Positions 1 to 64,000 of a stretch of DNA of 64,000 nt are shown piece after piece. Source of the stretch: Candidatus Binataceae bacterium (lineage in GTDB: Bacteria > Desulfobacterota > Binatia > Binatales > Binataceae). A program made the position numbers and the translations under genes. Each line of letters begins with the position of its first letter. Within the stretch, counting starts at the first letter, position 1. The stretch is taken from contig DATJMX010000022.1 in the NCBI GenBank assembly GCA_035508495.1, forward strand, positions 44,139 to 108,138. Reading direction: 5' to 3'. The notes under the pieces were generated by a model. That model did not search any database. It saw only the letters and a program-made list of their open reading frames with translations, and had not been told where the DNA came from.

Positions 1-2
1 CC

Positions 3-1526
<1,524 letters not shown>

Positions 1527-1545
1527 CCACCGACTCGAAACTCGC

Positions 1546-1569
1546 GCGGCGGGCGTAGTTGCCCGCCGC
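1546..1569 (+). other. GC-rich intercistronic stem-loop between dnaK and dnaJ
   Basis: Perfect inverted repeat GCGGCGGGC / GCCCGCCGC with a 6-nt loop, read directly. No U-tract, so more likely an attenuator or mRNA-stability element than a full terminator. Confidence 0.5.
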
Positions 1570-1610
1570 CGCGTAGCGTCCGCTGGGGTTATCGAATAAA
1601 GTAAGTCGCC

Positions 1611-2747
1611 GTGCCTCCTGCTCAGAAGCGAGACTATTACGACGTCCTCAGCGTTGCGCGCGGCGCCAGCGAAGACGAAATCAAGAAGGCCTATCGGCGT
1701 CTCGCGATACAGTTCCATCCTGATCGCAATCCCGGCAACAAAGAAGCCGAGGAACGTTTCAAGGAATGCAACGAGGCCTACCAGGTCCTCTCCGATGCGG
1801 AGCGGCGCGCGCAATACGATCGCTTCGGACATGCCGCGTTCCAGGGCGCGCAAGGCGGGCCCGGCGGCTTCGGCGGCTTCGATTTCAGCCAGGGCTTCGA
1901 GGAAGTCTTCTCAGACATCTTCGGTGATTTTTTCGGCACTGGCCGCGGTCGCTCAAGATCGCGCGCTCGGCGCGGTGACGATCTTCGCTACGATCTCGAA
2001 ATAGAATTCGAAGACGCCGCGCGCGGAATCGAAAAAACGATCAAGTTCCAGCGCCTGACTACTTGCGACGCGTGCAACGGCACTCGCGCCAAGGGCGGCT
2101 CTGGCGGCGCGAAGCAATGCCCCAACTGTCGCGGCACGGGCCAGGTCCGTACCCAGCAGGGATTCTTCTCGATCTCGACGACCTGTCCGCAATGCCGCGG
2201 CGAAGGTCAGACGATTTCCGATCCATGTCCGAAGTGCCAGGGGCAGGGACGCGTCCGCAAGGCCGAGTCACTCGCAGTCAAGATTCCACCGGGAGTGGAC
2301 AACGGCTCGCGGCTCAAGCTTCGCAACGAAGGCGAGGCCGGTTTCGGCGGTGGACCTCCGGGCGATCTCTACGTCGTAATCCACGTCAAAGAGCACGCGC
2401 TCTTCGTGCGGCAGGACAACGACGTTGTCATCGAAGTGCCGATCAGCTTCCCGCAGGCCGCACTTGGCACCGAGATGGAAGTGCCGACGCTCGACGGCAA
2501 AGTCAATGTGAAAGTTCCAGCCGGAACGCAATCCGGCAAAGTGCTGCGCCTCAAGAGCAAGGGCATCGTCGATCTCCACGGCTATGGCCGCGGCGATCAA
2601 CTCGTGCGGGTGATCGTCGAGACGCCGCGCAGCCTCACCGCCCGTCAGCGCGAACTGCTCGAGGAGTTCGCCAAGCTCGACGGCAAGGCCGTCAATCATC
2701 CGCTCTCCAAGGGCTTCGTCGATAAGCTCAAGGAAATGTTCGGCTAG
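1611..2747 (+). CDS. dnaJ: Co-chaperone DnaJ (Hsp40)
   Basis: GTG start. J-domain with HPD (QFHPDRNPG), G/F-rich linker, four CxxCxGxG zinc motifs ([32 protein letters not shown]). Follows dnaK. Confidence 0.97.
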
Positions 2748-2794
2748 ACGCTGTTTTGCGATTCTGATCGTATCTATATCTACCAGACAAATTG

Positions 2795-3202
2795 TTAGGC
2801 GCCCGACGCGTCGAACGCAGCTTCCCAAGCTGCGGTATCGGCATATTCTCGCATCCGGACGACCAGTCCGCTGCGCAACGTCCATACATGGACGCAATTG
2901 AAACTGCCATCGCGCCCGGTGGAGCGGATTCGGACCACTGGACGATGAACGGCGATAACGGAATCCCCGGAACCGACGATGATATCGGGATGATCCCTGA
3001 CCTCGGCAACACCGCCCATTGCGATGAGAAACCGTTCCGCGCCGAGACGGCCGCGCCAATGTCCCGCCCACGGAACCCGTTGCGAGCCGTACAAAAACAG
3101 CTCCACGTCGTCAGCCAGCAAGCTTAGGACGGCCGGAAGATTTCCGTCGTTAGTGAGCTGGTACAGCCGGCGTACAGTCTCAACGTTGTCGGTCTCGTTC
3201 AT
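2795..3202 (-). CDS. SnoaL/NTF2-like fold protein (function unknown)
   Basis: Internal ATG of the listed 157-aa ORF, with GAGGGG just upstream. About 135 aa; N-terminal VETVRRLYQ...DDVELF pattern is typical of SnoaL-like proteins. Assignment by recall only. Confidence 0.55.
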   Translation of the reverse strand: MNETDNVETVRRLYQLTNDGNLPAVLSLLADDVELFLYGSQRVPWAGHWRGRLGAERFLIAMGGVAEVRDHPDIIVGSGDSVIAVHRPVVRIRSTGRDGSFNCVHVWTLRSGLVVRMREYADTAAWEAAFDASGA

Positions 3203-3403
3203 CGGCCCCTCGTCGGGTGAGCTTTGTTGTGGTTTGCCTAAGCTAGGAAAGGACCCTCGCTGCGTCAAACTGCGGCTACAGCTCCGCGGAATCGGCTAGA
3301 CGCATCATGCGAGCGGCCTTCGTCCGTTCTTATCTCGCTGATGGCAGGATCTGTGGTGTAGTATCTGTTGCCGCCAAGTGCGGACGATGCGATCATCGCG
3401 GCC

Positions 3404-4417
3404 ATGAAGATCGTTCCGCGGCGCAAGCAAGCAGTTCGTCAGATCCTGATGGTCGGATTTGACGACGCCCAGATTCTCGATATCAGCGGGCCGCTCGAAG
3501 TTTTCTCGCGCACCTCCCGATTCATGGTTGACGAGAGCATAGCGACCGAGTCGCCGTATCATGTCGCGCTTACCGCGAATCGCCGCGGACCAATCGTCAC
3601 ATCGTCGGGGCTTTCACTTATCGCGCAAAGCTCGATACGCGATTGGAGTGAGCCAATCGATACGCTGATCGTGTCAGGCGGACGCGGCGTGACTGAGGCG
3701 GTTCGCGATCGTGAGTTGATTCGTTGGATAACAAGAATGGCGCCGCGCGTGCGCCGCTTGTGCTCGGTATGCACCGGCGCATTCATCCTGGCCGAAGCTG
3801 GATTGCTCAACGGACGCAGCGCCACTACGCATTGGCGGTGGTGTGAGCAACTCGCTGCGAACTATCCGAAGGTTCGGGTCGAGACCGATCCGATCTTCGT
3901 TCGTGACGGAAAGATCTATACCTCGGCTGGCGTCACCGCCGGTATCGATCTGGCGCTCGCCCTCGTCGAGCAGGATCACGGCCGCCGCGTCGCACTCGCA
4001 GTTGCGCGCGAGCTGGTAATGTTTCTGCGCAGGCCCGGTGGCCAGTCGCAATTCTCAGTTCAGCTCGCTACGCAATCAGCCGATCGGGAACCGCTTCGCG
4101 AGCTGCAGTCGTACATCGTCGACAATCCCGGAGCGGACCTCAGTGTGGCAAAAATGGCGAAACGAATCGCGATGAGTCCGCGAAACTTCGCCCGCGTGTT
4201 CGTGCGCGAAACTGGAATAACGCCCGCAGCGTTCGTCGAGCAGACGCGTATCGAATCTGCGCGCAGGCGCCTCGAAGAATCCAACGATGGAATCGAAGCA
4301 GTAGCCTCGGATTGCGGGTTCGGGACGCGTGAATCGATGCGGCGCGCTTTCATCCGGTGTCTCAACGTCGCGCCGAGTGAGTATCGCAACCGATTTCATA
4401 AATCCGATGCAGCTTAA
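3404..4417 (+). CDS. GlxA-family transcriptional regulator (DJ-1/PfpI-like domain + AraC-type HTH)
   Basis: N-terminal DJ-1-like domain with a CSVCTGAFILA nucleophile elbow. C-terminal AraC HTH (MSPRNFARVFVRETGITPAAFVEQTRIESARRRL...SEYRNRF). ATG 3404 preferred over TTG 3368. Confidence 0.85.
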   Translation: MKIVPRRKQAVRQILMVGFDDAQILDISGPLEVFSRTSRFMVDESIATESPYHVALTANRRGPIVTSSGLSLIAQSSIRDWSEPIDTLIVSGGRGVTEAVRDRELIRWITRMAPRVRRLCSVCTGAFILAEAGLLNGRSATTHWRWCEQLAANYPKVRVETDPIFVRDGKIYTSAGVTAGIDLALALVEQDHGRRVALAVARELVMFLRRPGGQSQFSVQLATQSADREPLRELQSYIVDNPGADLSVAKMAKRIAMSPRNFARVFVRETGITPAAFVEQTRIESARRRLEESNDGIEAVASDCGFGTRESMRRAFIRCLNVAPSEYRNRFHKSDAA

Positions 4418-4443
4418 ATCTCAGAACGTCCAGGAGAAAAACA

Positions 4444-5094
4444 ATGGATATCGCAATTCTGATTTTTGATGGCATAACGGCGCTCGACGCGGTCGGACCC
4501 TACGACGTGCTGTCAAACCTTCCGGACACGAACGTATCATTCGTCGGCGAGACGAAGGGCATTAAGCGAACGTCGCAAGGCTCACTGGGGCTCAACGCCG
4601 ATTTCTCGATTGGCGATATCGCTCGCACTGACATCCTTCTCGTGCCGGGAGGATTCGGCGAAGAACAGGTGCGCGCGAAGCCCGCGATGCTCGAATGGGT
4701 TCGATCGATTCACGCCAATACCAGGTGGACGACCTCGGTTTGCACCGGTGCCCTGATTCTCGGCGCGGCAGGAATACTCAAAGGCCTGAACGCAACTACT
4801 CACTGGTCGGCACGCGAACAGTTGCGTAGTTTCGGAGCGACGCCGGTCAAGGAACGCGTGGTGGAGCAGGGCAAGATCATCACCGGCGCGGGCGTTTCCG
4901 CTGGAATCGATCTGGCCCTCTGCCTAGCCCGGCGACTGGCGGGTGACGAAGCCGCGCAGGCGATCCAGGTCGGCATCGAATACGATCCGCAGCCGCCCTT
5001 CGACGGAGTATTCGAACACGCCCCGCAAGGAGTGCTCACCTACCTGATGAAAAGATATGAGCATAGGTTGAATCCGGCCGCAGCGAGGCGTTGA
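4444..5094 (+). CDS. DJ-1/PfpI family protein
   Basis: MDIAILIFDGITALDAVGPYDVL start and conserved SVCTGALILG cysteine elbow. Sits 26 nt after the GlxA-type regulator, a common pairing. Confidence 0.85.
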   Translation: MDIAILIFDGITALDAVGPYDVLSNLPDTNVSFVGETKGIKRTSQGSLGLNADFSIGDIARTDILLVPGGFGEEQVRAKPAMLEWVRSIHANTRWTTSVCTGALILGAAGILKGLNATTHWSAREQLRSFGATPVKERVVEQGKIITGAGVSAGIDLALCLARRLAGDEAAQAIQVGIEYDPQPPFDGVFEHAPQGVLTYLMKRYEHRLNPAAARR

Positions 5095-5100
5095 TCGCTG

Positions 5101-5484
5101 TTAGCTCGGCAGATGAACCAACTCGAGCTTGAGGCCGTCAGGATCGGTAAAAAACACGGAGTAGTAGCCGGGCGCATAGTCATACTCGCGCGGCGGATCG
5201 GTAACCGTTCCGCCGTGCGATGCGATCTCACTCGCGAGGCTGTCTATCTGAGCGCGACTTTCGGCTAAGAAGGCAATCTCGCAGAGTCCCACGCGATGGC
5301 GATGAAACGAGTCGCGATGGAATGGCGCCTCGGCCTCCTGGACCCAGAATGAACCGGCGTCGTTATAAAAACCGATGCCGCGTTTGCCCCCTTGCGGATA
5401 TTCAAATGAGCGCGAATAGCCAATCTGCAGCATGAGCCACGAGTAGAACTTTTTCGCCTCCTCGAATCGATTCACGTTTATCAT
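5101..5484 (-). CDS. VOC (glyoxalase/bleomycin-resistance/dioxygenase) family protein
   Basis: 127 aa ending in a typical FFTDPDGLKLELV beta-strand motif. Its ATG overlaps the upstream gene's TGA by 1 nt (TGATG). Confidence 0.8.
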   Translation of the reverse strand: MINVNRFEEAKKFYSWLMLQIGYSRSFEYPQGGKRGIGFYNDAGSFWVQEAEAPFHRDSFHRHRVGLCEIAFLAESRAQIDSLASEIASHGGTVTDPPREYDYAPGYYSVFFTDPDGLKLELVHLPS

Positions 5485-7520
5485 CAGATGGTTGATTGGG
5501 CTGTTGATTGGTCTGCTCCCTCGTTCTGGTCAGGCAATAATATCAACTCGGAATGTTTCGACGTGCGTTTCGAAATGGCCGCGGCAAAGGGTTCGGCCAC
5601 CAGACAGTAGATAAAGGGTATAATCGCCACCGTATATCGTCCGTACTCAAACTCGACAAATGCGCTCGAAACAATATATCCGGACGGAATTATCGCAAAT
5701 GAAAGCAAAATCATACGCTGGCGCAGGAACGGGATTGAGGCGAGGCCGGCTATAGCCAGCCAGGGAAGGAAGGTCCAGGTTGCAGCGAACTGCTGCTCCA
5801 GTCGTTCTCGCCACAACAAACTGCCCGCATGAACGCCTAGAATAGGCACCGACTCGAGTTCCGCGGTGTATTTATCCGGCACTGACCACCATGGGACCAG
5901 AGGAACTGGATTATGGAAGAATTGCGTCCATGACTGCTGCAACGAGAAAACAATGAATTGCCAGGGTGATTCGCAAATACCCTCCCAGGAAACCCGTCTC
6001 ATCAAGGCCTCGGTTTCTTCGTAGTCCAATCCCTGCTTTTTCAGAAGCGCCGCGATCTCCCAGTGGGCTTTACCTTCGGGATTCACTGGCTCGATTAACC
6101 GGAGGAATCGCGCTGTGGCAGGCGCGCTCTTATCAAGCAGAAACTGATCGGTGACGACACGATTGTACAGATGGCGTCCGAGCGAATTGGCGAGAGCGAA
6201 GGAGCCTGATCTCAATCCAAACCAGATAGTGGGCAAGGCAACTGTTCCTATGGCTATCGCGAGGATCAGGCCGAAGCGTTTGACCCCATTTATTAACGGC
6301 TCGGCGCCCAACATCACGAGAAGAATCGCCGGACCCGCGGCGGCCAACGGCACGATCCGGGCCAGTCCAGCCCAGCCCAGCAACAGGCCGCTAATGATCC
6401 CATGGCGCCTCACATGGGAGTCCCGATAACAAACCGCGAAATAGAGCGCCCCGGCCATTCCAAACAGCGCCGCGTTCTCGGACATGATCGCTTGAGGCAG
6501 AAAGAGCGTGGGAGCAGCGGCGCCCATCGCCAAGGTAGTCAGATATGCGAGCGGCTGGGCAACGCACCGCCGCAGAAGTCGAAAGCACCACACAATTGTC
6601 GCAATCATCATTACATGTTGGATCAGGGTAATGACTGAACCGACGTTGACTGCTGACACGAGATACCCAATACCAACCAAAAGCGGATAGCCCGGCGGAA
6701 AGTATGCAGGCCAGCCTTGGACATTGAATTTCAAAGTCGGAAGCTGATTCAGACTGTCGTATATCAATCCGACACACTGAGCGGACCAGACGAGAAGGTG
6801 CAGCGCACTTAGATACGCTGTTAACCAAAACTCCGTTCGTCTCCTGTCCAGACCAGGTCGAACCGCAGCAACCATGACGAAGCTCACGACTAGCCAGAAG
6901 GCGAACGGCCAGTGAGATGCCACTACCGGCGTCGGCAAGTCCACCGCCACGATAGGATCGGCTGGCAGGTGCGAACAATCATCCCCCCAAATCTTGCCGG
7001 CGTCTGTACTGATACTGAGATGTTCGCAAGGATTGCCACGGTTGAACAGAACAGCAGCACTTGTGCCGCTGAACGAAACTGATGCTGGCTCGGCCGTGTC
7101 GGAAGGATTCAATCGCGCCGCCCAGCCTGCGCGCCGCGGCCAAGCTGTCGGATCACTCCCTTCGGGATCCTTCGGACGATCTGCCGAATCCCAGCCGGGC
7201 TCCCAACTGCCGCTCAGGATCAAATCGCCGGGGCGTGCCCTGCGTCCATCAACGACCAGACGCACAACTGAAACTCCAGCGTGAGTATCTTCTGGCGTGC
7301 TGGGCCTTGACCCGGACACATTGATGGTAAATCTCGATACGTCTTTTGGCGTCGGTTCAAAAACTCCGCGGAGAGAAAGTGTAGCCGACCACGCCAGGAA
7401 GATAGCGGATAGTAAGCTGATCGTTAAAATCGCAAGCGCCGCCTTCCCGCGATAGTCGGCAAGCGCGCCGCGCATGGCATGTACAAGGCAACTTCGCGAT
7501 AGTCGATTCCTGGGCGTCAA
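5484..7520 (-). CDS. Polytopic membrane protein, GT-C-fold (PMT_2/ArnT-like) glycosyltransferase candidate
   Basis: 678 aa: one N-terminal TM helix, a ~170-190 aa non-membrane segment, then many TM helices including a YFPPGYPLLVGIGY-type loop. TTG 7520 overlaps the upstream stop (TTGA); ATG 7475 is an alternative start. Confidence 0.6.
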   Translation of the reverse strand: MTPRNRLSRSCLVHAMRGALADYRGKAALAILTISLLSAIFLAWSATLSLRGVFEPTPKDVSRFTINVSGSRPSTPEDTHAGVSVVRLVVDGRRARPGDLILSGSWEPGWDSADRPKDPEGSDPTAWPRRAGWAARLNPSDTAEPASVSFSGTSAAVLFNRGNPCEHLSISTDAGKIWGDDCSHLPADPIVAVDLPTPVVASHWPFAFWLVVSFVMVAAVRPGLDRRRTEFWLTAYLSALHLLVWSAQCVGLIYDSLNQLPTLKFNVQGWPAYFPPGYPLLVGIGYLVSAVNVGSVITLIQHVMMIATIVWCFRLLRRCVAQPLAYLTTLAMGAAAPTLFLPQAIMSENAALFGMAGALYFAVCYRDSHVRRHGIISGLLLGWAGLARIVPLAAAGPAILLVMLGAEPLINGVKRFGLILAIAIGTVALPTIWFGLRSGSFALANSLGRHLYNRVVTDQFLLDKSAPATARFLRLIEPVNPEGKAHWEIAALLKKQGLDYEETEALMRRVSWEGICESPWQFIVFSLQQSWTQFFHNPVPLVPWWSVPDKYTAELESVPILGVHAGSLLWRERLEQQFAATWTFLPWLAIAGLASIPFLRQRMILLSFAIIPSGYIVSSAFVEFEYGRYTVAIIPFIYCLVAEPFAAAISKRTSKHSELILLPDQNEGADQSTAQSTI

Positions 7521-8365
7521 CTAACTGTGCTCGCGAAATCGGCGAAGTCTGAATTTCTCAATGCCGCGACCAGTTCGGCATGATTAGCGATTAGTTTCGA
7601 ATACGGCAAATTAATCGCCTTGCGAAGCCGGACATCAGGGTGGAAATCGAATGGAACGTCGAAGCCTTTGGCAATGTCCATCAGCGGCCCCGGGGCCCGT
7701 ACGCGTTCGCCTTCCGCCGCGTCGTCGAGTTGCTCTACCAGCTCTTCGTAGCTGCAATCGATCACGCGCACGCCCGTGGAGAATCGGAGAAATGCTTTGC
7801 GATCCCGTACTATCTGACGCGCGCGTACCAGGCATTCCTCCGGAGCAATCGTGTATTTGCCGTCAATCGACATCCCCACGTAATCGTGCCAGACGCCTCG
7901 CTGCTCTGCGATCATCGCGGAGATTGCGCAGTGAATGATATTCCGACGCACAATGTGGATCGCAATTGCGTCCCTTGCTCTCAAATATTCGATGAAAAAT
8001 GGAGTATCGTCGTATTGCCGGTCAGGTGGATCGAGGCTTCGAAGCTGGTTGTACTTAATATCCAGTCCGATCGCGCTCACATCGCTCTTGTCGCCATCGA
8101 TCCAATGATTTCGAACGCGGTAGTCGACGAACGCGATATACTTGTCGAGCAGTGCCCGCGCGCGATTCGCCGATACGATCGGGCGTTCCGCCACCGGGAG
8201 CATAGCCAGGAAGTTTGCCCAGTGCGCGGGCGCAGTGCTGGGCGAAAAAACTTCGCCGAGCATCGCGATGTCGCCATTTGTGTTCAGGATCTCGCGCAGC
8301 AGGTTCGTGCCGGTCCGCTGCGCACCGACTACCACGAAGAGCAAATCTCGCCGTTTTCCGCTCAC
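7517..8365 (-). CDS. Sulfotransferase family protein (Stf0-like, PAPS-dependent)
   Basis: 5'-PSB-like loop VVVGAQRTGTNLL near the N-terminus and a 3'-PB-like HIVRRNIIHCAISAMIA segment. Confidence 0.75.
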   Translation of the reverse strand: MSGKRRDLLFVVVGAQRTGTNLLREILNTNGDIAMLGEVFSPSTAPAHWANFLAMLPVAERPIVSANRARALLDKYIAFVDYRVRNHWIDGDKSDVSAIGLDIKYNQLRSLDPPDRQYDDTPFFIEYLRARDAIAIHIVRRNIIHCAISAMIAEQRGVWHDYVGMSIDGKYTIAPEECLVRARQIVRDRKAFLRFSTGVRVIDCSYEELVEQLDDAAEGERVRAPGPLMDIAKGFDVPFDFHPDVRLRKAINLPYSKLIANHAELVAALRNSDFADFASTVS

Positions 8366-8374
8366 GTGCGACGA

Positions 8375-9229
8375 CTAGCTAGTCCTGGCGCCGATGAGCG
8401 ATCGGACCGCGAGGTTGACGCGCGCCCATGCCGACCAAAACTCTTGATTTTCTGATCCTGCGTCGGTCGTAGCGAGCCGTCGCAGCCACAAATAAGCTTC
8501 GCGCGTCAGCGTGCTGATTCCCAGGATCGTCTCGAAGTCAAACTCGCTGAATTCACTGTGACGGAGCTCCGCGGCGAGGAATTCGTTGATAAAGTATTCG
8601 ATCTCATTCGAATTGGCTTCACCGGGAAGCTTTAATGCGGACGAAATTCGATCCAGCTCGCTGCGCGCGTCGTCCATGAGGTAATCGTAGTCGGCCACGA
8701 CGAAAGGCCGGGTCCTGATTAAATGCAAATTCGGAACTGAGTATGCGAGCCACAGCTTGTGAGCGGTGGGCGCGTCCATGTATTGACGTTGGAGCAGCGA
8801 GCTGGCGACGCTGAGCGGATTGCGAACGGCGACCAGGTAGTTGTCCTCGACCCCTATCGTTTCCAGCACCGAGCGCCAGAAGGGCAGAAGCCGAATGGTG
8901 CGTGGATCCTTGAAGCCCCACAACGGATGGCTGGCGAAGTTCCGCCGGAGATGATCGACGGCGAGATCCTTTATGATTGCGACGGCGGGCTTTTCGCAGA
9001 AGTCGTCGTCGATTAAAGCTACGTCTTCCCAGCGAAGACCCAACGTTGAGAGAAGACGTTCGTTCAAAGCCACAATCGTGCGATCTTCCCAATAGCCAGT
9101 TGGATTATCCGGCTTAGTCTCAAGGAAATCATCGCCGAGATATACACCCAGCGCTTTGAGGCCGCGCGCGAAGGCGCTGGTGCCACTGCGATGCATCCCG
9201 AGAACTACAACAGCGCGTGATTTAGGCAT
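8375..9229 (-). CDS. Sulfotransferase family protein
   Basis: VVLGMHRSGTSAF (5'-PSB-like) and LVAVRNPLSVASSLL (3'-PB-like). Start is ATG 9229 or TTG 9241. Stop lies 9 nt upstream of the next sulfotransferase's start. Confidence 0.75.
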   Translation of the reverse strand: MPKSRAVVVLGMHRSGTSAFARGLKALGVYLGDDFLETKPDNPTGYWEDRTIVALNERLLSTLGLRWEDVALIDDDFCEKPAVAIIKDLAVDHLRRNFASHPLWGFKDPRTIRLLPFWRSVLETIGVEDNYLVAVRNPLSVASSLLQRQYMDAPTAHKLWLAYSVPNLHLIRTRPFVVADYDYLMDDARSELDRISSALKLPGEANSNEIEYFINEFLAAELRHSEFSEFDFETILGISTLTREAYLWLRRLATTDAGSENQEFWSAWARVNLAVRSLIGARTS

Positions 9230-9297
9230 GGCGCAAACCAACCAGCCCTGGACGCTGGACTATCGGCCGCGTGTCGACGCCGGCCTTTCTTGCCGCT

Positions 9298-11418
9298 TCA
9301 CCCTGTCACCGCGGGACCCTGCTCGCCGCGCGAAAGCGGGCTGCCCAGCATCACATCGCGCTCGAACTTGAGGCCCTGGCTGAAGAGAATCGCTTTCGAA
9401 AGCGACCTGCTGACCGAGGGTGAAATTTTACCGTTGAGCGTGGTGTAAGGCCGAACGCTCCGCACCGCGTTGACCAGTGAATGCACCATGCTCTCGGCAT
9501 CGACATCCTCCCGATAGCCGACCAGGACTTCGGGAATCGTCTCTATCGTGTGCCCCATCAGCGCAGCCTTGGAAAAGATTTCCCAGTCGTCCAGGGTTCC
9601 CACGGCGACGTCGGTAAAACCGCCGATACGATCGAACGTTTCGCGGCGCATGAGAGCATTGGGGCTGCCAAAACAATTAATGAATGCTCCAGTCGCGGCG
9701 TCGCCGCCGAGGAACGGCCGCCGCGAATGCTCGAAGCGCTCGGACGTCGAGCCAACGTAGAAACTCAAAGTGGCTGTTACTACGTCGGCAGCAGTTCGCT
9801 GCGCGACTTGAACAAAAATCGAAAGTGCCGAGGGATTGAGCAGCAGAGTGTGGTCGTCTATGAAAAATAGATATTCGCCCCGAGCTTCGCGCGAAGCGAC
9901 GTTGCGCGCTGCCCCGATGTCCCAGCTTGGGCGCGCGAACCTCTTCACCGTTTCGAAGTTCAGGTTTGCGCCGTGATTCTGGTTCGACCCCGGATCGTTG
10001 CTGCCGCACTGGATCAGGATCAGTTCAAGGTGCGGATAGTCCTGTTGCCGCAACGATTCCAACGTGGACGCGATACCGTTCTCGTTGCCACTGTACGCGA
10101 AACATATGCTGACCAGTGGAAAGATCGATTCGGTGCGTGCGCCGTTACGCGAGCGCCGCGGCGCACTATTCTTTGGCGCCGCAGCCAGACTGGTATGCCA
10201 TCGCACCCATCTTCGTTCGATGTCCTCGAACGCATCCGAGGGGCGTGCAGTTGGTCCGCCCGATTTGAGCGCGGCGCGGATTCGCTCGGCCATGACATCC
10301 GCGCGCGGTTCGAAGCAAACCTTTTCCTTGTCCTCGGGCGACATGATTTCCGGAATCCCGCCAATGTTGCTGGCCAGGAACGGAATACGCGCGCCGATAC
10401 ATTCGAGCACGGTATTCGGGAAGTTATCGCCGAGCGACGAAATGACCGCGAGGCGTCCGGGCTGACGCAGATACTCGATCGCGCCGCGCTGATTCTTGTT
10501 GCAGACGACGTGCCAGGGCAGCGACCATCGCCGCGCCCGATCGCTGATATACGCAATGCTGGAGCGGCCGTAGATCTCGGTTTCCTTGCCGAGAAAGGTA
10601 ACCTCGAAGGGTCGTTCACCCGGATTCACTGATAGTTCGTCCAGCGCGTCGCAAAATACCTTCAGACCTTTCCTGATCTCGAGGCGGCCGAAGAATACTA
10701 CTTCACGGATTTCCTGGCTTCTGGCTAGCGACGGCCGTTCCTGGTCGAGTATTCCTTCTGGAAGAACATATGGAGCTATGTAAGTCTGCTCGGGAAGCTG
10801 CCATCCGTTGCTTTGCACCCAGTCGAGCAGGTAGCGGCTGGGACTGGTTACTATATCGGCGGCCGCGACGCTGACTCGCTCCATATAGTCAATTTCGAGT
10901 TCGCCGATATTGCGCAGGAAATCCTGGTTGCCCTCCTTTACCCAGAAGGTGGGTCCATGCGTACTTACTACGAAGGTGACATTGCGGAACGCCAGTCCCT
11001 GGCGCTTTGCAAGCAGGCTATAAAATGCAATTCCCTGGCATTCCGGGAAGTGAATTATGTCGAAATCGGCCTGATGCTCCTTGAGCCAGTTGTAGGCATG
11101 ATAGGAAACGCTCGAGGCCCACGAGGCGTGAATGCGCGGATTGTGCGGCAGCGGCAACTGGACGAGGTTGATCCCCTTGCGCGTGCGATAATGCTCGGCC
11201 CAGTCCACGATGTTGCCGTCATTGCACACCGAGCCCTGCAGATAGAGGACGGTGACCTCCTGACCCGCCCGGCGCAGCGCGTCGGCAAGGCTCGTGTAGG
11301 CGGTGCCGATACCCCCGTTGCGAGTTGGTCCTTCGATTTCCCAGGTCGCGATGCAAACGCGCGGGCGCCTGCTGGTGGTCACCTCGACTTCGGGTAACGT
11401 GGGAAACATCACTGCCAC
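9298..11418 (-). CDS. Bifunctional glycosyltransferase (N-terminal GT4 fused to C-terminal GT2)
   Basis: GT4-like N-terminus (CIATWEIEGPTRNGGIGTAYTSLADAL) with an E-x7-E region (GGIPEIMSPEDKE). GT2-like C-terminal half (VSICFAYSGNENGIASTLESLRQQDYPHLELILI, FFIDDH). Confidence 0.8.
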   Translation of the reverse strand: MAVMFPTLPEVEVTTSRRPRVCIATWEIEGPTRNGGIGTAYTSLADALRRAGQEVTVLYLQGSVCNDGNIVDWAEHYRTRKGINLVQLPLPHNPRIHASWASSVSYHAYNWLKEHQADFDIIHFPECQGIAFYSLLAKRQGLAFRNVTFVVSTHGPTFWVKEGNQDFLRNIGELEIDYMERVSVAAADIVTSPSRYLLDWVQSNGWQLPEQTYIAPYVLPEGILDQERPSLARSQEIREVVFFGRLEIRKGLKVFCDALDELSVNPGERPFEVTFLGKETEIYGRSSIAYISDRARRWSLPWHVVCNKNQRGAIEYLRQPGRLAVISSLGDNFPNTVLECIGARIPFLASNIGGIPEIMSPEDKEKVCFEPRADVMAERIRAALKSGGPTARPSDAFEDIERRWVRWHTSLAAAPKNSAPRRSRNGARTESIFPLVSICFAYSGNENGIASTLESLRQQDYPHLELILIQCGSNDPGSNQNHGANLNFETVKRFARPSWDIGAARNVASREARGEYLFFIDDHTLLLNPSALSIFVQVAQRTAADVVTATLSFYVGSTSERFEHSRRPFLGGDAATGAFINCFGSPNALMRRETFDRIGGFTDVAVGTLDDWEIFSKAALMGHTIETIPEVLVGYREDVDAESMVHSLVNAVRSVRPYTTLNGKISPSVSRSLSKAILFSQGLKFERDVMLGSPLSRGEQGPAVTG

Positions 11419-11508
11419 AGCTCAATCCTTCCTGGCCTTTTCATCTCGCGGCTTCGCGCGACGTCGCACGCGCCGCGGGTGTTCCTTAGCAGGTCTATTG
11501 TTCTGTTT

Positions 11509-11524
11509 CAATGAAGTTTCATTG
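11509..11524. promoter_or_regulatory. AT-rich palindrome CAATGAA-GT-TTCATTG in a divergent promoter region (candidate operator)
   Basis: Perfect 7-bp inverted repeat with a 2-nt spacer, read directly. Lies between the divergent glycosyltransferase operon and the ABC exporter. Confidence 0.3.
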
Positions 11525-11659
11525 GCGAAGTGATGCCAAAGCATCGCCTGCTCGCAGATCAGCGCAAGCGCTGCCGTTATGATGACGATTCCATCCGACG
11601 GGTCTTTTGTAACGCCATCGAATCTTGTTCTGCGCGCCGACTCAACATACCGTGGCGCA

Positions 11660-12391
11660 ATGCTGATCGAGGTCGAGCACCTGACCAAGGCCTTCAAGGA
11701 CTTCATCGCGGTCAACGACGTTACATTTTCCGCCGCCGAGGGCGAGATCGTCGGCCTGGTCGGCCCGAACGGCGCGGGCAAGAGCACCACCATTCACATG
11801 ATGCTCGGCCTCATCACTCCGAGCGCCGGAACGATCCGTTTGTTGGGCAAGCGTCTCGAAGAGGACCGCGAGACGATCCTGCAAAATCTGAATTTCAGCT
11901 CCCCTTACACGGCGTTCCCGCCGCGTCTCACCGTGCTCGAGAATCTCACGGTCTTTGCGCGAATCTACAAAGTGGAAAATCCGCGCTCTGCGATCATGGA
12001 ATTGCTCGAGCGATTCGAAATCGCTCACCTCAGAAACAAACCTGTATCGCGATTGTCGTCGGGCGAGACTACCCGGGTTGGGTTGTGTAAAGCGTTTATT
12101 AATAAGCCGCGGCTTTTATTGCTCGACGAGCCGACTGCGTATCTCGATCCGCAGGCCGCCGTGCAGGTGAGAGAAATCCTCCTGGATATGCAGAAGACCT
12201 CACGAACTACAATTCTATATACCTCCCATAACATGCGCGAGGTTCAGCGCATGTGCAATCGAATTATATTTCTTAATCGCGGCCGAATCGTCGTAAGCGG
12301 CACGCCCCTCCAGATCACTCGTGAAGTACTGCGAGAGGAGCGCGAGCATCCTGCGCTCGAGGAAGTATTCGTCCATGTTGCAAGGCGCTAG
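11660..12391 (+). CDS. ABC transporter ATP-binding protein (DrrA/NodI-like, ABC-2 subfamily)
   Basis: Walker A GPNGAGKST, signature LSSGETTR, Walker B LLLLDEPT. ATG 11660 gives the typical MLIEVEHLTKAF N-terminus; the upstream 27 codons of the listed ORF were rejected. Confidence 0.9.
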   Translation: MLIEVEHLTKAFKDFIAVNDVTFSAAEGEIVGLVGPNGAGKSTTIHMMLGLITPSAGTIRLLGKRLEEDRETILQNLNFSSPYTAFPPRLTVLENLTVFARIYKVENPRSAIMELLERFEIAHLRNKPVSRLSSGETTRVGLCKAFINKPRLLLLDEPTAYLDPQAAVQVREILLDMQKTSRTTILYTSHNMREVQRMCNRIIFLNRGRIVVSGTPLQITREVLREEREHPALEEVFVHVARR

Positions 12392-13181
12392 CCGGATGCG
12401 GATGCATCGTATCGTCGCCATAATCGTGCGGCACCTCTACGAGATCCGCCGCAATGCGAATCACGTTACGAACATGATCTACTGGCCGATCATGAACATC
12501 ATGGTCTGGGGCTTCTTTACTATCTATCTGAGGCGCGACGCGATGCGCCCGGGCCTGGTGAGTTGCCTGCTCGGCGCGGTAATCCTGTGGGGGTTGTTCA
12601 ATGGCTTTCAGCGCGACATGGCAGTTGGCTTCCTCGACGAGCTATGGTCGCGAAACCTGGTGAATCTATTCGCCTCGCCCCTCAGTGTTCCGGAATACGT
12701 CACCGGCCTCGTCGCGGTAAACGCGATCAAGGTGATGATCGGTGTCGCGTTTGAAGCGGTAATCGCATGGATGTTTTACCACTTCAACATTTTTCCGATG
12801 CTGCCGCAGTTCGTGCCCTTCATCCTCAATCTGGCATTATTCGCGCTCGCGATCGGCGTCGCAGTGACCGGGCTGATTTTTCGTTATACGACGAAGTTTC
12901 AGACGCTGGCATGGAGTTTCGCCGGCGTGCTGATGCCGCTATCGTGCGTCTTCTATCCGCTTGATGCTCTGCCCGGGTTCCTTCGCCCCATCGCGTGGCT
13001 GCTGCCGACCACTCACAGCTTCGAGGGGATGCGTCAGATTATCACTCGAGGTGAGTTTTCGATTGCCCACTTCAACTGGGGTCTCGCACTCAACTTCTGC
13101 TATTTCGGTCTCGCGATGATCTTCTTCAGCGCGATGTTCGAATCGGCCAAGCAGCGTGGGCTGCTGGTAAAGATGGAATAG
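12375..13181 (+). CDS. ABC-2 type transporter permease (DrrB/NodJ-like)
   Basis: About six predicted TM helices and an ABC-2-like N-terminus (IVRHLYEIRRN). ATG 12375 overlaps the ATPase stop (12389-12391); ATG 12396 is an alternative. Confidence 0.85.
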   Translation: MLQGASRMRMHRIVAIIVRHLYEIRRNANHVTNMIYWPIMNIMVWGFFTIYLRRDAMRPGLVSCLLGAVILWGLFNGFQRDMAVGFLDELWSRNLVNLFASPLSVPEYVTGLVAVNAIKVMIGVAFEAVIAWMFYHFNIFPMLPQFVPFILNLALFALAIGVAVTGLIFRYTTKFQTLAWSFAGVLMPLSCVFYPLDALPGFLRPIAWLLPTTHSFEGMRQIITRGEFSIAHFNWGLALNFCYFGLAMIFFSAMFESAKQRGLLVKME

Positions 13182-14075
13182 TCATTCGACGTCGAGCGTG
13201 CGACCCAGGCTCTCGAAGAGGGCGGAGCTCATCACACCGCGCGGCGGCGCGACACCATTAAATAGCTTGAAAGCGAGCTCGCCCTGGTTCACCAGCATGC
13301 CCGCGCCGTCGGCGGCGCGCCGTCCCGCTTCGACGGCCGGCTCGAGAAACGGCGTGGGCTTCGCCGCATAGATCAAGTCATAGAAGAAGCAGTCTTCGGC
13401 CGCGGCCTCGTAGTTGAGCCGCGCGAAGCGGCGCGTCGTCAGGCCCATCGGTGTCGCGTTCAGAATGCCGTGCGCGCCCGCGAGCAATTGAGCGTCGAAC
13501 AAGGCATCAAGCCCGCGAACCTCGATCCTGGGCGCGCGGCGAAATGATTTGGCAATGCGCCGGGCCAGGCGCGCAGCTCGCGCCCGGGTTCGATTGGCGA
13601 TGACGATTTTGGAAACGCCGATTCTTAAGCACGCGACGGCGGCAGCGGCAGCACCGCCGCCCGCGCCAATCACGATCGCGACTCCGCCCGCGAGCCCTGG
13701 CGCGCGCTCGCGAAGATCGAGCTCGAGGCCGCGGGCATCAGTGTTGTCGCCGTAAAGCCGTCCCTTGCGGTTCGCGACGCAATTCACCGCACCCAGGACC
13801 CGCGCTTCGGCGCTCAGTTCGTCCACCAGCCGTACCGCTCGTTCTTTGTGCGGCACCGTCAGGTTGACGCCGAGGATGCCGAGAGCAGTGATGGAGCGCA
13901 AAGCGGTCGGCAATGCGGCCGGCTTCACGTGGAACGGAACGTAGATGCGATCCAACTCGAGCGCTGCATATGCAGCGTTGTGCATCGCCGGGGATCTCGA
14001 ATGATCAACCGGATCGCCAAAGATGCCGGTGAGTCGGGTCGTTCCCGCGATCTTGTGAAAGGCGGCCGATGTCAC
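13182..14075 (-). CDS. aroE: Shikimate dehydrogenase
   Basis: LTGIFGDPVDHSRSPAMHNAAY plus a GAGGGAAAAAVA Rossmann motif. GTG 14075 overlaps the pyrE TGA (GTGA). The Arg-rich 171-aa extension of the listed ORF overlaps pyrE and was rejected. Confidence 0.85.
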   Translation of the reverse strand: MTSAAFHKIAGTTRLTGIFGDPVDHSRSPAMHNAAYAALELDRIYVPFHVKPAALPTALRSITALGILGVNLTVPHKERAVRLVDELSAEARVLGAVNCVANRKGRLYGDNTDARGLELDLRERAPGLAGGVAIVIGAGGGAAAAAVACLRIGVSKIVIANRTRARAARLARRIAKSFRRAPRIEVRGLDALFDAQLLAGAHGILNATPMGLTTRRFARLNYEAAAEDCFFYDLIYAAKPTPFLEPAVEAGRRAADGAGMLVNQGELAFKLFNGVAPPRGVMSSALFESLGRTLDVE

Positions 14076-14635
14076 GCGAGTTCTTTCGCGGCGCGCTGGA
14101 GCTCTTGGCCCTTGTAAACTGACTGTATACTCAGGCCCTCGCGCGCGAATGCCTCGGCGCCGCCCTCCTGCCGATCGACGAGAAATAGCGCTGCGATGAC
14201 GATCGCGCCGCTTTCGCGCACAGCCTTCAGTGCGTCGATAGTCGAGCCGCCGGTCGTGATCGTATCGTCGAGCACGGCCGTCTTGAGCCCGGATTGGAAG
14301 GCGCCTTCGATCTGCTTGCCCATTCCATGGGTCTTCGCTTCCTTGCGCACGAAAAAGCCGCGCATCGTGACATTGTGTCGATACGCGGCGGCGAGAATCG
14401 CGTCGGTCACCGGAATCGCCGCCGCCGCCATCCCGCCGATTTGCTCGACACCGGCCCCGACCGCCATCTCGAGCATCAGCTCGCCAGCCAGAAATGCCGC
14501 GCGCGGCAAGAACATTGCGCGCCGGCAATCGAGGTAGTAGTTCGACTTCTTCCCCGAGGCGAGTGTGACTTCGCGTTCGACGTAGCACTCGCGGATGAGA
14601 GTCTCGAGCAATTCTTTGCGGTAGTCGGAGTTCAT
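14072..14635 (-). CDS. pyrE: Orotate phosphoribosyltransferase
   Basis: 187 aa with the PRPP-binding motif VLDDTITTGGS and LASGKKSNYYLDCR, typical of PyrE. Confidence 0.9.
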   Translation of the reverse strand: MNSDYRKELLETLIRECYVEREVTLASGKKSNYYLDCRRAMFLPRAAFLAGELMLEMAVGAGVEQIGGMAAAAIPVTDAILAAAYRHNVTMRGFFVRKEAKTHGMGKQIEGAFQSGLKTAVLDDTITTGGSTIDALKAVRESGAIVIAALFLVDRQEGGAEAFAREGLSIQSVYKGQELQRAAKELA

Positions 14636-14682
14636 CGCTGACGAATCTTAGCCGATGTCACCACGCGGACAACAGGATTAGA

Positions 14683-15288
14683 GTGGGCATCGAGCAGAAC
14701 AAGCCTCAAATGATTCCGCCGCGCTATTATCTGATCCTGTTGGCCGCCTTGGTGGTCGAGAGAATATTCGAACTCTACCTGTCCAAGCGCAACGCATCGC
14801 GTGCATTTCAACGCGGCGCGAGCGAAGCGGGGCAGAACCATTACAAGGTGATGGTCGTGCTCCACAGCGCGTTTATCGCGTCGTGTGCCTTGGAGGCGGT
14901 GTTCTTCCCGCGGGCAATCGCACCGGCGATAGGGTGGACCGCGCTCGGCGCCGAAGTCCTCGCGCAGGCCCTTCGTTACTGGGCGATCGCCACGCTTGGC
15001 GAGCGCTGGAACACGCGCATCATCGTCACGCATTCGGCAGCGCCTGTGACCGGCGGACCCTACAGGCTCGTGCGGCATCCGAACTACGTCGCCGTCGCGA
15101 TCGAGATTGCCGCCGTGCCGCTGATCGGCGGCGCAGTGGTGACGGCGATCGTCTTCTCGATCGCAAACGCATTTCTGCTCGCGGTCCGGATCCGCGCCGA
15201 AGAGCGCGCGCTTGGGACATCGTGGGCGGCGGCCTTCGATTCGCGACCACGATTCATGCCGGCGCTCCATCGCGGCAAGCAGCGGTGA
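14683..15288 (+). CDS. Isoprenylcysteine carboxyl methyltransferase (ICMT/PEMT) family membrane protein
   Basis: Multi-TM protein with the family signature GPYRLVRHPNYVAV...RIRAEERAL. GTG 14683 or ATG 14710. Confidence 0.8.
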   Translation: MGIEQNKPQMIPPRYYLILLAALVVERIFELYLSKRNASRAFQRGASEAGQNHYKVMVVLHSAFIASCALEAVFFPRAIAPAIGWTALGAEVLAQALRYWAIATLGERWNTRIIVTHSAAPVTGGPYRLVRHPNYVAVAIEIAAVPLIGGAVVTAIVFSIANAFLLAVRIRAEERALGTSWAAAFDSRPRFMPALHRGKQR

Positions 15289-15335
15289 GGCGCGTCGCTT
15301 CATAGCGCGGACGCGCACCTGCTATCATCCGGGTC

Positions 15336-16019
15336 GTGTTTTTCGCACCATTCGTCTTCTTCTGGGCGCTGATCTTCTTCCTCTTGCTGGCTTTCCTGTT
15401 TGCGCTGATTCAGATCCACATCATCAACTATGCGTTCACGATGGTGGGGCTGCCGCCGTCGCTGGCGATGCTCGCGCTGCTGGCTGCGCTGATTGGCAGC
15501 TACATCAACATCCCGATAACGCGCATCGAAAGTAACGCGCCGCGCACCGGGCCGCTGGTGCGCAGCTTCGGCGTCGCGTACCGCGTCCCCACGCATCTGG
15601 CGAGCGGCTCGACCGTGATTGCGATCAATGTCGGCGGAGCGATCGTTCCGATCCTGATATCAGCCTACGTCCTGTTCCATTGGCCGGCGATAATCGGTGC
15701 GTCGATCATCGGCACCGCGGTCGTGACCTTCGTCGTGCATCGCTTTGCGCGCCCGATCCCGGGCCTCGGAATCGCCACGCCGATGCTGGTGCCGCCGATC
15801 GCCGCTGCGCTGGTCGCCTACGTCATGGACGCGACCGTCGGCGTTCATCATCGCGACGCCGTGGCGTTCATCAGCGGCGTGATGGGCACGCTCATCGGCG
15901 CCGACCTGCTCAACCTCGATCACATCGCGGGCCTCGGCGCGCCAGTCGCATCGATCGGCGGCGCCGGCACCTTCGACGGCATCTTCCTGACCGGCATCGT
16001 CGCCGTCCTGCTCGCATAG
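15336..16019 (+). CDS. DUF1614-like integral membrane protein
   Basis: 227 aa, very hydrophobic. The N-terminus (FALIQIHIINYAFTMVGLPPSLAMLALLAALIGSYINIPI) resembles DUF1614 by recall. Confidence 0.55.
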   Translation: MFFAPFVFFWALIFFLLLAFLFALIQIHIINYAFTMVGLPPSLAMLALLAALIGSYINIPITRIESNAPRTGPLVRSFGVAYRVPTHLASGSTVIAINVGGAIVPILISAYVLFHWPAIIGASIIGTAVVTFVVHRFARPIPGLGIATPMLVPPIAAALVAYVMDATVGVHHRDAVAFISGVMGTLIGADLLNLDHIAGLGAPVASIGGAGTFDGIFLTGIVAVLLA

Positions 16020-16028
16020 CGCGGCGGC

Positions 16029-16427
16029 TTACGCGGGTTTGAATTTCACCAGCGTGTGATCGGGTGTGACGTCGTCGAAGTATGCGACGACCGGCATCTC
16101 GACTCGCACTTCCTTGGGATCCGCGATGATGTTGGTCGTCACGCGCGGGCCTTCGTCGAGCTCGACGATCGCAAGGATGTACGGCTCCATGAAGCGGCGG
16201 CTCGATGAGCGATACACCGTTGTATAGCTGTAAACCTTGCCGCGCCCGCTGACCGGCTCCCACTTGAGCGCGTCGGCAAAGCAATGCGGGCATCGATCGC
16301 GCGGATAGTAGACGAACTTCCCGCAGGCGCCGCACTTCTGCAGTTGCAGCTTGTGCTGCTTGGCCGCGTCCCAGAAAGGTTTGCTCGTTGGCGACGGCTT
16401 TGGGAGAGGCTTCAGGTATTCGCTCAT
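16029..16427 (-). CDS. Zn-ribbon/OB-fold protein (DUF35), thiolase partner
   Basis: CGACGKFVYYPRDRCPHC zinc ribbon followed by an OB-fold region. Overlaps the upstream thiolase-like gene by 4 nt. Confidence 0.85.
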   Translation of the reverse strand: MSEYLKPLPKPSPTSKPFWDAAKQHKLQLQKCGACGKFVYYPRDRCPHCFADALKWEPVSGRGKVYSYTTVYRSSSRRFMEPYILAIVELDEGPRVTTNIIADPKEVRVEMPVVAYFDDVTPDHTLVKFKPA

Positions 16428-17581
16428 GATTTGCGCTCCATGATGAGGGCGACCTGCTCGCTCATGATGCCGCCGTTGCCGTTGACGTAGCCGAGCGAGG
16501 CGTTTTTCACCTGGCGCTCACCGCCGCGGCCCATCAACTGACGAATCATCTCGGTGACGTGACTCATACCTCCGGCCAACCCCGGTTGACCGAATGACAA
16601 CTGCCCGCCATGCGTGTTGCAGGGGAAATCGCCTTTGTAGGTGAGATCGTGCTCGGCGACAAACGCGCCGCCCTGGCCTTTTTTGCAGAAGCCCGCGTCC
16701 TCGATCGTGACGATCACTGTGATCGTGTAACAATCGTATGGACAAACGATCTGCATGTCCTGCGGCTTGAGCCCGGCCATCTTGAAGGCCGAATCCGCCG
16801 CGGTCTTGATCGGCGATTCGGTCAGCGATGGCGCGTACGTGATCGATGAATGATTGGCGAACTCGCCGGCGCCCTGCAGCCAGATCGGCGGATGCTTCGC
16901 GCGCTTGGCGACTTCCGGCGACGCCACGATCACCGCCGCTCCGCCGCTTACCGGACTTACGATCTCGAACAGGTGCAGGGGATCGACGATGACGCGCGAC
17001 TTGAGCACGTCGGCGATCGTGATCGGCTTGTCATTGAAAGTGGCGAGCGGATTCTTGAGCGCGTTGGTGCGCTGATCGACGGCGACCTTCGCCATCTGCT
17101 CGGAGGTGGTGCCGTACTCGTGCATATGGCGGCGCGCGATCATCGCGTAGCCGCAGTTCGCGCCGATATTGCCGTAGGGCGACTCGAACTCGCGTTGCAC
17201 CGAGACAGTCGGCGGGCGCTGGTCGCCGGCTTTGTTCAGGTCGGCGACGAGGCATAGCACCGCGTTGCACATCCCGGCGTCGATCGCGGCGGCGGCGCGC
17301 CAGATCATCCCGGCGGGACTCGCACCGCCGATATCGACCTGGTTCAGCATCTTGCATTCGAGGCCCAGGACTTCGGCCGCGCTCGCAGGATAGATGAAAC
17401 CCGGATCGGCAAACGGCACGCCGACCAGGAACCCGTCGATGTCTTTCTTTTCGAGGCCGGCATCGGCGATCGCCTCGGCAGCAACCGTCGCCATCAGGCC
17501 GAGCGCCGTATGATTGCCCGGCTCCTTGAGCGGTTTGAGTTCGCCGATACCGATCGCGGCGGCTTTTCCCTTAAGACTCAT
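16424..17581 (-). CDS. Thiolase-like protein (SCP-x / non-specific lipid-transfer type)
   Basis: 385 aa with a thiolase-fold pattern (C-terminal GGQLSFGQPGLAGG) and the classic pairing with a DUF35 gene. Confidence 0.85.
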   Translation of the reverse strand: MSLKGKAAAIGIGELKPLKEPGNHTALGLMATVAAEAIADAGLEKKDIDGFLVGVPFADPGFIYPASAAEVLGLECKMLNQVDIGGASPAGMIWRAAAAIDAGMCNAVLCLVADLNKAGDQRPPTVSVQREFESPYGNIGANCGYAMIARRHMHEYGTTSEQMAKVAVDQRTNALKNPLATFNDKPITIADVLKSRVIVDPLHLFEIVSPVSGGAAVIVASPEVAKRAKHPPIWLQGAGEFANHSSITYAPSLTESPIKTAADSAFKMAGLKPQDMQIVCPYDCYTITVIVTIEDAGFCKKGQGGAFVAEHDLTYKGDFPCNTHGGQLSFGQPGLAGGMSHVTEMIRQLMGRGGERQVKNASLGYVNGNGGIMSEQVALIMERKS

Positions 17582-17703
17582 GTGCGATGCTCCCGAAATC
17601 AGTTCGTCGCCCGACGCTTATCACACTTTGGCGCGAGGGCGTGAGACGCGATGCGATCGTGAAGCGCGCCCGGGCGCGATGCTGACTCGCGCGGCGGCAT
17701 CGG

Positions 17704-18018
17704 CTAGTTTGGGAAGATTACGAGGTGCTTTGATAGATGGCTTTCATCATTTGCGACGACCATAACCTTGACGTCGAGGCCGATGGCATCGACAACGCCC
17801 TGGCAAAACAGCTGATGCTGACGGATGCCAAGGCTGACGCGACTCCCACCGAAAAAGAAATCATCGAATTTGGCAAGAAGCATCGCGACTGTAACATCCG
17901 GATCCTGGCCGGTTGACAACGCGTCCGCTCGCTCTTCTGGATCGCGAGAACAGCCTGCGACGATTGTGCCGCAGGCTTTTCGACGCGCGAAATATTCGGG
18001 CAGTAATTTTCCGATCAT
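17704..18018 (-). CDS. Listed 104-aa ORF, probably a shadow of the + strand small gene
   Basis: No SD and no recognisable family. Contains the + strand terminator hairpin, and its start abuts the tRNA promoter. Kept only as a low-confidence alternative. Confidence 0.2.
   Translation of the reverse strand: MIGKLLPEYFARRKACGTIVAGCSRDPEERADALSTGQDPDVTVAMLLAKFDDFFFGGSRVSLGIRQHQLFCQGVVDAIGLDVKVMVVANDESHLSKHLVIFPN
17737..17916 (+). CDS. Small hypothetical protein (59 aa), absent from the ORF track
   Basis: ATG 17737 lies 9 nt after GAGGTG (17722-17727). Third codon positions are more G/C-rich than in the opposite-strand ORF. TGA at 17914-17916, followed by a stem-loop + TTTT at 17952-17980. MAFIICDDHNLDVEADGIDNALAKQLMLTDAKADATPTEKEIIEFGKKHRDCNIRILAG. 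Confidence 0.5.
   Translation: MAFIICDDHNLDVEADGIDNALAKQLMLTDAKADATPTEKEIIEFGKKHRDCNIRILAG
17952..17980 (+). terminator. Rho-independent terminator candidate after the 59-aa ORF
   Basis: AGCCTGCG / CGCAGGCT 8-bp stem, 10-nt loop, followed by TTTT. Confidence 0.55.
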
Positions 18019-18019
18019 A

Positions 18020-18047
18020 TTGACCGGTGATCCGAGCGGCAGATACT
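18020..18047 (+). promoter_or_regulatory. Sigma70-like promoter candidate for tRNA-fMet
   Basis: TTGACC (18020-18025), 16-nt spacer, GATACT (18042-18047). The predicted start falls about 7 nt downstream, at or near the mature tRNA 5' end (18055). Confidence 0.4.
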
Positions 18048-18054
18048 ATTCCGC

Positions 18055-18131
18055 CGCGGGGTGGAGCAGTCTGGTAGCTCGCCGGGCTCATAACCCGGAG
18101 GTCGAAGGTTCAAATCCTTCCCCCGCAACCA
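18055..18131 (+). tRNA. Initiator tRNA-fMet (anticodon CAT), CCA encoded
   Basis: 77 nt, CGCGGGGTGGAGCAG...GGGCTCATAACCC...GGTTCAAATCC...CCCCGCAACCA. Has the C1xA72 mismatch and three G-C pairs closing the anticodon stem, both initiator hallmarks, and is near-identical in layout to E. coli tRNA-fMet. Confidence 0.95.
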
Positions 18132-18205
18132 GTAAATTCTCCTGACATTGCCGAAAGGCCGCGATCGTCGAGAGGGAGCGCCTTACGCGCTTGGCCGGGT
18201 TGCTA

Positions 18206-18790
18206 ATGTCGAGCCCAGAAATCCTGGAGTTGTTTGCCGCGCGCAAGGGACATTTCCGTTTCGAGTCCGGCCATCACGGCGACCTCTGGCTCGACATTCC
18301 TCGCGCGTACACGAATCCGCGGCGTCTTCGCAACTTCGCATCGCAACTCGCGCGTCGGATGATCAGACACAACGCCGAGCTTGTCTGCGGGCCGCTGGTC
18401 GAGGGTGCGCTACTTGCGCAGATGGTTGCCGAGGAAATGGGAGCGGAGTTCGTCTTCGCCGAGCAGTTTGTGCGGACCGATCCGAGTCGCCTTTTCCCCA
18501 CGGGCTATCGGATTCCGGCAGCTCTGCGCTCGTTCCTGACAGGAAAGCGCGTCGCGGTTGTTGACGATGTGATCAATGCGGGGTCGGCGGTTCGCGGCGC
18601 GATCGAAGACCTCGAAACCTGCGGCGCCACTGTCGTCGCGATCGGCGCGCTCATGGCACGAATCGACCAGGCCTCGGCTCTTGCCGCGAGCAAGGGCGCC
18701 TCGCTCGAATGCCTGGCACCGATGCCGGCAAGCCAGCTCTGGGAACCTCCACAGTGTCCGTTGTGTACATCAGGAATCGCGCTCGAATAA
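18206..18790 (+). CDS. Phosphoribosyltransferase, PyrE-like (second PRTase in window)
   Basis: PRPP loop VAVVDDVINAGSA and a PyrE-like N-terminus (LELFAARKGHFRFESGHHGDLWLD). ATG 18206 preferred over TTG 18191. Confidence 0.7.
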   Translation: MSSPEILELFAARKGHFRFESGHHGDLWLDIPRAYTNPRRLRNFASQLARRMIRHNAELVCGPLVEGALLAQMVAEEMGAEFVFAEQFVRTDPSRLFPTGYRIPAALRSFLTGKRVAVVDDVINAGSAVRGAIEDLETCGATVVAIGALMARIDQASALAASKGASLECLAPMPASQLWEPPQCPLCTSGIALE

Positions 18791-18876
18791 CCTGAAAAAA
18801 GTAGCCCGGCGCATACGCTCCGGATGCTTATTTCGCTCGGCGGAAGATCGCCTTTGCGCGATTGTCTCTCTCCAAG

Positions 18877-18904
18877 TTTTGAAGCGGTTATTTTGAAGCG
18901 CTTA
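18877..18904. repeat. Tandem 14-mer x2 (TTTTGAAGCGGTTA / TTTTGAAGCGCTTA)
   Basis: Read directly in the 400-nt AT-richer intergenic region upstream of the CHRD gene; one mismatch between the copies. Confidence 0.6.
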
Positions 18905-19191
18905 AATTAGTCCGGCGTCCGCGATCCTGGCCGGAGCTCTCATGCTCGGCCTGTCTAATTTCTCTGCTCCCGTCAGTCCGGCAACCGGCCAAAGCTAGTC
19001 CGCCGCATCGACCGCCTCGTGCGTCGCGGCGATTCTCTACGCTCAACCGAAAACAGATGTTCTATGATAGCAGGCAGTTAACAAAACCGTCCATTACGGC
19101 TTGCCAAAATTTGCCCCTTTCTGTCTAATTAAGCCAATTAAAGTACCAGAGAATCTGTAGTCGCAACCCTAAATCACGAGGAGGTCTCGAT

Positions 19192-19845
19192 CTGAAGAAA
19201 CGAGTTCGTAGAACAAGCTGGATGCTAACTGCCGCGGCGCTCGCGCTCTTAGTGATCGCTGCGACCCAGCCTGCCGCCGCGCAGCAGCCGACCGCCGCAC
19301 CATCAACAAGCTACCAGGCGTTTCCCAGCCCGCAGCAGGAGCCTGGTCCTTCGAGCGGTGAAACGACAACCGCGATCGGACTACTCGAATTCGATCCTTA
19401 TCTGACCCAGGTGCAGGTCACGTTTTATCTCAAAAATCTCAATCCATCGCAGATCGCGGCCTTTCACCTTCATTGCGGACTGCCCGGACAGCTAGGTCCC
19501 ATAGTCGTCAACTTCAACATATTTGGATCGTTCACACAGACTTTCTCCCAGGTGGACTCCAACACTTATCTCTTCTCTCAGACCGTGACAGATGCGGACG
19601 TTGACGAGGCAAACTGGCCGCCAAGTTCTTTGCGCCCGCCTCCAGCTTGCGCCGCGAACAATATCGGACCGGCACCCGCGACAAACATCGCCGGCATCGA
19701 GGCCCTGGCGAGAATCGGACAGCTTTATTTCAACGTGCATGTCGGTAACAGCATTCGGCAGCCAACGTACTTTTTCGGACTGATTCGAGGCCAGGTTTAT
19801 TCGGTAGAGACGCCGATCAACGCCGCCCTACCCGCAGTGATGTAG
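19192..19845 (+). CDS. Secreted CHRD domain protein
   Basis: AAFHLHCGLPGQLGPIVVNF matches the CHRD aHIHxGxxGxxGPVv motif. Start is either listed ATG 19222 (no SD) or in-frame CTG 19192, 7 nt after GAGGAGG (19178-19184), which adds a KKRVRRTSW n-region to the signal peptide. Confidence 0.6.
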   Translation: MKKRVRRTSWMLTAAALALLVIAATQPAAAQQPTAAPSTSYQAFPSPQQEPGPSSGETTTAIGLLEFDPYLTQVQVTFYLKNLNPSQIAAFHLHCGLPGQLGPIVVNFNIFGSFTQTFSQVDSNTYLFSQTVTDADVDEANWPPSSLRPPPACAANNIGPAPATNIAGIEALARIGQLYFNVHVGNSIRQPTYFFGLIRGQVYSVETPINAALPAVM

Positions 19846-19856
19846 TAAGCTATTTG

Positions 19857-19876
19857 GTCGCGCGCCGGCGCGCGAC
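19857..19876 (+). other. Perfect 20-nt GC palindrome (GTCGCGCGCCGGCGCGCGAC) after the CHRD gene
   Basis: Read directly, 12 nt after the TAG stop. No U-tract, so an intercistronic hairpin/attenuator candidate. Confidence 0.5.
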
Positions 19877-19990
19877 AGACTGCTGCGCAGATTCCCGCCC
19901 AGCTGCATCGTCCGTTCACCGTCCAAAAAAAGTTACTTGCCGTAGGTTGATCCCGATGCCTATCTTTTTTCGGGAGACCTATTTCGCGCG

Positions 19991-21415
19991 GTGCGAAGCA
20001 GTTTCCGGGTAACATTTCGAATCTTGAAACAATCCGGTAATCGAGCGTCAGCGATTTTAGCTGCGGCCAGTATTTTTGTGCTTGCGGGCGTGGTTTTCTG
20101 CGCCTTCGAATGCTCGGCGCGTGCGCAAGGCTATGCCGCCGCGATCGCATCGGACGAGCCGTCAATCGCGCCCGGCAGCAGGATCACGCTCCAGAATTGG
20201 CAACGCTACAAACAGTTCATGTCCGCGGGGATGATAGCGCTGTTCGAGGGCTCGCATTTCTGGCGGTTGCCGCCGAACATCGAGATTGAAATCGGTCCGA
20301 CGATTTCAATTCCGCTGCCCGCGAAATATCTGCAAGACACGGCTCGCTATGCGAATCGCACAGCGCTGACCAAGACTCGCGATGGCGGCTACGTGCCGAC
20401 TGGCTATGTCGCGGGCTTGCCGTTCCCCGAGCCGCAGAAGGGCGACCCGGCGCTCACCGGAGAGCGAGTCTTCTGGGATACTTACTACCGCTATCAGCCG
20501 CGAGTTCAGGGCGCGCCGAATTTTTCCTATAGCCTCGATCCCGCAGGTGATATGACGCAGACTTCGGAATCGACTTATGTGCAATCGCAGCTCACGTTCC
20601 TGAGCGATCCCGCAATGCCAGCGGCAGTCCCTGAGGCGAATCCATCCGTGTACACGGCCAAATTTGATGAGGAGCTCTCGCCTGAACAATCCAGGTACTC
20701 GACCCTGCTCGATCTGCTGCCGTCGGATCCCACAAAGGTTGACGAGCTGTACGAGTACGTTCCCGCACTAAGACGTTCTTTGCGGCTGTCGCAGGCTGCG
20801 CGATGCGCTCCGGTATTCGGCAGCGACTACCTCGTCGATGACGAGAACAACGGACCTCCGGGGCTGCCGCAGCTTTTCAAAGTTGACTATCTCGGCGAAA
20901 AGAAAATCCTCGCGCTCGTGCACGCGACGCCCGCGGCTTTCGATTCTCCCGGTACCGCAGTCGGACTCGATTCGCGATTCTTCTACGCCGGCGGCGCGGG
21001 TGTCGTGCCGTTTCCGAAACCCGCGGCCGGCAGGTGGGAACTGCGCGACAGCTACGTCATCGCGCTTGAGCGACTGCCTCAATTCGCCGACGGCTATTGC
21101 TATCGCAAGCGAGTACTATACGTGGACAAGGAAAACTACTTCGCCGCTGCCCAACTCGACCTATACGATTCCGCCGATCAGCTATTCAAGTCGCAAATGA
21201 TCATCTCATATCCGCAGGCAATCCCCGGCACAGCGAATGACGTAGTACAGTCGGTAGCGGGTTCGAATACTTCATTTCTGATTAATTTCAAGGACAAACA
21301 TCTGAGTGTCGAGCCGAACCTGCATGCCTGTATCAATTCCGATTGCGCGCGCAACGGTTACTTCGACGTCAGCCGCTACGCCAGCCCTGAAGGACTGATG
21401 AAAATCGTGCAGTAG
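19991..21415 (+). CDS. DUF1329 family protein (LolA-like, periplasmic/outer-membrane associated)
   Basis: N-terminal signal sequence. ITLQNWQRYKQFMS...GYVAGLPFPEP...VFWDTYYRYQP matches the remembered DUF1329 N-terminal pattern. Adjacent to a DUF1302 gene. Start uncertain (GTG 19991 or TTG 20024). Confidence 0.8.
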   Translation: MRSSFRVTFRILKQSGNRASAILAAASIFVLAGVVFCAFECSARAQGYAAAIASDEPSIAPGSRITLQNWQRYKQFMSAGMIALFEGSHFWRLPPNIEIEIGPTISIPLPAKYLQDTARYANRTALTKTRDGGYVPTGYVAGLPFPEPQKGDPALTGERVFWDTYYRYQPRVQGAPNFSYSLDPAGDMTQTSESTYVQSQLTFLSDPAMPAAVPEANPSVYTAKFDEELSPEQSRYSTLLDLLPSDPTKVDELYEYVPALRRSLRLSQAARCAPVFGSDYLVDDENNGPPGLPQLFKVDYLGEKKILALVHATPAAFDSPGTAVGLDSRFFYAGGAGVVPFPKPAAGRWELRDSYVIALERLPQFADGYCYRKRVLYVDKENYFAAAQLDLYDSADQLFKSQMIISYPQAIPGTANDVVQSVAGSNTSFLINFKDKHLSVEPNLHACINSDCARNGYFDVSRYASPEGLMKIVQ

Positions 21416-21426
21416 GCTCTATCGCG

Positions 21427-23148
21427 TTGTCGTTGGAAGCTTACAAGGCGGTGCGGTCGCGCAGCCTCGCGATCCTGATCATATCGGCGCTGGTTTACGT
21501 CGCGAGCTTTTCCGAGCAGGCTCGGGCGCAAGATTTATCGCTTAATTTAGCCGATCAGTTCGGTCGCAGCATCTTCACGGGCGCAGCGCAGCCGATGCTC
21601 GATCTCAGTCATTCCGATTCTCCGCTCAGCGGACTATCGATTACGGGTCTTTTGAGCAACACGAGCGGGATGTGGGCCAGCTCCGCCGAGCTAACCAACT
21701 TCGGGCGCGCGGCAGGGGAGCATCACGGCGCAAATTCACTTTCTGTCGAACGCAATTGGATCCAGGCCGACTCCAACTACGTACTCGACGGCAATAACAA
21801 GTTCTTCGTCCGATTCTGGGGCGTCTACGAGCCGCCATATCCGTGGGAATCGACTAATATTCTCAGCGAGCAACAGGTTTACGATAAGAGCCAGTCGCAA
21901 TTTTATAACCAGTATACTGTTCGCGATGCGTTCTGGAAAAATACCACTGGCCCGTTGACACTATTTCTCGGGCGCCAGATCGTAACGTGGGGCGAGTCGT
22001 TATCGTTTCGCGTTGGCGATGTTATCAATCCGCAGGATCTGAGTTGGAACTTCGGCTTCGCCAACCTCGAGCAGTCGCGCCTGCCGCTCTGGATGGTCCA
22101 TCCGATTTTGAACCTGCCCAAGGCCGGTCCCTTCACCGACAACTTCATCGAAGGCGTATGGGCGCCCGCGTGGCAGCCGATGTACACCAACGTCGATTAC
22201 GCCGACAACCGCTACGCCGGTCTGCACTCGATCGCGGGTTCAGTGAACCTCCAGCCGCCCGGCGGCGCGCGCTTCGATACCTATCCGTATCCGTTCACGA
22301 CGCCCGCGCAAACGCCGCCCGGGATGCAAGCTGCATTTCCGCAAGTGACGAATCTCGTTAGCCAGGTGCAAACCTACCGCCTGCCCTCAGACACTTGGGC
22401 GAATTCGGTCGAAGGATTTCGGCTGCATACGCTTGTTGAGGACGCCGAGATAACGGCGCTTTACTGGCACGGTCATCAGCTCAACAACACCATGTTCGTT
22501 AACGGCACACCGCAGATCGGTCAGACGTTTCAGTTTCGTTATCCCGAGCTGAACGATGTCGGTATCACATTGAATCGCCCGATCTATATTCCGGTCGGCG
22601 CCTTGGCGAACGTGCCCTTCGTGTTGCGCACCGAAGGCGTATGGCAAGATCGCACGCCCTTCAACACGCTCAATACCGCGCGGCCGAGCGCCGTCGTATA
22701 TTCGAGCACGCTGAACACGCTCGCTGCGCTCGACGTCGATGGTCTCGCAACGCCGTGGCTCTCACGCACCGGCGCGCTCACACTAAACCTGGAATGGAAC
22801 AACTACACGATCCTGAGCCCCAACAAAGATCTGGTCTATGGCGGATACGCGGAGCATTGGCGCCATAACGAAGAGAATCTCCTGTTCAGTGCGAGCACGA
22901 GTTGGTGGTGGGGCGCAGTCGTGCCGACGCCGACGGCGATCTTCAATCCCGATGGCAATACATGGGAGTTCTTTCCGAATATAGTTCTGACACCGCCGTG
23001 GACCAACAAGTATCTGCTGATGCTCGAATTTATTGGCGTGCTCTCAAACGACAAGTACAGCGCCTATGCGGGCGGTAACTTCAAGGGCAAGAATATCCTG
23101 CTGATGCAGTTTCAGTACAATTTCGATTTGGTGCGCGGACGGAACTGA
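21427..23148 (+). CDS. DUF1302 family outer-membrane beta-barrel protein
   Basis: Signal peptide, the hallmark GRQIVTWGESLSFRVGDVINPQD, alternating beta-strand character and an aromatic-rich C-terminus. Classic DUF1329 partner. Confidence 0.8.
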   Translation: MSLEAYKAVRSRSLAILIISALVYVASFSEQARAQDLSLNLADQFGRSIFTGAAQPMLDLSHSDSPLSGLSITGLLSNTSGMWASSAELTNFGRAAGEHHGANSLSVERNWIQADSNYVLDGNNKFFVRFWGVYEPPYPWESTNILSEQQVYDKSQSQFYNQYTVRDAFWKNTTGPLTLFLGRQIVTWGESLSFRVGDVINPQDLSWNFGFANLEQSRLPLWMVHPILNLPKAGPFTDNFIEGVWAPAWQPMYTNVDYADNRYAGLHSIAGSVNLQPPGGARFDTYPYPFTTPAQTPPGMQAAFPQVTNLVSQVQTYRLPSDTWANSVEGFRLHTLVEDAEITALYWHGHQLNNTMFVNGTPQIGQTFQFRYPELNDVGITLNRPIYIPVGALANVPFVLRTEGVWQDRTPFNTLNTARPSAVVYSSTLNTLAALDVDGLATPWLSRTGALTLNLEWNNYTILSPNKDLVYGGYAEHWRHNEENLLFSASTSWWWGAVVPTPTAIFNPDGNTWEFFPNIVLTPPWTNKYLLMLEFIGVLSNDKYSAYAGGNFKGKNILLMQFQYNFDLVRGRN

Positions 23149-23265
23149 ATTGCCGTGCCGCAGGCGGTCGCGTTTGCGCGATACGTCTATTGGCTTGTGC
23201 GCCTCGATTTGGGAACTTTTAGCCGCAGCACCCGGTTGAAGGTTAAGTTGCGCGGCGTTTTTTGA

Positions 23266-23784
23266 ATGGGAATCAAGTCAGCCAAGCGGCAACGCTTCGA
23301 AGGGGAGGTCTTGCCGGAACTGAACGTTCTCTTTGCGGCGGCGCTTTATCTTTCGCGCAGCCAGGACGAGGCGAACGATCTCTGCGAAAAAACGATGGTG
23401 CGCGCGTATCGCGCGTTCAACGGTCGAATCGCGGCGAACTGCCGCTCGTGGCTGCTGTCAATCCTGCATGACATCGTTCGCGCGGAATCGTTAGCGCAGC
23501 CTGCGCCCGCAGTCGCCGCAGCTGACACCGCGTCGGTTGGCGGACCGGCTAAGGGGCGACGCTCAGTTGAAGATTCCGGCGTCGATCGCGCGCTGCAGAG
23601 TTTGCCAGCCGACTGCAGGGCGGCGGTGGTGATGGTCGACGTCGCGAACTTGAACTATGGAGAGGCGGCGAAGGTCCTGGCGATCCCGGTCGAGACCTTG
23701 CGTGCGCAGATTTCCAGGGGACGAGCGCTGATGCGCAATGCGCTCGCGCCGTTGCGCGGTCCCGGAGGGCTTGCCAGTGCCTGA
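23266..23784 (+). CDS. ECF-type RNA polymerase sigma factor
   Basis: Region 2 (DLCEKTMVRAYRAF...RSWLLSILHD) and region 4 HTH (LNYGEAAKVLAIPVETLRAQISRGRALM). Confidence 0.9.
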   Translation: MGIKSAKRQRFEGEVLPELNVLFAAALYLSRSQDEANDLCEKTMVRAYRAFNGRIAANCRSWLLSILHDIVRAESLAQPAPAVAAADTASVGGPAKGRRSVEDSGVDRALQSLPADCRAAVVMVDVANLNYGEAAKVLAIPVETLRAQISRGRALMRNALAPLRGPGGLASA

Positions 23785-24574
23785 TTCCGAGGCCCGGCGC
23801 GATATCGCGGCGATCGATCATCAACAATTTGTCGATCGGTATCTCAGCGAGGTCGAGAGCGAAGAGCGTCGTGAGGCGCAACGGCACGTGGCCGGATGCG
23901 CTGAATGCCAGGAGAAGCTAGCTGCTGAAACTGCGATGAAAGCTGAGATGCAAACTCTGACCGCTGTGCGCGCGCCGCTGGAGTTGCGCGATCGGATCCT
24001 GGCGGCGCTCGACGAAGTCGATCGCGAGTCCGAAAGGGCGGCGGCGCAACGCAGCAGATCGCTCGGCCGGACCTTCAGCTGGATTGCAGCGGGCGCGATC
24101 GCAGCCTGCCTCGTCGCAGTGGTATTTCTCCGCGCAAGCTTTCAAACGAATCCGGCATTCGACTCCGCGATCGCCACGTTCGAAAAGTCGCAGCAAAACT
24201 TCGCGCCGAATATCCCGTCTGACTCCGCCGCCGAGCTCGCCGCCTCGTTTATAACCCAGTTCGGTGTTCCGATGGCGTGGGATTTTTCGTCACTGGGGCT
24301 CAGCGTCGCGGGCGGGCGTATCGATCACGCGCCTGACGGCCGCGTCGTCGGATACAGCATGTACAAGGGCAACCGCGGCACACTGATGTGCATCATCTAT
24401 CGCGCCGACGCGATTGCCTTTCCGCCCGGCGGCCAGCTCGTCAAGGGAATTCACATTTACGAGTACAAGGGCTACTCGATCGCGGAGACCAATCGCTATG
24501 CGGTATTCGCGATCATGGTCAGCACGGTGCCCGCCGCAGATTTGCAGCAGGCATTCGCACAACTCCCGGGTTAA
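23777..24574 (+). CDS. Anti-sigma factor (zf-HC2, single TM, periplasmic C-terminal domain)
   Basis: H-x3-C-x2-C motif (HVAGCAECQEKL) and one TM helix (WIAAGAIAACLVAVVFL). GTG 23777 overlaps the sigma gene's TGA (23782-23784). Confidence 0.75.
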   Translation: MPDSEARRDIAAIDHQQFVDRYLSEVESEERREAQRHVAGCAECQEKLAAETAMKAEMQTLTAVRAPLELRDRILAALDEVDRESERAAAQRSRSLGRTFSWIAAGAIAACLVAVVFLRASFQTNPAFDSAIATFEKSQQNFAPNIPSDSAAELAASFITQFGVPMAWDFSSLGLSVAGGRIDHAPDGRVVGYSMYKGNRGTLMCIIYRADAIAFPPGGQLVKGIHIYEYKGYSIAETNRYAVFAIMVSTVPAADLQQAFAQLPG

Positions 24575-24579
24575 TAACG

Positions 24580-24614
24580 AAAAAATGCGGCGAAGCACGA
24601 ATGCCTCGCCGCAT
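24580..24614 (-). terminator. Bidirectional rho-independent terminator between convergent genes
   Basis: ATGCGGCGA / TCGCCGCAT 9-bp stem, 12-nt loop. On the minus strand it is followed by TTTTTT, just after the dienelactone hydrolase stop. Confidence 0.7.
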
Positions 24615-24637
24615 CGATTCTTGCCGCTGACTGATTG

Positions 24638-25357
24638 TTACGCTGCGAAGACTTCCTCGAAGAACGACACCATCGAGTTCCACGAACGCTGGTCGGCGGA
24701 CTTGTTGTACTTGATGCCGGGATTCCCGAGCTGGTCGGCATCGCGATTCGTGAAGCTATGAACGGTGCCGCCGTAGCTGATGACCTGCCAATCGGCGCCG
24801 GCCTTGGTCATCTCGGCTTCGAAGTCGGTGACCTGCTGAACCGGGATCATCGGATCGTCGGCCCCGGTGCAAACCAGCACCTTAGCCTTGACCTTGCCGG
24901 CCTCTGCGGGCGTCTGCGTCTGCAATCCGCCATGGAACGACACAATCCCACGCAACGGTTCGCCTGCGCGTGCGAGCTCCAGCGAAAACGTCCCGCCCAT
25001 GCAGAAGCCGATCGACGCGAGGCGATTTCCATCGACCTGCGGAAATGACTTGAGCTTGTCGAGCGCCGCGCGGCCGCGCGCGCGTAATGCGCCGGGCTTG
25101 CCGAAGAGCGTCATCGCTTTTTCGATCGCCTTCTGCAGATCGGTGAACTGCATGCCGTCGCCATATGGATCGCCGGCGAACGCGACGTAACCGAGCGCGG
25201 CGATACGCTCCGCGCGCTCTTTGGCGTGCGCGCCGAGGCCGAACGCCTCCGGCATCACCAGCACTCCGGGGCGCTTGCCCTGCCTGGTTTCGTCATAGGC
25301 GAGGTAGCCGCGGAGCGTTACGTCGCCGTCCTTGTATTCGATGGTTTCAGTCTTCAT
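24638..25357 (-). CDS. Dienelactone hydrolase family protein
   Basis: ATG 25357 with AAGGAG upstream. Typical MKTETIEYKDGDVTLRGYLA N-terminus and a GFCMGG nucleophile-elbow cysteine. Confidence 0.85.
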   Translation of the reverse strand: MKTETIEYKDGDVTLRGYLAYDETRQGKRPGVLVMPEAFGLGAHAKERAERIAALGYVAFAGDPYGDGMQFTDLQKAIEKAMTLFGKPGALRARGRAALDKLKSFPQVDGNRLASIGFCMGGTFSLELARAGEPLRGIVSFHGGLQTQTPAEAGKVKAKVLVCTGADDPMIPVQQVTDFEAEMTKAGADWQVISYGGTVHSFTNRDADQLGNPGIKYNKSADQRSWNSMVSFFEEVFAA

Positions 25358-25496
25358 CCGATGCTCCTTGCTCTTGAGTGGGAAAAGCGGCGCGAGCTTA
25401 TCACGAAAATCGCCCCGCGCAGGAGCCTCGATTTGCATAGTTTGCCGTCCTCAATCCGAGTAATAAGTAGGAACCAGCATCAAAGGAGATTCGACA

Positions 25497-26744
25497 ATGG
25501 ACGACCGTCTTGGCTTCGGTGTGTTTCTCGCCCCGCATCATCCGATCGGCGAAAACCCGACCCTGCAACTGCAGCGCGACCTGCAGCTCGCGACGCTGCT
25601 CGACGATCTCGGCTACGACGAGTTCTGGGTCGGAGAGCATCATTCGGGCGGCTGGGAAACGATCGCCTCGCCGGAGATGTTCCTCGCCGCAACCGCGATG
25701 GTCACAAAGCGAATCAAGCTTGGCACCGGCGTAGTATCGATTCCGTATCACCATCCGTTCACAGTCGCGCAGCGAATCGTGATGCTCGACCATCTGAGCC
25801 GCGGGCGCGCGATGCTCGGCGTTGGCCCGGGCGCGCTGCCATCGGACGCTTTCATGCTCGGCATCGATCCGATCGTTCAGCGCGATCAGATGGACGAGGG
25901 CCTCGGCGTCATCATCCGCCTGCTCACCGAACGCGAGCCGATCACGGTTGATGGCTCATGGTATCGACTGCGCGACGCGGCACTGCATCTGCGCCCGATA
26001 CAGCGCAAGTTGCCGATCGCGGTCGCGTCGATGATCTCGCCGGCCGGGATGAAGTGCGCGGGAAAATACGGCGTCGGCGTGCTGTCGGTCGGATCGTATC
26101 TGCCCGAGGGTCTCAGCGCGCTGAAGACGCAGTGGTCGTTTGCCGAGTCGTCGGCCAAGGAGCACGGGCAGCAGGTCGATCGCGAAAACTGGCGAATCGT
26201 GATGCCGTTCCATATCGCCGATTCCAAGGAAGAAGCGCTGCGCGACGTCGCCGAAGGCCTCAAGCGCTGGAACAACGAGTACGTGGTCGGAATCCTCGGG
26301 CGCCCGGACGGCAAGAACTTCGATGACGGTTACGAAGCGGCGAAGTTCATGAACGAGATGGGCGGTGGCATCTTCGGCACGCCTGAGGATGCGATCGAAA
26401 AGCTCGAAAAGCTGAAGCAGCTCTCGGGTGGTTACGGGACCGTGCTCGCATTCGCTCACGATTGGGCGCCGCGCGAGAAGATGTTCCGCAGCTACGAGTT
26501 GCTCGCCCGCCACGTTATCCCGCGATTCCAGGGCCAGCTCGATTCGATCGAGCTGAGCGCGGCGCGAGTGACGGCCAAGAAGGTCGAGCTGATGGGCGCG
26601 GTCGCCGGCGCGATAATGAAAGCGATCAGCTCCGACGAAAAAGCAGTCGAAGCATTCGCAAAGAGCGCTGCCACGGGACCCTTCAGCCTCGCCCCAGCCC
26701 AGAAAGCCGCCGCCGACTCAGCCCCCCGCCCGGCAGGAAAATAG
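25497..26744 (+). CDS. LLM-class (luciferase-like) flavin-dependent monooxygenase/oxidoreductase
   Basis: AAAGGAGA SD. LGYDEFWVGEHHS motif and TIM-barrel LLM pattern; 415 aa. Confidence 0.85.
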   Translation: MDDRLGFGVFLAPHHPIGENPTLQLQRDLQLATLLDDLGYDEFWVGEHHSGGWETIASPEMFLAATAMVTKRIKLGTGVVSIPYHHPFTVAQRIVMLDHLSRGRAMLGVGPGALPSDAFMLGIDPIVQRDQMDEGLGVIIRLLTEREPITVDGSWYRLRDAALHLRPIQRKLPIAVASMISPAGMKCAGKYGVGVLSVGSYLPEGLSALKTQWSFAESSAKEHGQQVDRENWRIVMPFHIADSKEEALRDVAEGLKRWNNEYVVGILGRPDGKNFDDGYEAAKFMNEMGGGIFGTPEDAIEKLEKLKQLSGGYGTVLAFAHDWAPREKMFRSYELLARHVIPRFQGQLDSIELSAARVTAKKVELMGAVAGAIMKAISSDEKAVEAFAKSAATGPFSLAPAQKAAADSAPRPAGK

Positions 26745-26759
26745 GAAATTCTCCGAAGC

Positions 26760-26785
26760 CCCTCTCCCGTGGTCACGGGAGAGGG
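26760..26785 (+). other. Stem-loop after the LLM gene (CCCTCTCCCGTG / CACGGGAGAGGG)
   Basis: 12-nt inverted repeat with a 2-nt centre, 16 nt after the TAG stop. No U-tract. Confidence 0.45.
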
Positions 26786-26968
26786 TGCCTGACGCGCGAT
26801 AATCGCGTGCAACACCGGTGAGGGCGATTGGCGCTTCATCACCCAATGCTCGATGCGAACAAATGCCAGGTTTGGTGCGCTCTTCGAAAGTTTGACCGTC
26901 AACGGAAATTCTCGCACAGTCTCCGATGCGCAGACCTCTCTGTCCGCACAGCGCGCTGGAGGCGTAGC

Positions 26969-29242
26969 GTGACTTTACCACGTTCGGTCGGACGCTCGAG
27001 TCAGCTCGTCGCGTTACTTTCATTCGCAGCGCTCTTTGCTGCGTCGCTCGCCTTCGCCCCTCGCGCGAGAGCGCAGAACTCGACGATGCTCAGTACGGGC
27101 GTCTCGGTCGACGTATGCAACAGCTGCGACCTTCAGACCCAGGAGGCCGTCGCCTCCGAGGACGATCGTCACGACTCAGCCGACTCCGCTTTCGATAGCA
27201 GCGAGCGCTCGGAGAACGTCAGTCATGACGAGGCCGATCAAAGTATCCAGCGCAGCAACATGCCGGGCGAAGTAAAGCAGGAGGCCCTGGCTAACGAACA
27301 AGAGCGCCATCAAAACACGTTGACCGCGATCGAGCGCGATCGCGCGATCGAAGCCTCGCGCCATCAGCAACGCCTCGCGCAGATCATGGCGCAGGCCGGC
27401 AAGCTCCTGTCGGATCTCGTGCAGAACGTGATGCCGAATGGATCGCCGGCGGGCGGAACTCCTTCAGGCGGCGGCGCACCAACTTCGCCGAATCAACCGG
27501 GTCCTGGAAATGCGCCGAGCGGCGGCGGCAACCCGTCGATGCCCAGTGGAGCTGGCGGCGGCAATCCTGTCGCAGGCGGCGGCGGTGGTTCTCCAAACAG
27601 TGGGGGCAATCCATCGGGAACTGCGCCGCCGCCGATTAGCGCTAATCCGATCGCGGGCGGAGGTTCGCCCAACCCCTCGGGGGGAGGATCGCAAAATCCG
27701 CCGAACAACACCCAGTATCCCGGTGCACAACAAGTCAACCCTTCACAACCGTCAGCTTCACCGCAGAACTCATCCTCGAATCCAGGCAATCAAAGCCCCG
27801 GCATCCTCAAGGGTCTGAACGACTGGATCAATGGCCTTGCGCAGAAAATGGCGCCGCCGCCGAGCACTGGAACTGGACAGCCATACACGGGCCCGCTCGC
27901 GATCAACGGTCATTCGCCGCTCTATTACTTGAACGAAGCGGCCAACAGTCTCGCCGACAAGCTGCCTGGCGGTAGCAGCGGCCTGCAGCAGGCAAACCAG
28001 GCCGTCGGCAATGTTGCCAACGGACAACGAAATCAGTGGACGACACCGATGAGCCCGCAGGCCGCTGTCGGACAGGTCGGCTATGCGTTCACGGGCGCAG
28101 TGATCGGCAAGGGCCTCGGCGCTTCGGCGGGCGCACTCAAGGGTGCATACGGGCAGGCGATTCAGAACGGCGCCGGCAGGATGGGCGCGCTCCAGACCGC
28201 AGGCAATTCGATCGCCGCCGCAACGACCGCAGGCATCGGCGCGGCAAGGCAGGAGGCGACGACGCTCGCGGGGATGGGAGGCGCGGCGGCAGGCAATCTC
28301 GGCACCAATCCCGGCGGCGGTTCATATAATGGAAGTGTCAGCTCAGGCGGCGGATCCGAACCTCCCGGCGGCGCTGGGGGAGGCGTCGGCGGCGGACCGA
28401 ATGAGCAGGGCGGAGGTCCCGCGCCGGGTGAGGCGAGCAGTTCGACCTCGACGCAGACCGCTCAGGCCGGCGGCCAGAGCCGTACCCAACCTGCCGCGGG
28501 AGGCGGAGGATCTCCGCCTGAGGAGTCGGTCCCGCCCGCAGATGGAGCGGGCACTCCTTCCAATCCGCTCACGGGCGCGGCGGTTTCGAACTCGTGGGAA
28601 AATCTGGCGGGCAAGACGATCGTCGTGGGCGGCCAGCCGGTTCAACTCGGCAACATGGTCGGATCGCCCGGCGGTTTCGGCGCCGTTTACCAGATGGCGG
28701 AAGACCCAAGCAAAGTGATCAAGATCGTGCGCCCTGGCGAAATCGGCGCAGACTCGATCACGCGGCAGTTGGAAGGCGCGGAATTGGCCAATGCGGCCGG
28801 GGTTAAAACTCCCGCCGTTTATCAGGCGTCGGCAGGCGCGAACGGCGATCCGCCGCATATCATCATGGACAATGTCATGGGCGGGAAGTGGTCGAATGTG
28901 CAGATGCCGTCGCAGGCGCAGCTCACCCCGCAACAGGCCACCGCGCTCCAGCAGATGTACAACCAGCTCGGTCAGAACGATCTTATCTGGGCCGACGGCA
29001 AACTGAACAACGTTTTCTTCTACGACTCGCCCGAATCGCCAAGCGTCGGGATTCTCGACCCCGACATGATTTTTCCTTCGAGTCAGCTTCCCTGGCAGCC
29101 GCCCGTTGTGGGCGCGAACCTGATGAAGAACGCATCGGCTGCGATGAAAGCGACGCTCGGCCGCCTGCAATACACTCCCGAAGATATCAACGCCGTTGAC
29201 GTGATGCGCGATCGCTTTAAGTTTCAATTCCCGAGCATGTAA
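26969..29242 (+). CDS. Exported low-complexity protein with C-terminal protein-kinase-like domain
   Basis: GTG 26969 lies 6 nt after GGAGG. Signal peptide ...LAFAPRARA/Q, then ~500 aa of G/P/S/N/Q-rich sequence. C-terminal motifs are GSPGGFGAVY, VIKIV, WADGKLNNVFF and ILDPD. The gene itself is confident; the function is inferred. Confidence 0.7.
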   Translation: MTLPRSVGRSSQLVALLSFAALFAASLAFAPRARAQNSTMLSTGVSVDVCNSCDLQTQEAVASEDDRHDSADSAFDSSERSENVSHDEADQSIQRSNMPGEVKQEALANEQERHQNTLTAIERDRAIEASRHQQRLAQIMAQAGKLLSDLVQNVMPNGSPAGGTPSGGGAPTSPNQPGPGNAPSGGGNPSMPSGAGGGNPVAGGGGGSPNSGGNPSGTAPPPISANPIAGGGSPNPSGGGSQNPPNNTQYPGAQQVNPSQPSASPQNSSSNPGNQSPGILKGLNDWINGLAQKMAPPPSTGTGQPYTGPLAINGHSPLYYLNEAANSLADKLPGGSSGLQQANQAVGNVANGQRNQWTTPMSPQAAVGQVGYAFTGAVIGKGLGASAGALKGAYGQAIQNGAGRMGALQTAGNSIAAATTAGIGAARQEATTLAGMGGAAAGNLGTNPGGGSYNGSVSSGGGSEPPGGAGGGVGGGPNEQGGGPAPGEASSSTSTQTAQAGGQSRTQPAAGGGGSPPEESVPPADGAGTPSNPLTGAAVSNSWENLAGKTIVVGGQPVQLGNMVGSPGGFGAVYQMAEDPSKVIKIVRPGEIGADSITRQLEGAELANAAGVKTPAVYQASAGANGDPPHIIMDNVMGGKWSNVQMPSQAQLTPQQATALQQMYNQLGQNDLIWADGKLNNVFFYDSPESPSVGILDPDMIFPSSQLPWQPPVVGANLMKNASAAMKATLGRLQYTPEDINAVDVMRDRFKFQFPSM

Positions 29243-29263
29243 ACGCGATCGCACACGCGGAAT

Positions 29264-29992
29264 TCATTGATGCAAAAGTCCGCGCTCGACCGTTATCGCA
29301 TCGGCGTAATCCGCCCGCATCATTCCCGCGTAGATCGCGCGGACCGCGGCGCATTTCTGCGCGTCGCTCTGATGGACGGGATCGTTGATCATCGCTTTGA
29401 TCGCATTCAGATCGTTGGCCGGCATGTACATCATCGTTCTGCTCAGTGCCGCCTGGAAGTCCTGGGGATTCGGCGCGCGCCGCACCGGAAGCCCGTTGAT
29501 CGAGGCCAGCGCAGCGCGATCGTAGATCCTGCCCCACTTGCGTTGCTGATCCACCGGAAGTTGCTCGATCGCCGGGACGAACGCCTCGCCCGCGCCTCCG
29601 CTCCAGAGCATCGCGCAGCTCTGCGTATTAGCCCGATTCGCCAGTTCCGAGCTGAGCCACAACAGCTTGCCGAGCGAGGCATCGTCGAGGCGGCGAAAGC
29701 CGTCATTGGCAGCGGCGGTCAGCAATTGACTCGCTGTCATCGAGCTGCCGCCGGCAGCCTGGCTCGCGATCTGATTCGTGGCGCGCGAGATCGTCGGATA
29801 CGATTGCACGAGCGTGGCTTGAAACACGCTCTCCGGCTGATTGCCCTCCGCGCTCGGATGCATATCGTAGCGGGTGAGAATGAATCCCGCGACCAGTCCT
29901 AAGATGATCACAAAAAGCAACCGCCGGCCCCATCGCGAGCGTCGCGGCCGCTCGGCTCGAAACGGTTTCGCGGCTGTTTTCTGTTCTGCCAT
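29264..29992 (-). CDS. Hypothetical single-pass membrane protein with periplasmic helical domain
   Basis: ATG 29992 preceded by AAGGAGGA. One TM helix (LLFVIILGLVAGFIL) after a basic N-terminus. No family recognised. Confidence 0.75.
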   Translation of the reverse strand: MAEQKTAAKPFRAERPRRSRWGRRLLFVIILGLVAGFILTRYDMHPSAEGNQPESVFQATLVQSYPTISRATNQIASQAAGGSSMTASQLLTAAANDGFRRLDDASLGKLLWLSSELANRANTQSCAMLWSGGAGEAFVPAIEQLPVDQQRKWGRIYDRAALASINGLPVRRAPNPQDFQAALSRTMMYMPANDLNAIKAMINDPVHQSDAQKCAAVRAIYAGMMRADYADAITVERGLLHQ

Positions 29993-30095
29993 ATTCGCGT
30001 CAGATCCTCCTTTATCGCGTCGCTCGTCGTGCCGCTATTGCCCGATGCGCATCGCTGCTCCGATTGTGCGATAACTCCGCTGGAGGTTTTTCGAC

Positions 30096-30755
30096 ATGGC
30101 CCAGATGGACGTTTACGAAGCGATGCGCACGCTGCGCGCGGTGCGCCGGCTCAGGCCCGATCCGATTCCCGCCGACGTGCTGCACCGCGTGCTCGAGGCC
30201 GCGACCTTTGCACCCACCGGCGGCAATCAGCAGCCGTGGCGAATCGTCGCGGTCCGCGACGGCGCGAAGAAGCAGCGCCTGGGCGAGCTCTACGCCGATC
30301 GCTGGCACAACTACACCAAGCGCTATCGTCCGTTCCCGGCCGACATGCCTGCCGATGCGCGCGAGCGCACCGAGCGCACACTCATGGCCGGCGACTTTCT
30401 CGCTGATCATTTTGGCTCGACGCCGGTCATCGCGATGTTTTGCTTCAATCCGAAGTTCATGGCGATCACCGATTCCGAGCAGAAGAATCGCCCATCGGTT
30501 GTCGGCGGCGGCTCGGTCTACACCGCTGTCGAGAATCTCCTGCTGGCGTGCCGCGCCGAGGGTCTGGGATGCGTATTGACGACGCTGCTCTGCGAGCGCG
30601 AGCCCGAGGTGCGCGCGCTGCTCGGCATTCCTGATCCGTGGTACACGGCAGCCGCGATCCCGATTGGCTATCCGGTCGGACGCGGACATGGCCCGCTCAT
30701 TCGCCGCCCTGTCGATCAACTGGTGTATGCCGATTCGTGGGGCGCGAAGTTCTGA
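30096..30755 (+). CDS. Nitroreductase family protein
   Basis: GGAGG SD. RAVRRLRPDPIPADVLHRVLEAATFAPTGGNQQPWR is the classic nitroreductase N-terminal motif. Confidence 0.9.
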   Translation: MAQMDVYEAMRTLRAVRRLRPDPIPADVLHRVLEAATFAPTGGNQQPWRIVAVRDGAKKQRLGELYADRWHNYTKRYRPFPADMPADARERTERTLMAGDFLADHFGSTPVIAMFCFNPKFMAITDSEQKNRPSVVGGGSVYTAVENLLLACRAEGLGCVLTTLLCEREPEVRALLGIPDPWYTAAAIPIGYPVGRGHGPLIRRPVDQLVYADSWGAKF

Positions 30756-32404
30756 GGCTTGCGCCGGATTCATTGAAATCGCGACACGCACTCGCGGCGC
30801 TGCTGGTCGTCGTGGGATTTTGCGCCGGCCTCTGGCCGCTCGCGCATGATTTTTATTTCGCGCACGTCGATGAGCATCTGTACGCCGACGCCTCGATTCG
30901 CATGGTGCAGTCGGGAGACTGGGGCACTGCGTACTACAACACCGGCTACCCGCGCTTTCAGAAGCCGATTCTGACCTACTGGCTGATAGCTGCGAGTTAC
31001 CGGGCCTTCGGGATCAGCGCGCTCACCTCGCGGTTGCCCTCGATACTCGCGGGCGTCGTGACGCTCCTAATTACTCACGCGCTCGCGATACGCGTCACGC
31101 CGCGCGCTCCGGCCGCGATTCTCGCGATGCTCATCCTGGGGAGTACGCCGGTTTTTATTCTCGCGGCGATTCGCGCCAATCCCGACATTTTTCTCGCGAT
31201 GTTCATCGCGTGGAGTGTGTACGGATTTTTCGGCCTGATGTTCGCTGAGACGCCGTCGGCGGGCGACGGATGGCATGCGTACCTCGGCGCTGGACTCGCG
31301 ATCATGGCCAAGGGTGTCCCAGGTCTGATCTTTCTCGCATACATATGGCTCTTCGCCGCGACGTTCGTCGCCGACCGGCGGCGTCGCGTGATTCCGCTGA
31401 TTCCGCTGGCGGTCGGACTCGCGATTCCCGTCACATGGTTCCTCGCGACGCTGCACGCACATGGCAGTTTGTTCACGCACGTGATGTTCAACGACCAGGT
31501 GCGGGCGCGCATCTCGCTCGGAATCGTCGCAACGCCGCTACGCATGCTGGCGATGGTTGCGCAATACGTACTCTTCTTCCTGCCGTGGTGCATCGTGCTG
31601 ATCGCGGAGCGAGTTGCCCAGGCCCGAGCCGATTCAATCATGAGATCGGAGTTCGCGCGCTTCGCGGCAGGATTCGCCTTGCTCTATGCGATCGCGTTCG
31701 GCCTGAATCCCACGATGAATGGGCACTATCTTCTTCCCGCGTGCCCACTGCTCGCTGTCGTGATTGCCGGGGCGCTGGCTGAGCTCGATTCGCACGCCTC
31801 GCGTGTCGCTCTGGAAGCGGCTGCGGCCATCGTCATGGTGGCGCTGGCGGCATTCTCCATCTTCGCGATGCTCCTGAACCGCGACGGCTTGACGATTACC
31901 AGTGGGATGGCGTGCGCGGCGTTCGCCGTCTCGATTTTGTTGGCGATCCGACGCATCAGGACTTCCGACTTGCTGATGCGGCTGGCGGTCGGCATTTTCC
32001 TTTTCTTTCCGCTCGCGAGTGTTCTGCTCCGGCCATGGCTGTTGCCGGATTTTGGACAGCAGGTCGTGGCCGCGGTTGGACCCACCGCCTCGCGTATATC
32101 TTTCGTCGGGCCCGAACCGCTTGCGTCTTATGTTCGCCTTGCGTCGGGTGGAACCACGCAGGTGATGAGCGGGCCCGATCTGAGCAGCGCGCTTTTGTCG
32201 GACCTGCCGATAATCGCGCCCAAGTCAGACGCGGAGCTGCTCGAATCGCATGGCTATGCGATCGCGCCTGTCGGCGGCGCGATCGAGCGAGAGTCTGTTA
32301 GCGACGTGGCCCGAGCGGTGTTTCGCGTCGACTTCGGCAACTTCCTCGAATCGTCGAAGCAAGGATTTGTGCTTGCGATTCCAGCATCGCCTCCGAAACC
32401 ATGA
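30737..32404 (+). CDS. GT-C glycosyltransferase, ArnT/PMT (GT39/GT83)-like
   Basis: HVDEHLYADASIRMVQSGDW...PRFQKPILTYWLIA is the ArnT/PMT-type first periplasmic loop; more than 10 TM helices. Start uncertain: GTG 30737 (19-nt overlap with the upstream gene) or TTG 30773. Confidence 0.8.
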   Translation: MGREVLRLAPDSLKSRHALAALLVVVGFCAGLWPLAHDFYFAHVDEHLYADASIRMVQSGDWGTAYYNTGYPRFQKPILTYWLIAASYRAFGISALTSRLPSILAGVVTLLITHALAIRVTPRAPAAILAMLILGSTPVFILAAIRANPDIFLAMFIAWSVYGFFGLMFAETPSAGDGWHAYLGAGLAIMAKGVPGLIFLAYIWLFAATFVADRRRRVIPLIPLAVGLAIPVTWFLATLHAHGSLFTHVMFNDQVRARISLGIVATPLRMLAMVAQYVLFFLPWCIVLIAERVAQARADSIMRSEFARFAAGFALLYAIAFGLNPTMNGHYLLPACPLLAVVIAGALAELDSHASRVALEAAAAIVMVALAAFSIFAMLLNRDGLTITSGMACAAFAVSILLAIRRIRTSDLLMRLAVGIFLFFPLASVLLRPWLLPDFGQQVVAAVGPTASRISFVGPEPLASYVRLASGGTTQVMSGPDLSSALLSDLPIIAPKSDAELLESHGYAIAPVGGAIERESVSDVARAVFRVDFGNFLESSKQGFVLAIPASPPKP

Positions 32405-32424
32405 TCGCATTCTGCTGCGATCAT
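32401..32424 (+). terminator. Stem-loop overlapping the stop codon (ATGATCGCA / TGCGATCAT), weak T tail
   Basis: 9-bp perfect stem and 6-nt loop, followed by TTTG. Confidence 0.4.
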
Positions 32425-32781
32425 TTGACCGGCGGTTAAAGTGGCCGCGAACGGGCGCTGTCGTCCGATAATTGACGCCAGCACAAACGCCTTCGCTTTA
32501 ATCGCGCTCGCGAGCGTTCGATCGTAGCGGAATCTTAACTTACTCCGAGCCTCGCGAAATGAAGTTTTTTCTTTCTTCACACGTCACTTGTTTCGAAAGA
32601 TGGCATCTAACCCTGAGTTTGACCCATCTGGCCTTGTGTGCGCGATGTAAAACTCCAATTCGCGCGCCATCGCAAAGATGGCAGCAAAATTGCTGGTGAC
32701 TGCTGGATCTCAAATTGAATATCGACTCTTAGGCTGAACCGGACCGCATTGGGGGCGGAGCACCGCCCGCAGGAGAGAGAC

Positions 32782-33723
32782 GTGCCACTCTTGAAAACGG
32801 CGAGCGAGCTTCGTTGCGCGATCGTATTGGCCGGTGGGGATGGCCAGCGTCTGCGTCCTCTGACCCGCCGAATCACTGGCTTCGAGATCCCCAAGCAGTT
32901 CTGCCCGATACTCGGCAACGAGACCCTGCTTTCGCAGACGCGGCGCCGGATTGCGCTGATGTTCAAGCCGGCCGAGACGATGCTGTTGCTCAATGGCGAG
33001 CATGAAGATCTTTACGCATCGCACGTCGGTGGCCTGCCCGAGACGAATCTCCTCGTTCAGCCTGCAAATCGCGGCACTGCCGCTGGTATCCTGTATTCGC
33101 TGCTGCGAGCCGCAGATCGCGGCGCCGAGACCATCGCCTTCTTTCCCTCCGATCATTACATCAGCGACGACGAGCGCTTCATGCGTCACGTCGAAGTCGC
33201 GTTCGATGCCGTCCATGAGATGCCGGGGCTCACTGTGATGCTCGGGATCCCGGCCGAAGGCCCTGAAGTCCAGTATGGCTGGATTGATCCCGCCGGCAGC
33301 ACCTCGATGCCGACGCCGTTCGCCTTCCACGGGCTACGTGGAATCCGACGATTCTGGGAAAAACCATCACCAGCTATAGCTGACCAGCTTTTTCGCCGGG
33401 GCTGCCTGTGGAACAGTTTCGTGATGGTCTCGGGCGTGAGCAACATGCTCGAGCTGTTCAGGCGCTCGGTACCGGAGCTGTACAGCAAGTTCGACGCGGT
33501 CTGGACCTCGCTCGGCACGCGCTCGGAGCATCGCGTGATGCGCTCGCTATATCCCAACCTGCCGAATGTCGGGTTTTCGACCGAGATTCTGGAGCGTTTC
33601 TCGCCGGAGATGGGCGTACTGCCAATCCGCGGCATCGAGTGGAGCGATCTCGGCGAGCCCGCTCGCGTGATGGAGATCCTGGGCCGCCGCGGCCTCTCCC
33701 CGGCCTGGCTGCAGCAAGCCTGA
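32782..33723 (+). CDS. Sugar-phosphate nucleotidyltransferase (mannose-1-phosphate guanylyltransferase-like)
   Basis: GTG 32782 lies 6 nt after AGGAG. AIVLAGGDGQRLRPLT is the NTP-transferase signature. Confidence 0.8.
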   Translation: MPLLKTASELRCAIVLAGGDGQRLRPLTRRITGFEIPKQFCPILGNETLLSQTRRRIALMFKPAETMLLLNGEHEDLYASHVGGLPETNLLVQPANRGTAAGILYSLLRAADRGAETIAFFPSDHYISDDERFMRHVEVAFDAVHEMPGLTVMLGIPAEGPEVQYGWIDPAGSTSMPTPFAFHGLRGIRRFWEKPSPAIADQLFRRGCLWNSFVMVSGVSNMLELFRRSVPELYSKFDAVWTSLGTRSEHRVMRSLYPNLPNVGFSTEILERFSPEMGVLPIRGIEWSDLGEPARVMEILGRRGLSPAWLQQA

Positions 33724-33753
33724 AGTCTCTCTCGCGTATTCATTGACTAACGA

Positions 33754-33780
33754 CCCTTGCGCACTAGCACCGCGCAAGGG
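33754..33780 (+). other. Stem-loop after the nucleotidyltransferase gene (CCCTTGCGC / GCGCAAGGG)
   Basis: 9-bp stem, 9-nt loop, no U-tract. Confidence 0.4.
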
Positions 33781-33838
33781 CCGCCCCTCATTCAGATCGA
33801 ATGGCGGCCATCATTAAGAGTTGCAAGGTTGTGCTCCG

Positions 33839-33866
33839 AAAAAAATAGCAGGGTGGGCGTCCCTGC
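33839..33866 (-). terminator. Rho-independent terminator (second of a tandem pair on the minus strand)
   Basis: Minus strand reads GCAGGG-ACGCCCA-CCCTGC followed by TATTTTTTT. Confidence 0.65.
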
Positions 33867-33915
33867 CCGCCATTAAGACGGCGCGCGGCGCGGCTTCGAT
33901 GCTGCCAAAACGAAG

Positions 33916-33948
33916 CAGGGCCGCCGGCGCTATGCGCTGGCGGCCCTG
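33916..33948 (-). terminator. Rho-independent terminator after the acyl-CoA dehydrogenase gene
   Basis: 15-bp stem (one G-U pair) around a 3-nt centre; the minus strand continues CTTCGTTTTGG. Lies 24 nt after the stop at 33972. Confidence 0.65.
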
Positions 33949-33971
33949 CCGTTATCTCTTCTGTTATCCGA

Positions 33972-35105
33972 TCAGTCGAGCAGTGACTTCGCCACTACCT
34001 CGCGATGCACCGGCGCGTTGCCGAAGTTCGCTTCGCCCGCGAGTGCGCGGCGATGGAACAGATGCATATCGTGCTCCCAAGTGAAGCCGATACCGCCGTG
34101 GACCTGGATCGCCTCGGACGTGACGTTCTTCGCCATATCAGAGGCGTACGCCTTCGCCATCGGCACGGCAGTCGCCGCCTCGGGCGACTTGGTATCCACG
34201 GTCCAGCACGCGAAGTAGGTGAGCGAGCGCGCGTTCTCGACCGCGACCATCATGTCGACGCACTTATGCTTGACGGCCTGGAACGAGCCGATCGGCTTGC
34301 CGAACTGCACGCGGGTCTTCGCGTACTCGACCGACATGTCGAGCGCCTTCTGCGCGGTGCCGACCATCTCGGCCGACAGCGCCGCCGTTGCGATATCGAG
34401 CGTGCGATGCAGGATCGGCCAGCCTTCGCCTTCCTTGCCGAGGATGTCGGAGCCGGGAACCTTGACGTTGTCGAATTTCACGTGGCACAGACGCCGCGTC
34501 ATATCCACGGTCTTGAGCTGCGTAATGGTCACGCCCTTCGTATCGCGCGGCACGAGCAGAATCGTCACGCCCTTTTCGCCGGAGCCGCCAGTGCGGACCG
34601 CGACCGCGATTCCATTGGCGACGTGCGCATCGGGAACGAAGAACTTCTCGCCGCTGATCGTGTAATCGGAGCCGCTCTTCGAGGCCTTGAGCTGGATCCC
34701 GTCCGCGTCGAAACGTCCCGCGGCTTCGGCGATCGCGACCGTTCCGATAAACTCGCCGCTCGCCATTTTGGGCAGGACATTTTTCTTCTGCGCCTCGGAG
34801 CCGCCCTCGATCAGAAGCGGAGCGCCGAGTAGTGCCGAAGTGAAGAACGGGCCGGGGATCAGGACCTTGCCCGCTTCCTCGGCGATTACCGTCATGTCGA
34901 GGAAGGTGCCGCCCTGGCCGCCGTAATTTTCGGGGATCATCAACCCGGGCCATCCGAGCTCGACGAGCTTCTTCCAGAAGCCGGGATCATGCGCAGTTGC
35001 GTCGGCCATCATCTGGCGCACGTACTTGGTTTCGCAATTGTCGGCCAGGAAGCGCTTGGCCGCATCGCGCAACATTTCTTGTTCTTCAGAAAAGCCGAAA
35101 TCCAA
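33972..35105 (-). CDS. Acyl-CoA dehydrogenase
   Basis: TTG 35105 lies 9 nt after GGAGGA and yields the typical (M)DFGFSEEQEMLRDAAKRF N-terminus. ACAD motifs run throughout. The listed 33-codon extension was rejected. Confidence 0.9.
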   Translation of the reverse strand: MDFGFSEEQEMLRDAAKRFLADNCETKYVRQMMADATAHDPGFWKKLVELGWPGLMIPENYGGQGGTFLDMTVIAEEAGKVLIPGPFFTSALLGAPLLIEGGSEAQKKNVLPKMASGEFIGTVAIAEAAGRFDADGIQLKASKSGSDYTISGEKFFVPDAHVANGIAVAVRTGGSGEKGVTILLVPRDTKGVTITQLKTVDMTRRLCHVKFDNVKVPGSDILGKEGEGWPILHRTLDIATAALSAEMVGTAQKALDMSVEYAKTRVQFGKPIGSFQAVKHKCVDMMVAVENARSLTYFACWTVDTKSPEAATAVPMAKAYASDMAKNVTSEAIQVHGGIGFTWEHDMHLFHRRALAGEANFGNAPVHREVVAKSLLD

Positions 35106-35260
35106 CTTGGTCGGTCCTCCGTTTAAATCGATGGAATCCGGCGGAGCCGCTCGGATCCATGATTCAGCTACCACTAACCCTTTCAGCCGTGCAAGCAGGG
35201 GCAACTCTAGGTTGATAGCGCCGCCGATGGAATAATCGCGACGCCGGGAGGGCCGCTACG

Positions 35261-36055
35261 ATGCCGACGCAGGCTCCAGATCACAAGTCGTTGGTGAAGG
35301 AGGAATTCACACGCCAGGCCGACGCGTTTGCTTCTTCGCCAACTATCAAGGATCCCGATCGCATCGCACTTCTGGTTGCGGCTGTCGCGCCCGACGCGAC
35401 GACGCGCGTGCTCGAGCTCGCGACCGGCCCCGGTCATATCGCGCTCGCATTTGCGCCGCGATGCCGCGAGGTCGTTGGCATCGACCTGACCGAGGCGCCG
35501 CTCAAGATCGCGGAGAAGATGCGCGCCGAGCGCGGAATCACCAATGCGCGATTCATCCAGGGCGACGTCGAAGGCCGGCTGCCGTTCGACGACGGCGAAT
35601 TCGACGCGGCCGTGTGCCGTTTCTCGTTCCATCATTTTCAGAATCCCGCCAACGTCGCGCGCGAGATGGCGCGCGTCTGCCGCGTCGGCGCGCGAATCGT
35701 GGTCGAGGACATCGGAGCCAGCGAGCATCCGGAGCGCGCCGCGTATCACAATCATTTTGAGCGGCTGCGCGACACGTCGCATACGCGCTTCATTCCGCTT
35801 TCCGAGATGCTGACGATGATCGCGGCGGCCGGACTCGATGTCGTGAGCGTTAAGACCGCCGAGATTCCAAATCCCGTCGAGCGCTGGCTCGAGACGACCT
35901 ACACGCCACCCGAGCGTGCCGCCGAGGTCCGCGAGTTTATCGAACGCGACATCCGCGAGGACTTAAGCGGCGCCGACGCACGGCGCCAGAATGGCAAGCT
36001 CTACTTCACGCATCGCTCGGCGATCATCACCGCGCGCAAGCTCGCGCATCGTTGA
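35261..36055 (+). CDS. Class I SAM-dependent methyltransferase (Methyltransf_11-like)
   Basis: Motif I VLELATGPGHIAL and motif post-I VGIDLTE. Confidence 0.85.
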   Translation: MPTQAPDHKSLVKEEFTRQADAFASSPTIKDPDRIALLVAAVAPDATTRVLELATGPGHIALAFAPRCREVVGIDLTEAPLKIAEKMRAERGITNARFIQGDVEGRLPFDDGEFDAAVCRFSFHHFQNPANVAREMARVCRVGARIVVEDIGASEHPERAAYHNHFERLRDTSHTRFIPLSEMLTMIAAAGLDVVSVKTAEIPNPVERWLETTYTPPERAAEVREFIERDIREDLSGADARRQNGKLYFTHRSAIITARKLAHR

Positions 36056-36073
36056 AAAGGGGAGGGGTGAATC

Positions 36074-36427
36074 ATGAGATGCGACATCTGTATCGACGTT
36101 GACGACGTCGCCGCCGCAGTGAAGTTCTACGGCGACGGCATCGGACTCGAAGTAGTGAAGGCGGAGCAGGACTGGGCGCAGGTGAAGATCGGCGAGCAGA
36201 CGATCTGGATCATGAAGATCGCGGCCGGCCCGGCCGGCGAAATCACACGCTCATACCATCGCCACTGGACTCCAGTGCATCTCGATTTCCACGTCAAAGA
36301 CATCGACGCGGTGATCGCGCGCGCCATCGCCGCAGGCGGCAAACTCGAAAACCGCCCCAAGCCCCAACTGGCAAACCTGTCAGACCCCTCCGGCAACGGC
36401 GTCGACCTGGTTAAGGCGAACGATTAG
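36074..36427 (+). CDS. VOC/glyoxalase family protein
   Basis: 117 aa. VKFYGDGIGLEVV and C-terminal DPSGNGVDLV motifs. Confidence 0.75.
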   Translation: MRCDICIDVDDVAAAVKFYGDGIGLEVVKAEQDWAQVKIGEQTIWIMKIAAGPAGEITRSYHRHWTPVHLDFHVKDIDAVIARAIAAGGKLENRPKPQLANLSDPSGNGVDLVKAND

Positions 36428-36834
36428 TCTTCGAACGGATTGAAGCAACTGACGCCGCTGCGTTCGACGTCCTTGGCGTTCCGAGTGACGAAGGTAAGGT
36501 CGTGCACTGCGGCGGTAGCTGCCATTAAGGCGTCAACCACAAAAAACTGGTGGTGAGCGTTTATCCGGCCCCAACGTTGCGCGATTGCCTTGTCTACCGG
36601 TAGCAGACGGTCTCCAAGCGATCGAAGCAACTCATGTAACCAGCCTTCCAGTTGATGCACTCCATGCGGATTTCGTCGCCGCAAGCGCTCTATCTCTTGC
36701 CGAATCTCGCCGATGGCCAGAACGCTTACGAAAACCTCGTGTTCAGGGATCTGTAGAAACCATTGCCGAACGTGCGGATCGCACCTTTCTTTCTTGCGCA
36801 GTTCTGAGAGCACAATGGTGTCCAGGAGATACAT
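36424..36834 (-). CDS. vapC: Type II toxin, PIN-domain ribonuclease VapC
   Basis: MYLLDTIVLSEL (first acidic residue) and later conserved D residues (VVDALMAATA, TRNAKDV). Overlaps the antitoxin stop. Confidence 0.85.
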   Translation of the reverse strand: MYLLDTIVLSELRKKERCDPHVRQWFLQIPEHEVFVSVLAIGEIRQEIERLRRRNPHGVHQLEGWLHELLRSLGDRLLPVDKAIAQRWGRINAHHQFFVVDALMAATAAVHDLTFVTRNAKDVERSGVSCFNPFED

Positions 36835-37073
36835 CAGAGGTCGACTTTCCGCGCCTTTTCACGCGAGCGGACGATCTTCAGATCGATATCCGGGCCGGAC
36901 ATAAGGATTTCCTTGAAACTACGCCTTCCCTTGCTCGGCCGATCGAAGTCTTCGGCGCGGACGAGCACCGCGACGGGTTTGCCGTGACGTGTGATGGTCT
37001 GTGGACCGTCTTTTATCGCACGCTCGACCATCTCACTGAATCGCGCCTTCGCCTGCTGCACCTGCCACTTCAT
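36834..37073 (-). CDS. Type II antitoxin, Phd/YefM-like
   Basis: 79 aa. QAKARFSEMVERAIKDGPQTITRHGKPVAVLV is the typical Phd/YefM N-terminal fold motif. Sits immediately upstream of vapC. Confidence 0.8.
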   Translation of the reverse strand: MKWQVQQAKARFSEMVERAIKDGPQTITRHGKPVAVLVRAEDFDRPSKGRRSFKEILMSGPDIDLKIVRSREKARKVDL

Positions 37074-37120
37074 AAATTCAGTCTAGTCTGACTAGTTAGA
37101 ATAGGCAAAGGAAGGGTATA

Positions 37121-37912
37121 TCAAAACTCCCAGCCGATGATCGATTTTATGAAGATGCCGTGGCTGGCGGTTGTTGTGCCGATGCCGACGCCGAGGTTCA
37201 GCTCCAGCCGATCGATGATATGCAGGTTGGCGGCGGGGACGACGAAGTGTTGCTGCTTCTGGATGCCGGGCAGCGCTTCCATTGCGCCCATGTCGCCGTA
37301 GTATTCGAGCGCCGGCGTTACCCATCGCGTCAGGTCATACTCGATCATGCCTGAGGGCTCGAACTGAAAGCCCTTGTGCGCGCCGGGACCGCTGAATGGA
37401 TCTTCAAAAGCGAAGTTGCCGACGATCGTGAACTTCTTGAACTCCGTCTCCGCGATCGGGCGAAGCTCCAGCGTCATCGGGTTTTCCTCGGCCTCGAAGC
37501 GCATGTAATCGAGCTCGATATTACCGCCCAACTGCACCGGCCACTTCTCGGTTTGTGGGATGCCGAAGTGCATCTTGGTGCGCGACCCAGCGTAGTTGTA
37601 TTCGCCGTTGCTGAATTTCCCCGTCGCGAAATATTGACCGACCTCGAGCCACGGAAAGACGCCGTACGAACCCTCGAGCGTCTCGTGGACCTGGTAGGGG
37701 TTGAGTTGCTGCTTCGCGAGCGTGCCGGTCGCGGTCGTGACGCTATTGGAATGAAGCTCGAGCTCGAAGTGCCCCTGCGGCGTCGTTTCAGTCTCGTAAA
37801 TCTGGATTTCGTAAAAGTCGATCGCCGAGGCGGGCCGCGCCTCGAAAAGAAATGCGGCGAGAAACGCGAGCATCACGAGGATGGTGCTCAGTCTGCGATG
37901 CACGCGCGGCAC
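37121..37912 (-). CDS. Outer-membrane beta-barrel protein candidate (MetA-pathway/transporter-like)
   Basis: Signal peptide ...ARPASA/I, alternating beta-strand pattern, C-terminal ...SIIGWEF (terminal Phe). Confidence 0.6.
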   Translation of the reverse strand: MPRVHRRLSTILVMLAFLAAFLFEARPASAIDFYEIQIYETETTPQGHFELELHSNSVTTATGTLAKQQLNPYQVHETLEGSYGVFPWLEVGQYFATGKFSNGEYNYAGSRTKMHFGIPQTEKWPVQLGGNIELDYMRFEAEENPMTLELRPIAETEFKKFTIVGNFAFEDPFSGPGAHKGFQFEPSGMIEYDLTRWVTPALEYYGDMGAMEALPGIQKQQHFVVPAANLHIIDRLELNLGVGIGTTTASHGIFIKSIIGWEF

Positions 37913-37915
37913 TGT

Positions 37916-38812
37916 TCACTTCGGCTTCGACAATCCTGCATCGTCAGACGCGCCGAGCGCGACTGCGGACCAATCCATCTCGCTGCGCCCGTTGGCAATC
38001 GCAGAGAGAAAGCGATCGTGAAGCATGCTCGCCAAGGGCATTGGCGCGGAGACCTCCGCCGCCGTCTTGAGCGCGAGGTCCACGTCCTTGAGTCCGAGCG
38101 GCAGACGAAAGCCGGCGGGCGTATGCTTGCGATGCGCGATCGCCGCGCCGTAGCCCTGATAGACCGGGCACGCGAAGAGCGATTTGGAGAGGAGATCCAT
38201 GACGACGGTGCGATCGACGCCGCTCTTTTCAACCATTGCGAGCGCCTCGCCCATCGATTCCATCGCGGCCGCGATCATGAAGTTGCCGGCGACCTTGACG
38301 ACGTTGGCGGCGCCGGGATCGTCGCCAAAATCGACGATCGCCTGGCCCATTGCTTCAAGTATGGGTTTAACTTTCTCCTTGGCCGTGCGCGGGCCCGAGG
38401 TGCAGATCCAGAGCTTCTTGGCCGCCGCCGCCTCGGGACGGCCGAACACCGGCGCGCTGACCATGACGCTGCCGCACTCGTGATGCACGGTCGCGAGCTT
38501 GCGCACGATCGCGGGCGAGACCGTCGTCATTGAAATATGGATGCCGTGCGGTGCGAGGCGCGAGGCGATCGCCGCTTCGCCCGTGACAAGATGTTCCAGC
38601 GACGCGTCGTCGGCCAGCATCGAGATAACGATCCCGTGCGCATGCGCCACGTCGCCTGGACGCTCGGCGAGTTTCGCGCCCTTGGCGACCAGGGGCGCCG
38701 CCTTCGAGGCGGTGCGGTTGAAAACAGTGACCTCGAAGCCTGCGGCGAGCAGATTTTCCGCCATCGCCGATCCCATCGCGCCCAGGCCAACAAATCCGAT
38801 TTGCTGCGTCAT
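37916..38812 (-). CDS. NAD(P)-dependent oxidoreductase, 3-hydroxyisobutyrate dehydrogenase family
   Basis: IGFVGLGAMGSAMAENLLAAGFEVTVFNRT Rossmann N-terminus. Confidence 0.85.
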   Translation of the reverse strand: MTQQIGFVGLGAMGSAMAENLLAAGFEVTVFNRTASKAAPLVAKGAKLAERPGDVAHAHGIVISMLADDASLEHLVTGEAAIASRLAPHGIHISMTTVSPAIVRKLATVHHECGSVMVSAPVFGRPEAAAAKKLWICTSGPRTAKEKVKPILEAMGQAIVDFGDDPGAANVVKVAGNFMIAAAMESMGEALAMVEKSGVDRTVVMDLLSKSLFACPVYQGYGAAIAHRKHTPAGFRLPLGLKDVDLALKTAAEVSAPMPLASMLHDRFLSAIANGRSEMDWSAVALGASDDAGLSKPK

Positions 38813-38853
38813 GCTCCAAAGCTAGCATCACGCGCGCATCTTTGAAGAGCGAA

Positions 38854-40029
38854 TCAGGCCACGATTCCACTTGCTCGCAGCTCGTCGATCGCCGCGCGCT
38901 CGAGGCCGAGGCTCTGCATCACTTCGTCGGTATGCTCACCGAGCATCGGCGCGGCGCGGCGAATCTGCGTCGCCTCGCCATCGAAGCGCGCCGCCGGCCG
39001 CGGCTGGCGCATCGGCCCGCCGTTCGGATGCTCCATCTCGAGAATCATCCCATTCGCGGCGATTTGCGGGTCGCTCAGAAGATCCTTGCGGCTCAGCACC
39101 GGTGAGCATGGCACCTGGGCGGCATCGAAGGCGCGGAGCCATTCAGCGGACGTCTTGTGCTGGAGCGCCTCGGCCGTCAGCGAAAGACGATCCTCGGCGT
39201 GACGCACGCGCGCGGCGGGCGTGCTGAAGCGCGGATCGTCGAGCCATTCTGGATGACCGATCGCGCGCGCGAGCCCCTGCCATTCGGCGTCCGAGACCGC
39301 GCCGACCGTGATGTAGCCGTCGGCGGTTTCGTAGATGAGATCGCGTGAGGTCTGGCGCACGACTACATCCTCGTTGCCCTTGAAGGTGTAAGCGGCCATG
39401 CCCTCAGGCCACTGGAACGCAATGACGGCGTCGAGCATCGCGAGCTTCAGATGCTGTCCCTTGCCGATGCGCACGCGGCCGAGCAACGCCGCGGTCATGG
39501 CCTGCGCGGCGGTCATCGCGGTTATCAGGTCGGGAACGATCAGGCGGAACATCCGCGGACGTCCCGTGCTGTCGGACTGAATCGAGGCGAGGCCCGACAG
39601 CGCCTGCACGACGGGATCGTAAACGCGCTTGTGAACGTAGGGACCTTTCTCGCCAAAGCCGCTGATCGAGACGTAAACGAGTTTCGGATTCAGAGCGCTG
39701 AGAACGTCGTAACCGATTCCCATGCGCTCGGCGGCGCCGGGTCGGAAATTCTGCACAAACAGATCGGCGTCGCGCACGAGATTTTTCAGCAGCTCGACGC
39801 CGTGCTGCTCTTTCAAATTGATCACGACCGAGCGCTTGTTGCGATTGATCACGGCGAACACCGGCGACATCGCGCTCTTGCCCGAAAGCGCGCGTGTCAG
39901 GTCGCCCATGCCCGGCGGCTCGACCTTGATAACATCCGCGCCCTGGTCGGCGAGGATCATTGTCGCCATCGGACCGGAGACCATCTGGGTCACGTCGATG
40001 ATGCGAATACCGTCGAGCGGACCGATCAT
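38854..40029 (-). CDS. CaiB/BaiF family III CoA-transferase
   Basis: ATG 40029 preceded by GAAGGAG. LDGIRIIDVTQMVSGPMATMILADQGADVIKVEPP is the family signature. The listed 31-codon extension was rejected. Confidence 0.9.
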   Translation of the reverse strand: MIGPLDGIRIIDVTQMVSGPMATMILADQGADVIKVEPPGMGDLTRALSGKSAMSPVFAVINRNKRSVVINLKEQHGVELLKNLVRDADLFVQNFRPGAAERMGIGYDVLSALNPKLVYVSISGFGEKGPYVHKRVYDPVVQALSGLASIQSDSTGRPRMFRLIVPDLITAMTAAQAMTAALLGRVRIGKGQHLKLAMLDAVIAFQWPEGMAAYTFKGNEDVVVRQTSRDLIYETADGYITVGAVSDAEWQGLARAIGHPEWLDDPRFSTPAARVRHAEDRLSLTAEALQHKTSAEWLRAFDAAQVPCSPVLSRKDLLSDPQIAANGMILEMEHPNGGPMRQPRPAARFDGEATQIRRAAPMLGEHTDEVMQSLGLERAAIDELRASGIVA

Positions 40030-40040
40030 AGCAGACTCCT

Positions 40041-40769
40041 TCAGCGCGAGCGCGCGACTCCGATGCGGGGGCATAGGTGAGCGACCGGGCAGCGCGAGCA
40101 CCAAGGCGACGTGGGATGACAAATTGTCTGGCCGAATGCCACCAGGATGCCGTTGTACTCGAGCCAGTGCTTCTTCGGCAGCACCTTACGCAGCGCCATC
40201 TCGGTCTTGTCCGGGAGCTTCGTCGTGACGAGGCCCCACCGATTCGAGATGCGATGCACGTGCGTGTCGACGCAGATGCCCGGTTTGCGAAACGCTTCCG
40301 TGACGACGAGATTCGCGGTCTTGCGCCCGACGCCCTTGAGCGTCAGCAGCGCATCGATATCGTCAGGCACGCGGCCTTCGAACTTGTCGATCAGGTCGCG
40401 GCAGATGCCACGAATCACCTTCGCCTTGGTGCGATAGAAGCCGACGGGATAGATGAGCTTCTCGAGCATCTTCGGACTGAGAGAAAGAATCGTCTCAGGC
40501 GTCGCAGCACGATCGAAGAGTCGCGCCGATGCGACCGCAGTCGTCTCGTCCTTGGTGCGGAGGCTCAGGATGCATCCGATGAGCGTCTTGAACGGATCGC
40601 GCGACTGCACCGCGATGAAGCTGACGATCGGCGCATTCCACGACGGCGCCTGCTTGCGCAGGATCTTGAGCGCCGCGCCAATCGTTGTCGGTGTAAGTGC
40701 GGCAGGCGCCCGGTTAGGAACCGCCGCCACTCTCGCAAGCTGTTTAGCTGTCGCCGTCACGCACTCCAT
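40041..40769 (-). CDS. nth: Endonuclease III (DNA glycosylase/AP lyase)
   Basis: HhH-GPD ([15 protein letters not shown]), catalytic LRTKDE / VDTHVHR, and a C-terminal 4Fe-4[18 protein letters not shown] motif. Confidence 0.9.
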
Positions 40770-41016
40770 CTATCATCGTGCGTTCCCTGACTGAACCGGA
40801 TACGGAGCGCCGCCGTTCATCAGTCTGCAGAGAAGTTCGGTCTAAAAGGCGAGCAGCCCGAAGTGATCAAGCGGCGTGGACGCGCACGATCTCGCCGCGA
40901 GCGTATCGCCACTGAAGTCTATCGCTAGTCATTTGACGGTTTGCGTGGAGGGGAATAGGTTTCGGCACGCTGGACACGGCGCGCGCTTCACGCGCGCTTT
41001 CGAGGAGGGCGCACGC

Positions 41017-41991
41017 ATGGACCTCAGCAAAGATAAAATGCTCGAGATGTATCGCGCGATGCAGCGGATTCGCCATTTCGAAGCGAAGATCCGCGACCTT
41101 GCGATGGCCAACGAAATACCGGGCTTCGTCCACGTGTCGATCGGCGAGGAGGCAAGCGCGGCCGGCGTATGCGCCGCGCTGCGCAAGACTGACTTCATCA
41201 CCTCGACCCATCGCGGCCACGGCCATCTGATCGCCAAGGGAGGGCGCCTCGACCGCATGATGGCGGAGATCTACGGCAAGCGCGGCGGCTACTGCAAAGG
41301 CAAAGGCGGCTCGATGCATATCGTCGATTTCTCGCTCGGCATCCTCGGCGCCAATGGGATCGTCGGTGCGGGACTGCCAATCGCGACCGGCTCGGCGCTC
41401 GCCGCGCAGGTCATCGGCCGCGACGACGTGACCGCGTGCTTCTTCGGCGACGGCGCATCGAACGAGGGCACCTTCCACGAGTCGCTCAACATCGCGGCGG
41501 TGTGGAAACTGCCTGTCGTGTTTATCTGCGAGAACAACGGCTTCGGCGAGTTCACGCCGATGCATACCGTGACTTCGGTTCGCGATATCGCCGTGCGCGC
41601 CAAGGCCTACGACATGCCGGGCTTCACGATCGACGGTAACGACGTGCTCGAAGTCTTCAAGTTCGCCAGCGAAGCCGTGGCGCGCGCGCGGGAAGGGCAG
41701 GGCCCGACGCTCATCGAATGCAAGACCTATCGATGGGAAGGTCACGTCGTCGGCGAGCAGGCGATCCTTGGCGAGTATGCCTATCGCAGCAAGGACGAAG
41801 TCGATTCGTGGAAGCTGAAGTGCCCGCTGATTCGATTTGAAAAGTGGTGCGCCGAGAGCGGCAAGATCGACGGCGCTGAGCTGAAGAAGATCGTCGGCGA
41901 GACCGAGAAGGAACTCGAAGAGGCGATCGCCTTCGCGCGCTCGAGTGAGCTGCCCTCGCCCGGGGAAGTTACCGACGACGTGTTCGCCTGA
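41017..41991 (+). CDS. 2-oxoacid (pyruvate/acetoin-type) dehydrogenase E1 alpha subunit, TPP-dependent
   Basis: GAGGAGGG SD. MLEMYRAMQRIRHFE, and the TPP motif GDGASNEGTFHESLNIAAVWKLPVVFICENN. Confidence 0.9.
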   Translation: MDLSKDKMLEMYRAMQRIRHFEAKIRDLAMANEIPGFVHVSIGEEASAAGVCAALRKTDFITSTHRGHGHLIAKGGRLDRMMAEIYGKRGGYCKGKGGSMHIVDFSLGILGANGIVGAGLPIATGSALAAQVIGRDDVTACFFGDGASNEGTFHESLNIAAVWKLPVVFICENNGFGEFTPMHTVTSVRDIAVRAKAYDMPGFTIDGNDVLEVFKFASEAVARAREGQGPTLIECKTYRWEGHVVGEQAILGEYAYRSKDEVDSWKLKCPLIRFEKWCAESGKIDGAELKKIVGETEKELEEAIAFARSSELPSPGEVTDDVFA

Positions 41992-42009
41992 ACACGCGGA
42001 GATTCGGCC

Positions 42010-42981
42010 ATGGCACAAACCAATTTTATCCAGGCGATCAACCAGGCGCTGTCCGAAGAGATGGCGCGCGACCCGAAAACATTTTTGATGGGCGAGGACG
42101 TCGTGCTGGCGGCGTTCGGCGCGACCAAAGGCCTTATCGACAAGTTCGGACCCTCGCGCGTGCGCAATACTCCGATTTCGGAGGCAGGCTTCGTCGGCGC
42201 CGCCGTGGGCGCCGCGATGGCGGGAGCGCGGCCGATCTGCGAGGTCGAGTTTGCGAGTTTTTTCTACTGCGCGTTCGACCAAGTTTGTAACCAGGCGGCG
42301 AAGCTCCGCTACATGTCGGGCGGCCAGGCTGCCATGCCGATCACGTTCCGCGCCGTGTTCGGTGCGATGGGCGGCGCGGCAGCGCAGCATTCCGAAACCG
42401 TCTATGCGCAGTTCCTCAGCGTGCCGGGACTCAAGCTCGTCGTGCCATCGTCGCCCGCGGACGTGAAGGGCCTGCTCAAGAGCGCGATTCGCGACGACAA
42501 CCCGGTGATCGTTTTCGAGCACGGCGCGCTCGGCCGCCTGCGCGAGGAGATTCCCGAGGGCGACTATCTCGTGCCGCTCGGCAAGGCCGCGATCAAGCGC
42601 GCGGGCGAGAACGTCACCGTCGTCGCGATTGGCGCGATGGTGCCGAAGGCGCTCAAGGTTGCCGACAAGCTCGCGAAGGAAAATATCTCGGTTGAGGTCG
42701 TCGATCCGCGCACGCTGATTCCGCTCGACGAGGACATGATTCTGAGCTCCGTCGAGAAAACCAATCGCGTGGTGGTCGCCGATGAGGGTCATCTGCGCGG
42801 CGGCGCGGCGGCGGATATCGCGGCTCTTATCGGGGAAAAAGCTTTCGACTTCCTCGACGCGCCGGTGAAACGTGTCACTGCGCTCGACGTGCCGATTCCG
42901 TTCAGCCCGCCGCTCGAGAAAGCTGCGATTCCCGGCGAGGATCGAATCGAGGCTGCGATTCGCGAGGTCGCCGGACGCTGA
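42010..42981 (+). CDS. 2-oxoacid dehydrogenase E1 beta subunit
   Basis: INQALSEEMARDPKTFLMGEDV...RVRNTPISEAGFVG is the typical E1-beta N-terminus. Confidence 0.92.
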   Translation: MAQTNFIQAINQALSEEMARDPKTFLMGEDVVLAAFGATKGLIDKFGPSRVRNTPISEAGFVGAAVGAAMAGARPICEVEFASFFYCAFDQVCNQAAKLRYMSGGQAAMPITFRAVFGAMGGAAAQHSETVYAQFLSVPGLKLVVPSSPADVKGLLKSAIRDDNPVIVFEHGALGRLREEIPEGDYLVPLGKAAIKRAGENVTVVAIGAMVPKALKVADKLAKENISVEVVDPRTLIPLDEDMILSSVEKTNRVVVADEGHLRGGAAADIAALIGEKAFDFLDAPVKRVTALDVPIPFSPPLEKAAIPGEDRIEAAIREVAGR

Positions 42982-43006
42982 CAGGTTGTGAATCGCGGAG
43001 CGATAC

Positions 43007-44194
43007 GTGGCGGTTGAAGTAACGATGCCCAAGTTCGGGCTCACGATGCACGAGGGCACTATCCAGCGCTTCTTCAAGGCGCCGGGCGAACCTGTGAAAG
43101 CGGGCGAGCCGATTTTTGAGGTCGAGACCGAGAAGGTTCTCTACGAAGTCGAATCGCCCGCAACCGGCACGCTCGCCGTCGCGCTGTGCGAAGAAGGCGC
43201 GACGATCGAATGCGGCCTCGGCGTCGTAGTGATCGCGGAGGCTGGCGAGGATATCGCCGGTCTCGCGACAAAGTATGCGTCGCGCGCCACTCAACTTGTC
43301 GCCTCCAATCACGTTCCGTCAGCCGCGCTCGCGAGAACTGCCGTACAACCTGAAACCTCGGCTGGCGCACGCCGCGCGATAAGTCCGGTCGCACGCAAGC
43401 TCGCTACCGAGCTCGGCGTCAACCTCGACAATGTTCAAGGCACGGGACCGGGCGGACGCGTCACCAAAGAAGATGTAGAGCGCGCAGCAAAATCGCCCGC
43501 AGCGACGGTATCTGCGCCAATCGCGGCGCCCGCGGGACAGCGCACTCCGATACGAGGGGTGCGGAAGCTCATCGCCGAGCGGATGCATCAGAGTTTGCAG
43601 GCGACGGCGCAGCTCACGATCACGAGCGAAGTCGACGTGACCCCGGCGACCGAGCTGCGCGCGCGGCTCACGCGCGAGTTCGATTTCACCTACACCGACA
43701 TGATCGTGCATGCGTGTGCGCGCGCATTGCTGCGCCATCCGCGGATGAGCACGAAGCTCGACGGCGCCGACCTCGTCGCAGCCTCCGAAATCAATATCGG
43801 ACTCGCCGTCGCGCTCGACGAAGGTCTGATCGTTCCAGTAATTCGCAATGCCGATCGCAAGGCGCTGCGCGAGATCGCTGTCGAAAGCCGCGCGCTGGCC
43901 GACAAAGCGCACGCCTCGCGCCTCAGACTCGAAGATGTCACCGGCGGCACGTTTACGATCAGCAATCTCGGCACCTACGGCGTCGATGGGTTCACGCCGA
44001 TTCTGAACCACGGCGAGACTGGTATCCTCGGGGTTGGCCGGATCCTCGAGAAGCCCGCGATCTATCGCGGCGAGATCACTCGGCGTGCGATGCTCACTCT
44101 CAGTCTCACCTTCGACCATCGTGTGATCGACGGCGCGCCGGCGGCCGAATTTCTGCAGAGCGTCGTCGAGATCCTCAACTACGGCGAACGATGA
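43007..44194 (+). CDS. Dihydrolipoamide acyltransferase E2
   Basis: Lipoyl domain (EVETEKVLYEVESP), E3/E1-binding domain (ISPVARKLATELGVNL), catalytic DHRVIDGA. Confidence 0.92.
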   Translation: MAVEVTMPKFGLTMHEGTIQRFFKAPGEPVKAGEPIFEVETEKVLYEVESPATGTLAVALCEEGATIECGLGVVVIAEAGEDIAGLATKYASRATQLVASNHVPSAALARTAVQPETSAGARRAISPVARKLATELGVNLDNVQGTGPGGRVTKEDVERAAKSPAATVSAPIAAPAGQRTPIRGVRKLIAERMHQSLQATAQLTITSEVDVTPATELRARLTREFDFTYTDMIVHACARALLRHPRMSTKLDGADLVAASEINIGLAVALDEGLIVPVIRNADRKALREIAVESRALADKAHASRLRLEDVTGGTFTISNLGTYGVDGFTPILNHGETGILGVGRILEKPAIYRGEITRRAMLTLSLTFDHRVIDGAPAAEFLQSVVEILNYGER

Positions 44195-45660
44195 AAGGCT
44201 TGATGAACCTTCGTACCTCCTTCACCGGTCTCCTCGCCGCCCTGCTCGTCATCACAGTTAGCTCCCACGCCTTTGCCCAGGCGAGCGTTTCGGTTGGACC
44301 CGCGGCTCATCCGCTGACCAGGAAAGCACCGCCGCCCAAGGCGATCGACTGGGACAAGGCGACGCAGGAAGCCACCGAGCTGCTCTCCAAGTACATCCAG
44401 ATCAACACTACCGACCCGCCCGGCGACGAGTTACCGGCGGCGAAGATGCTCAAGGACGTGTTCCTCGAAAACGGAATCCCCGCGACGACGTGGGAGCCGC
44501 AGCCCGGACGCGGGATTGTCGCGGCGCGCCTGCGCGGTATCGGCAACCACTCCAAGGCTCTAATCCTACTGAGCCATATGGACGTGGTGCCCGCAGTGGC
44601 CAAGGAATGGAAGGTGCCGCCGTTCTCGGGCCTCGTGAAGGACGGCAGGATCTGGGGCCGTGGCGCGATCGACGACAAGGGCATGGGCGTGATGGAGCTG
44701 ATGGCGATGCTCGCGATCAAGCGCGCCGGGATCCTGCTCGATCGCGACGTGATCTTCATCGCGACCGGCGATGAGGAAGTCGGTGGCGAGAACGGCGCGG
44801 GATGGTTCGCCGATCACGAGCACCAGGTTTATTCCGACGCCGGATTCCTGCTTAACGAAGGCGGTGGCATCCGCGATCTCAAGGACGGCAAAAAGTTCTA
44901 CGCCGTCTCGGTCACAGAAAAGACTCCGCTGTGGTTGCGGCTGACGGCCACGGGACCGGCAGGGCATGCGTCGGCGCCGCCCGCCGACACGGCAGTGACC
45001 AAGCTCGTGCGGGCGTTGCAGAAGCTCATCGACTACCAGACGCCGATTCGAATCCTCACTCCGGTGCAGGATGTCTACCATACGATCGGCGAGCTCGAGC
45101 ACGGCCCCAAGGAGTTCCTGAATCTCGAAGCGTCGCTCAGAGATCCTGCCTTCCTGAAGCAGTTCATCGCCGAGCCCGGACAAAACTCGCAGATCCGCGA
45201 CACGATCGCGCCGACGGTCCTGTCGGGATCCGAGAAGACCAACATGATTCCCGCCACCGCGTACGCGGAAATCGATTGCCGGCTGCTGCCGGGTTCGGAT
45301 CCGCAGGCGTTCCTCAAGAACCTCAAGAAGACGCTTGGCGACGACACGATCAAGATCGACGTGCTGCTCAATTTTCCGCCCGCCTCGTCGCCGTCGCGCT
45401 CCGAGCTGATGACGGCGATCGAAACGCTGGCGCGGCGCACCGACAAATGTCCCGTCGTGCCGACGATGGTCGGCGGATTCACTGATTGTCACTATTTCAG
45501 GCTGAAGAAGATCATTTCTTATGGCTTCATGCCCGTGGAGCTCGCGCCGGTGGGAACGAGCGGCGTGCACGGCGACAACGAATCGATCGGTATCAACGAG
45601 CTGAGCAACGGAATTCGACGGATGGTCGAGCTGCTGAAGATCTTCGGCGGCCGATCGTAG
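44191..45660 (+). CDS. Exported M20/M28-type metallopeptidase (ArgE/DapE/CPG2-like)
   Basis: ATG 44191 overlaps the E2 TGA (ATGA). Signal peptide ...SSHAFA/Q. Metal ligands in LSHMDVVP, GAIDDKG, GDEEVGG. The listed upstream 159 codons overlap E2 and were rejected. Confidence 0.85.
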   Translation: MKGLMNLRTSFTGLLAALLVITVSSHAFAQASVSVGPAAHPLTRKAPPPKAIDWDKATQEATELLSKYIQINTTDPPGDELPAAKMLKDVFLENGIPATTWEPQPGRGIVAARLRGIGNHSKALILLSHMDVVPAVAKEWKVPPFSGLVKDGRIWGRGAIDDKGMGVMELMAMLAIKRAGILLDRDVIFIATGDEEVGGENGAGWFADHEHQVYSDAGFLLNEGGGIRDLKDGKKFYAVSVTEKTPLWLRLTATGPAGHASAPPADTAVTKLVRALQKLIDYQTPIRILTPVQDVYHTIGELEHGPKEFLNLEASLRDPAFLKQFIAEPGQNSQIRDTIAPTVLSGSEKTNMIPATAYAEIDCRLLPGSDPQAFLKNLKKTLGDDTIKIDVLLNFPPASSPSRSELMTAIETLARRTDKCPVVPTMVGGFTDCHYFRLKKIISYGFMPVELAPVGTSGVHGDNESIGINELSNGIRRMVELLKIFGGRS

Positions 45661-45668
45661 GTGACGCT

Positions 45669-46853
45669 ATGCTGCGGGCGGGAGTCGGATATTCAAATGC
45701 GCTCAATCCTCGCACCGCGGCGGCCGAGGCCACTGCCGCGGCGCTGGCGTGCGCGGGCCTGAACGCGGCCGAAGGCGCGCTGGTATTTGCCACCACGGCT
45801 TACGGCGCCGCCTATCCGATGATCCTGCGGATGGTGGCGCAGGAGGCGCATACGCGCGAAATCGCGGGATGCTCGACGATGGGCGTGATCGCCAACGAGC
45901 AGGAAGTCGAAACCGGTCATGCGCTCGCGGTGATCGTCTTCGGCGGCGGCGCGATCGCGGGGCGCCGCTTTTTCGTGCCTTCCCTGCGCGGCCGCTCGCG
46001 CGAGGCCGCCAGCGAAGTAGCAGGCGCCGTGCGGCCGGGCCTCAATGCTAACAATCTATTGTGCGTGTTCGCCGATACTTACAACCTCGAAGCCGAGGTT
46101 TTCCTCGACGCGCTCAGGGCCGAGCTGCCGGGCGTCGTGATCGTTGGCGGCGGCGCCAGCGAGGACGGTTCGATTGGCGAGACCTTCCAGTTTTGTGGCG
46201 ACGTGGTGAGCTCGAACGCGGTCTCCGGGATGCTGATCGCGGGCGACTTCGATATCACGGTGGTAAGCTCGCTCGCCTGCACTCCGATCGGCGGAGCGCA
46301 TCGCGTAACCGCGGCGCGCGACAACATCATAATGGAGCTCGACGGCCGGCCGGCATACGAAGTTTTTGCCGAGGCTGCGGGTCCGCTGGCGAGCGATTTG
46401 CGCCGCGCTCTCACGTTCGTTTTCCTGGCCGTCCCGCTCGATCCGAATGCGACGACGATCGCGCGCGGCAACTATCTCGTGCGCAACATCGTCGGCGCGA
46501 GCAAGGAGCACGGCGTGATCGCCGTCGCCCATCAGCCCAAGGTCGGAGATATGGTCGGCCTTGCATTGCGCGACGGCGAACGCGCGCGCCAGGATCTCAA
46601 GGCAACGCTCGAAAGCCTCGAGACCCGAATCGAATCGCCGCCAAAACTCGGCCTCTATTTTGACTGCGTGTCGCGCGGCGTGGGCCTCTACGGAATCCCC
46701 GGCCACGATTCGGCCTACATCAGGCGCTACCTCGGCGATCTCGCGCTCGGCGGCTTCTTCACCGGCTTCGAAATCGGCCCGGTTGGCGACTCAACCGCGC
46801 CCCTTCAATACACCGGCGTGCTCGCGCTACTCTCCGAGAAGAAGAAGGACTAA
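45669..46853 (+). CDS. FIST (N+C) domain sensor protein, no output domain
   Basis: ATG 45669, 8 nt after the peptidase stop. Layout and motifs (...FATTAYG..., ...GGGASEDG..., ...GFFTGFEIGP) match FIST_N/FIST_C by recall. Confidence 0.7.
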   Translation: MLRAGVGYSNALNPRTAAAEATAAALACAGLNAAEGALVFATTAYGAAYPMILRMVAQEAHTREIAGCSTMGVIANEQEVETGHALAVIVFGGGAIAGRRFFVPSLRGRSREAASEVAGAVRPGLNANNLLCVFADTYNLEAEVFLDALRAELPGVVIVGGGASEDGSIGETFQFCGDVVSSNAVSGMLIAGDFDITVVSSLACTPIGGAHRVTAARDNIIMELDGRPAYEVFAEAAGPLASDLRRALTFVFLAVPLDPNATTIARGNYLVRNIVGASKEHGVIAVAHQPKVGDMVGLALRDGERARQDLKATLESLETRIESPPKLGLYFDCVSRGVGLYGIPGHDSAYIRRYLGDLALGGFFTGFEIGPVGDSTAPLQYTGVLALLSEKKKD

Positions 46854-46893
46854 CCAGCGAGTCAACAGATTTTAAGGTTCGGAGGTTTGACGG

Positions 46894-48198
46894 ATGAACA
46901 CGTCGGCCGTGCCGGGACCGAAATCGCCGCGCCTGTTGCAGGGATTCGCTTACCTCAGGGATCCGTTGGCGCTCTTCGACGATTGCGCCAGAAAATACGG
47001 CGATTGCTTCACGCTCCGTGTTCCGACCCTCCCGGCAACTATCTGTTTGAGTGACCCGGAGGCAATCAGGGAGATCTTCGCTCGCGACGGTACCGACGCA
47101 ATCGAGACCGGATCAATCTTCGCGTCGGTGATGGCCCCAGTCGTCGGCGAACATTCGATGCTCGTAATCGATGGCGACGAGCATCGACGTCATCGCAGTA
47201 TCACGATGCCTTACTTCGCGCGCGCCCAGTTCGCACGGCTCGGCGATACAATCGTCGAGTTGACGGATCGCGAGATTTCGACCTGGCCGAGCGGCACGCC
47301 TTTCCCGATGCGTCCAAGGATGCAGAACATCACGCTCCAGGTCATGCTCCGGATTCTCTTTGGGGAGCATGCGACGTCGGTCTTCACGCCCGACCTGCTG
47401 CGCAGGGCGTTCGGAGTCGGACCCAACCCCTTCATATTTTATCGCTGGGCGCGAGTGGACCTCGGACCGCGCAGCCCATGGGGCGGCTTTCTGCGCATCC
47501 ATCGCGAAGTAACGGAAAGTATCCTCGCGGAGATCCGCCGTCGTCGTGTTAACGGACGGTCATCGGAAGATGTGCTCGCTTCGATGATGAGGCCGCACGG
47601 CGACAACGGCGGCACGATGAGCGACGAGGAACTCACCGACGAGGTATGGACTCTGATCAATGCCGGCAACGATACGACGGCTACGGCGCTCGCGTGGGCG
47701 ATCTATCACCTCGCGTGCAATCCTGAAGTGATCGCCGAACTTCGGCGCGAGCAGTGCAGTCTTGGCAACCCGACCACCGATCAACTCGCGCAGCTTCCCT
47801 ACCTCGATGCCACAGTGAGGGAGGTTCTGCGGATCTCGCCGATCTTCCTGATGGTCGGGCGTCGCTTGAAAGAACCGATGCGCGTCGGCGATCGCGAACT
47901 GCCGGCGGGAACGACGGTCGCTCCCTGCATCTATCTGGCGCATCGCAGACCGGATATCTGGCATGAGCCGAAGCGATTCAACCCGCGCCGCTTTCTCGAC
48001 GAGCGCCATCCCGCTCACCACTTCTTCCCCTTCGGCGGCGGTATCCGGCACTGCATCGGCGCGGCGCTGGCGATATACGAAATGAAGCTGGTGCTCGCGC
48101 GGGTCTTCTCGAGAATGGAGCTGCGTCTACGCCGGGCTACGTCGCCAGGCCGCGTTGGTACTTCAATTTCATCGCGCCTTCGGACGAGCTGCCGGTAG
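46894..48198 (+). CDS. Cytochrome P450 (3' end apparently frameshifted, see findings)
   Basis: GGAGG SD. EXXR (EVLR), heme loop FPFGGGIRHCIGAALA. The last ~22 aa as read are Arg/Ser junk, whereas the other frame gives a P450-like C-terminus ending at 48215. Confidence 0.9.
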   Translation: MNTSAVPGPKSPRLLQGFAYLRDPLALFDDCARKYGDCFTLRVPTLPATICLSDPEAIREIFARDGTDAIETGSIFASVMAPVVGEHSMLVIDGDEHRRHRSITMPYFARAQFARLGDTIVELTDREISTWPSGTPFPMRPRMQNITLQVMLRILFGEHATSVFTPDLLRRAFGVGPNPFIFYRWARVDLGPRSPWGGFLRIHREVTESILAEIRRRRVNGRSSEDVLASMMRPHGDNGGTMSDEELTDEVWTLINAGNDTTATALAWAIYHLACNPEVIAELRREQCSLGNPTTDQLAQLPYLDATVREVLRISPIFLMVGRRLKEPMRVGDRELPAGTTVAPCIYLAHRRPDIWHEPKRFNPRRFLDERHPAHHFFPFGGGIRHCIGAALAIYEMKLVLARVFSRMELRLRRATSPGRVGTSISSRLRTSCR

Positions 48199-48366
48199 TC
48201 GCGCGTTCTGTTTAATCCGCGCAACAAACTCCTGGCCGAGGCAAGGCACGGCGCGCCGGGTGCGCTTTCTCGCGGCTCGGCGTAGTATTAGACAAGCGCT
48301 TCGGAATTGTCGTTGCGCGTTAAGGGCCTGCGCACTATCGTTAATCGGCGCGCTTTGAATCCCGCG

Positions 48367-49725
48367 ATGTATCCCCGGACAAACGAGAGATTCCCTGACG
48401 AAAAACTGGGACGGATTCTTACCCAGCTGCGGGCGCTGCGATCGCGCCTGAATTTGCTCGCGATTCAGCATGGCCTGTTCTATTCGTTGGCGATGCTGAT
48501 CGCGGCGGGCGCAATCGTTTACGCCTGCGCCTTCACGCTCTCGCCGCTTAACTTCATGATCATCGCGGCGATCGCCGCCGCGACTGCGCCTGTCGCGATC
48601 GTTACCGCGACGCGAACGGCTTGGTCGATGCGCGCATCGACGGCCCGCGCTGCCTCGCTCGCTGACGAGCGGGCCGAGCTCAAGGGCCGCCTCGCCACGA
48701 TCGTTACTATCGCCCAGCATCGCCGCAGAGGCCCGATGTGGTCGTATCTCGTCGAGGATACTCTGAGCCGCAGCGAGGAATTCGCGCCCGCCCGTATCGA
48801 GCGGCGGCGTATCTCGAAGGGAATCTTTGCCCTCGCGGGAGCACTGGTGTTGGCCGGGATCGCATGGCCGATCTCAAAGATTCGCCACGCGCAGATCGCC
48901 GCCGCGAATCAACGTCCCGACGATCTCACACTCGATCTTAATGATCTGCATCTGCGTCCCGCCGATCCCGGCGACGACAGCGGTGTGACCGTCTCCGCCG
49001 ATCCCGCGACGATGCGCCAGTTGCAGGCGCGGCTCGCACACGACGGCCTGGATGCGGGGCAGGGCAATTCGACCTCACTCGATTCGCTGGTGAATCACGC
49101 GCGCGACCTTGCAGGTAACCTGCAGAGCAAGCTCACCGGTCAGAAATCGCAGCCGCAGCGGCTTAATCTGAAGCTTGCTGACGCCGCCGACCCGTTCGCC
49201 CAGGACAAGGATCGCAACAACAATTTCGCCCAACAGCATAAGCATAACGACAATCCGGCCGGCCAGTTCCAGCGCGATCAGCCGGCGGGAAAAGAAGGCG
49301 ACCTGCCGCAGAATCCGGTTCATAATGAGAACCAGGACCAGGACCGTCCGGCGGGCGCGGGCGACATGGGCAACCAATCGCAAGGCGGCAAGAACTCGGC
49401 GGATGACAATCAGGATCAGACCGCCGATGCCAACAGTCAGCAGAATGGCGACCAGGGCAGCAATGGCGGCGCAGCGCACGGAATCGGCGCCGATCCTGAC
49501 AGCTTGTTCGGTGCGCCTGCGCAGGCGAAGCTCGGCAGCGAGGGGTTCGAGATCGCGATTGAAGCGCGCCCGCTCGACAAGGGCCCCAAAGGCGCAGGCC
49601 ACGCCTACGAGCCGCCCAAGGTGCGCACCACCCTCAGCACCGATCAGGAGCCCGACGAGCCCGTCGCGCGCACGGATGTGCCGTCCGAGGATCGAACCAC
49701 TATAAAGCGGGTATTCGAACGATGA
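48367..49725 (+). CDS. Hypothetical membrane protein with D/N/Q/G-rich low-complexity C-terminal half
   Basis: About 3 TM helices, then ~250 aa of polar low complexity. Its stop overlaps the MoxR ATG (ATGA). ATG 48367 preferred over TTG 48307. Confidence 0.7.
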   Translation: MYPRTNERFPDEKLGRILTQLRALRSRLNLLAIQHGLFYSLAMLIAAGAIVYACAFTLSPLNFMIIAAIAAATAPVAIVTATRTAWSMRASTARAASLADERAELKGRLATIVTIAQHRRRGPMWSYLVEDTLSRSEEFAPARIERRRISKGIFALAGALVLAGIAWPISKIRHAQIAAANQRPDDLTLDLNDLHLRPADPGDDSGVTVSADPATMRQLQARLAHDGLDAGQGNSTSLDSLVNHARDLAGNLQSKLTGQKSQPQRLNLKLADAADPFAQDKDRNNNFAQQHKHNDNPAGQFQRDQPAGKEGDLPQNPVHNENQDQDRPAGAGDMGNQSQGGKNSADDNQDQTADANSQQNGDQGSNGGAAHGIGADPDSLFGAPAQAKLGSEGFEIAIEARPLDKGPKGAGHAYEPPKVRTTLSTDQEPDEPVARTDVPSEDRTTIKRVFER

Positions 49726-50771
49726 CCGATATGGACTCCGCCGCCCTCGAGACTCCGACCGTCGCTGATTTTGCGCGGACCTTCCGCCGAATCCAGGCCG
49801 AAATTCACAAGGTGATTATCGGCCATGAACAGGCTGTCGAGGAGATGCTCTCCGCGCTGTTCGCCGGCGGCCATGTCCTGATCGAAGGCGTGCCCGGCAC
49901 CGGCAAGACCACGCTGGTGAAGACCCTGGGCCTCGCTCTCAACCTGAGCTTCAATCGTATCCAGTTCACTGTCGATCTGATGCCGGCCGATATCACCGGC
50001 ACGCGGGTTATCGAAACCGGCGCCGACGGCCGCCGCGAATTCACCTTTCAGCCCGGTCCCGTTTTTTGCCATATCCTGCTCGGCGACGAGATCAATCGCG
50101 CGACGCCGAAGACGCAATCCGCGCTGCTTGAGGCGATGGCCGAGTTGCAGGTGACCGTAGCAGGTATCACGCACGTGCTGCCGCCGCCGTACTTCGTGAT
50201 GGCGACGCTCAATCCGATCGAGATGGAAGGCACCTATCCGCTGCCCGAGGCGCAGCTCGATCGCTTCCTCTTCAAGGTGCGGCTCAACTATCCCGACGAG
50301 GCCGAGCTCACGCGGATCATCAGCTCGACGACCGGGCCCGAGGATGCTGGAATCGAGGCGGTGTTTCACGTCGCCGAGGCGCCGCAGCGTATCGAAGCGC
50401 TCAAGAAGCTGGTGCGCGAGGTGATGGTGGCGCCCGAGATCGAGCAATACGCGGCACGAGTCGTGCGCGCCACGCAGCCGCAGAACTCGCGCTTCGTTTC
50501 CGATGAGGCGCGCGCCGTCCATGATGATATGGTCAATCGCTACGTGCTGTTCGGCTCGAGTCCGCGCGGCGCGCAGGCGCTGATCCTGGGTGCGAAGGTC
50601 CGCGCGCTGCTCGACGGACGCGCCAACGTCGCGCGCGAGGATATCGACCGCGTCGCAGTCCCCGGCCTCGCCCATCGCATCATGCTCAACTACGCCGCGC
50701 ATTCCGACGGTATCGACGCCGTGCATATTGTCGAGCGGGTCCTGAAGTCGGTGCGCGCGGCGCGCGCCTGA
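49722..50771 (+). CDS. MoxR-family AAA+ ATPase
   Basis: Walker A GVPGTGKT, Walker B ILLGDEINRATPKTQSALLEAM, and a typical MoxR C-terminal lid. Confidence 0.93.
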   Translation: MTDMDSAALETPTVADFARTFRRIQAEIHKVIIGHEQAVEEMLSALFAGGHVLIEGVPGTGKTTLVKTLGLALNLSFNRIQFTVDLMPADITGTRVIETGADGRREFTFQPGPVFCHILLGDEINRATPKTQSALLEAMAELQVTVAGITHVLPPPYFVMATLNPIEMEGTYPLPEAQLDRFLFKVRLNYPDEAELTRIISSTTGPEDAGIEAVFHVAEAPQRIEALKKLVREVMVAPEIEQYAARVVRATQPQNSRFVSDEARAVHDDMVNRYVLFGSSPRGAQALILGAKVRALLDGRANVAREDIDRVAVPGLAHRIMLNYAAHSDGIDAVHIVERVLKSVRAARA

Positions 50772-50781
50772 GGTTGCAGCG

Positions 50782-51687
50782 ATGCTCGAGACGCGTGCGT
50801 TCGAGCCCGAATATCTGCGCAAGCTCGACCGGCTCGTGCTCGGTATCAAGCGCGCACGCTCGGTGCGCCAGGGCGAGCGGCGGATCGGCCGCGTTCAAGG
50901 GCTCGGAATCGAGCTCGAAAACTTCAAGGAATATACCGAAGGCGACGATCTCAGGTTCCTCGACTGGAACGCGATGGCGCGCCTCGACCAGCCGTTGATC
51001 AGGACTTTCCGCGCCGAGCGGCAGATCGAAATCACCGCGCTGGTCGATGCGAGTGCCTCCATGGGTATGCCCACGAGCGACGACAAGCTCGGCCTCGGCC
51101 TCGCGGTCGGCGCTTCGCTCGCTTACATCGGGATGGCCGACAATGACGCCGTCCGCCTCGGCGCATTCTCGGTGCGGCGCGGCCAGATGTGCCTCGAGAC
51201 GACGCCGTTTCATCGCCGGCGCGAATCGTACCTCAATTTCAAGGACTTCGCGGGCGCGGTCCAGGCCGGCGGCGAGACGCGTCTCGGCGCCGCGGTCGAT
51301 CAGCTTTTGCTCGAGCGGCGTCCACGCGGCGTCGTAGTCGTCGTCTCCGATTTCCTGGTTTCGGCCGCCGAGGCCGAGGATGCCCTCAAGCGGTTGGTTG
51401 CGGCAAATCACGAAGTCAAAGTCGTCCACGTGATGGGAGAGATTGAAAGCACCGGCGCCTATCCGCCCGGACTTTATCGAATCCGCGACGCTGAGAGCGG
51501 CGAGATGCGCGAGGCGGTCTTCGGCCCGGAAGCCGCCGCGGTATGCCGCCGCAAAGTCGAACAACTGGTCGAGCGAATCCGCGCGATTTGCGCGGCGATC
51601 GGCGTCGTTTATGCGCAGGCATTCGGCGCGAGCACGCTCGACAATTTCATGGAACGTGAATTGCCGCTGCTCGGGATCGTCAGATAA
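50782..51687 (+). CDS. DUF58 domain protein (vWA-like, MoxR partner)
   Basis: DDLRFLDWNAMARLDQPLIRTFRAE is the DUF58 hallmark. Immediately follows MoxR. Confidence 0.85.
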   Translation: MLETRAFEPEYLRKLDRLVLGIKRARSVRQGERRIGRVQGLGIELENFKEYTEGDDLRFLDWNAMARLDQPLIRTFRAERQIEITALVDASASMGMPTSDDKLGLGLAVGASLAYIGMADNDAVRLGAFSVRRGQMCLETTPFHRRRESYLNFKDFAGAVQAGGETRLGAAVDQLLLERRPRGVVVVVSDFLVSAAEAEDALKRLVAANHEVKVVHVMGEIESTGAYPPGLYRIRDAESGEMREAVFGPEAAAVCRRKVEQLVERIRAICAAIGVVYAQAFGASTLDNFMERELPLLGIVR

Positions 51688-51691
51688 GCCG

Positions 51692-53551
51692 ATGGGATTT
51701 CTCGATCCGCGCAACCTGCTGTGGGGCGTAAGTCTGGCCGTCCTGGTCGCGATTTACCTGCGCTCGCGCGCCCGCCCGACGATCGATGTTTCGAGCCTGA
51801 TGCTGTTCGACGAAGTGCCTGCGCCGTCAGCGAGCATGCGCCAGGTCCGCTTCGATCTGCTCTTCTGGCTCGAAGCTGCGGCGCTCTGCGCCCTCACGCT
51901 CGCGATCGCGGGCTTCTTCGTGCGGATTCCGGAGCGGCCGGCTCACGGCCGCAGTCATGCGCTGGTCTTCGCACTCGGCGCGGGCATGACCGCGACTGAG
52001 AGCGGCTCGTCGCGCCTCGATCGCGCCAAACGCCAGGCCCTGGACATTATTGCCGACGCCCATCCCGACGATCAGTTCAGCATCATTACTTATGCGCTCG
52101 AGGCCAACCTCGCGCAGGCGCCGACCTCCGATGCAAAGGAACTGCGCGCCGCAATCGGGAAACTCAACGCGATCGCGGTCGCGACGCGTCCCGCCGCGTT
52201 GCGCGCGGCGCTGATGCGTGCGCGCGGCGCCGCCGAAATTGATCTCTTCGCCGACCGGCCGCCACCCGGCGAGGCGCTCGGCGATATCGCTACCGCCGGC
52301 AAATTCGTTTTTCACCAGGTCGCCGCTGACGAAGCGAATCTTGCCATCGTCTCGCTCGATCCAGGTGTGCCGCGTGCCTCCAAAATGCGAGTCGGCATTC
52401 GCAACTTCGGGGCGCATCCGCAACTCTGCGATCTGAAAATCTATCTCGACGAGAAAGACGCCGCGGCCCAAACCCTTATGCTGGCGCCGCGCGAGCAGGT
52501 CACCGCCCCCTACGATCCCCTTCCCGCCGGCGGAATCGTTCACGCGCATATCGCCTCGCCCGATGCGATTGCGGCGGATAACGATCGCTACGTGCTCGCC
52601 ACGGCGGCGGTCCCGCTGCATGCGCTCGTCGTCTCACCGGATCCGGCGGTGCGCGACGATCTTGCTCGCGTGCTGCTCGCCGTCAATCCGAATTTCCGTA
52701 TCGAAGCGGTCGATCCCGCGAGTTACCATGCTGCGAGCAACGATTCCGATCACTTCGCGCTGGCGATCGTTCATGACTCGGACGCTGCCGTGCACGCCGA
52801 TTCAACTTTGCTGGTGTTCCCGCCCGCGGGTGCGTCCAAGCTCATCCCCGGATTGACGATCGATGGAACCGCGAGCGGCGCTGAGCTTCACGGCGCAACG
52901 CAGAGTGGCGGCAACGGACTTCCGATCGGCGCGACGCGGATTCTCGCGATGCCGGAGTGGATGGAAGTCACGTCGAGTGCGACCCTTCCCGGGAAGGGTC
53001 GCATGCCGGTCGCCGCGATCGGCCAGGGCGAGAACGGCAGCGTCGGCGTGATCGCATTCGACGTGCGCGACCGGATGCTGCTCGACCCGGACCATCTCGA
53101 CGCGCTCGTCGGGACGGTGGACCTCATTAAGCGCCTCGTCACGCCGGCCAATGTTCAAATCGTCGCGACCGGAACCTACGTCAATCTGCCCGCATCCGGT
53201 CCGGCGAAGATCACTTCGCCTGACGGCTCTGTGCAGACCGTCACGCCTGACAAGTCGGGGCGAATCGTACTGCGCCCGTTGATGGCGGGGCGATACAAGG
53301 TCGATAACGGCAAGAGTTCGGTGCAGGTCTTCGCCAACTACTATGACGCGATCGAGTCCGACACGGCAGTGACGCAGGTCACGTCGGCTAAATCGCCGCA
53401 GCGGGAGCTAGCGTCGATTCCGGCGCCGCCGCGTGAGCCGCAGATCCAGCCGATGCTGATCGTGCTGGCGCTGATGGCGATGCTGGCGCTGCTCGCGGAA
53501 TCTGCGATGCTGGCGCGGCGCGCGGGGCGATGGGGAATGCGCCATGTTTGA
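51692..53551 (+). CDS. BatA-N (aerotolerance-related N-terminal double-TM) domain protein with degenerate vWA-like region
   Basis: ATG 51692, 4 nt after the DUF58 stop. MGFLDPRNLLWGVSLAVLVAIYL... is the TIGR02226-type N-terminus; C-terminal TM anchor. The listed upstream 83 codons were rejected. Confidence 0.75.
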   Translation: MGFLDPRNLLWGVSLAVLVAIYLRSRARPTIDVSSLMLFDEVPAPSASMRQVRFDLLFWLEAAALCALTLAIAGFFVRIPERPAHGRSHALVFALGAGMTATESGSSRLDRAKRQALDIIADAHPDDQFSIITYALEANLAQAPTSDAKELRAAIGKLNAIAVATRPAALRAALMRARGAAEIDLFADRPPPGEALGDIATAGKFVFHQVAADEANLAIVSLDPGVPRASKMRVGIRNFGAHPQLCDLKIYLDEKDAAAQTLMLAPREQVTAPYDPLPAGGIVHAHIASPDAIAADNDRYVLATAAVPLHALVVSPDPAVRDDLARVLLAVNPNFRIEAVDPASYHAASNDSDHFALAIVHDSDAAVHADSTLLVFPPAGASKLIPGLTIDGTASGAELHGATQSGGNGLPIGATRILAMPEWMEVTSSATLPGKGRMPVAAIGQGENGSVGVIAFDVRDRMLLDPDHLDALVGTVDLIKRLVTPANVQIVATGTYVNLPASGPAKITSPDGSVQTVTPDKSGRIVLRPLMAGRYKVDNGKSSVQVFANYYDAIESDTAVTQVTSAKSPQRELASIPAPPREPQIQPMLIVLALMAMLALLAESAMLARRAGRWGMRHV

Positions 53552-56129
53552 TCGCCCCGGGCTGCTCTGGCTGATGCTGCTGCTGCCTGTAGTCGCGGCT
53601 CCGGCGCTGCTCGCGATTCGCGGCGGGCGGTTTGGCTTCGGCGCATTGTCGCTGGTGCTGCGCACCGCCTGTTTCGCGGCCCTGGTCGCGATGGTCGCGG
53701 GGTTCAAAATTCCTGGTCACGTAGCGGCACGCAAACTTGCGATTATCGCCGCGCTCGACCAGTCGCGCTCGATCGCGCCCGACCAGGACTCGTGGATGCG
53801 CGATCGCGTCGCGCAACTGCGGCGCGCGATGTCGCCGCGCGACGAGCTCGCCGTGATTGGCTTTGGCCGCGACGCGCGGCTGCTCGTGCCGCTTTCCGAT
53901 CCGCGCCTGGTCGGTTCCTTTCGTGGCAGCGCTGACTCGGGTGCGACCAATATTTCCGACGCTCTCGTGACGGCCCAGAGCCTGCTTCCTTCCGATGCTG
54001 ACGGACGAATCGTGCTGCTTAGCGACGGCAACGAAACGCAAGATTCCGCGCGCGCCTCGATTCCGGCGCTGGTCGAAAGCGGCGTGCGCGTATTCGGTTC
54101 CGCGCCGCCGCCGTCTTCTACCGAGCGCGTCGCGCTTACGGAATTCGCCGCGCCCGAGGTCGTCCGTTCCGGCCAGCAGTTCGATTTCCAGATCGCGGTT
54201 GAGAGCGAAGCGGCCGCGCCGGTGAGCGCCTCGCTGAGACTCTACCAGGATGGCACGGCGGTGGGCGCCGAAGCTGTGACGCTCAAATCCGGGCTGAATC
54301 GATTCGACCTGCCGTACCGGCTGAACGCCGGCGGCGCATTCGTGATGGGCGCGGAGATCGCGGTCACCGGGCCGCGCGTTGCGATCAATCCGCGCGCCGA
54401 GGCCGCGATCTCGGTGACCGCGCCGCCGCGCGTCATGATCGTTTCCGCCACGCCGCCAGAGAGCCTCGTCACGGCGCTCAAGATGCGCGGCTACCGCATC
54501 GATATCGTCTCGCCGCGCAGCCTCAGCACTAATCCCGTTGATTACCTGGTCTATCAGCTTGTCATCCTCGACGACGTTCCGTCCGCCGAGCTGACGCCCG
54601 AGATGCAGCATGCGCTCAATCGCTACGTCGCAGAGCTGGGCGGCGGGCTCATCGCGACCGGCGACACGCTGCGCGAAGACGGCTTTCGCGGCAGCGAGCT
54701 CGAGAAGGCGCTGCCGGTGAGCTTCGAAATGCAACCGCCGCCGCCTTCGCGCGAGCCGATCGCGGTCTATCTTTGTATCGATCGCTCGAACTCGATGAGT
54801 TACGACTCGCGCTCGCCCGCGGTGCGTGACGGCGAGCGCATCCGCTACGCCAAGGAAGCCGCGATCGCGCTGCTGCGCCAACTCGACGACACCGACTACG
54901 CGGGCGTGATCGCATTCGATTCGCAGCCCTACGTGCTGGGCCATCTCGAGCAGCTCGGTGACGATCGCAGCGACCTCGAAAGCCGCATCGAGCGCCTGCA
55001 ACCGGGCGGCGGAACGGATTTCAAGGACGCGCTGGAAATCGCGGAGCGCGAAATCCTCCAGAGCGGAATCGCAGTGCGCCAGGTGATTCTGCTCACCGAC
55101 GGCGACACCAACCGGCAGTATCACGACCACGACGATCTGATCGCGAGCTTTGCGCGCGAGAAAATCCCGGTCTCGACGATTCGTATCGGCCCCGATCTCG
55201 CGAACCTCGAGCTGTTGCAGGACTTCGCGCAGGCGACCGGCGGGGTATTCTACCGCGTCCAGGATATCGAGAAGCTGCCGCTGCTGCTGGTTGGTCTCAC
55301 CCGCGAGGCGATGAATCGGCGCAAGCAAGGCCGCACCTCAGTCGCGGCGGGCCAGCCCAGCGCAATCCTGAACGGCATCAAAAGCAGCGAAATTCCGCCG
55401 ATCGATTTCTTCGCCTCGACCACTGCCAAGACCGGCGCGCAGGTGCCGCTGCAAGTGACGCGTGGCGATCGCAGCGCACCGTTGCTGGCGGCGTGGCAAT
55501 ACGGACTCGGACGTACGGCGATTTTTTCAGCCGATCCGGATTCGCTGGCGACGCTCAGTTGGATCAGGTGGAACCGCTACGCGGAGTTCTGGTCGCAGCT
55601 CGCGACGTGGGCGATGCGCGCAGGCGATTCAGGTCCGTTTACGATGCGCGTGTCGCACGCCGGCGATGGATCGATCGCGGTCGAGGCTGAAAAAGCCGAC
55701 ACCAATCCCGTCAGCAACCTGGTTTGCCGCATCACGGGCCAGGGCCATGCGACCGATATCGCGATGACGCAGACTGATTCGTCGCTGTACCGCGCCGAAA
55801 TCGGACCGCTGCCGCGCGGCAAATATACGGCGACCTTGATGCTCAAGGCCGGCGACAACGAGCGCATCATCGAGCAGCGCCAGTTTGCGACGCCGGGCTC
55901 GATTGCGGCTGACGCGGCGGAGCTCAGGATTCGTCCGCCAAACCTCGACCTGCTGCGGCAGTTGGGTTCGGCGACCCACGGCGGCTATGACGCGCCTGAT
56001 AGTGAGATCGTGCACCACACCGGGTCGCTGGTTCCGGTGCGCATCAGCGCCGCGCCGTTCGTGCTGCCGATTGTGATCGCGTTCTTCCTTGGCGAAGTTT
56101 TCGTGCGCCGCCGCTTCCTCGGCGACTGA
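53544..56129 (+). CDS. Membrane-anchored double-vWA protein with C-terminal amidotransferase-like (BatB-type) region
   Basis: 8-nt overlap with the upstream gene. Two MIDAS DxSxS motifs (LDQSRS, IDRSNS), GGTDFKDAL, LLTDGDTN, and a terminal TM helix. Confidence 0.8.
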   Translation: MFDRPGLLWLMLLLPVVAAPALLAIRGGRFGFGALSLVLRTACFAALVAMVAGFKIPGHVAARKLAIIAALDQSRSIAPDQDSWMRDRVAQLRRAMSPRDELAVIGFGRDARLLVPLSDPRLVGSFRGSADSGATNISDALVTAQSLLPSDADGRIVLLSDGNETQDSARASIPALVESGVRVFGSAPPPSSTERVALTEFAAPEVVRSGQQFDFQIAVESEAAAPVSASLRLYQDGTAVGAEAVTLKSGLNRFDLPYRLNAGGAFVMGAEIAVTGPRVAINPRAEAAISVTAPPRVMIVSATPPESLVTALKMRGYRIDIVSPRSLSTNPVDYLVYQLVILDDVPSAELTPEMQHALNRYVAELGGGLIATGDTLREDGFRGSELEKALPVSFEMQPPPPSREPIAVYLCIDRSNSMSYDSRSPAVRDGERIRYAKEAAIALLRQLDDTDYAGVIAFDSQPYVLGHLEQLGDDRSDLESRIERLQPGGGTDFKDALEIAEREILQSGIAVRQVILLTDGDTNRQYHDHDDLIASFAREKIPVSTIRIGPDLANLELLQDFAQATGGVFYRVQDIEKLPLLLVGLTREAMNRRKQGRTSVAAGQPSAILNGIKSSEIPPIDFFASTTAKTGAQVPLQVTRGDRSAPLLAAWQYGLGRTAIFSADPDSLATLSWIRWNRYAEFWSQLATWAMRAGDSGPFTMRVSHAGDGSIAVEAEKADTNPVSNLVCRITGQGHATDIAMTQTDSSLYRAEIGPLPRGKYTATLMLKAGDNERIIEQRQFATPGSIAADAAELRIRPPNLDLLRQLGSATHGGYDAPDSEIVHHTGSLVPVRISAAPFVLPIVIAFFLGEVFVRRRFLGD

Positions 56130-56166
56130 GATGCTCACAATCAACCGTCCAGAAGAGGGCAATCCG

Positions 56167-56688
56167 ATGCGCCGAGTGGGAATCGCAGCAGTTGCATTCT
56201 TGATCGCTTCGCTCATGCTGGCGGCGAGCGGGGCAAGCGCGGACACGTCGGCGCGTGACCTGAAAGCGATGTCGGACGCGAGCTACATCTACATCGCGAC
56301 GGTCCGCAAAGACGGCAATCAGAGCAGGGCCGTGCCGGTGTGGTTTCTCGTCTCCAAGGATAACTCTTTGTTAATTCAGACCTCGCCGAAGAGCTGGAAG
56401 GCGAAACGCATCGGCCGCGGCAGCCCAGCCATGATCTGGATCGGCACGAGCGACGGTCCGGCTTTCATTGGCAAAGCCGCGATTCTCACCGACAAGGCCT
56501 CGCAGCAGGAGATCATCGACGGTATCCCGCGCAAGTACACGCTCGCGCGCCTGGGCTTCGCGCGGCCGAGCGAAAAGAAGTTCGCCGCCGGCCAGATCGT
56601 CGTCATCCGAATCACGCCGGTGCGCGACCTGCCCGAGGGGTTCAAGTCACAACCCGGCACTCCCGCGCCGAGTCTCGAAGCGAAATAG
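56167..56688 (+). CDS. Exported PPOX-like (pyridoxamine 5'-phosphate oxidase/split beta-barrel) family protein
   Basis: ATG 56167. Signal peptide ...ASGASA/D. IATVRKDGNQSRAVPVWFLV...AKRIGRGSPA resembles PPOX-class split barrels by recall. Confidence 0.5.
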   Translation: MRRVGIAAVAFLIASLMLAASGASADTSARDLKAMSDASYIYIATVRKDGNQSRAVPVWFLVSKDNSLLIQTSPKSWKAKRIGRGSPAMIWIGTSDGPAFIGKAAILTDKASQQEIIDGIPRKYTLARLGFARPSEKKFAAGQIVVIRITPVRDLPEGFKSQPGTPAPSLEAK

Positions 56689-56735
56689 TACGATCGCGCT
56701 AGCCTCCGAACGGCGCGCGCGTCAGAATAATTTTC

Positions 56736-57146
56736 ATGGCGACCGAGTCGGCATCGGTACTGATCAAGCGAGCGCTAGGCCGGCTCTGTCCGGTATGCGG
56801 CCGCGGCCAGATCTTCAGCTCTCATTTCCGGATGAATCGCACCTGCCCGCGATGTCACGTCGTGTTCTGGAAGGATCCCGGCGAATCGCTGGGGGCGATG
56901 TACCTCGACTACGCGGTGGCGACGATCGCATTCCTCGCAAGTTGGGGCGTGCTTGCCTTTGCAACCCGTCTTAGTGACGTACAGCAGCTCATCATCCTCG
57001 GCGCGATCGCGGGCGCGAGCGTGATCGCCTGCTATCCCTGGACGCGCAGTGCGTGGACCGTGCTGGTGTATCTGTCGGGCGGAATCGAACGCCCGCGGAT
57101 GCGCGCGATCAAGGGCGGCAAGCCGCCGACCGCCGGCGCCGCTTAG
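56736..57146 (+). CDS. DUF983 family membrane protein (zinc-ribbon N-terminus)
   Basis: CPVCGRGQIF...CPRCHVVF ribbon followed by two TM helices. Confidence 0.7.
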   Translation: MATESASVLIKRALGRLCPVCGRGQIFSSHFRMNRTCPRCHVVFWKDPGESLGAMYLDYAVATIAFLASWGVLAFATRLSDVQQLIILGAIAGASVIACYPWTRSAWTVLVYLSGGIERPRMRAIKGGKPPTAGAA

Positions 57147-58324
57147 GAGCGGCGCGCCGCGATCTTGTCGGGCAACAGTTTCAGCCGCTCAGCCGCCGCC
57201 GCGATAGTCTCGTCGCTCTTCGAAAAGGTAAAGCGCAACTTGGTGCGCCCAAGTTCGGGCCGATGATAAAAGCTTGAGCCCGGCACCGGCGCGACTCCGA
57301 CTGATTCCAGGAAAAAGTTGGCCGCCTCGATATCGTCGCGGAAACCGAGCGCAGCAATATCCGCCATGATGTAGTAGGCGCCGTCCGGCGCGCTGCATTT
57401 AAGACCCGCCGCAGTCAGCGCTTCGAGCAGCGCAGTACGCTTTCGCGTGTACATCGCGGCCAGGTCCGCATAGAACGACTCGGGAAGCCGCAGCGCCACG
57501 GCGCCCGCCTCCTGCAGCGGATGGGGTGCGCCGACTGTCAGGAAGTCGTGCACCTTGCGAATCGCCGCCGTCAGCCGCTCGTTTGCGATCGCATACGCGA
57601 GCCGCCATCCCGTTACCGAGTACGTCTTCGACAACCCGCTGATCGTGATCGTGCGTTCGGCCATCCCCGGCATGCTCGCGATCGAGATATGACGCGCGCC
57701 GCCATAGATGATGTGCTCGTAGATCTCGTCGGTTATCGCGAGCGTGTCGTAATGCCGGCAGAGCGCCGCGATCGATTCGAGCTCGGCGCGCGTGAAGACC
57801 TTGCCGCTCGGATTGTGCGGCGTGTTGATAACGATCGCTTTGGTGCGCGGGCTGAAAGCCGCCTCGAGTTCGGTGCGATCGATCGAATAGTCCGGATCAC
57901 GCAGTGCCACGTAGCGCGGCGTCGCACCGGCAAGGATCACATCGGGACCGTAGTTCTCATAGAACGGCTCGAAGATTATAACCTCGTCGCCCGGGTTAAT
58001 GACGGCGAGCATCGTCGCGACCATCGCCTCGGTCGCGCCGCAGGTCACGGTGATATTGGCGTCGGGGTCGCATTCGATGCCGTTGTAGAGGCGGGCTTTG
58101 TCGGCGATTGCGCGGCGGAAGTTGGGCGAGCCGTGGGTGATCGCGTACTGGTTGTATTCCTCGTCGATCGCGCGCTTGGCCGCTTCCTTGAGGACGCTCG
58201 GCGCGGCGAAGTCGGGGAATCCCTGCGCGAGGTTGACGGCGCCGGTCTTGAGCGCGCGCCGCGTCATCTCCCGAATCACAGATTCGGTGAAAGAGTGGGT
58301 CTTTACGCTAACGTCAGTGGGCAT
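57143..58324 (-). CDS. Class I/II PLP-dependent aminotransferase
   Basis: NLAQGFPDF, NPSGKV, and the PLP-lysine motif SGLSKTYSVTGWRLAY. Confidence 0.9.
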   Translation of the reverse strand: MPTDVSVKTHSFTESVIREMTRRALKTGAVNLAQGFPDFAAPSVLKEAAKRAIDEEYNQYAITHGSPNFRRAIADKARLYNGIECDPDANITVTCGATEAMVATMLAVINPGDEVIIFEPFYENYGPDVILAGATPRYVALRDPDYSIDRTELEAAFSPRTKAIVINTPHNPSGKVFTRAELESIAALCRHYDTLAITDEIYEHIIYGGARHISIASMPGMAERTITISGLSKTYSVTGWRLAYAIANERLTAAIRKVHDFLTVGAPHPLQEAGAVALRLPESFYADLAAMYTRKRTALLEALTAAGLKCSAPDGAYYIMADIAALGFRDDIEAANFFLESVGVAPVPGSSFYHRPELGRTKLRFTFSKSDETIAAAAERLKLLPDKIAARRS

Positions 58325-58409
58325 CGAGAGCCCAGTCTACGCGGGAGCGGGACGGCGGAACAACTTGCCGTGATCCAGGAGGGGGCTGCCGGGAGGATAC
58401 GAGGAGGCC

Positions 58410-58619
58410 CTAGTCTTCCTCTTCGCGCGCCGACTCGAGGACTGAAGCACCCTGCTTGAGGCGCCACTCGTCAATGACTTCCACGTTGAAGCGCCAGTCG
58501 CTGCCGATCTTGAAACCGGGCAGCTGGCCCTTCTTGAGAAGTCGATAGATAGTCGAGCGATGCACTCGCAGGTATTCGGCGAGTTCGTTGACCGTTAGGA
58601 CTTTTGCCGATGGCTGCAT
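58410..58619 (-). CDS. Excisionase-family (MerR-superfamily) helix-turn-helix DNA-binding protein
   Basis: 69 aa. LTVNELAEYLRVHRSTIYRLLKKGQLPGFKIGSDWRF is the typical HTH_17/excisionase motif. Confidence 0.8.
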   Translation of the reverse strand: MQPSAKVLTVNELAEYLRVHRSTIYRLLKKGQLPGFKIGSDWRFNVEVIDEWRLKQGASVLESAREEED

Positions 58620-58796
58620 GTGATCCTGCGACCTTTAATTTAGCTTACTCTGCTTAACTGCGGCGTTACGCTATCACAAAACTCGAACTTAGCCACACCC
58701 CCCTTCTAGCGGTCTGATTGTACCTTTGATGCGAATCTTTGGCTATGTTCCCTAAACTCCTGGTGAATTTCCAACAGTTAAACGGTGCAAATGCCG

Positions 58797-60257
58797 TCAT
58801 CCGAACAGTCGGGATGCTGCCTCGCGCAGCTCTGCCCGATGATCGGGATGGGCTACGGAGATAAGTTCATGCGCCCTTTCGCGATGGGTTTTGCCCAATA
58901 AACGCGCGATTCCGTATTCTGTAACAATTGTATCCGCAAAGTAGCGTGGCACCGTGACCAGCGCTCCCGGCTCGAATTGCGCCACGATTCGCGAGATCGC
59001 GCCGCCCATCGCGGTCGAGGGCAGCAGCGTTATCGCGCGGCCGCCCGGACACATGAAGGCGCCCAAGTGAGTCTCGGGCTGGCCGCCGGTCCCATTCATC
59101 ATTCGCGCGCCAAGCACAGTCTCGGAGTTGATTTGCCCCGTGAGATCGACACTCAACGCGTTGTTAATCGAGGTCTGGCGATAGTTCGCGGTCAGGGTCG
59201 ATAGCTTCAGCACATACTCCGGGTCGAAGAGCTCAAAGGCGGGATTGTCGTCGATTATCTTCAGGTCCTCGGCGTCCGAGCCCGACCATGCGACCGCCAC
59301 CGCTTTGCCACGGTGTAGAGTTTTGCGCCTGCCGTTGATAACCCCGCGATCGACGAGCTTGGCGATGCCCGGCGCGACCATCTCGGTATGCAATCCCAGG
59401 TCATGCTTGGTATCGAAGGCGCCGAGGCGCGGCATCTGCGCGCTCGGATCGCCGACGCCGATCTGGATCGTCGTGCCGTCCTCGATAAGCTCGGTGAGAT
59501 AGCCCGCGATTGGCTTGTATTGTTCCGGCGGCGGTGCGATTCCGAGCAGCACGCGCACTTCCGTCGGCGCCATCCGCTGGAGGTATTGCGCGATCGGCAG
59601 CACGCGCTCGATTCCCGCCTCGGCGACGATCGCGCGGACCTCGTCGCGCTTGCCCGCGTCCATCGCGGCGAGCTCGCGGTCGAGCGTGGCGGCATCGAGC
59701 GCCGGCGGCGTGCCCTCGACGAAGTAATCGAACTCCGACACGTGCATCCAGACGTCGCCATGCGTGCGCGTCAGATTCTTATCGACCTCCGCCACCGCCA
59801 TCCGCGCCGCCCGCACGTACATCCGCTTGTTCCACTGATGCGGTCCGAAGCTGACGAAGCCCTTCGCGTTCGGCGGCGTCACGTTGACGAACGTGATGTC
59901 GATCGGCTTCTCCTCGTCCGGCCGCTCGTTGTGCGCTTTGAGTCCCGTTGTAAAAAGATTCGGCAGGTAAGACCCGCGATGAGCATCGTGCGCGGGGCGG
60001 CCGATATTACCGATGAAAAGCTCGAACTCGAGTTTGAAGATGGTGCTCATGTCGCCGCCGAACCATCCGGGATCGGCCAGCGGCGACGAGACCCGCACAT
60101 CGACCGAGCCGTGCAGCTCATGAGCGCGCGCCGCCAGGGCGCGCTGCATGATCGTCCCGCCCGCGAGCGGGAAATGCACGCGCATCCCGGCCTTGACCAG
60201 CCGCGCCGCCTGCTCGATCGAGATCTGCCGCGACTCGAAGTGCTCCTGCCAGTTCAT
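58797..60257 (-). CDS. Acetyl-CoA hydrolase/transferase family protein (4-hydroxybutyrate CoA-transferase-like)
   Basis: Internal ATG (Met56 of the listed ORF) gives the typical MNWQEHFESRQISIEQAARLVKAGMRV N-terminus. The C-terminal domain has the ...NSALSVDLTGQ... pattern. Confidence 0.85.
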   Translation of the reverse strand: MNWQEHFESRQISIEQAARLVKAGMRVHFPLAGGTIMQRALAARAHELHGSVDVRVSSPLADPGWFGGDMSTIFKLEFELFIGNIGRPAHDAHRGSYLPNLFTTGLKAHNERPDEEKPIDITFVNVTPPNAKGFVSFGPHQWNKRMYVRAARMAVAEVDKNLTRTHGDVWMHVSEFDYFVEGTPPALDAATLDRELAAMDAGKRDEVRAIVAEAGIERVLPIAQYLQRMAPTEVRVLLGIAPPPEQYKPIAGYLTELIEDGTTIQIGVGDPSAQMPRLGAFDTKHDLGLHTEMVAPGIAKLVDRGVINGRRKTLHRGKAVAVAWSGSDAEDLKIIDDNPAFELFDPEYVLKLSTLTANYRQTSINNALSVDLTGQINSETVLGARMMNGTGGQPETHLGAFMCPGGRAITLLPSTAMGGAISRIVAQFEPGALVTVPRYFADTIVTEYGIARLLGKTHRERAHELISVAHPDHRAELREAASRLFG

Positions 60258-60361
60258 GATGTGATCCTTTGAATGAAAGCTGCCGCGAGCCAACAATGTC
60301 TGAGCGGCGCCGGACGCGCAAACTTGTTCCAGCATCGTCGAGCAGCTAGCTTGCGAGCAAA

Positions 60362-60943
60362 ATGATCCTGCCTGCGGAGACCTTTCGCTACGAGATTCGG
60401 CGCGGCGGCGAGCTAATCGCAATCGAGGAGGAAACTCTTTCCGGCGCGAAGATCACGGGCTCGAGAAAGCCGCCTGCCGGATCGGATCGCTACGAAGTCG
60501 AAGCCGAGCTCGATTCCAACGGCGTCGTCTCGCGCATCGCGCTACGCTACAGCCGCGGACCGTTCGTGCGCAACGCGAGCTACGAGGGCGTCGAGGATTT
60601 TCTCAGTGGCAACGTGAGTGCGCTCGCCGGCCGCAACGTCGTTACGACCAAGCTCGGGCGCTATCGCGAGGTCGATGCGGAGCTGCAGATCTTCCGCGCG
60701 CTCACGATCGCACACATCCGCGCGCGCGGGCAGACGCGATGGACCGGGCGCGTCGCCGCGATCGATTCGAGTACCCTGGTCGCATCGACCTATAAGCAAT
60801 CGTGCCGAAGCGCCGGCGACGGCGCGTCAAAATGGATTTATGAACCACGGATGGGTGACTCCGAGGAAATCGAAATCGATGCCGAGGGCCGCCTGCTGCT
60901 GCGGCGCGACAATCGGGGGCTCGAAGCCCGCCTGATTCGTTGA
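60362..60943 (+). CDS. Hypothetical protein
   Basis: 193-aa ORF with coding-like composition, no obvious SD and no family recognised. Confidence 0.5.
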   Translation: MILPAETFRYEIRRGGELIAIEEETLSGAKITGSRKPPAGSDRYEVEAELDSNGVVSRIALRYSRGPFVRNASYEGVEDFLSGNVSALAGRNVVTTKLGRYREVDAELQIFRALTIAHIRARGQTRWTGRVAAIDSSTLVASTYKQSCRSAGDGASKWIYEPRMGDSEEIEIDAEGRLLLRRDNRGLEARLIR

Positions 60944-60948
60944 GCGCG

Positions 60949-61290
60949 TCAGGCCGCCTTGCGCGGCATCTTGCAATCGCCGTCGAACTGCGCGCCCTCG
61001 TTAAGCACCAGGCTGGGCGTGCTGATCGTGCATTGCGCGCGCGCCGTCGGCATCAGCTCGACGCGCTCACGCGCATTGACCTCGCCGCTGAATGCACCCG
61101 CGATCGTGACGCGAGTCGCCGCGATTCGCGCGCTCACCACCGCGCCGTTTGCGATCACGACCTCGTCGCCCGTGATTTCGCCGTCCGCTTCGCCTTCAAT
61201 TTTCACGGGTCCGCGAAACGTAAGTTTTCCGGACGCCTTGGTGCCTTTGCCGATGCGTGATTCAAAGCTGCTGTCGTCGAGATTCGCCAT
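60949..61290 (-). CDS. Bactofilin family cytoskeletal protein
   Basis: Repetitive beta-helix pattern (GKLTFRGPVKIEGEADGEITGDEVVIANGAVVSARIAATRVTIAGAFSGEV). ATG 61290 preferred over the listed upstream start. Confidence 0.85.
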   Translation of the reverse strand: MANLDDSSFESRIGKGTKASGKLTFRGPVKIEGEADGEITGDEVVIANGAVVSARIAATRVTIAGAFSGEVNARERVELMPTARAQCTISTPSLVLNEGAQFDGDCKMPRKAA

Positions 61291-61453
61291 ATTACCAGTT
61301 GCCTTTTGAAAGATTGGCGTCACACTATTGCCAGCATTCGCGCGCGTGCGCAAACGATGTCGATGTGAACGCCCTGTAAACAGGGCAGTTGCGCGATTGG
61401 CGATGCTTTCGCGTATCAGCGCTCGTAAGAATCGAAATGCCGGAGCAGGCTTG

Positions 61454-63352
61454 ATGAATCGTGAACACGGACCCGAACGCCGCGGCGGTCAGGGCCTCGA
61501 TCCAAATCAGTACGAATCGGGCGACCGCGCGATCGCGGCGCTGCTCAAGACCACGCGCGCGGGTGACGAGGTCGATCTCGTTGCCACCTGGCGCGACGGC
61601 GCTTATGAAATCTGGTCGCAACGCGGGATGATCAGGTTCAGGCGATTGATCGGTGCGACAGGCGCGATCGAGTTCGAGATCATCGAACAGATCGGTGACA
61701 ACCCGGTCGTGAATCAAGACCCCTTCGCCGTCTCGACGATCGAAGAGGAGCTCGACGCAGCTCGCGCAAGCGGCAACCCGACCGAGGATTCAAATCGCGC
61801 GTTCTTCGAGCCGCATACGCTCACCCATCCGCACGCCTACGAGCGAATCGCGCAGGTCTTCGACAGTCCGCGCGGTCCCGACCTGATCGTCAGTCCCAAG
61901 GCCTACGCCTACGGTATCCAGCCGGGCCAGCATGGCGCACTCGATGTCGTTCAGTCGCGCGCGCCGCTTATATTCAGCGGACCTGGAGTGCGCGCGGGTA
62001 AGTTCAAGCTCGCGGCGCGCCATGTCGACGTTGCGCCGACGATTGCGGCGCTATTGGACTTCCCAACGATTCGTGGAATCGATGCCGCCGGCCAACGCGC
62101 CGACGTTTACCTCGAGCGCCAGGACGGAAGCGTCCTTGACGAGGTCATCGATTCATCGGTCCCGAGGGCCGAGCGCGTTTACATGATCCTGCTCGATGGG
62201 CTTTCGCATTCGGAGCTCGTCTATCAGCTCGAGAGCAACGCCGATGCGATCCCGAATCTCGCGCGCCTCGTCGCGCAGGGCGCGATGCTCTCGCACGGCT
62301 CGATCGTCAACTTCCCCAGCATCACGTGGCCGAGCCATTCGACGATCCTGACTGGCACCTGGTGCGGGCATCACGATGTCGTCAACCCGACGTTCCACCT
62401 GCGCGAGCATCGCGAGACCGTGCCGATTCAGGGCAACATCTTCGAGACCGAGCGCTTCCTGAATCACGAAGTCGAAACGCTCTACGAGGCGTTCAAGCGC
62501 GTCAAGGGTGCGAGCGCGATCACCGCTTCGATTCATGAGCCGCAGGGACGCGGCGCCGACCACGCGGTCTTCGAGCGGCGAATCGTGGGCGACAAGGCGC
62601 GCCTCAAGGCGCTCACGGCGGAGATGGCGGACGACGTGAGCCCGCGCTGGATGGCTGACGGCATCCCCGCGATGCATCGCGAGGAGATCGTTGACGTGCG
62701 CGGGATGGCGCAGGCGATCGCGCTCTTCGAGCATTGCCAAGTGCCGCCGGTATTCGTCGCGCACGAGTTCGTGCTGACCGATGGCGCCGGCCACGACTAC
62801 GGCCCGCATCACGAGGGTCTGCGCGAAGCGCTCTACCGCACCGATCGGCGCATCGGGCAGTTGCTCGCGATGCTGAAGGGGCGCGGCATCCTCGACAGCA
62901 CGCTGTTCGTCGTCACTTCCGATCACGGGATGGCGGCGCAGCGCATCGACCTCAAGGCGAATCCTGCGGCCGAGCCGGCCAGCGTCGGAATCAAAGGTAT
63001 CTTCGCCGAGCCAATCATTTATCTTCGCGATCTCAACGTCGAAATCGAGCGCGCGCGCGATCTTCGCAGCCTTCGCGTGATTGTTCGCGACAATGACCAT
63101 CTGCCGGACGGCGAGCATCCTCCAGTCAGCGGCGCGCTTGTCGAACTGCGCCGCGGGGATGCGCTGCTGGCGAGCGCCGTCACGCTCGAGGATGGCCGCG
63201 TCGCGTTCGCGACTCCGGCCGATGCGGCGGACGGCGAGCTGCTGATCGTGATCGAGCATCCGGATTTCAATCCCCGCAATCTGAGCGGCGACGGCTCGCC
63301 GATTCGCGAAGATTTGCGCCGCCTGCTCTATGGCGAATTGTCCGCGAGATGA
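61454..63352 (+). CDS. Alkaline-phosphatase-superfamily phosphodiesterase/nucleotide pyrophosphatase-like protein
   Basis: MILLDGLSHSEL (metal Asp), FPSITWPSHSTILTG (nucleophile Thr/Ser region), DGAGHDYGP, VVTSDHGM. Confidence 0.8.
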   Translation: MNREHGPERRGGQGLDPNQYESGDRAIAALLKTTRAGDEVDLVATWRDGAYEIWSQRGMIRFRRLIGATGAIEFEIIEQIGDNPVVNQDPFAVSTIEEELDAARASGNPTEDSNRAFFEPHTLTHPHAYERIAQVFDSPRGPDLIVSPKAYAYGIQPGQHGALDVVQSRAPLIFSGPGVRAGKFKLAARHVDVAPTIAALLDFPTIRGIDAAGQRADVYLERQDGSVLDEVIDSSVPRAERVYMILLDGLSHSELVYQLESNADAIPNLARLVAQGAMLSHGSIVNFPSITWPSHSTILTGTWCGHHDVVNPTFHLREHRETVPIQGNIFETERFLNHEVETLYEAFKRVKGASAITASIHEPQGRGADHAVFERRIVGDKARLKALTAEMADDVSPRWMADGIPAMHREEIVDVRGMAQAIALFEHCQVPPVFVAHEFVLTDGAGHDYGPHHEGLREALYRTDRRIGQLLAMLKGRGILDSTLFVVTSDHGMAAQRIDLKANPAAEPASVGIKGIFAEPIIYLRDLNVEIERARDLRSLRVIVRDNDHLPDGEHPPVSGALVELRRGDALLASAVTLEDGRVAFATPADAADGELLIVIEHPDFNPRNLSGDGSPIREDLRRLLYGELSAR

Positions 63353-63385
63353 TCGCCCCACAGAATTGCTGGTAAACTCGCGCGC

Positions 63386-64000
63386 ATGCTGGATCTGAAG
63401 AACAAAACTGCGCTTGTCACGGGAGGCACGCGTGGACTTGGGCGCGCGATCGCGTTCGAGCTCGCCAAGCTCGGCGCCACACTCGCGCTCAACTATCGCC
63501 GCGACGAAGCGAGCGCCGAGCGCACGCTCGGCGAGATTCGCGCGATCGCGCCGAAATCGTTTCTCGTCAAAGCCGACCTCGAAGATGACGCCGCGACCCG
63601 CCAGATGGTCATCGACGCCGCGCGCCAGCTCGGCGGCCGCCTCGACATTCTGATCGCGAACGCAGCCGCGACCGCATTCAAGCCGTTGCTCCAGATGAAG
63701 CCGCACAACCTCGCCCGCACCTTCGCGCTCAGCGTCAACGGCTTCGTCGCGATGATCCAGGAGGCCAACAAGGTGATGGGCGACGGCGGCCGCATCCTGA
63801 TGATCTCGGGCATCGATTCAATCCGGAACCTGCCGCTGCACGGTGCGCTCGCGGCCGCCAAGGCGGCCCTGGAAGCCATGGTGCGCGACTTCGCCTTTGA
63901 GCTGGGGCCGCGCGGAATAACGGTCAACGGCATCAACGTTGGGTACATCGATACCGACTCGGCGCGGATGTACGCCGAGGCGCTTGGCGACACCTACGAG
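63386..64000 (+). CDS. SDR-family oxidoreductase (FabG/FabL-like), 3'-truncated by window edge
   Basis: Not in the ORF track because it has no stop before the window edge. ATG 63386; my translation is MLDLKNKTALVTGGTRGLGRAIAFEL...NAAATAF...AAAKAALEAMVRDFAFELGPRGITVN, with the TGxxxGxG and YxxxK-equivalent regions. Confidence 0.9.
   Translation, partial: MLDLKNKTALVTGGTRGLGRAIAFELAKLGATLALNYRRDEASAERTLGEIRAIAPKSFLVKADLEDDAATRQMVIDAARQLGGRLDILIANAAATAFKPLLQMKPHNLARTFALSVNGFVAMIQEANKVMGDGGRILMISGIDSIRNLPLHGALAAAKAALEAMVRDFAFELGPRGITVNGINVGYIDTDSARMYAEALGDTYE

Follow-up and report, generated by a model that had tools for sequence, protein, structure and literature searches.

In ABC-transporter-dependent glycan assembly, WbbY is the dual-module polymerase of the O-antigen D-galactan II (PMC10629545), and ABC-dependent polymerases with two glycosyltransferase modules, whose products receive an anionic cap before export, are a known precedent (PMC10629545, PMC11231755). 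ABC-dependent O-antigens typically carry decorations such as methylation (PMC11231755). A precedent that includes sulfation is found in Halobacterium, where two sulfotransferases act on a glycan assembled on a lipid carrier and a GT-C enzyme, AglB, then transfers the sulfated lipid-linked tetrasaccharide (PMC11980604).

We compare with these systems a gene cluster of a Candidatus Binataceae bacterium, contained in a window of 64,000 nucleotides (the whole stretch of DNA analysed). Our reading, towards which we lean, is that it holds a compact, mobile five-gene cassette for the ABC-transporter-dependent assembly of a sulfated glycan, to which this lineage has added a GT-C membrane protein and a VOC protein. 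The sulfation is a prediction.

Layout of the locus

The features of the cluster are collected in Table 1. The open reading frames and junctions given in the first-pass annotation are confirmed from the sequence. The stop codon of the GT4-GT2 gene, read directly, is the TGA at 9298-9300, and the gap to ST2 measures 68 nt from ATG 9229 or 56 nt from TTG 9241; the TTG is an unlikely start, because in homologs the protein opens at the MPxSR position. Nine nt separate the TAG stop of ST2 from the GTG start of ST1 at 8365. ST1 is coupled to the GT-C gene either by a TTGA overlap between its stop and the TTG start, or across a 41-nt gap, with the public gene call (P0121) placing the GT-C start at an ATG 45 nt downstream of the TTG. 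The GT-C gene ends and the VOC gene begins within TGATG, an overlap which points to translational coupling. For the permease, homologs indicate the ATG at 12396 as the start, upstream of which the longest frame opens at a GTG.

Table 1. Features of the cluster (positions in the window)
Feature	Position	Strand	Length	Remark
VOC ORF	5101-5484	-	127 aa	placed as in the first-pass annotation
GT-C membrane glycosyltransferase ORF	5484-7520	-	678 aa; 663 aa from ATG at 7475
ST1 ORF	7517-8365	-	282 aa	predicted cytoplasmic sulfotransferase
ST2 ORF	8375-9241/9229	-	284 aa from ATG 9229	predicted cytoplasmic PAPS-dependent sulfotransferase
GT4-GT2 fusion ORF	9298-11418	-	706 aa	WbbY-like dual-module glycosyltransferase, candidate polymerase
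Divergent intergenic region, GT4-GT2 operon / ABC operon	11419-11578	.
ABC transporter ATPase ORF	11579-12391	+	270 aa	DrrA/NodI/ABCA-like clade
ABC-2 permease	12396-13181	+	~261 aa	longest ORF 12321-13181

The promoters presumably lie in the divergent region; a consensus scan finds no sigma-70-like site there, and the same divergent layout of the two operons recurs in about 20 loci. GT4-GT2, ST1 and ST2 contain no TM segments, and these three and VOC have zero hydrophobic segments each, which supports a cytoplasmic location. In line with what had been stated earlier, the scanned ORFs of the window, which comprise most of those of at least 200 aa, show no PAPS-synthesis domain, and none are found in the flanks checked.

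Glycosyltransferases and predicted sulfotransferases

The family assignments made at first pass hold for GT4-GT2, VOC and the ABC-2 transporter by Pfam, and for GT-C by model and Foldseek search. In the fusion protein, GT4 and GT1 domains cover residues 35-387 and a GT2 domain 446-598. Residues 20-664 align colinearly with Klebsiella/E. coli WbbY (36% identity, E 9e-119), a database match that is named from its wbbZ-wbbY arrangement, E318 within the EX7E motif and the neighbouring rfb2a genes. By this alignment the protein is a full-length homolog of Klebsiella WbbY, which makes ABC-transporter-dependent glycan assembly the nearest known analogue, in place of Nod-factor synthesis, the analogy proposed at first pass; no NodA, NodB or NodC equivalents are present. 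Across 27 orthologs the catalytic motifs of the two modules, D331-x7-E339, D521-D522-H523 and D611-W612, show little or no variation. The first of these corresponds to E318-x7-E326 of WbbY, where E318 is needed for the alpha-Gal module, whereas the same position is Asp in the present family. The protein, a candidate polymerase, combines a retaining GT4 with an inverting GT2 module; because the identity is just 36%, sugar specificity and processivity are not transferable from WbbY.

Are the two neighbouring proteins sulfotransferases, as first proposed? At the superfamily level the proposal holds for both, by different routes. ST1 scores 32.5 bits against Sulfotransfer_3 and 26.9 bits against Stf0, above the curated Pfam thresholds of 27 and 22, and on these scores belongs to the PAPS-type sulfotransferase superfamily. 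ST2 itself matches no Pfam or NCBIfam entry, and its membership in the same superfamily draws on matches of its relatives (22 of 29 to Sulfotransfer_3, 15 of 29 to Sulfotransfer_1), on invariant PAPS-binding motifs and on the fold. The AF2 model of ST2 (pLDDT 88) has as its top Foldseek matches TPST, the OLS and CurM sulfotransferase domains and SULT2A1, with TM-scores of 0.4-0.48 to sulfotransferases and P-loop kinases further down the list.

The PAPS-binding-type motifs quoted at first pass are real and conserved, over 29 sequences for each protein. ST1 retains GAQRTGTN and HxVRRN...AIS, with G14, R17, T18, G19, T20, R140, N142 and S149 at least 90% conserved. In ST2 the motifs GMHRSGTS, PDNPTGYWED, KDPRTxRLLPFW and RNPxSVAxSL are invariant, as are M12-H-R-S-G-T-S18 and R136-N-P138...S144. 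The two proteins resemble each other in BLASTP only around the P-loop, at E 0.086, and on sequence grounds ST1 is not a recent paralog of ST2.

The GT-C protein reaches PMT_2 only below threshold (18.8 bits, cut-off 26.1), and the GT-C fold is confirmed by structure prediction (AF2, pLDDT 86) and Foldseek, with matches to EmbA/B/C, AglB, ArnT, Pmt1/2/4, STT3 and AftA at probability 0.99-1.0. In the model, an N-terminal TM helix is followed by a periplasmic beta-sandwich (about residues 62-195) and a multi-TM GT-C core; the invariant D255 lies in the loop after helix 226-247. The family is small: of its 37 homologs, many match PMT_2 or GT87. The VOC protein matches PF00903 (E 4.7e-11), of the glyoxalase/bleomycin-resistance/dioxygenase superfamily.

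The transporter and the five-gene cassette

The ATPase (ABC_tran, E 3.6e-31) scores best in NCBIfam against drrA, at 185.6 bits for a cut-off of 312, and reaches 151-158 bits against NodI, with cut-offs of 424-549. In the PDB it matches best the NBDs of ABCA4, ABCA1 and ABCA3 (E about 1e-50), and Wzt, TarH and KpsT are absent from the top 60; it shares 28% identity with the O2a Wzt and has no C-terminal carbohydrate-binding module. On these comparisons it is a member of the DrrA/NodI/ABCA-like clade, closest to exporters of lipids or lipo-oligosaccharides. The permease (ABC2_membrane, E 2e-13) has hydrophobic segments and is 65-74% identical to 13 orthologs, all of about 262 aa; its family profile is similar neither to the O2a Wzm (hhalign probability 0.2) nor to any PDB permease. 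The locus shares the dual-module glycosyltransferase with the WbbY pathway but not the transporter, which is of none of the known polymer-exporter types (Wzm/Wzt, KpsMT, TagGH). Of the Nod-factor logic proposed at first pass, what survives is a resemblance of the ATPase at the clade level, well below the NodI cut-offs.

The conserved unit consists of five genes: GT4-GT2, ST2, ST1, the ATPase and the permease. It recurs in about 30 loci, all from MAGs, of Binatota, Acidobacteriota, Chthoniobacterales and Phycisphaerales, at 45-72% identity (56-72% for the ATPase). At least five gene orders occur, and 8 loci encode an in-frame fusion with ST1 behind the C-terminus of ST2. At one locus (L038) a sulfatase-sulfotransferase fusion occupies the position of ST1. 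GT4-GT2 is present at every cassette locus with ST2 as its constant partner. The reverse is not so: Eremiobacterota ST2 homologs of 50-55% identity lie in contexts unrelated to glycans, and hence the ST2 family is not exclusively tied to GT4-GT2. In cultured Cereibacter, ST2 relatives share an ABC-type polysaccharide locus with a further sulfotransferase. Accessory genes at other cassette loci include Methyltransf_24 (19 loci) and a carbamoyltransferase with SxtJ (6-9). The flanking genes vary by locus and are housekeeping, with an IS at one locus; in our window the cluster is the 8-kb span of lowest GC (0.568, against a mean of 0.614, sd 0.021). By these sequence comparisons the cassette has spread horizontally.

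The first-pass annotation had staked its proposal on synteny elsewhere, which is found for the five genes, while GT-C and VOC are absent from all of the roughly 30 other cassette loci. The latter pair is common only to the near relatives L090 and L096, where alone the VOC gene beside GT-C is conserved (83% identity in L090), and by gene content the two are lineage-specific add-ons to the cassette. GT-C homologs do recur in sulfotransferase/glycosyltransferase clusters of two other lineages (L087, L091), just 3' of a sulfotransferase or GT2 gene with a spacing or overlap of 4 nt; ST2-family members occur in both clusters as well, and a GT4-GT2 ortholog in that of L091. In several other genomes the GT-C family stands alone.

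A working model and its rivals

In the model that we favour, GT4-GT2 would act at the cytoplasmic face of the membrane and, by homology, alternately add two sugars to an acceptor, probably lipid-linked, made by host machinery, giving a glycan of disaccharide repeats. ST2 and ST1 would then sulfate this glycan in the cytoplasm before export, either on two distinct positions or sugar residues or on the end of the chain. To judge from their strict co-conservation, the ATPase and permease may carry the sulfated product across the inner membrane. In this lineage only, GT-C, whose Asp255 loop is predicted to face the periplasm, could use a polyprenyl-phosphate-linked donor and either add decoration to the glycan after export or pass it on to an acceptor in the envelope, a step suggested by its fold and its repeated location beside sulfotransferase and glycosyltransferase genes. 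PAPS and the primer or acceptor would be supplied by genes elsewhere in the genome. Since the cassette brings neither an initiating phosphoglycosyltransferase nor a coiled-coil terminator, and its ATPase lacks a CBM, a polymer is a candidate product only.

The absence of an initiating phosphoglycosyltransferase, of a chain-length ruler and of a CBM favours a smaller product, a sulfated glycolipid or lipo-oligosaccharide, for which each glycosyltransferase module would transfer a single time to a lipid acceptor, one sulfate would come from ST1 and another from ST2, and the ABC-2 transporter would export the amphiphile, much as NodIJ does for Nod factors and DrrABC for mycobacterial lipids. This is possible, and we rate it as doubtful. 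The clade of the ATPase, which is not Wzt-like, and a permease unrelated to Wzm agree with it, and the methyltransferase and carbamoyltransferase genes recall Nod-factor decoration, but methylation-type decorations occur just as typically on ABC-dependent O-antigens (PMC11231755). The ATPase lies far below both the NodI and DrrA curated cut-offs, the cassette brings no acyltransferase, deacetylase or lipid-synthesis gene, and GT4-GT2 is homologous to a proven polymerase over its full length and keeps both modules intact. Rather unlikely is protein or envelope glycosylation at this locus, with a short sulfated polyprenyl-(pyro)phosphate glycan flipped by the ABC transporter and moved en bloc to a protein or the cell wall by GT-C, which would be an oligosaccharyltransferase or ligase and not a side-chain glycosyltransferase. 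AglB and STT3 are among the best matches of the GT-C model, the gene is coupled to ST1 here as its homologs are to such genes in L087 and L091, and Halobacterium provides the precedent for transfer (PMC11980604). However, Emb, ArnT and PMT, which use single sugars on monophosphate carriers, match equally well, some 30 cassette loci lack a nearby GT-C gene, the family is solitary in other genomes, and no acceptor can be named.

It is improbable that ST1, ST2 or both are P-loop kinases or non-catalytic scaffolds, with a phosphorylated or unmodified product. The missing Pfam match of ST2 and its low TM-scores, with kinases lower in the list, would allow this, but both proteins carry the invariant R-[ST]-G-T loop and R-N...S without a Walker-A GK[ST], most ST2 relatives and ST1 itself match curated sulfotransferase profiles, and at one locus a sulfatase-sulfotransferase fusion stands in for ST1. 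Least credible of all is that the genes are adjacent by chance and share no function. No promoter or terminator signal stands out, but about 30 other loci across phyla keep five of the seven genes together, in varied orders, with fusions and translational coupling, so the adjacency is not chance; this synteny refutes the reading as far as comparative genomics can.

Returning to the sulfated-glycan cassette that we favour, its distribution bears on the earlier statement that glycan sulfation is rare in bacteria. The word reflects the literature on cultured bacteria. A homolog search with ST2 alone returns 2,341 database matches, with the family in MAGs of at least six phyla. The cassette is common in uncultured soil bacteria.

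Gene layout and the two sulfotransferases

The seven open reading frames of the cluster lie where the first-pass annotation placed them, and the junctions it described are confirmed by direct reading of the sequence (see the table). Its assignments of the GT4-GT2 fusion (a 706-aa WbbY-like dual-module glycosyltransferase), the two transporter genes (ABC_tran, ABC2_membrane) and the VOC protein are confirmed by Pfam. Two start codons can be considered for ST2, the second of the two predicted PAPS-type sulfotransferases (ST1, ST2); because the homologs begin at the MPxSR position, the ATG is the likely start. In the public gene call, the large membrane protein (GT-C) starts at an ATG 45 nt downstream of the TTG and has 663 aa.

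The cluster lies among housekeeping genes, flanked on one side by those for DnaK, DnaJ, an AraC/DJ-1 protein and a DJ-1 protein, and on the other by genes for AroE, DUF1614 and a thiolase. With 0.568 it has the lowest GC content among the 8-kb spans of the window (mean 0.614, sd 0.021). The Rfam search of the whole window gives nothing except one tRNA, the scan for promoter and terminator consensus gives nothing exceeding the shuffled expectation, and the k-mers shared by the divergent intergenic regions are only motifs common to closely related Binatota loci. A long ORF that matches Pfam NAD-GH (PF10712) runs antisense to the DnaK gene and is almost certainly a shadow ORF and no gene. In a 468-aa ORF next to the permease gene, the shikimate dehydrogenase domain starts only at residue ~186; this ORF has either an over-extended start or an unassigned N-terminal domain. 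Elsewhere the window carries an aerotolerance (Bat)-type operon, with genes for a MoxR AAA ATPase, a DUF58 protein and BatA/VWA-domain proteins.

Coordinates of the cluster, its junctions and other features discussed in the text (window positions unless a locus, L, is named)
Feature	Position	Strand	Remark
DnaK gene	348-1526	+	
ORF matching NAD-GH	477-1853	-	
VOC gene	5101-5484	-	
Membrane-protein stop / VOC start		-	overlap TGATG, read from sequence
GT-C gene	5484-7520	-	
ST1 stop / membrane-protein TTG start		-	overlap TTGA, read from sequence
ST1 gene	7517-8365	-	
ST2 stop / ST1 GTG start		-	9 nt between, read from sequence
ST2 gene	8375-9229	-	
ST2 start candidate ATG	9229	-	68-nt gap to GT4-GT2
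ST2 start candidate TTG	9241	-	56-nt gap to GT4-GT2
GT4-GT2 stop TGA	9298-9300	-	read from sequence
GT4-GT2 gene	9298-11418	-	
ABC ATPase gene	11579-12391	+	
ABC-2 permease gene	12396-13181	+	
ORF with shikimate dehydrogenase domain	13182-14588	-	
tRNA	18055-18128		
Second GT-C gene	30638-32404	+	
Sugar-nucleotidyl-transferase-type gene	32749-33723	+	
Bat-type operon	49722-56129	+	
IS transposase	L037:6636-7733		Acidobacteriaceae MAG
Sulfatase-sulfotransferase fusion	L038:4273-6555		Caballeronia MAG
Two large membrane proteins	L087:12899-15988	-	JGI contig
ST2-family genes	~10001		Eremiobacterota MAGs L030, L031, L033, L035, L063, L071, L077, L079 and others

PAPS-dependent sulfotransferases share a 5'-phosphosulfate loop, R/K-x-G-[ST]-[ST], and a 3'-phosphate-binding R...S, as seen in the SULT, TPST and Stf0 structures. 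The earlier reading of both proteins as sulfotransferases is borne out in Pfam directly for ST1, which matches Sulfotransfer_3 (32.5 bits, cut-off 27) and Stf0 (26.9 bits, cut-off 22). ST2 itself has no Pfam match, but 22 of 29 close family members match Sulfotransfer_3 (best E 3.8e-9) and 15 of the 29 match Sulfotransfer_1. The ST2 family is large (2,341 matches in the homology search), and in an alignment of 29 members GMHRSGTS, PDNPTGYWED, KDPRTxRLLPFW and RNPxSVAxSL are invariant, including the PAPS-type residues H13-R-S-G-T-S18 and R136-N-P138, V141, A142 and S144. Among 29 ST1 sequences, GAQRTGTN and HxVRRN...AIS are conserved, with G14, R17, T18, G19, T20, R140, N142 and S149 at 90% or more. 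By these motifs ST1 and ST2 are members of the PAPS-dependent sulfotransferase superfamily, and sulfate transfer itself is their predicted activity.

The AlphaFold model of ST2 (pLDDT 88) points in the same direction. In Foldseek, sulfotransferases make up 8 of the 9 matches at E<=0.001, the best being TPST 8w5z (2e-5), OLS ST 4gox and TPST2 3ap3. The best PDB matches overall comprise TPST from tick and human, SULT2A1 and the sulfotransferase domains of OLS and CurM; Stf0 ranks lower, and P-loop kinases follow. The predicted fold of ST2 is that of a sulfotransferase, with TM-scores that are modest (0.4-0.48). PDB sequence searches with ST1, ST2, GT-C and the permease, both as single sequences and as family profiles, return only chance TPR or ABCG matches. 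Since ST1 and ST2 have no significant similarity to each other beyond the P-loop, they are two distinct sulfotransferases and not duplicates, which rules out recent paralogy.

PAPS is available in the cytoplasm. The GT4-GT2 protein and both sulfotransferases have no hydrophobic segments, consistent with a cytoplasmic location, and any sulfation by ST1 and ST2 must therefore take place there. As the first-pass annotation had observed, genes for PAPS synthesis are absent among the window ORFs scanned, and the checked flanks of the sister loci have none either.

Members of the ST2 family are also found in cultured Cereibacter, Paracoccus and Burkholderia (33-36% identity, annotated as sulfotransferases). 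The relative on plasmid pA of Cereibacter 2.4.1 lies within an ABC-type polysaccharide locus together with a second sulfotransferase. In Eremiobacterota MAGs, ST2-family proteins with 50-55% identity have no adjoining GT4-GT2 or ABC genes; at 11 loci the gene is followed by those for a 101-aa Rieske protein and a 714-aa penicillin-amidase-family protein. With such neighbors in place of glycosyltransferases, the ST2 family is not restricted to the present pathway, and its substrate in Eremiobacterota may be something other than a glycan.

The five-gene cassette and the GT-C protein

A scan of one genome per GTDB species returns 80 loci with an ST2 relative, all of them in metagenome-assembled genomes (MAGs), from Binatota ('delta proteobacterium'), Eremiobacterota, Terriglobia and Acidobacteriaceae, Chthoniobacterales, Phycisphaerales and Actinomycetota, and from single Caballeronia, Mycobacterium and cyanobacterial bins. 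In about 30 loci, again exclusively from MAGs, tblastn and clustering find GT4-GT2, ST2, ST1, the ATPase and the permease together at 45-72% identity. The closest relatives of this cassette in the species-representative genome collection are Binatota MAGs (58-64% identity for ST2). There are at least five arrangements: the divergent layout of the window, ST2-ST1-ATPase-permease-GT, GT-(ST2-ST1 fusion)-ATPase-permease, ATPase-permease-GT-(ST2-ST1 fusion), and convergent layouts. ST2 and ST1 form a single in-frame ORF of 567-628 aa in 8 loci. The cassette is flanked by unrelated housekeeping genes that differ at each locus, and in one Acidobacteriaceae MAG an IS transposase (DUF772, DDE_Tnp_1) lies between the ABC ATPase and GT4-GT2 genes. 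The proposed synteny of a six-to-eight gene block is thus seen for these five genes, while GT-C and VOC are missing at the ~30 loci and are ruled out as parts of the conserved module. Sister loci carry optional accessory genes for Methyltransf_24 (19 loci), a 380-aa protein of unknown function (12), a carbamoyltransferase (9) and SxtJ (6), none of which occurs in the window.

In a Caballeronia MAG, ST1 is replaced by a 760-aa protein that joins a sulfatase (with SGSH_C) to a sulfotransferase and could both add and remove sulfate. A fusion of this kind at this position independently supports a role of the cassette in sulfate chemistry.

In the literature on cultured bacteria, sulfated polysaccharides are considered rare except in cyanobacteria and a few marine isolates, and our literature search on sulfotransferases in Binatota found no papers. 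The first-pass annotation had likewise called such sulfation rare in bacteria. This has to be revised, as loci of this type are common in uncultured soil bacteria of several phyla.

We turn to the membrane protein. In the 678-aa model (pLDDT 86), an N-terminal helix is followed by a beta-sandwich (about residues 62-195) and a multi-helix core. Foldseek matches it to EmbA/B/C, AglB, ArnT, Pmt1/2/4, STT3 and AftA with probability 0.99-1.0, at global TM-scores that are low (0.2-0.33). Pfam PMT_2 is sub-threshold (18.8 vs 26.1), and many homologs carry a precomputed PMT_2 or GT87 assignment. The modeled structure supports a GT-C fold. D255, invariant in 29 sequences, is the conserved acidic residue looked for in the first extracytoplasmic loop of a GT-C core; it comes just after transmembrane helix 226-247, where the loop includes two short helices, and by the positive-inside rule this loop would face the periplasm. 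No gene for the synthesis of a polyprenyl-phosphate-sugar donor (GtrB, ArnC or DPM1-like) is identified in the cluster. Some 17 kb away, the window contains a second, unrelated GT-C protein (PMT, PMT_2, E ~1e-12) followed by a sugar-nucleotidyl-transferase-type gene, and this pair could supply or use lipid-linked sugars.

The GT-C family is small (37 matches). Two near relatives, L090 and L096, have the entire arrangement of the window, flanks included. Identity between the window and L090 is 93% for GT4-GT2 and DJ-1, 85% for ST2 and 83% for VOC, but only ~70% for ST1 and GT-C; these two diverge faster than their neighbors, as expected for variable surface-structure determinants. GT-C homologs with 49-52% identity occur on two unrelated contigs, 4 nt downstream of a sulfotransferase gene (L087) or of a GT2-methyltransferase gene (L091). 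Both clusters contain ST2-family members (28-38% identity) as well as additional Sulfotransfer_1 genes and methyltransferases; besides these, L091 has a full-length GT4-GT2 ortholog (39% identity) and L087 an MsbA-type ABC exporter. Two more large membrane proteins of L087 (471 and 502 aa) have no Pfam match on record, and from their hydrophobic N-terminal sequences one might guess that they, too, are membrane glycosyltransferases. Elsewhere, the family is found alone among housekeeping genes. In our reading, GT-C is a periplasmic partner that recurs in sulfated-glycan clusters without being obligatory. The VOC protein matches PF00903 over residues 1-122 (E 4.7e-11, 43.6 bits, cut-off 20.6) and reaches no equivalog cut-off; its gene is conserved in near relatives only.

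Glycosyltransferase, transporter and proposed product

WbbY, the polymerase of Klebsiella O1 (D-galactan II), has two GT modules, of which the alpha-1,3-Gal module is inactivated by E318A, and WbbZ caps the chain with a terminal pyruvate ahead of ABC export (PMC10629545; for WbbZ also PMC11231755). The GT4-GT2 protein is colinear with WbbY (36% identity over residues 20-664 of 706, E 9e-119). When plasmids are searched in translation, homologs covering the full length appear in Azospirillum and on plasmids of Klebsiella, Citrobacter, Enterobacter and E. coli. The pKPN-a41 copy is divergent from a pyruvyltransferase gene; IS elements flank it, with gtrA, GT2 and large-membrane-protein genes close by. 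E. coli SMS-3-5 has this gene pair next to a complete rfb2a cluster (ABC permease, RfbB, a DUF4422 protein, glf, GTs). We name the homolog WbbY because the divergent wbbZ, the IS flanks, the neighboring rfb2a genes and the position of E318 match the published wbbZ-wbbY. E318 is the first position of the EX7E motif of WbbY; E318-x7-E326 there corresponds to D331-x7-E339 in the window protein, with the Asp invariant in 27 orthologs. In these orthologs the DxD and acidic-W-E motifs of the GT2 module, here DDH and DWE, vary little or not at all. By its full-length colinear architecture, the GT4-GT2 protein would be of the WbbY type, a classification that at 36% identity does not carry over processivity or the UDP-Gal donor.

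The transporter is of another kind. The best NCBIfam matches of the ATPase are the drrA, RbbA, GldA and NodI models, all far under their cut-offs; the scores are 185.6 bits vs 312 for drrA and 151-158 vs 424-549 for NodI. For the transporter, the drrB model scores 23 vs 223, and NodJ gives no NCBIfam match. NodIJ/DrrAB is the nearest named clade, and the missed cut-offs leave the transporter short of membership. The best PDB matches of the ATPase are the nucleotide-binding domains of ABCA4, ABCA1 and ABCA3 (~1e-50), and Wzt, TarH and KpsT are not among its 60 best. Its identity is 28% to the O2a Wzt, the natural partner of WbbY, and only 29% to the ATPase of the Cereibacter capsule locus. The family profile of the permease has no similarity to the O2a Wzm (hhalign probability 0.2). 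The transporter lies outside the Wzm-Wzt / KpsMT / TagGH clade, and a Wzm/Wzt-type partner of WbbY is ruled out.

What does this system make? As a predicted locus for the synthesis and export of a sulfated glycoconjugate, the first-pass reading is right in substance; the unit is one of five genes, however, its closest analogue is of the WbbY type, and it is not rare. In the pathway that we propose, GT4-GT2 would alternately add two sugars to an acceptor supplied by the host, ST2 and ST1 would sulfate two positions or the chain terminus with PAPS made elsewhere, the ABC-2 pump would export the product, and GT-C would act afterwards on the periplasmic side. Taken to its furthest, the scheme would give a polyanionic glycan new for bacteria, carrageenan- or glycosaminoglycan-like, with a WbbY-like alternating alpha/beta disaccharide repeat in which ST2 and ST1 each sulfate one sugar or position, and with ABCA/DrrA-type ABC-2 export in place of Wzm-Wzt. 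We consider this specific product unlikely. A serious rival is a small lipid-linked or amphiphilic molecule, not a long polymer; it draws its weight mainly from the non-Wzm/Wzt clade of the transporter, from an ATPase (270 aa) that has no C-terminal carbohydrate-binding module, and from a cassette that has no coiled-coil terminator protein.

Known systems and significance

Among known systems, the O1 pathway (WbbY, WbbZ, Wzm-Wzt; PMC10629545, PMC11231755) is the closest. The GT4-GT2 protein is the full-length colinear counterpart of the WbbY polymerase, and in both systems, for the cassette by prediction, an anionic group is introduced in the cytoplasm by a partner enzyme ahead of ABC export. 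Both are also compact and mobile, wbbYZ being flanked by IS elements and the cassette being found in varied contexts with low GC. They differ in the modifying enzyme (the PEP-dependent pyruvyltransferase WbbZ versus two sulfotransferases), in the exporter (Wzm-Wzt versus another ABC-2 clade) and in the GT4 motif (EX7E versus DX7E), and the cassette brings its own exporter without rfb-type primer or adaptor genes. The first-pass annotation had instead appealed to the rhizobial Nod factor (NodH, NodIJ). The two do share a sulfotransferase and an ABC-2 exporter whose ATPase clade includes NodI, and sister loci of the cassette carry methyl- and carbamoyl-transferases. The cassette, however, lacks a NodC-type membrane chitin-oligosaccharide synthase, NodA and NodB, for which no equivalents are found in the cluster, the window ORFs scanned or the sister loci. 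With the NodI cut-offs far missed and a WbbY-like GT, the analogy gives way to ABC-transporter-dependent assembly with a dual-module polymerase and an anionic modification before export.

Other comparisons are partial. The loci for synechan (xss, Synechocystis), the sulfated capsules of Vibrio sp. KMM 8419 and Cobetia marina, and the predicted wps-1 of Actinoplanes (PMC8205485, PMC11641403, PMC11766843, PMC13390465) are described as having sulfotransferase genes set among those for glycosyltransferases and export, with two sulfotransferases from different families in one cluster. Synechan and wps-1 follow the Wzx/Wzy pathway, whereas the cassette has a single dual-module GT and a DrrA/ABCA-like ABC-2 pump in five genes. 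In Halobacterium salinarum, Agl30 and Agl31 each sulfate a distinct sugar of a tetrasaccharide assembled on dolichol phosphate, which is flipped and then transferred by the GT-C enzyme AglB (PMC11980604). Two sulfotransferases, assembly on a lipid carrier, flipping and GT-C transfer are also the logic proposed for the extended window cluster, but the system is archaeal, Agl30/Agl31 are annotated as alkaline-phosphatase/sulfatase-type and not as PAPS-motif sulfotransferases, dolichol phosphate serves as carrier, and flipping does not involve an ABC-2 pump. In GtrA/GtrB/GtrC and Klebsiella gmlABC, a GT-C protein acts from the periplasmic side on the exported glycan, and gml-like genes adjoin wbbYZ on pKPN-a41. 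The window cluster has neither a GtrA-type flippase nor a GtrB-type membrane-anchored GT2, which leaves a polyprenyl-phosphate sugar donor without an evident source.

With its more than 2,300 members, none of them characterised, the ST2 family is an obvious choice for enzymology. If the predicted function holds, sulfated surface glycans would be widespread in soil bacteria, with a bearing on soil aggregation, cation binding, recognition by phages and predators, and sulfur turnover; a non-Wzm/Wzt ABC-2 clade would be tied to glycan export; and a small, self-contained gene set would be a candidate for sulfated-glycan engineering. Should the polyanionic glycan itself prove true, the five genes would be a portable route to sulfated glycan production, and sulfated polysaccharides would be a common, overlooked component of the envelope or matrix of abundant uncultured soil phyla (Binatota, Acidobacteriota, Verrucomicrobiota, Planctomycetota).

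What the first reader, a model, noticed from the sequence alone, without database searches (positions are those of the whole stretch)
26969..29242. Sec-exported, mostly disordered 757-aa protein ending in a minimal but catalytically complete protein-kinase-like domain
GTG 26969 (GGAGG at 26958-26962) yields a classic signal peptide (VTLPRSVGRSSQLVALLSFAALFAASLAFAPRARA/Q). A short acidic/helical segment follows. Then come about 500 residues of G/P/S/N/Q low complexity, with degenerate GGGNPS/GGGSPN units at roughly nt 27400-27800 and 28300-28560. These flank a Gly/Ala zipper-like stretch (VGYAFTGAVIGKGLGASAGALKGAYG..., roughly nt 28075-28300). The last ~215 aa (nt ~28589-29239) carry the kinase-fold motifs in the correct order and spacing: glycine loop GSPGGFGAVY, VIKIV lysine (nt 28715-28729), a downstream Glu (QLEGAE), catalytic loop WADGKLNNVFF = D-x-K-x-x-N (nt 28991-29011), and metal-binding ILDPD (nt 29051-29065). 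The domain size and lack of an activation segment recall RIO/Bud32/Kdo-WaaP minimal kinases, but those are cytoplasmic. I cannot name a family for an exported copy tethered to a long disordered linker. The signal-linker-C-terminal enzyme architecture resembles polymorphic toxins or secreted effectors. The gene is monocistronic, with a 224-nt upstream region containing the palindrome CGCGAT-A-ATCGCG (26795-26807).
Basis: partly seen in the sequence, partly recalled or inferred. Interest (0 to 1): 0.8.

Follow-up and report, generated by a model that had tools for sequence, protein, structure and literature searches.

The report
Exported modular protein with NleH-like kinase
An uncultured soil bacterium encodes a Sec-exported, largely low-complexity protein whose last ~215 residues form a small, catalytically intact protein-kinase domain most like the NleH/OspG effector kinases of gut pathogens; the same domain is a swappable C-terminal cassette on many other exported scaffolds, so it is probably a secreted toxin or effector of a family with no curated model.

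Summary
GTG 26969 to TAA 29242 is a real 757-aa gene, and independent assemblies call the same product. It has a conserved Sec-type signal peptide (A-R-A/Q) and two G/P/S/N-rich linkers around a conserved central and Gly/Ala-zipper region.

The C-terminal domain folds confidently (pLDDT 92.6) as a minimal protein-kinase-like domain. Its closest relatives by sequence are NleH1/NleH2 (profile E=7.7e-7). Pfam and NCBIfam have no model that reaches threshold.

An exhaustive HMM search found 130 cluster representatives. The Gly-loop, K585, D676, N681, D697 and D699 are each kept in 84-96 of 97 domain copies.

About 80% of long members start with a signal peptide. The domain sits on at least 6 unrelated N-terminal scaffolds, one of them a MafB polymorphic-toxin domain. 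On the window's own scaffold it alternates with a papain-like glutamine-deamidase toxin domain.

The convergent 242-aa membrane-anchored partner follows the scaffold, not the warhead, so it is probably an accessory protein rather than a cognate immunity protein.

Best reading: a secreted polymorphic toxin or effector with a kinase warhead. Its target and delivery route are unknown.

The parts
26876..26968 (+). Conserved 5' leader or promoter region, with the palindrome TTGAC-C-GTCAA (26892-26902) and the GGAGG ribosome-binding site (26958-26962)
   Evidence: It is nearly invariant against the orthologous loci L007 and L014, while sequence further upstream diverges. The element occurs once in the window and only at the closest orthologous loci. 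TTGACC-17 nt-CACAGT would be a weak sigma-70-like promoter by eye; the scan tool found none.
26969..29242 (+). CDS of the 757-aa exported modular protein (GTG start, TAA stop)
   Evidence: The same 757-aa product is called on L003 and L005. Orthologues: P0002, 781 aa and the L001 ORFs.
26969..27073 (+). Sec/SPase-I type signal peptide, aa 1-35, predicted cleavage A-R-A/Q
   Evidence: Read directly from the sequence: n-region R5 and R9, h-region aa 12-30, A33-x-A35. The layout is conserved in P0002, L001 and P0005. No signal-peptide predictor was available.
27074..27463 (+). Acidic, helix-prone N-terminal scaffold segment (aa 36-165) with a conserved CxxC (C50, C53)
   Evidence: BLAST finds this segment only in P0002, P0005 and P0024 among family members. 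It is also present in the deamidase-type L012 protein. Composition.
27464..27784 (+). Low-complexity linker 1 (aa 166-272), 83% G/P/S/N/Q, no charged residues
   Evidence: It is not a DNA tandem repeat.
27785..28093 (+). Conserved central scaffold region (aa 273-375; ILKGLNDWING...GQPYTGPLAINGHSPLYYLN...QWT)
   Evidence: Alignment A4. Shared with the deamidase-type proteins of L012 and L013.
28094..28333 (+). Gly/Ala-rich glycine-zipper-like segment (aa 376-455; repeated GxxxG)
   Evidence: 53% G+A. Conserved in the scaffold relatives. The only Pfam hint is a non-significant Romo1 match, E=0.29.
28334..28558 (+). Low-complexity linker 2 (aa 456-530), where kinase-type and deamidase-type proteins diverge
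   Evidence: The L001 orthologue carries a frameshift in this region.
28559..29239 (+). C-terminal minimal protein-kinase-like domain (aa 531-757): Gly-loop G565/G568, K585, D676, N681, D697, D699
   Evidence: NleH1 E=1.3e-4 and E=7.7e-7 with the family profile. AF2 pLDDT 92.6. Foldseek returns only kinase folds. Residue conservation across 97 domain copies.
29264..29992 (-). Convergent 242-aa partner gene: N-in single-pass membrane anchor, periplasm-facing domain with two invariant Cys
   Evidence: It lies next to a scaffold gene in every locus examined: L001, L007, L008, L010, L011, L012, L013, L014. Alignment A3. No Pfam, PADLOC or PDB relative.

Best explanation
The gene encodes a Sec-exported, modular (polymorphic-toxin-like) protein. 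After signal-peptide cleavage, an N-terminal scaffold carries a C-terminal 'warhead'. The scaffold consists of an acidic helical segment with a CxxC, two flexible G/P/S/N linkers, a conserved central region and a glycine-zipper-like segment.

The warhead is a minimal protein-kinase-like domain related to the type III effector kinases NleH and OspG. It keeps the ATP-binding Gly-loop and Lys, the catalytic Asp/Asn and the metal-binding D-x-D. It is therefore most likely an active ATP-dependent phosphotransferase.

The periplasm and the outside lack ATP, and the same domain is exchanged as a cassette among many exported scaffolds. The kinase therefore most likely acts inside another cell after release and uptake, by phosphorylating a target protein. 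The glycine-zipper and linker scaffold and the membrane-anchored 242-aa partner would serve export, retention or delivery rather than catalysis.

Shown: the gene, the export signal, the fold, residue conservation, the modularity and the partner linkage. Inferred: kinase activity, action in a foreign cell, the role of the scaffold and the partner, and the kind of target. No warhead-matched immunity gene was found beside the kinase cassette in three scaffold contexts; a fourth, class A, is unresolved. That leans toward a target absent from the producer, possibly eukaryotic.
For: Gene and export:
- The ORF is real and is called identically elsewhere.
- The signal peptide is conserved in orthologues.
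- 61 of 93 family members of at least 400 aa pass a strict signal-peptide heuristic, and about 14 more have one by eye.

Kinase domain:
- NleH1 is the top PDB sequence hit, alone (E=1.3e-4) and with the family profile (E=7.7e-7). In those alignments K585, D676 and N681 line up with the NleH1 VLK Lys and D..N.
- The AF2 model has pLDDT 92.6 and pTM 0.89.
- All top Foldseek matches are kinase folds, including OspG and NleH1 (TM normalised to target 0.70).
- Conservation in 97 copies: K585 90, D676 95, N681 96, D697 95, D699 92, G568 91.

Family and modularity:
- The exhaustive search gives 130 representatives, 58 of them at E<=1e-10.
- They fall into at least 6 unrelated N-terminal classes plus 17 singletons.
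- P0066 combines a MafB N-domain (PF06255, E=5e-26) with this kinase at its C-terminus.
- Scaffold homologues in L011-L013 are 45% identical to window aa 48-542 but end in a domain hitting PF15644 'Papain fold toxin 1, glutamine deamidase' (E=7e-4) instead of the kinase.
- The class-B giant P0037 has a tandem paralogue that shares aa 1 to about 900 but has another C-terminus, next to an Imm49 gene.

Partner:
- It is linked to the scaffold across kinase identities from 72% down to about 37%, and equally in deamidase-type loci.

Immunity:
- No small same-strand downstream ORF follows the kinase cassette in the window, L015 or L018.
Against: - No biochemical data exist; kinase activity is inferred from residue conservation only.
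- The canonical alpha-C Glu is not conserved, so the Lys-Glu ion pair may be missing or replaced (Q600?).
- No signal-peptide predictor was run.
- No secretion system, lysis gene or mobile element lies in the 64-kb window, so the route beyond the periplasm is unknown.
- A defining feature of polymorphic toxin systems, an adjacent cognate immunity gene, was looked for and not found.
- The deamidase assignment is below Pfam's gathering score (21 against 24.1 bits).
- In most loci the pair sits beside envelope glycosyltransferase genes, which could instead point to a housekeeping envelope role.
- The producer's taxonomy was not established.
Confidence: 0.58

Rival explanations
1. It is an antibacterial polymorphic toxin, and the convergent 242-aa membrane protein is its immunity protein. 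The partner would protect the producer in the periplasm or at the inner membrane, for example by blocking the glycine-zipper or translocation step rather than the enzyme.
For: The two-gene linkage is strict across divergent loci. The partner's predicted topology puts its domain in the same compartment as the exported protein, and it has two invariant Cys. The kinase cassette occurs on a MafB scaffold. Class-B loci carry Imm49.
Against: The partner stays 47-50% identical, evenly along its length, whether the neighbouring gene ends in a kinase or in a papain-like deamidase. Cognate immunity proteins normally co-vary with the toxin domain. The partner has no similarity to Imm49 or to the protein downstream of a class-A member. 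The gene is convergent rather than co-transcribed. No immunity-like ORF follows the kinase in the MafB-type or class-B loci.
Confidence: 0.15
2. It is a resident envelope enzyme. The exported kinase-like domain would modify a periplasmic or surface substrate of the producer itself (a protein or an envelope glycan), working with the neighbouring GT-C glycosyltransferases.
For: There is conserved synteny with nitroreductase, PMT_2, GT87 and NTP_transferase genes in the window, L007, L011, L012 and L014. The structural neighbours include small-molecule and atypical kinases.
Against: The periplasm has no known ATP pool (established knowledge). The pair occurs without these neighbours in L001. On the same scaffold the kinase is replaced by an unrelated papain-like domain, which a dedicated glycan-modifying role does not explain. 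The closest relatives by sequence are protein kinases of effectors.
Confidence: 0.12
3. The domain has the kinase fold but performs another chemistry (AMPylation, glutamylation or nucleotide hydrolysis, as in SelO or SidJ-type atypical kinases), or it is a non-catalytic binding module.
For: The alpha-C Glu is missing and D+2 is variable (H, K, N or S). The metal site is an unusual D-x-D. Precedents exist in the superfamily (established knowledge; PMC9758233 lists such families).
Against: The Gly-loop, Lys, catalytic Asp/Asn and metal-binding Asp are all in canonical order and nearly invariant, as in the active kinases NleH and OspG. Pseudokinases usually lose several of these.
Confidence: 0.1
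4. The protein is not exported: the true start lies downstream, or the hydrophobic N-terminus is an uncleaved membrane anchor.
For: No predictor or experiment was available. The upstream in-frame TTG at 26828 shows the start is not unique.
Against: GGAGG lies 7 nt before the GTG. The leader is conserved up to the GTG and the protein is conserved from it. The A-x-A/Q site is kept in orthologues, and N-terminal signal-like sequences occur family-wide on unrelated scaffolds. An uncleaved anchor would still place the protein outside the cytoplasm.
Confidence: 0.04

Closest known systems
NleH1/NleH2 (EHEC/EPEC) and OspG (Shigella) type III effector kinases
   Same: They are the best sequence relatives among solved structures. 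Both have a minimal two-lobe kinase fold of about 170-215 aa without an activation segment or GHI subdomain (model). Gly-loop, Lys, D-x4-N and a downstream metal-binding Asp come in the same order. In both cases the kinase is the C-terminal catalytic domain behind a non-catalytic N-terminal region.
   Different: NleH and OspG have no Sec signal and are injected by a type III system into animal cells. This protein has a cleavable Sec signal and a 500-aa low-complexity and glycine-zipper scaffold, comes from a soil metagenome, and has no T3SS nearby. Identity is only about 18-25%. The NCBIfam NleH equivalog score is 14.8 against a cut-off of 450.
MafB polymorphic toxins of Neisseria (PMC4287609; PF06255)
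   Same: Sec signal peptide, conserved N-terminal region and exchangeable C-terminal toxin domain. The route across the outer membrane is not obvious from the locus. One member of this kinase family (P0066) actually has a MafB N-domain.
   Different: The window protein has no MafB domain. There is no MafA-like lipoprotein gene and no downstream MafI-like immunity gene. The partner gene is convergent and does not co-vary with the C-terminal domain.
Polymorphic toxin systems in general (Zhang et al. 2012, PMC3482391), including 'Tox-Peptide Kinase' and Tox-PL1/Gln_amidase (PF15644)
   Same: Conserved trafficking N-terminus with alternative C-terminal enzymatic domains. One alternative on this scaffold resembles Tox-PL1. 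There is a precedent for a kinase as a toxin domain.
   Different: The catalogued kinase toxin is of the lanthipeptide-synthetase type, with motifs DxH, YKP[KR] and DxHxEN, and is delivered by PVC systems in Firmicutes. It is not NleH-like. The cognate immunity gene expected for such systems was not found here.
Bud32/PRPK and RIO atypical kinases
   Same: They are top structural neighbours of the model, with a similar small size and no activation loop.
   Different: They are cytoplasmic housekeeping proteins. Sequence scores are far below family thresholds (Bud32 11.4 against 125 bits). They are not found as exported cassettes.

Membership tests
Protein kinase-like (PKL) superfamily | Two-lobe kinase fold | tested here: met
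   AF2 pLDDT 92.6 and pTM 0.89. Foldseek gives 479 PDB matches at E<=1e-3, and the top 50 are all kinases.
Protein kinase-like (PKL) superfamily | Gly-rich loop, VAIK-type Lys, catalytic Asp and Asn (D-x4-N), and metal-binding Asp (DFG equivalent), in order and conserved | tested here: met
   G565 84, G568 91, K585 90, D676 95, N681 96, D697 95, D699 92 of 97 copies.
Protein kinase-like (PKL) superfamily | Alpha-C Glu pairing with the Lys | tested here: not met
   E602 is kept in 13 of 97 copies. The conserved residues in that helix are Q600 (73) and G603 (82). This feature is also absent from some active atypical kinases, so it does not exclude membership.
Protein kinase-like (PKL) superfamily | Phosphotransfer activity | not testable with these tools
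   Needs biochemistry.
NleH/OspG effector kinase family | Significant sequence similarity to NleH/OspG kinase domains | tested here: met
   NleH1 E=1.3e-4 with the single sequence. With the family profile, NleH1 E=7.7e-7 and NleH2 E=1.4e-5, both ranking above all other kinases.
NleH/OspG effector kinase family | Passes the curated NleH model (NCBIfam NF041316 equivalog) | tested here: not met
   14.8 bits against a cut-off of 450.
NleH/OspG effector kinase family | Type III secreted (no Sec signal; T3SS in the genome) | tested here: not met
   A Sec-type signal peptide is present, and no T3SS genes are in the 64-kb window. The whole genome was not available.
NleH/OspG effector kinase family | Minimal C-lobe without an activation segment | tested here: met
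   In the model, D-x-D is followed directly by a short strand and four short helices. TM-score normalised to NleH1 is 0.70.
Polymorphic toxin systems | Conserved N-terminal trafficking region with alternative C-terminal toxin domains among paralogues or orthologues | tested here: met
   The window scaffold carries a kinase or a papain-like deamidase. The class-B scaffold carries a kinase or another C-terminus. The kinase cassette sits on at least 6 scaffold classes, including MafB.
Polymorphic toxin systems | Cognate immunity gene immediately downstream that co-varies with the toxin domain | tested here: not met
   The only linked gene is convergent and does not co-vary with the C-terminal domain. 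No small downstream ORF follows the kinase in L015 or L018.
Polymorphic toxin systems | Toxicity to target cells | not testable with these tools
   Needs expression and competition assays.
MafB toxins (PF06255) | MafB/DUF1020 N-terminal domain | tested here: not met
   The window protein has no PF06255 hit at E<=10. Only family member P0066 has it.
Hanks-type Ser/Thr kinases (PF00069), RIO1, Bud32, Kdo/WaaP, YrbL | Passes the curated family model | tested here: not met
   No Pkinase, RIO1 or Kdo hit. YrbL-PhoP_reg scores 11.9 against 31.5 bits, and Bud32 TIGR03724 scores 11.4 against 125 bits.
Known anti-phage defence systems (PADLOC) | Match to any defence-system protein model | tested here: not met
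   No hit for the kinase protein or the partner at E<=0.01.

The most novel reading that the evidence does not exclude
Soil bacteria would hold a large, uncurated family of Sec-exported NleH/OspG-like kinase 'warheads' that are shuffled among at least six secreted delivery scaffolds and need no immunity gene. That would make them injection-independent toxins or effectors, probably aimed at eukaryotic or other foreign cells. They could be the environmental reservoir from which the type III effector kinases of enteric pathogens were recruited. On this reading the window's scaffold (glycine zipper plus disordered linkers plus a dedicated membrane-anchored partner) would be a new self-delivery module.
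Probability: 0.3. Interest if true: 0.8.

Novelty: new variant of a known kind. Interest (0 to 1): 0.66.

Why it matters
Bacterial effector kinases of the NleH/OspG type are known almost only as substrates of type III secretion in animal pathogens, and they have few known relatives. Here the same minimal kinase appears as a Sec-exported, exchangeable C-terminal cassette. It occurs in 130 sequence clusters from environmental bacteria, on scaffolds that include a MafB polymorphic-toxin domain.

If active, these proteins would add protein phosphorylation by an NleH-like kinase to the repertoire of polymorphic toxin warheads. They would give an evolutionary context for NleH/OspG. They would also raise a concrete question: how does an exported kinase reach a compartment that contains ATP?

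The family has no Pfam or NCBIfam model, so it is currently annotated as 'hypothetical'. The window's scaffold and its strictly linked 242-aa partner are also uncharacterised.

Tried and rejected
- The word-indexed homologue search with the domain alone and with the 40-sequence profile found only 1-2 close relatives. The exhaustive HMM search was needed.
- The genome-contig scan with the 2-sequence alignment matched only an unrelated Hanks-type kinase of a Kofleriaceae MAG through a chance 'GEPPHIIM' word. Cluster look-ups gave no organism names.
- The metagenome-contig scan with the central scaffold region re-found only the window's own sequence.
- The partner protein has no Pfam, PADLOC or PDB-sequence relative. 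Profile comparison with Imm49 and with the protein downstream of a class-A member was negative.
- Pfam on 15 long family members (over 1000 aa) gave nothing except MafB in one, plus a sub-threshold HTH_23 hit in P0072.
- The promoter and terminator scan found nothing meaningful. Rfam found nothing in 24000-32000. TRF found no tandem repeats in the low-complexity coding regions.
- The DUF4256 (E=0.004) and Rab11-FIP3 (E=0.048) Pfam hits are below threshold and were treated as noise.
- hhalign of the family profile against the 1372-aa L018 protein and a local hmmsearch both found no kinase domain there, which turned out to be informative.
- Literature searches found no description of an exported NleH-like family. 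This covers only the held open-access library.
Full report
THE GENE. The window contains an ORF from GTG 26969 to TAA 29240-29242 (757 aa), with GGAGG 7 nt upstream. An in-frame TTG at 26828 would add 47 residues. However, gene callers on other assemblies of the same organism give the 757-aa product on L003 and L005 (ENA ERZ27256562, a 152-kb contig, and JGI 3300033134); the Logan SRR8879133 and JGI 3300032955 contigs carry only partial calls. DNA conservation with the orthologous loci L007 and L014 runs through a ~95-nt leader up to the GTG. The gene is monocistronic. The upstream luciferase-like monooxygenase gene ends at 26744, and the next gene (29264-29992) converges on it with a 21-nt gap.

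EXPORT SIGNAL. Residues 1-35 have two Arg in the n-region, a 19-residue uncharged hydrophobic core, and A33-R34-A35/Q36. There is no Cys (so no lipobox) and no twin-Arg. The same layout is kept in P0002 (…TPRATA/Q), the L001 orthologue (…TPRALA/Q) and P0005 (…LPVIA/Q). No signal-peptide predictor was available, so this part rests on the sequence and on conservation. The mature protein has only two Cys, in a CxxC that is conserved in its relatives.

ANATOMY OF THE SCAFFOLD. Composition analysis divides the mature protein as follows:

| Residues | Feature | Composition or conservation |
|---|---|---|
| 36-165 | Acidic, helix-prone segment | 17% D+E |
| 166-272 | Linker 1 | 83% G/P/S/N/Q, no charged residue |
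| 273-375 | Conserved central region | ILKGLNDWING…GQPYTGPLAINGHSPLYYLN…QWT |
| 376-455 | Gly/Ala-rich segment with repeated GxxxG | 53% G+A |
| 456-530 | Linker 2 | 68% G/P/S/N/Q |
| 531-757 | C-terminal kinase-like domain | see below |

The 'about 500 residues of low complexity' is therefore two true linkers around a conserved ~180-residue core. The linkers are not tandem repeats at DNA level.

THE C-TERMINAL DOMAIN IS A KINASE FOLD. Pfam and NCBIfam give nothing above threshold. The best sub-threshold names are NleH (E=0.015), Bud32 and YrbL. phmmer against PDB sequences finds NleH1 (4lrj) at E=1.3e-4. A profile of 40 family domains finds NleH1 at E=7.7e-7 and NleH2 at 1.4e-5, ahead of Raf, KSR and PknA kinases. 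In these alignments the NleH1 VLK lysine aligns with K585 and the NleH1 D…N with D676 and N681.

A shallow-alignment AF2 model (pLDDT 66) already matched only kinase folds. With the 40-sequence alignment the model reaches pLDDT 92.6 and pTM 0.89. Foldseek then gives 479 PDB hits at E<=1e-3. The top 50 are all kinases: Bud32, PRPK, RIO, CK1, AAK1, OspG and NleH1 (TM 0.70 normalised to NleH1). After the D-x-D motif the model has only a short strand and four short helices, so there is no activation segment, as in NleH, OspG, Bud32 and RIO.

A FAMILY, AND WHAT IS CONSERVED IN IT. The word-indexed database search found a single homologue. The exhaustive HMM search over 1.84 billion cluster representatives found 130 proteins at E<=1e-3, of which 58 are at E<=1e-10. 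I aligned 97 domain copies locally:

| Residue | Conserved in (of 97) |
|---|---|
| G565 | 84 |
| G568 | 91 |
| V573 | 87 |
| K585 | 90 |
| Q600 | 73 |
| G603 | 82 |
| A659 | 94 |
| D676 | 95 |
| N681 | 96 |
| D697 | 95 |
| D699 | 92 |

The Lys of 'D-x-K' is usually His (H 52, K 17, N 15). The ATP-binding and catalytic core is thus under strong selection, which argues for an active enzyme, but the canonical Lys-Glu pair is not a family feature.

THE FAMILY IS EXPORTED AND MODULAR. Of 93 members of at least 400 aa, 61 pass a strict signal-peptide heuristic. About 14 of the remainder clearly have one by eye (for example P0016, P0037, P0066, P0118), and others look like truncated calls. Clustering the regions upstream of the domain gives at least six unrelated N-terminal classes:
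- 50 representatives with a 'GDFVTAAxLLGLxPGQS' pre-domain module;
- 23 giants with a median length of 1411 aa;
- 5 proteins with two or three kinase copies;
- the window's class, with only 4 representatives (window, P0002, P0005, P0024);
- classes of 3 and 2 representatives;
- 17 singletons.

One singleton, P0066 (1255 aa, NCBI GCA_008501665.1), has an N-terminal MafB polymorphic-toxin domain (PF06255, E=5e-26) and this kinase at residues 1025-1179. Fifteen other long members have no Pfam domain above threshold.

THE WINDOW'S OWN SCAFFOLD IS POLYMORPHIC. Homologues of the convergent 242-aa partner always lie next to a large convergent gene. In L014 and L007 that gene is the kinase protein (E~1e-124 to the domain profile). 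In L011, L012 and L013 it has no kinase domain. The L012 protein is 45% identical to window residues 48-542, covering the helical segment, linkers, central region and glycine zipper. It then continues into a different ~180-residue C-terminus with a Cys…His…Asp pattern. That C-terminus hits PF15644 'Papain fold toxin 1, glutamine deamidase' at E=7e-4 (21 bits; gathering score 24.1). The divergence point lies in linker 2.

The class-B scaffold behaves the same way. P0037 (1593 aa, kinase at 1328-1484) is followed 41 nt later by a 1372-aa paralogue. The paralogue shares residues 1 to about 900 (40% identity) but has another C-terminus and no kinase. A convergent Imm49 gene (PF15575, E=5e-38) follows it. 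A constant N-terminus with alternative C-terminal enzymatic domains defines polymorphic toxins (PMC3482391).

THE PARTNER GENE. The 242-aa protein has a positively charged N-terminus, one hydrophobic helix, and a ~195-residue domain predicted to face the periplasm. Two Cys (C126, C214) are invariant. It has no relative in Pfam, PADLOC or PDB sequences. It is adjacent and convergent to the scaffold gene in all eight loci examined. These include L001, where the other neighbours differ, and L008 and L010, where the kinase domain is only ~34-37% identical to the window's (partner fragments 35-36% identical, E=3e-17 and 3e-11). Its sequence is 47-50% identical to the window's in the deamidase-type loci, with no region that tracks the warhead. 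It therefore goes with the scaffold, not with the kinase. That argues against a classical cognate immunity protein and for an accessory role in holding, export or anchoring, or for protection against the scaffold itself.

NO IMMUNITY GENE FOR THE KINASE. In the window, nothing lies between the stop codon and the convergent partner. In the MafB-type locus the next gene, 139 nt downstream, is an FAD/OYE oxidoreductase. In the class-B locus the kinase gene is followed directly by its paralogue. A class-A locus has Sel1-repeat genes upstream and an unrelated 230-aa gene 1 kb downstream. This absence is a failed membership criterion for classical antibacterial polymorphic toxin systems. It would be expected if the kinase's target or activator is missing from the producer. 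As background knowledge, OspG requires host E2~ubiquitin for activity (cited in PMC3585378 and PMC11078946).

CONTEXT. The 64-kb window is ordinary chromosome: acyl-CoA metabolism, P450, shikimate dehydrogenase, a BatA/VWA operon, glycosyltransferases, and DUF1302, DUF1329 and LolA-like outer-membrane proteins that indicate a diderm. There is no secretion-system, phage or transposon gene. GC content shows no island signature beyond the Gly/Pro-rich coding bias. In most loci the pair sits beside a nitroreductase-PMT_2-GT87-NTP_transferase cluster. This is the basis of the 'envelope enzyme' rival, but L001 lacks that cluster. I could not establish the organism. The related loci come from metagenome assemblies, two of them with 'forest' in the scaffold name, and from three unnamed NCBI MAGs.

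LITERATURE. The polymorphic-toxin catalogue lists one kinase toxin domain, 'Tox-Peptide Kinase'. It is related to lanthipeptide-synthetase kinases, has different motifs, and is delivered by PVC systems. TcC toxins with PKc_like hypervariable regions are mentioned in PMC7861908. A 2022 kinome survey notes that NleH-OspG itself was not in Pfam. I found no description of a Sec-exported NleH-like family in the held library. This is absence within an open-access subset, not proof of novelty.

MECHANISM, WITH CONFIDENCE BY STEP.

| Step | Confidence | Basis |
|---|---|---|
| Real gene with a kinase fold | ~0.97 | shown |
| Exported across the inner membrane by Sec | ~0.9 | sequence and conservation |
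| Active phosphotransferase | ~0.75 | inferred from near-invariant catalytic residues |
| Exchangeable warhead of a secreted toxin or effector acting in another cell | ~0.55-0.6 | inferred from modularity, the MafB fusion, the deamidase alternative and the lack of ATP outside the cytoplasm |
| Eukaryotic rather than bacterial target | ~0.3 | weak inference from missing immunity genes and the NleH/OspG relationship |

The roles of the glycine zipper and the partner in delivery are speculative.

VERDICT. The domain is a new, uncurated branch of the protein-kinase-like superfamily nearest to NleH/OspG. It occurs in a new exported, polymorphic architecture with a new linked partner. I class it as a new variant of known kinds (effector kinases and polymorphic toxins), not a categorically new system.

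Noticed in passing
window 26876-26968: About 95 nt of leader just upstream of the GTG are almost invariant against the orthologous loci L007 and L014, more conserved than the flanking DNA. The leader includes the palindrome TTGAC-C-GTCAA (26892-26902) and a possible TTGACC-17 nt-CACAGT promoter. There is no Rfam match.
   Followed up: partly
window 26760-26785: A perfect 10-bp hairpin, CCCTCTCCCG-TGGTCA-CGGGAGAGGG, lies 16 nt after the luciferase-like monooxygenase stop codon, with no T-tract. The stem appears to be kept, with sequence changes, at the same place in L007, so it may be a terminator or RNA-stability element for the upstream gene.
   Followed up: partly
L018 7345-17144: Two tandem class-B giants share a signal peptide and about 900 N-terminal residues but have different C-termini. 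One carries the kinase domain. The other has a tail with GDFD…VVEAKGG, which looks PD-(D/E)xK nuclease-like by eye. A convergent Imm49 immunity gene follows. Upstream is a four-gene operon of exported or membrane proteins, one with a faint secretin-N-like hit.
   Followed up: partly
L011 8746-9633, L012 2374-4455, L013 1886-3331: These scaffold homologues end in a papain-like (Cys…His…Asp) domain near Pfam Gln_amidase/Tox-PL1 instead of the kinase. The L012 protein also has a perfect ~39-residue tandem repeat in its first low-complexity linker, and the L013 assembly seems to have collapsed it.
   Followed up: partly
L001 7921-10612: The orthologue (59% identical in the kinase domain) is split into two overlapping ORFs by a frameshift inside the GGGNPS-type low-complexity linker. 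This is either a pseudogene or an assembly error in repetitive sequence.
   Followed up: no
family members P0003-P0108, first ~75 residues: Just after the signal peptide, many members on different scaffolds carry one of two short motifs: 'L-[KQR]-G-G-[VI]-x-x-D' (15 of 93) or 'D-V-F-N-S-N' (10 of 93). The same patterns occur 15 and 6 times in 1086 background windows of the same proteins. The window protein has a degenerate form (LSTGVSVDV). This may be a secondary sorting or docking signal.
   Followed up: partly
family class A (e.g. P0003 aa ~265-400): Fifty representatives share a conserved pre-kinase module, 'GDFV[TS]AAxLLGLxPGQS…LR.IYQE.TT…G.SP.[DE]AGR.AGRR.C.Y', followed by 'NPL.G.A'. It has no Pfam match and may be a pre-toxin or processing module.
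   Followed up: no
window 23738-24574: This 278-aa ORF has an N-terminal Cys/His-rich segment (…CAECQEKL…) and a central hydrophobic helix, which looks like an anti-sigma factor. It has no Pfam hit at E<=1e-3.
   Followed up: no
window 19991-23148: An adjacent DUF1329 (LolA-like) and DUF1302 gene pair encodes outer-membrane proteins typical of diderm bacteria. It is the only clue here to the cell-envelope type of the unnamed producer.
   Followed up: no
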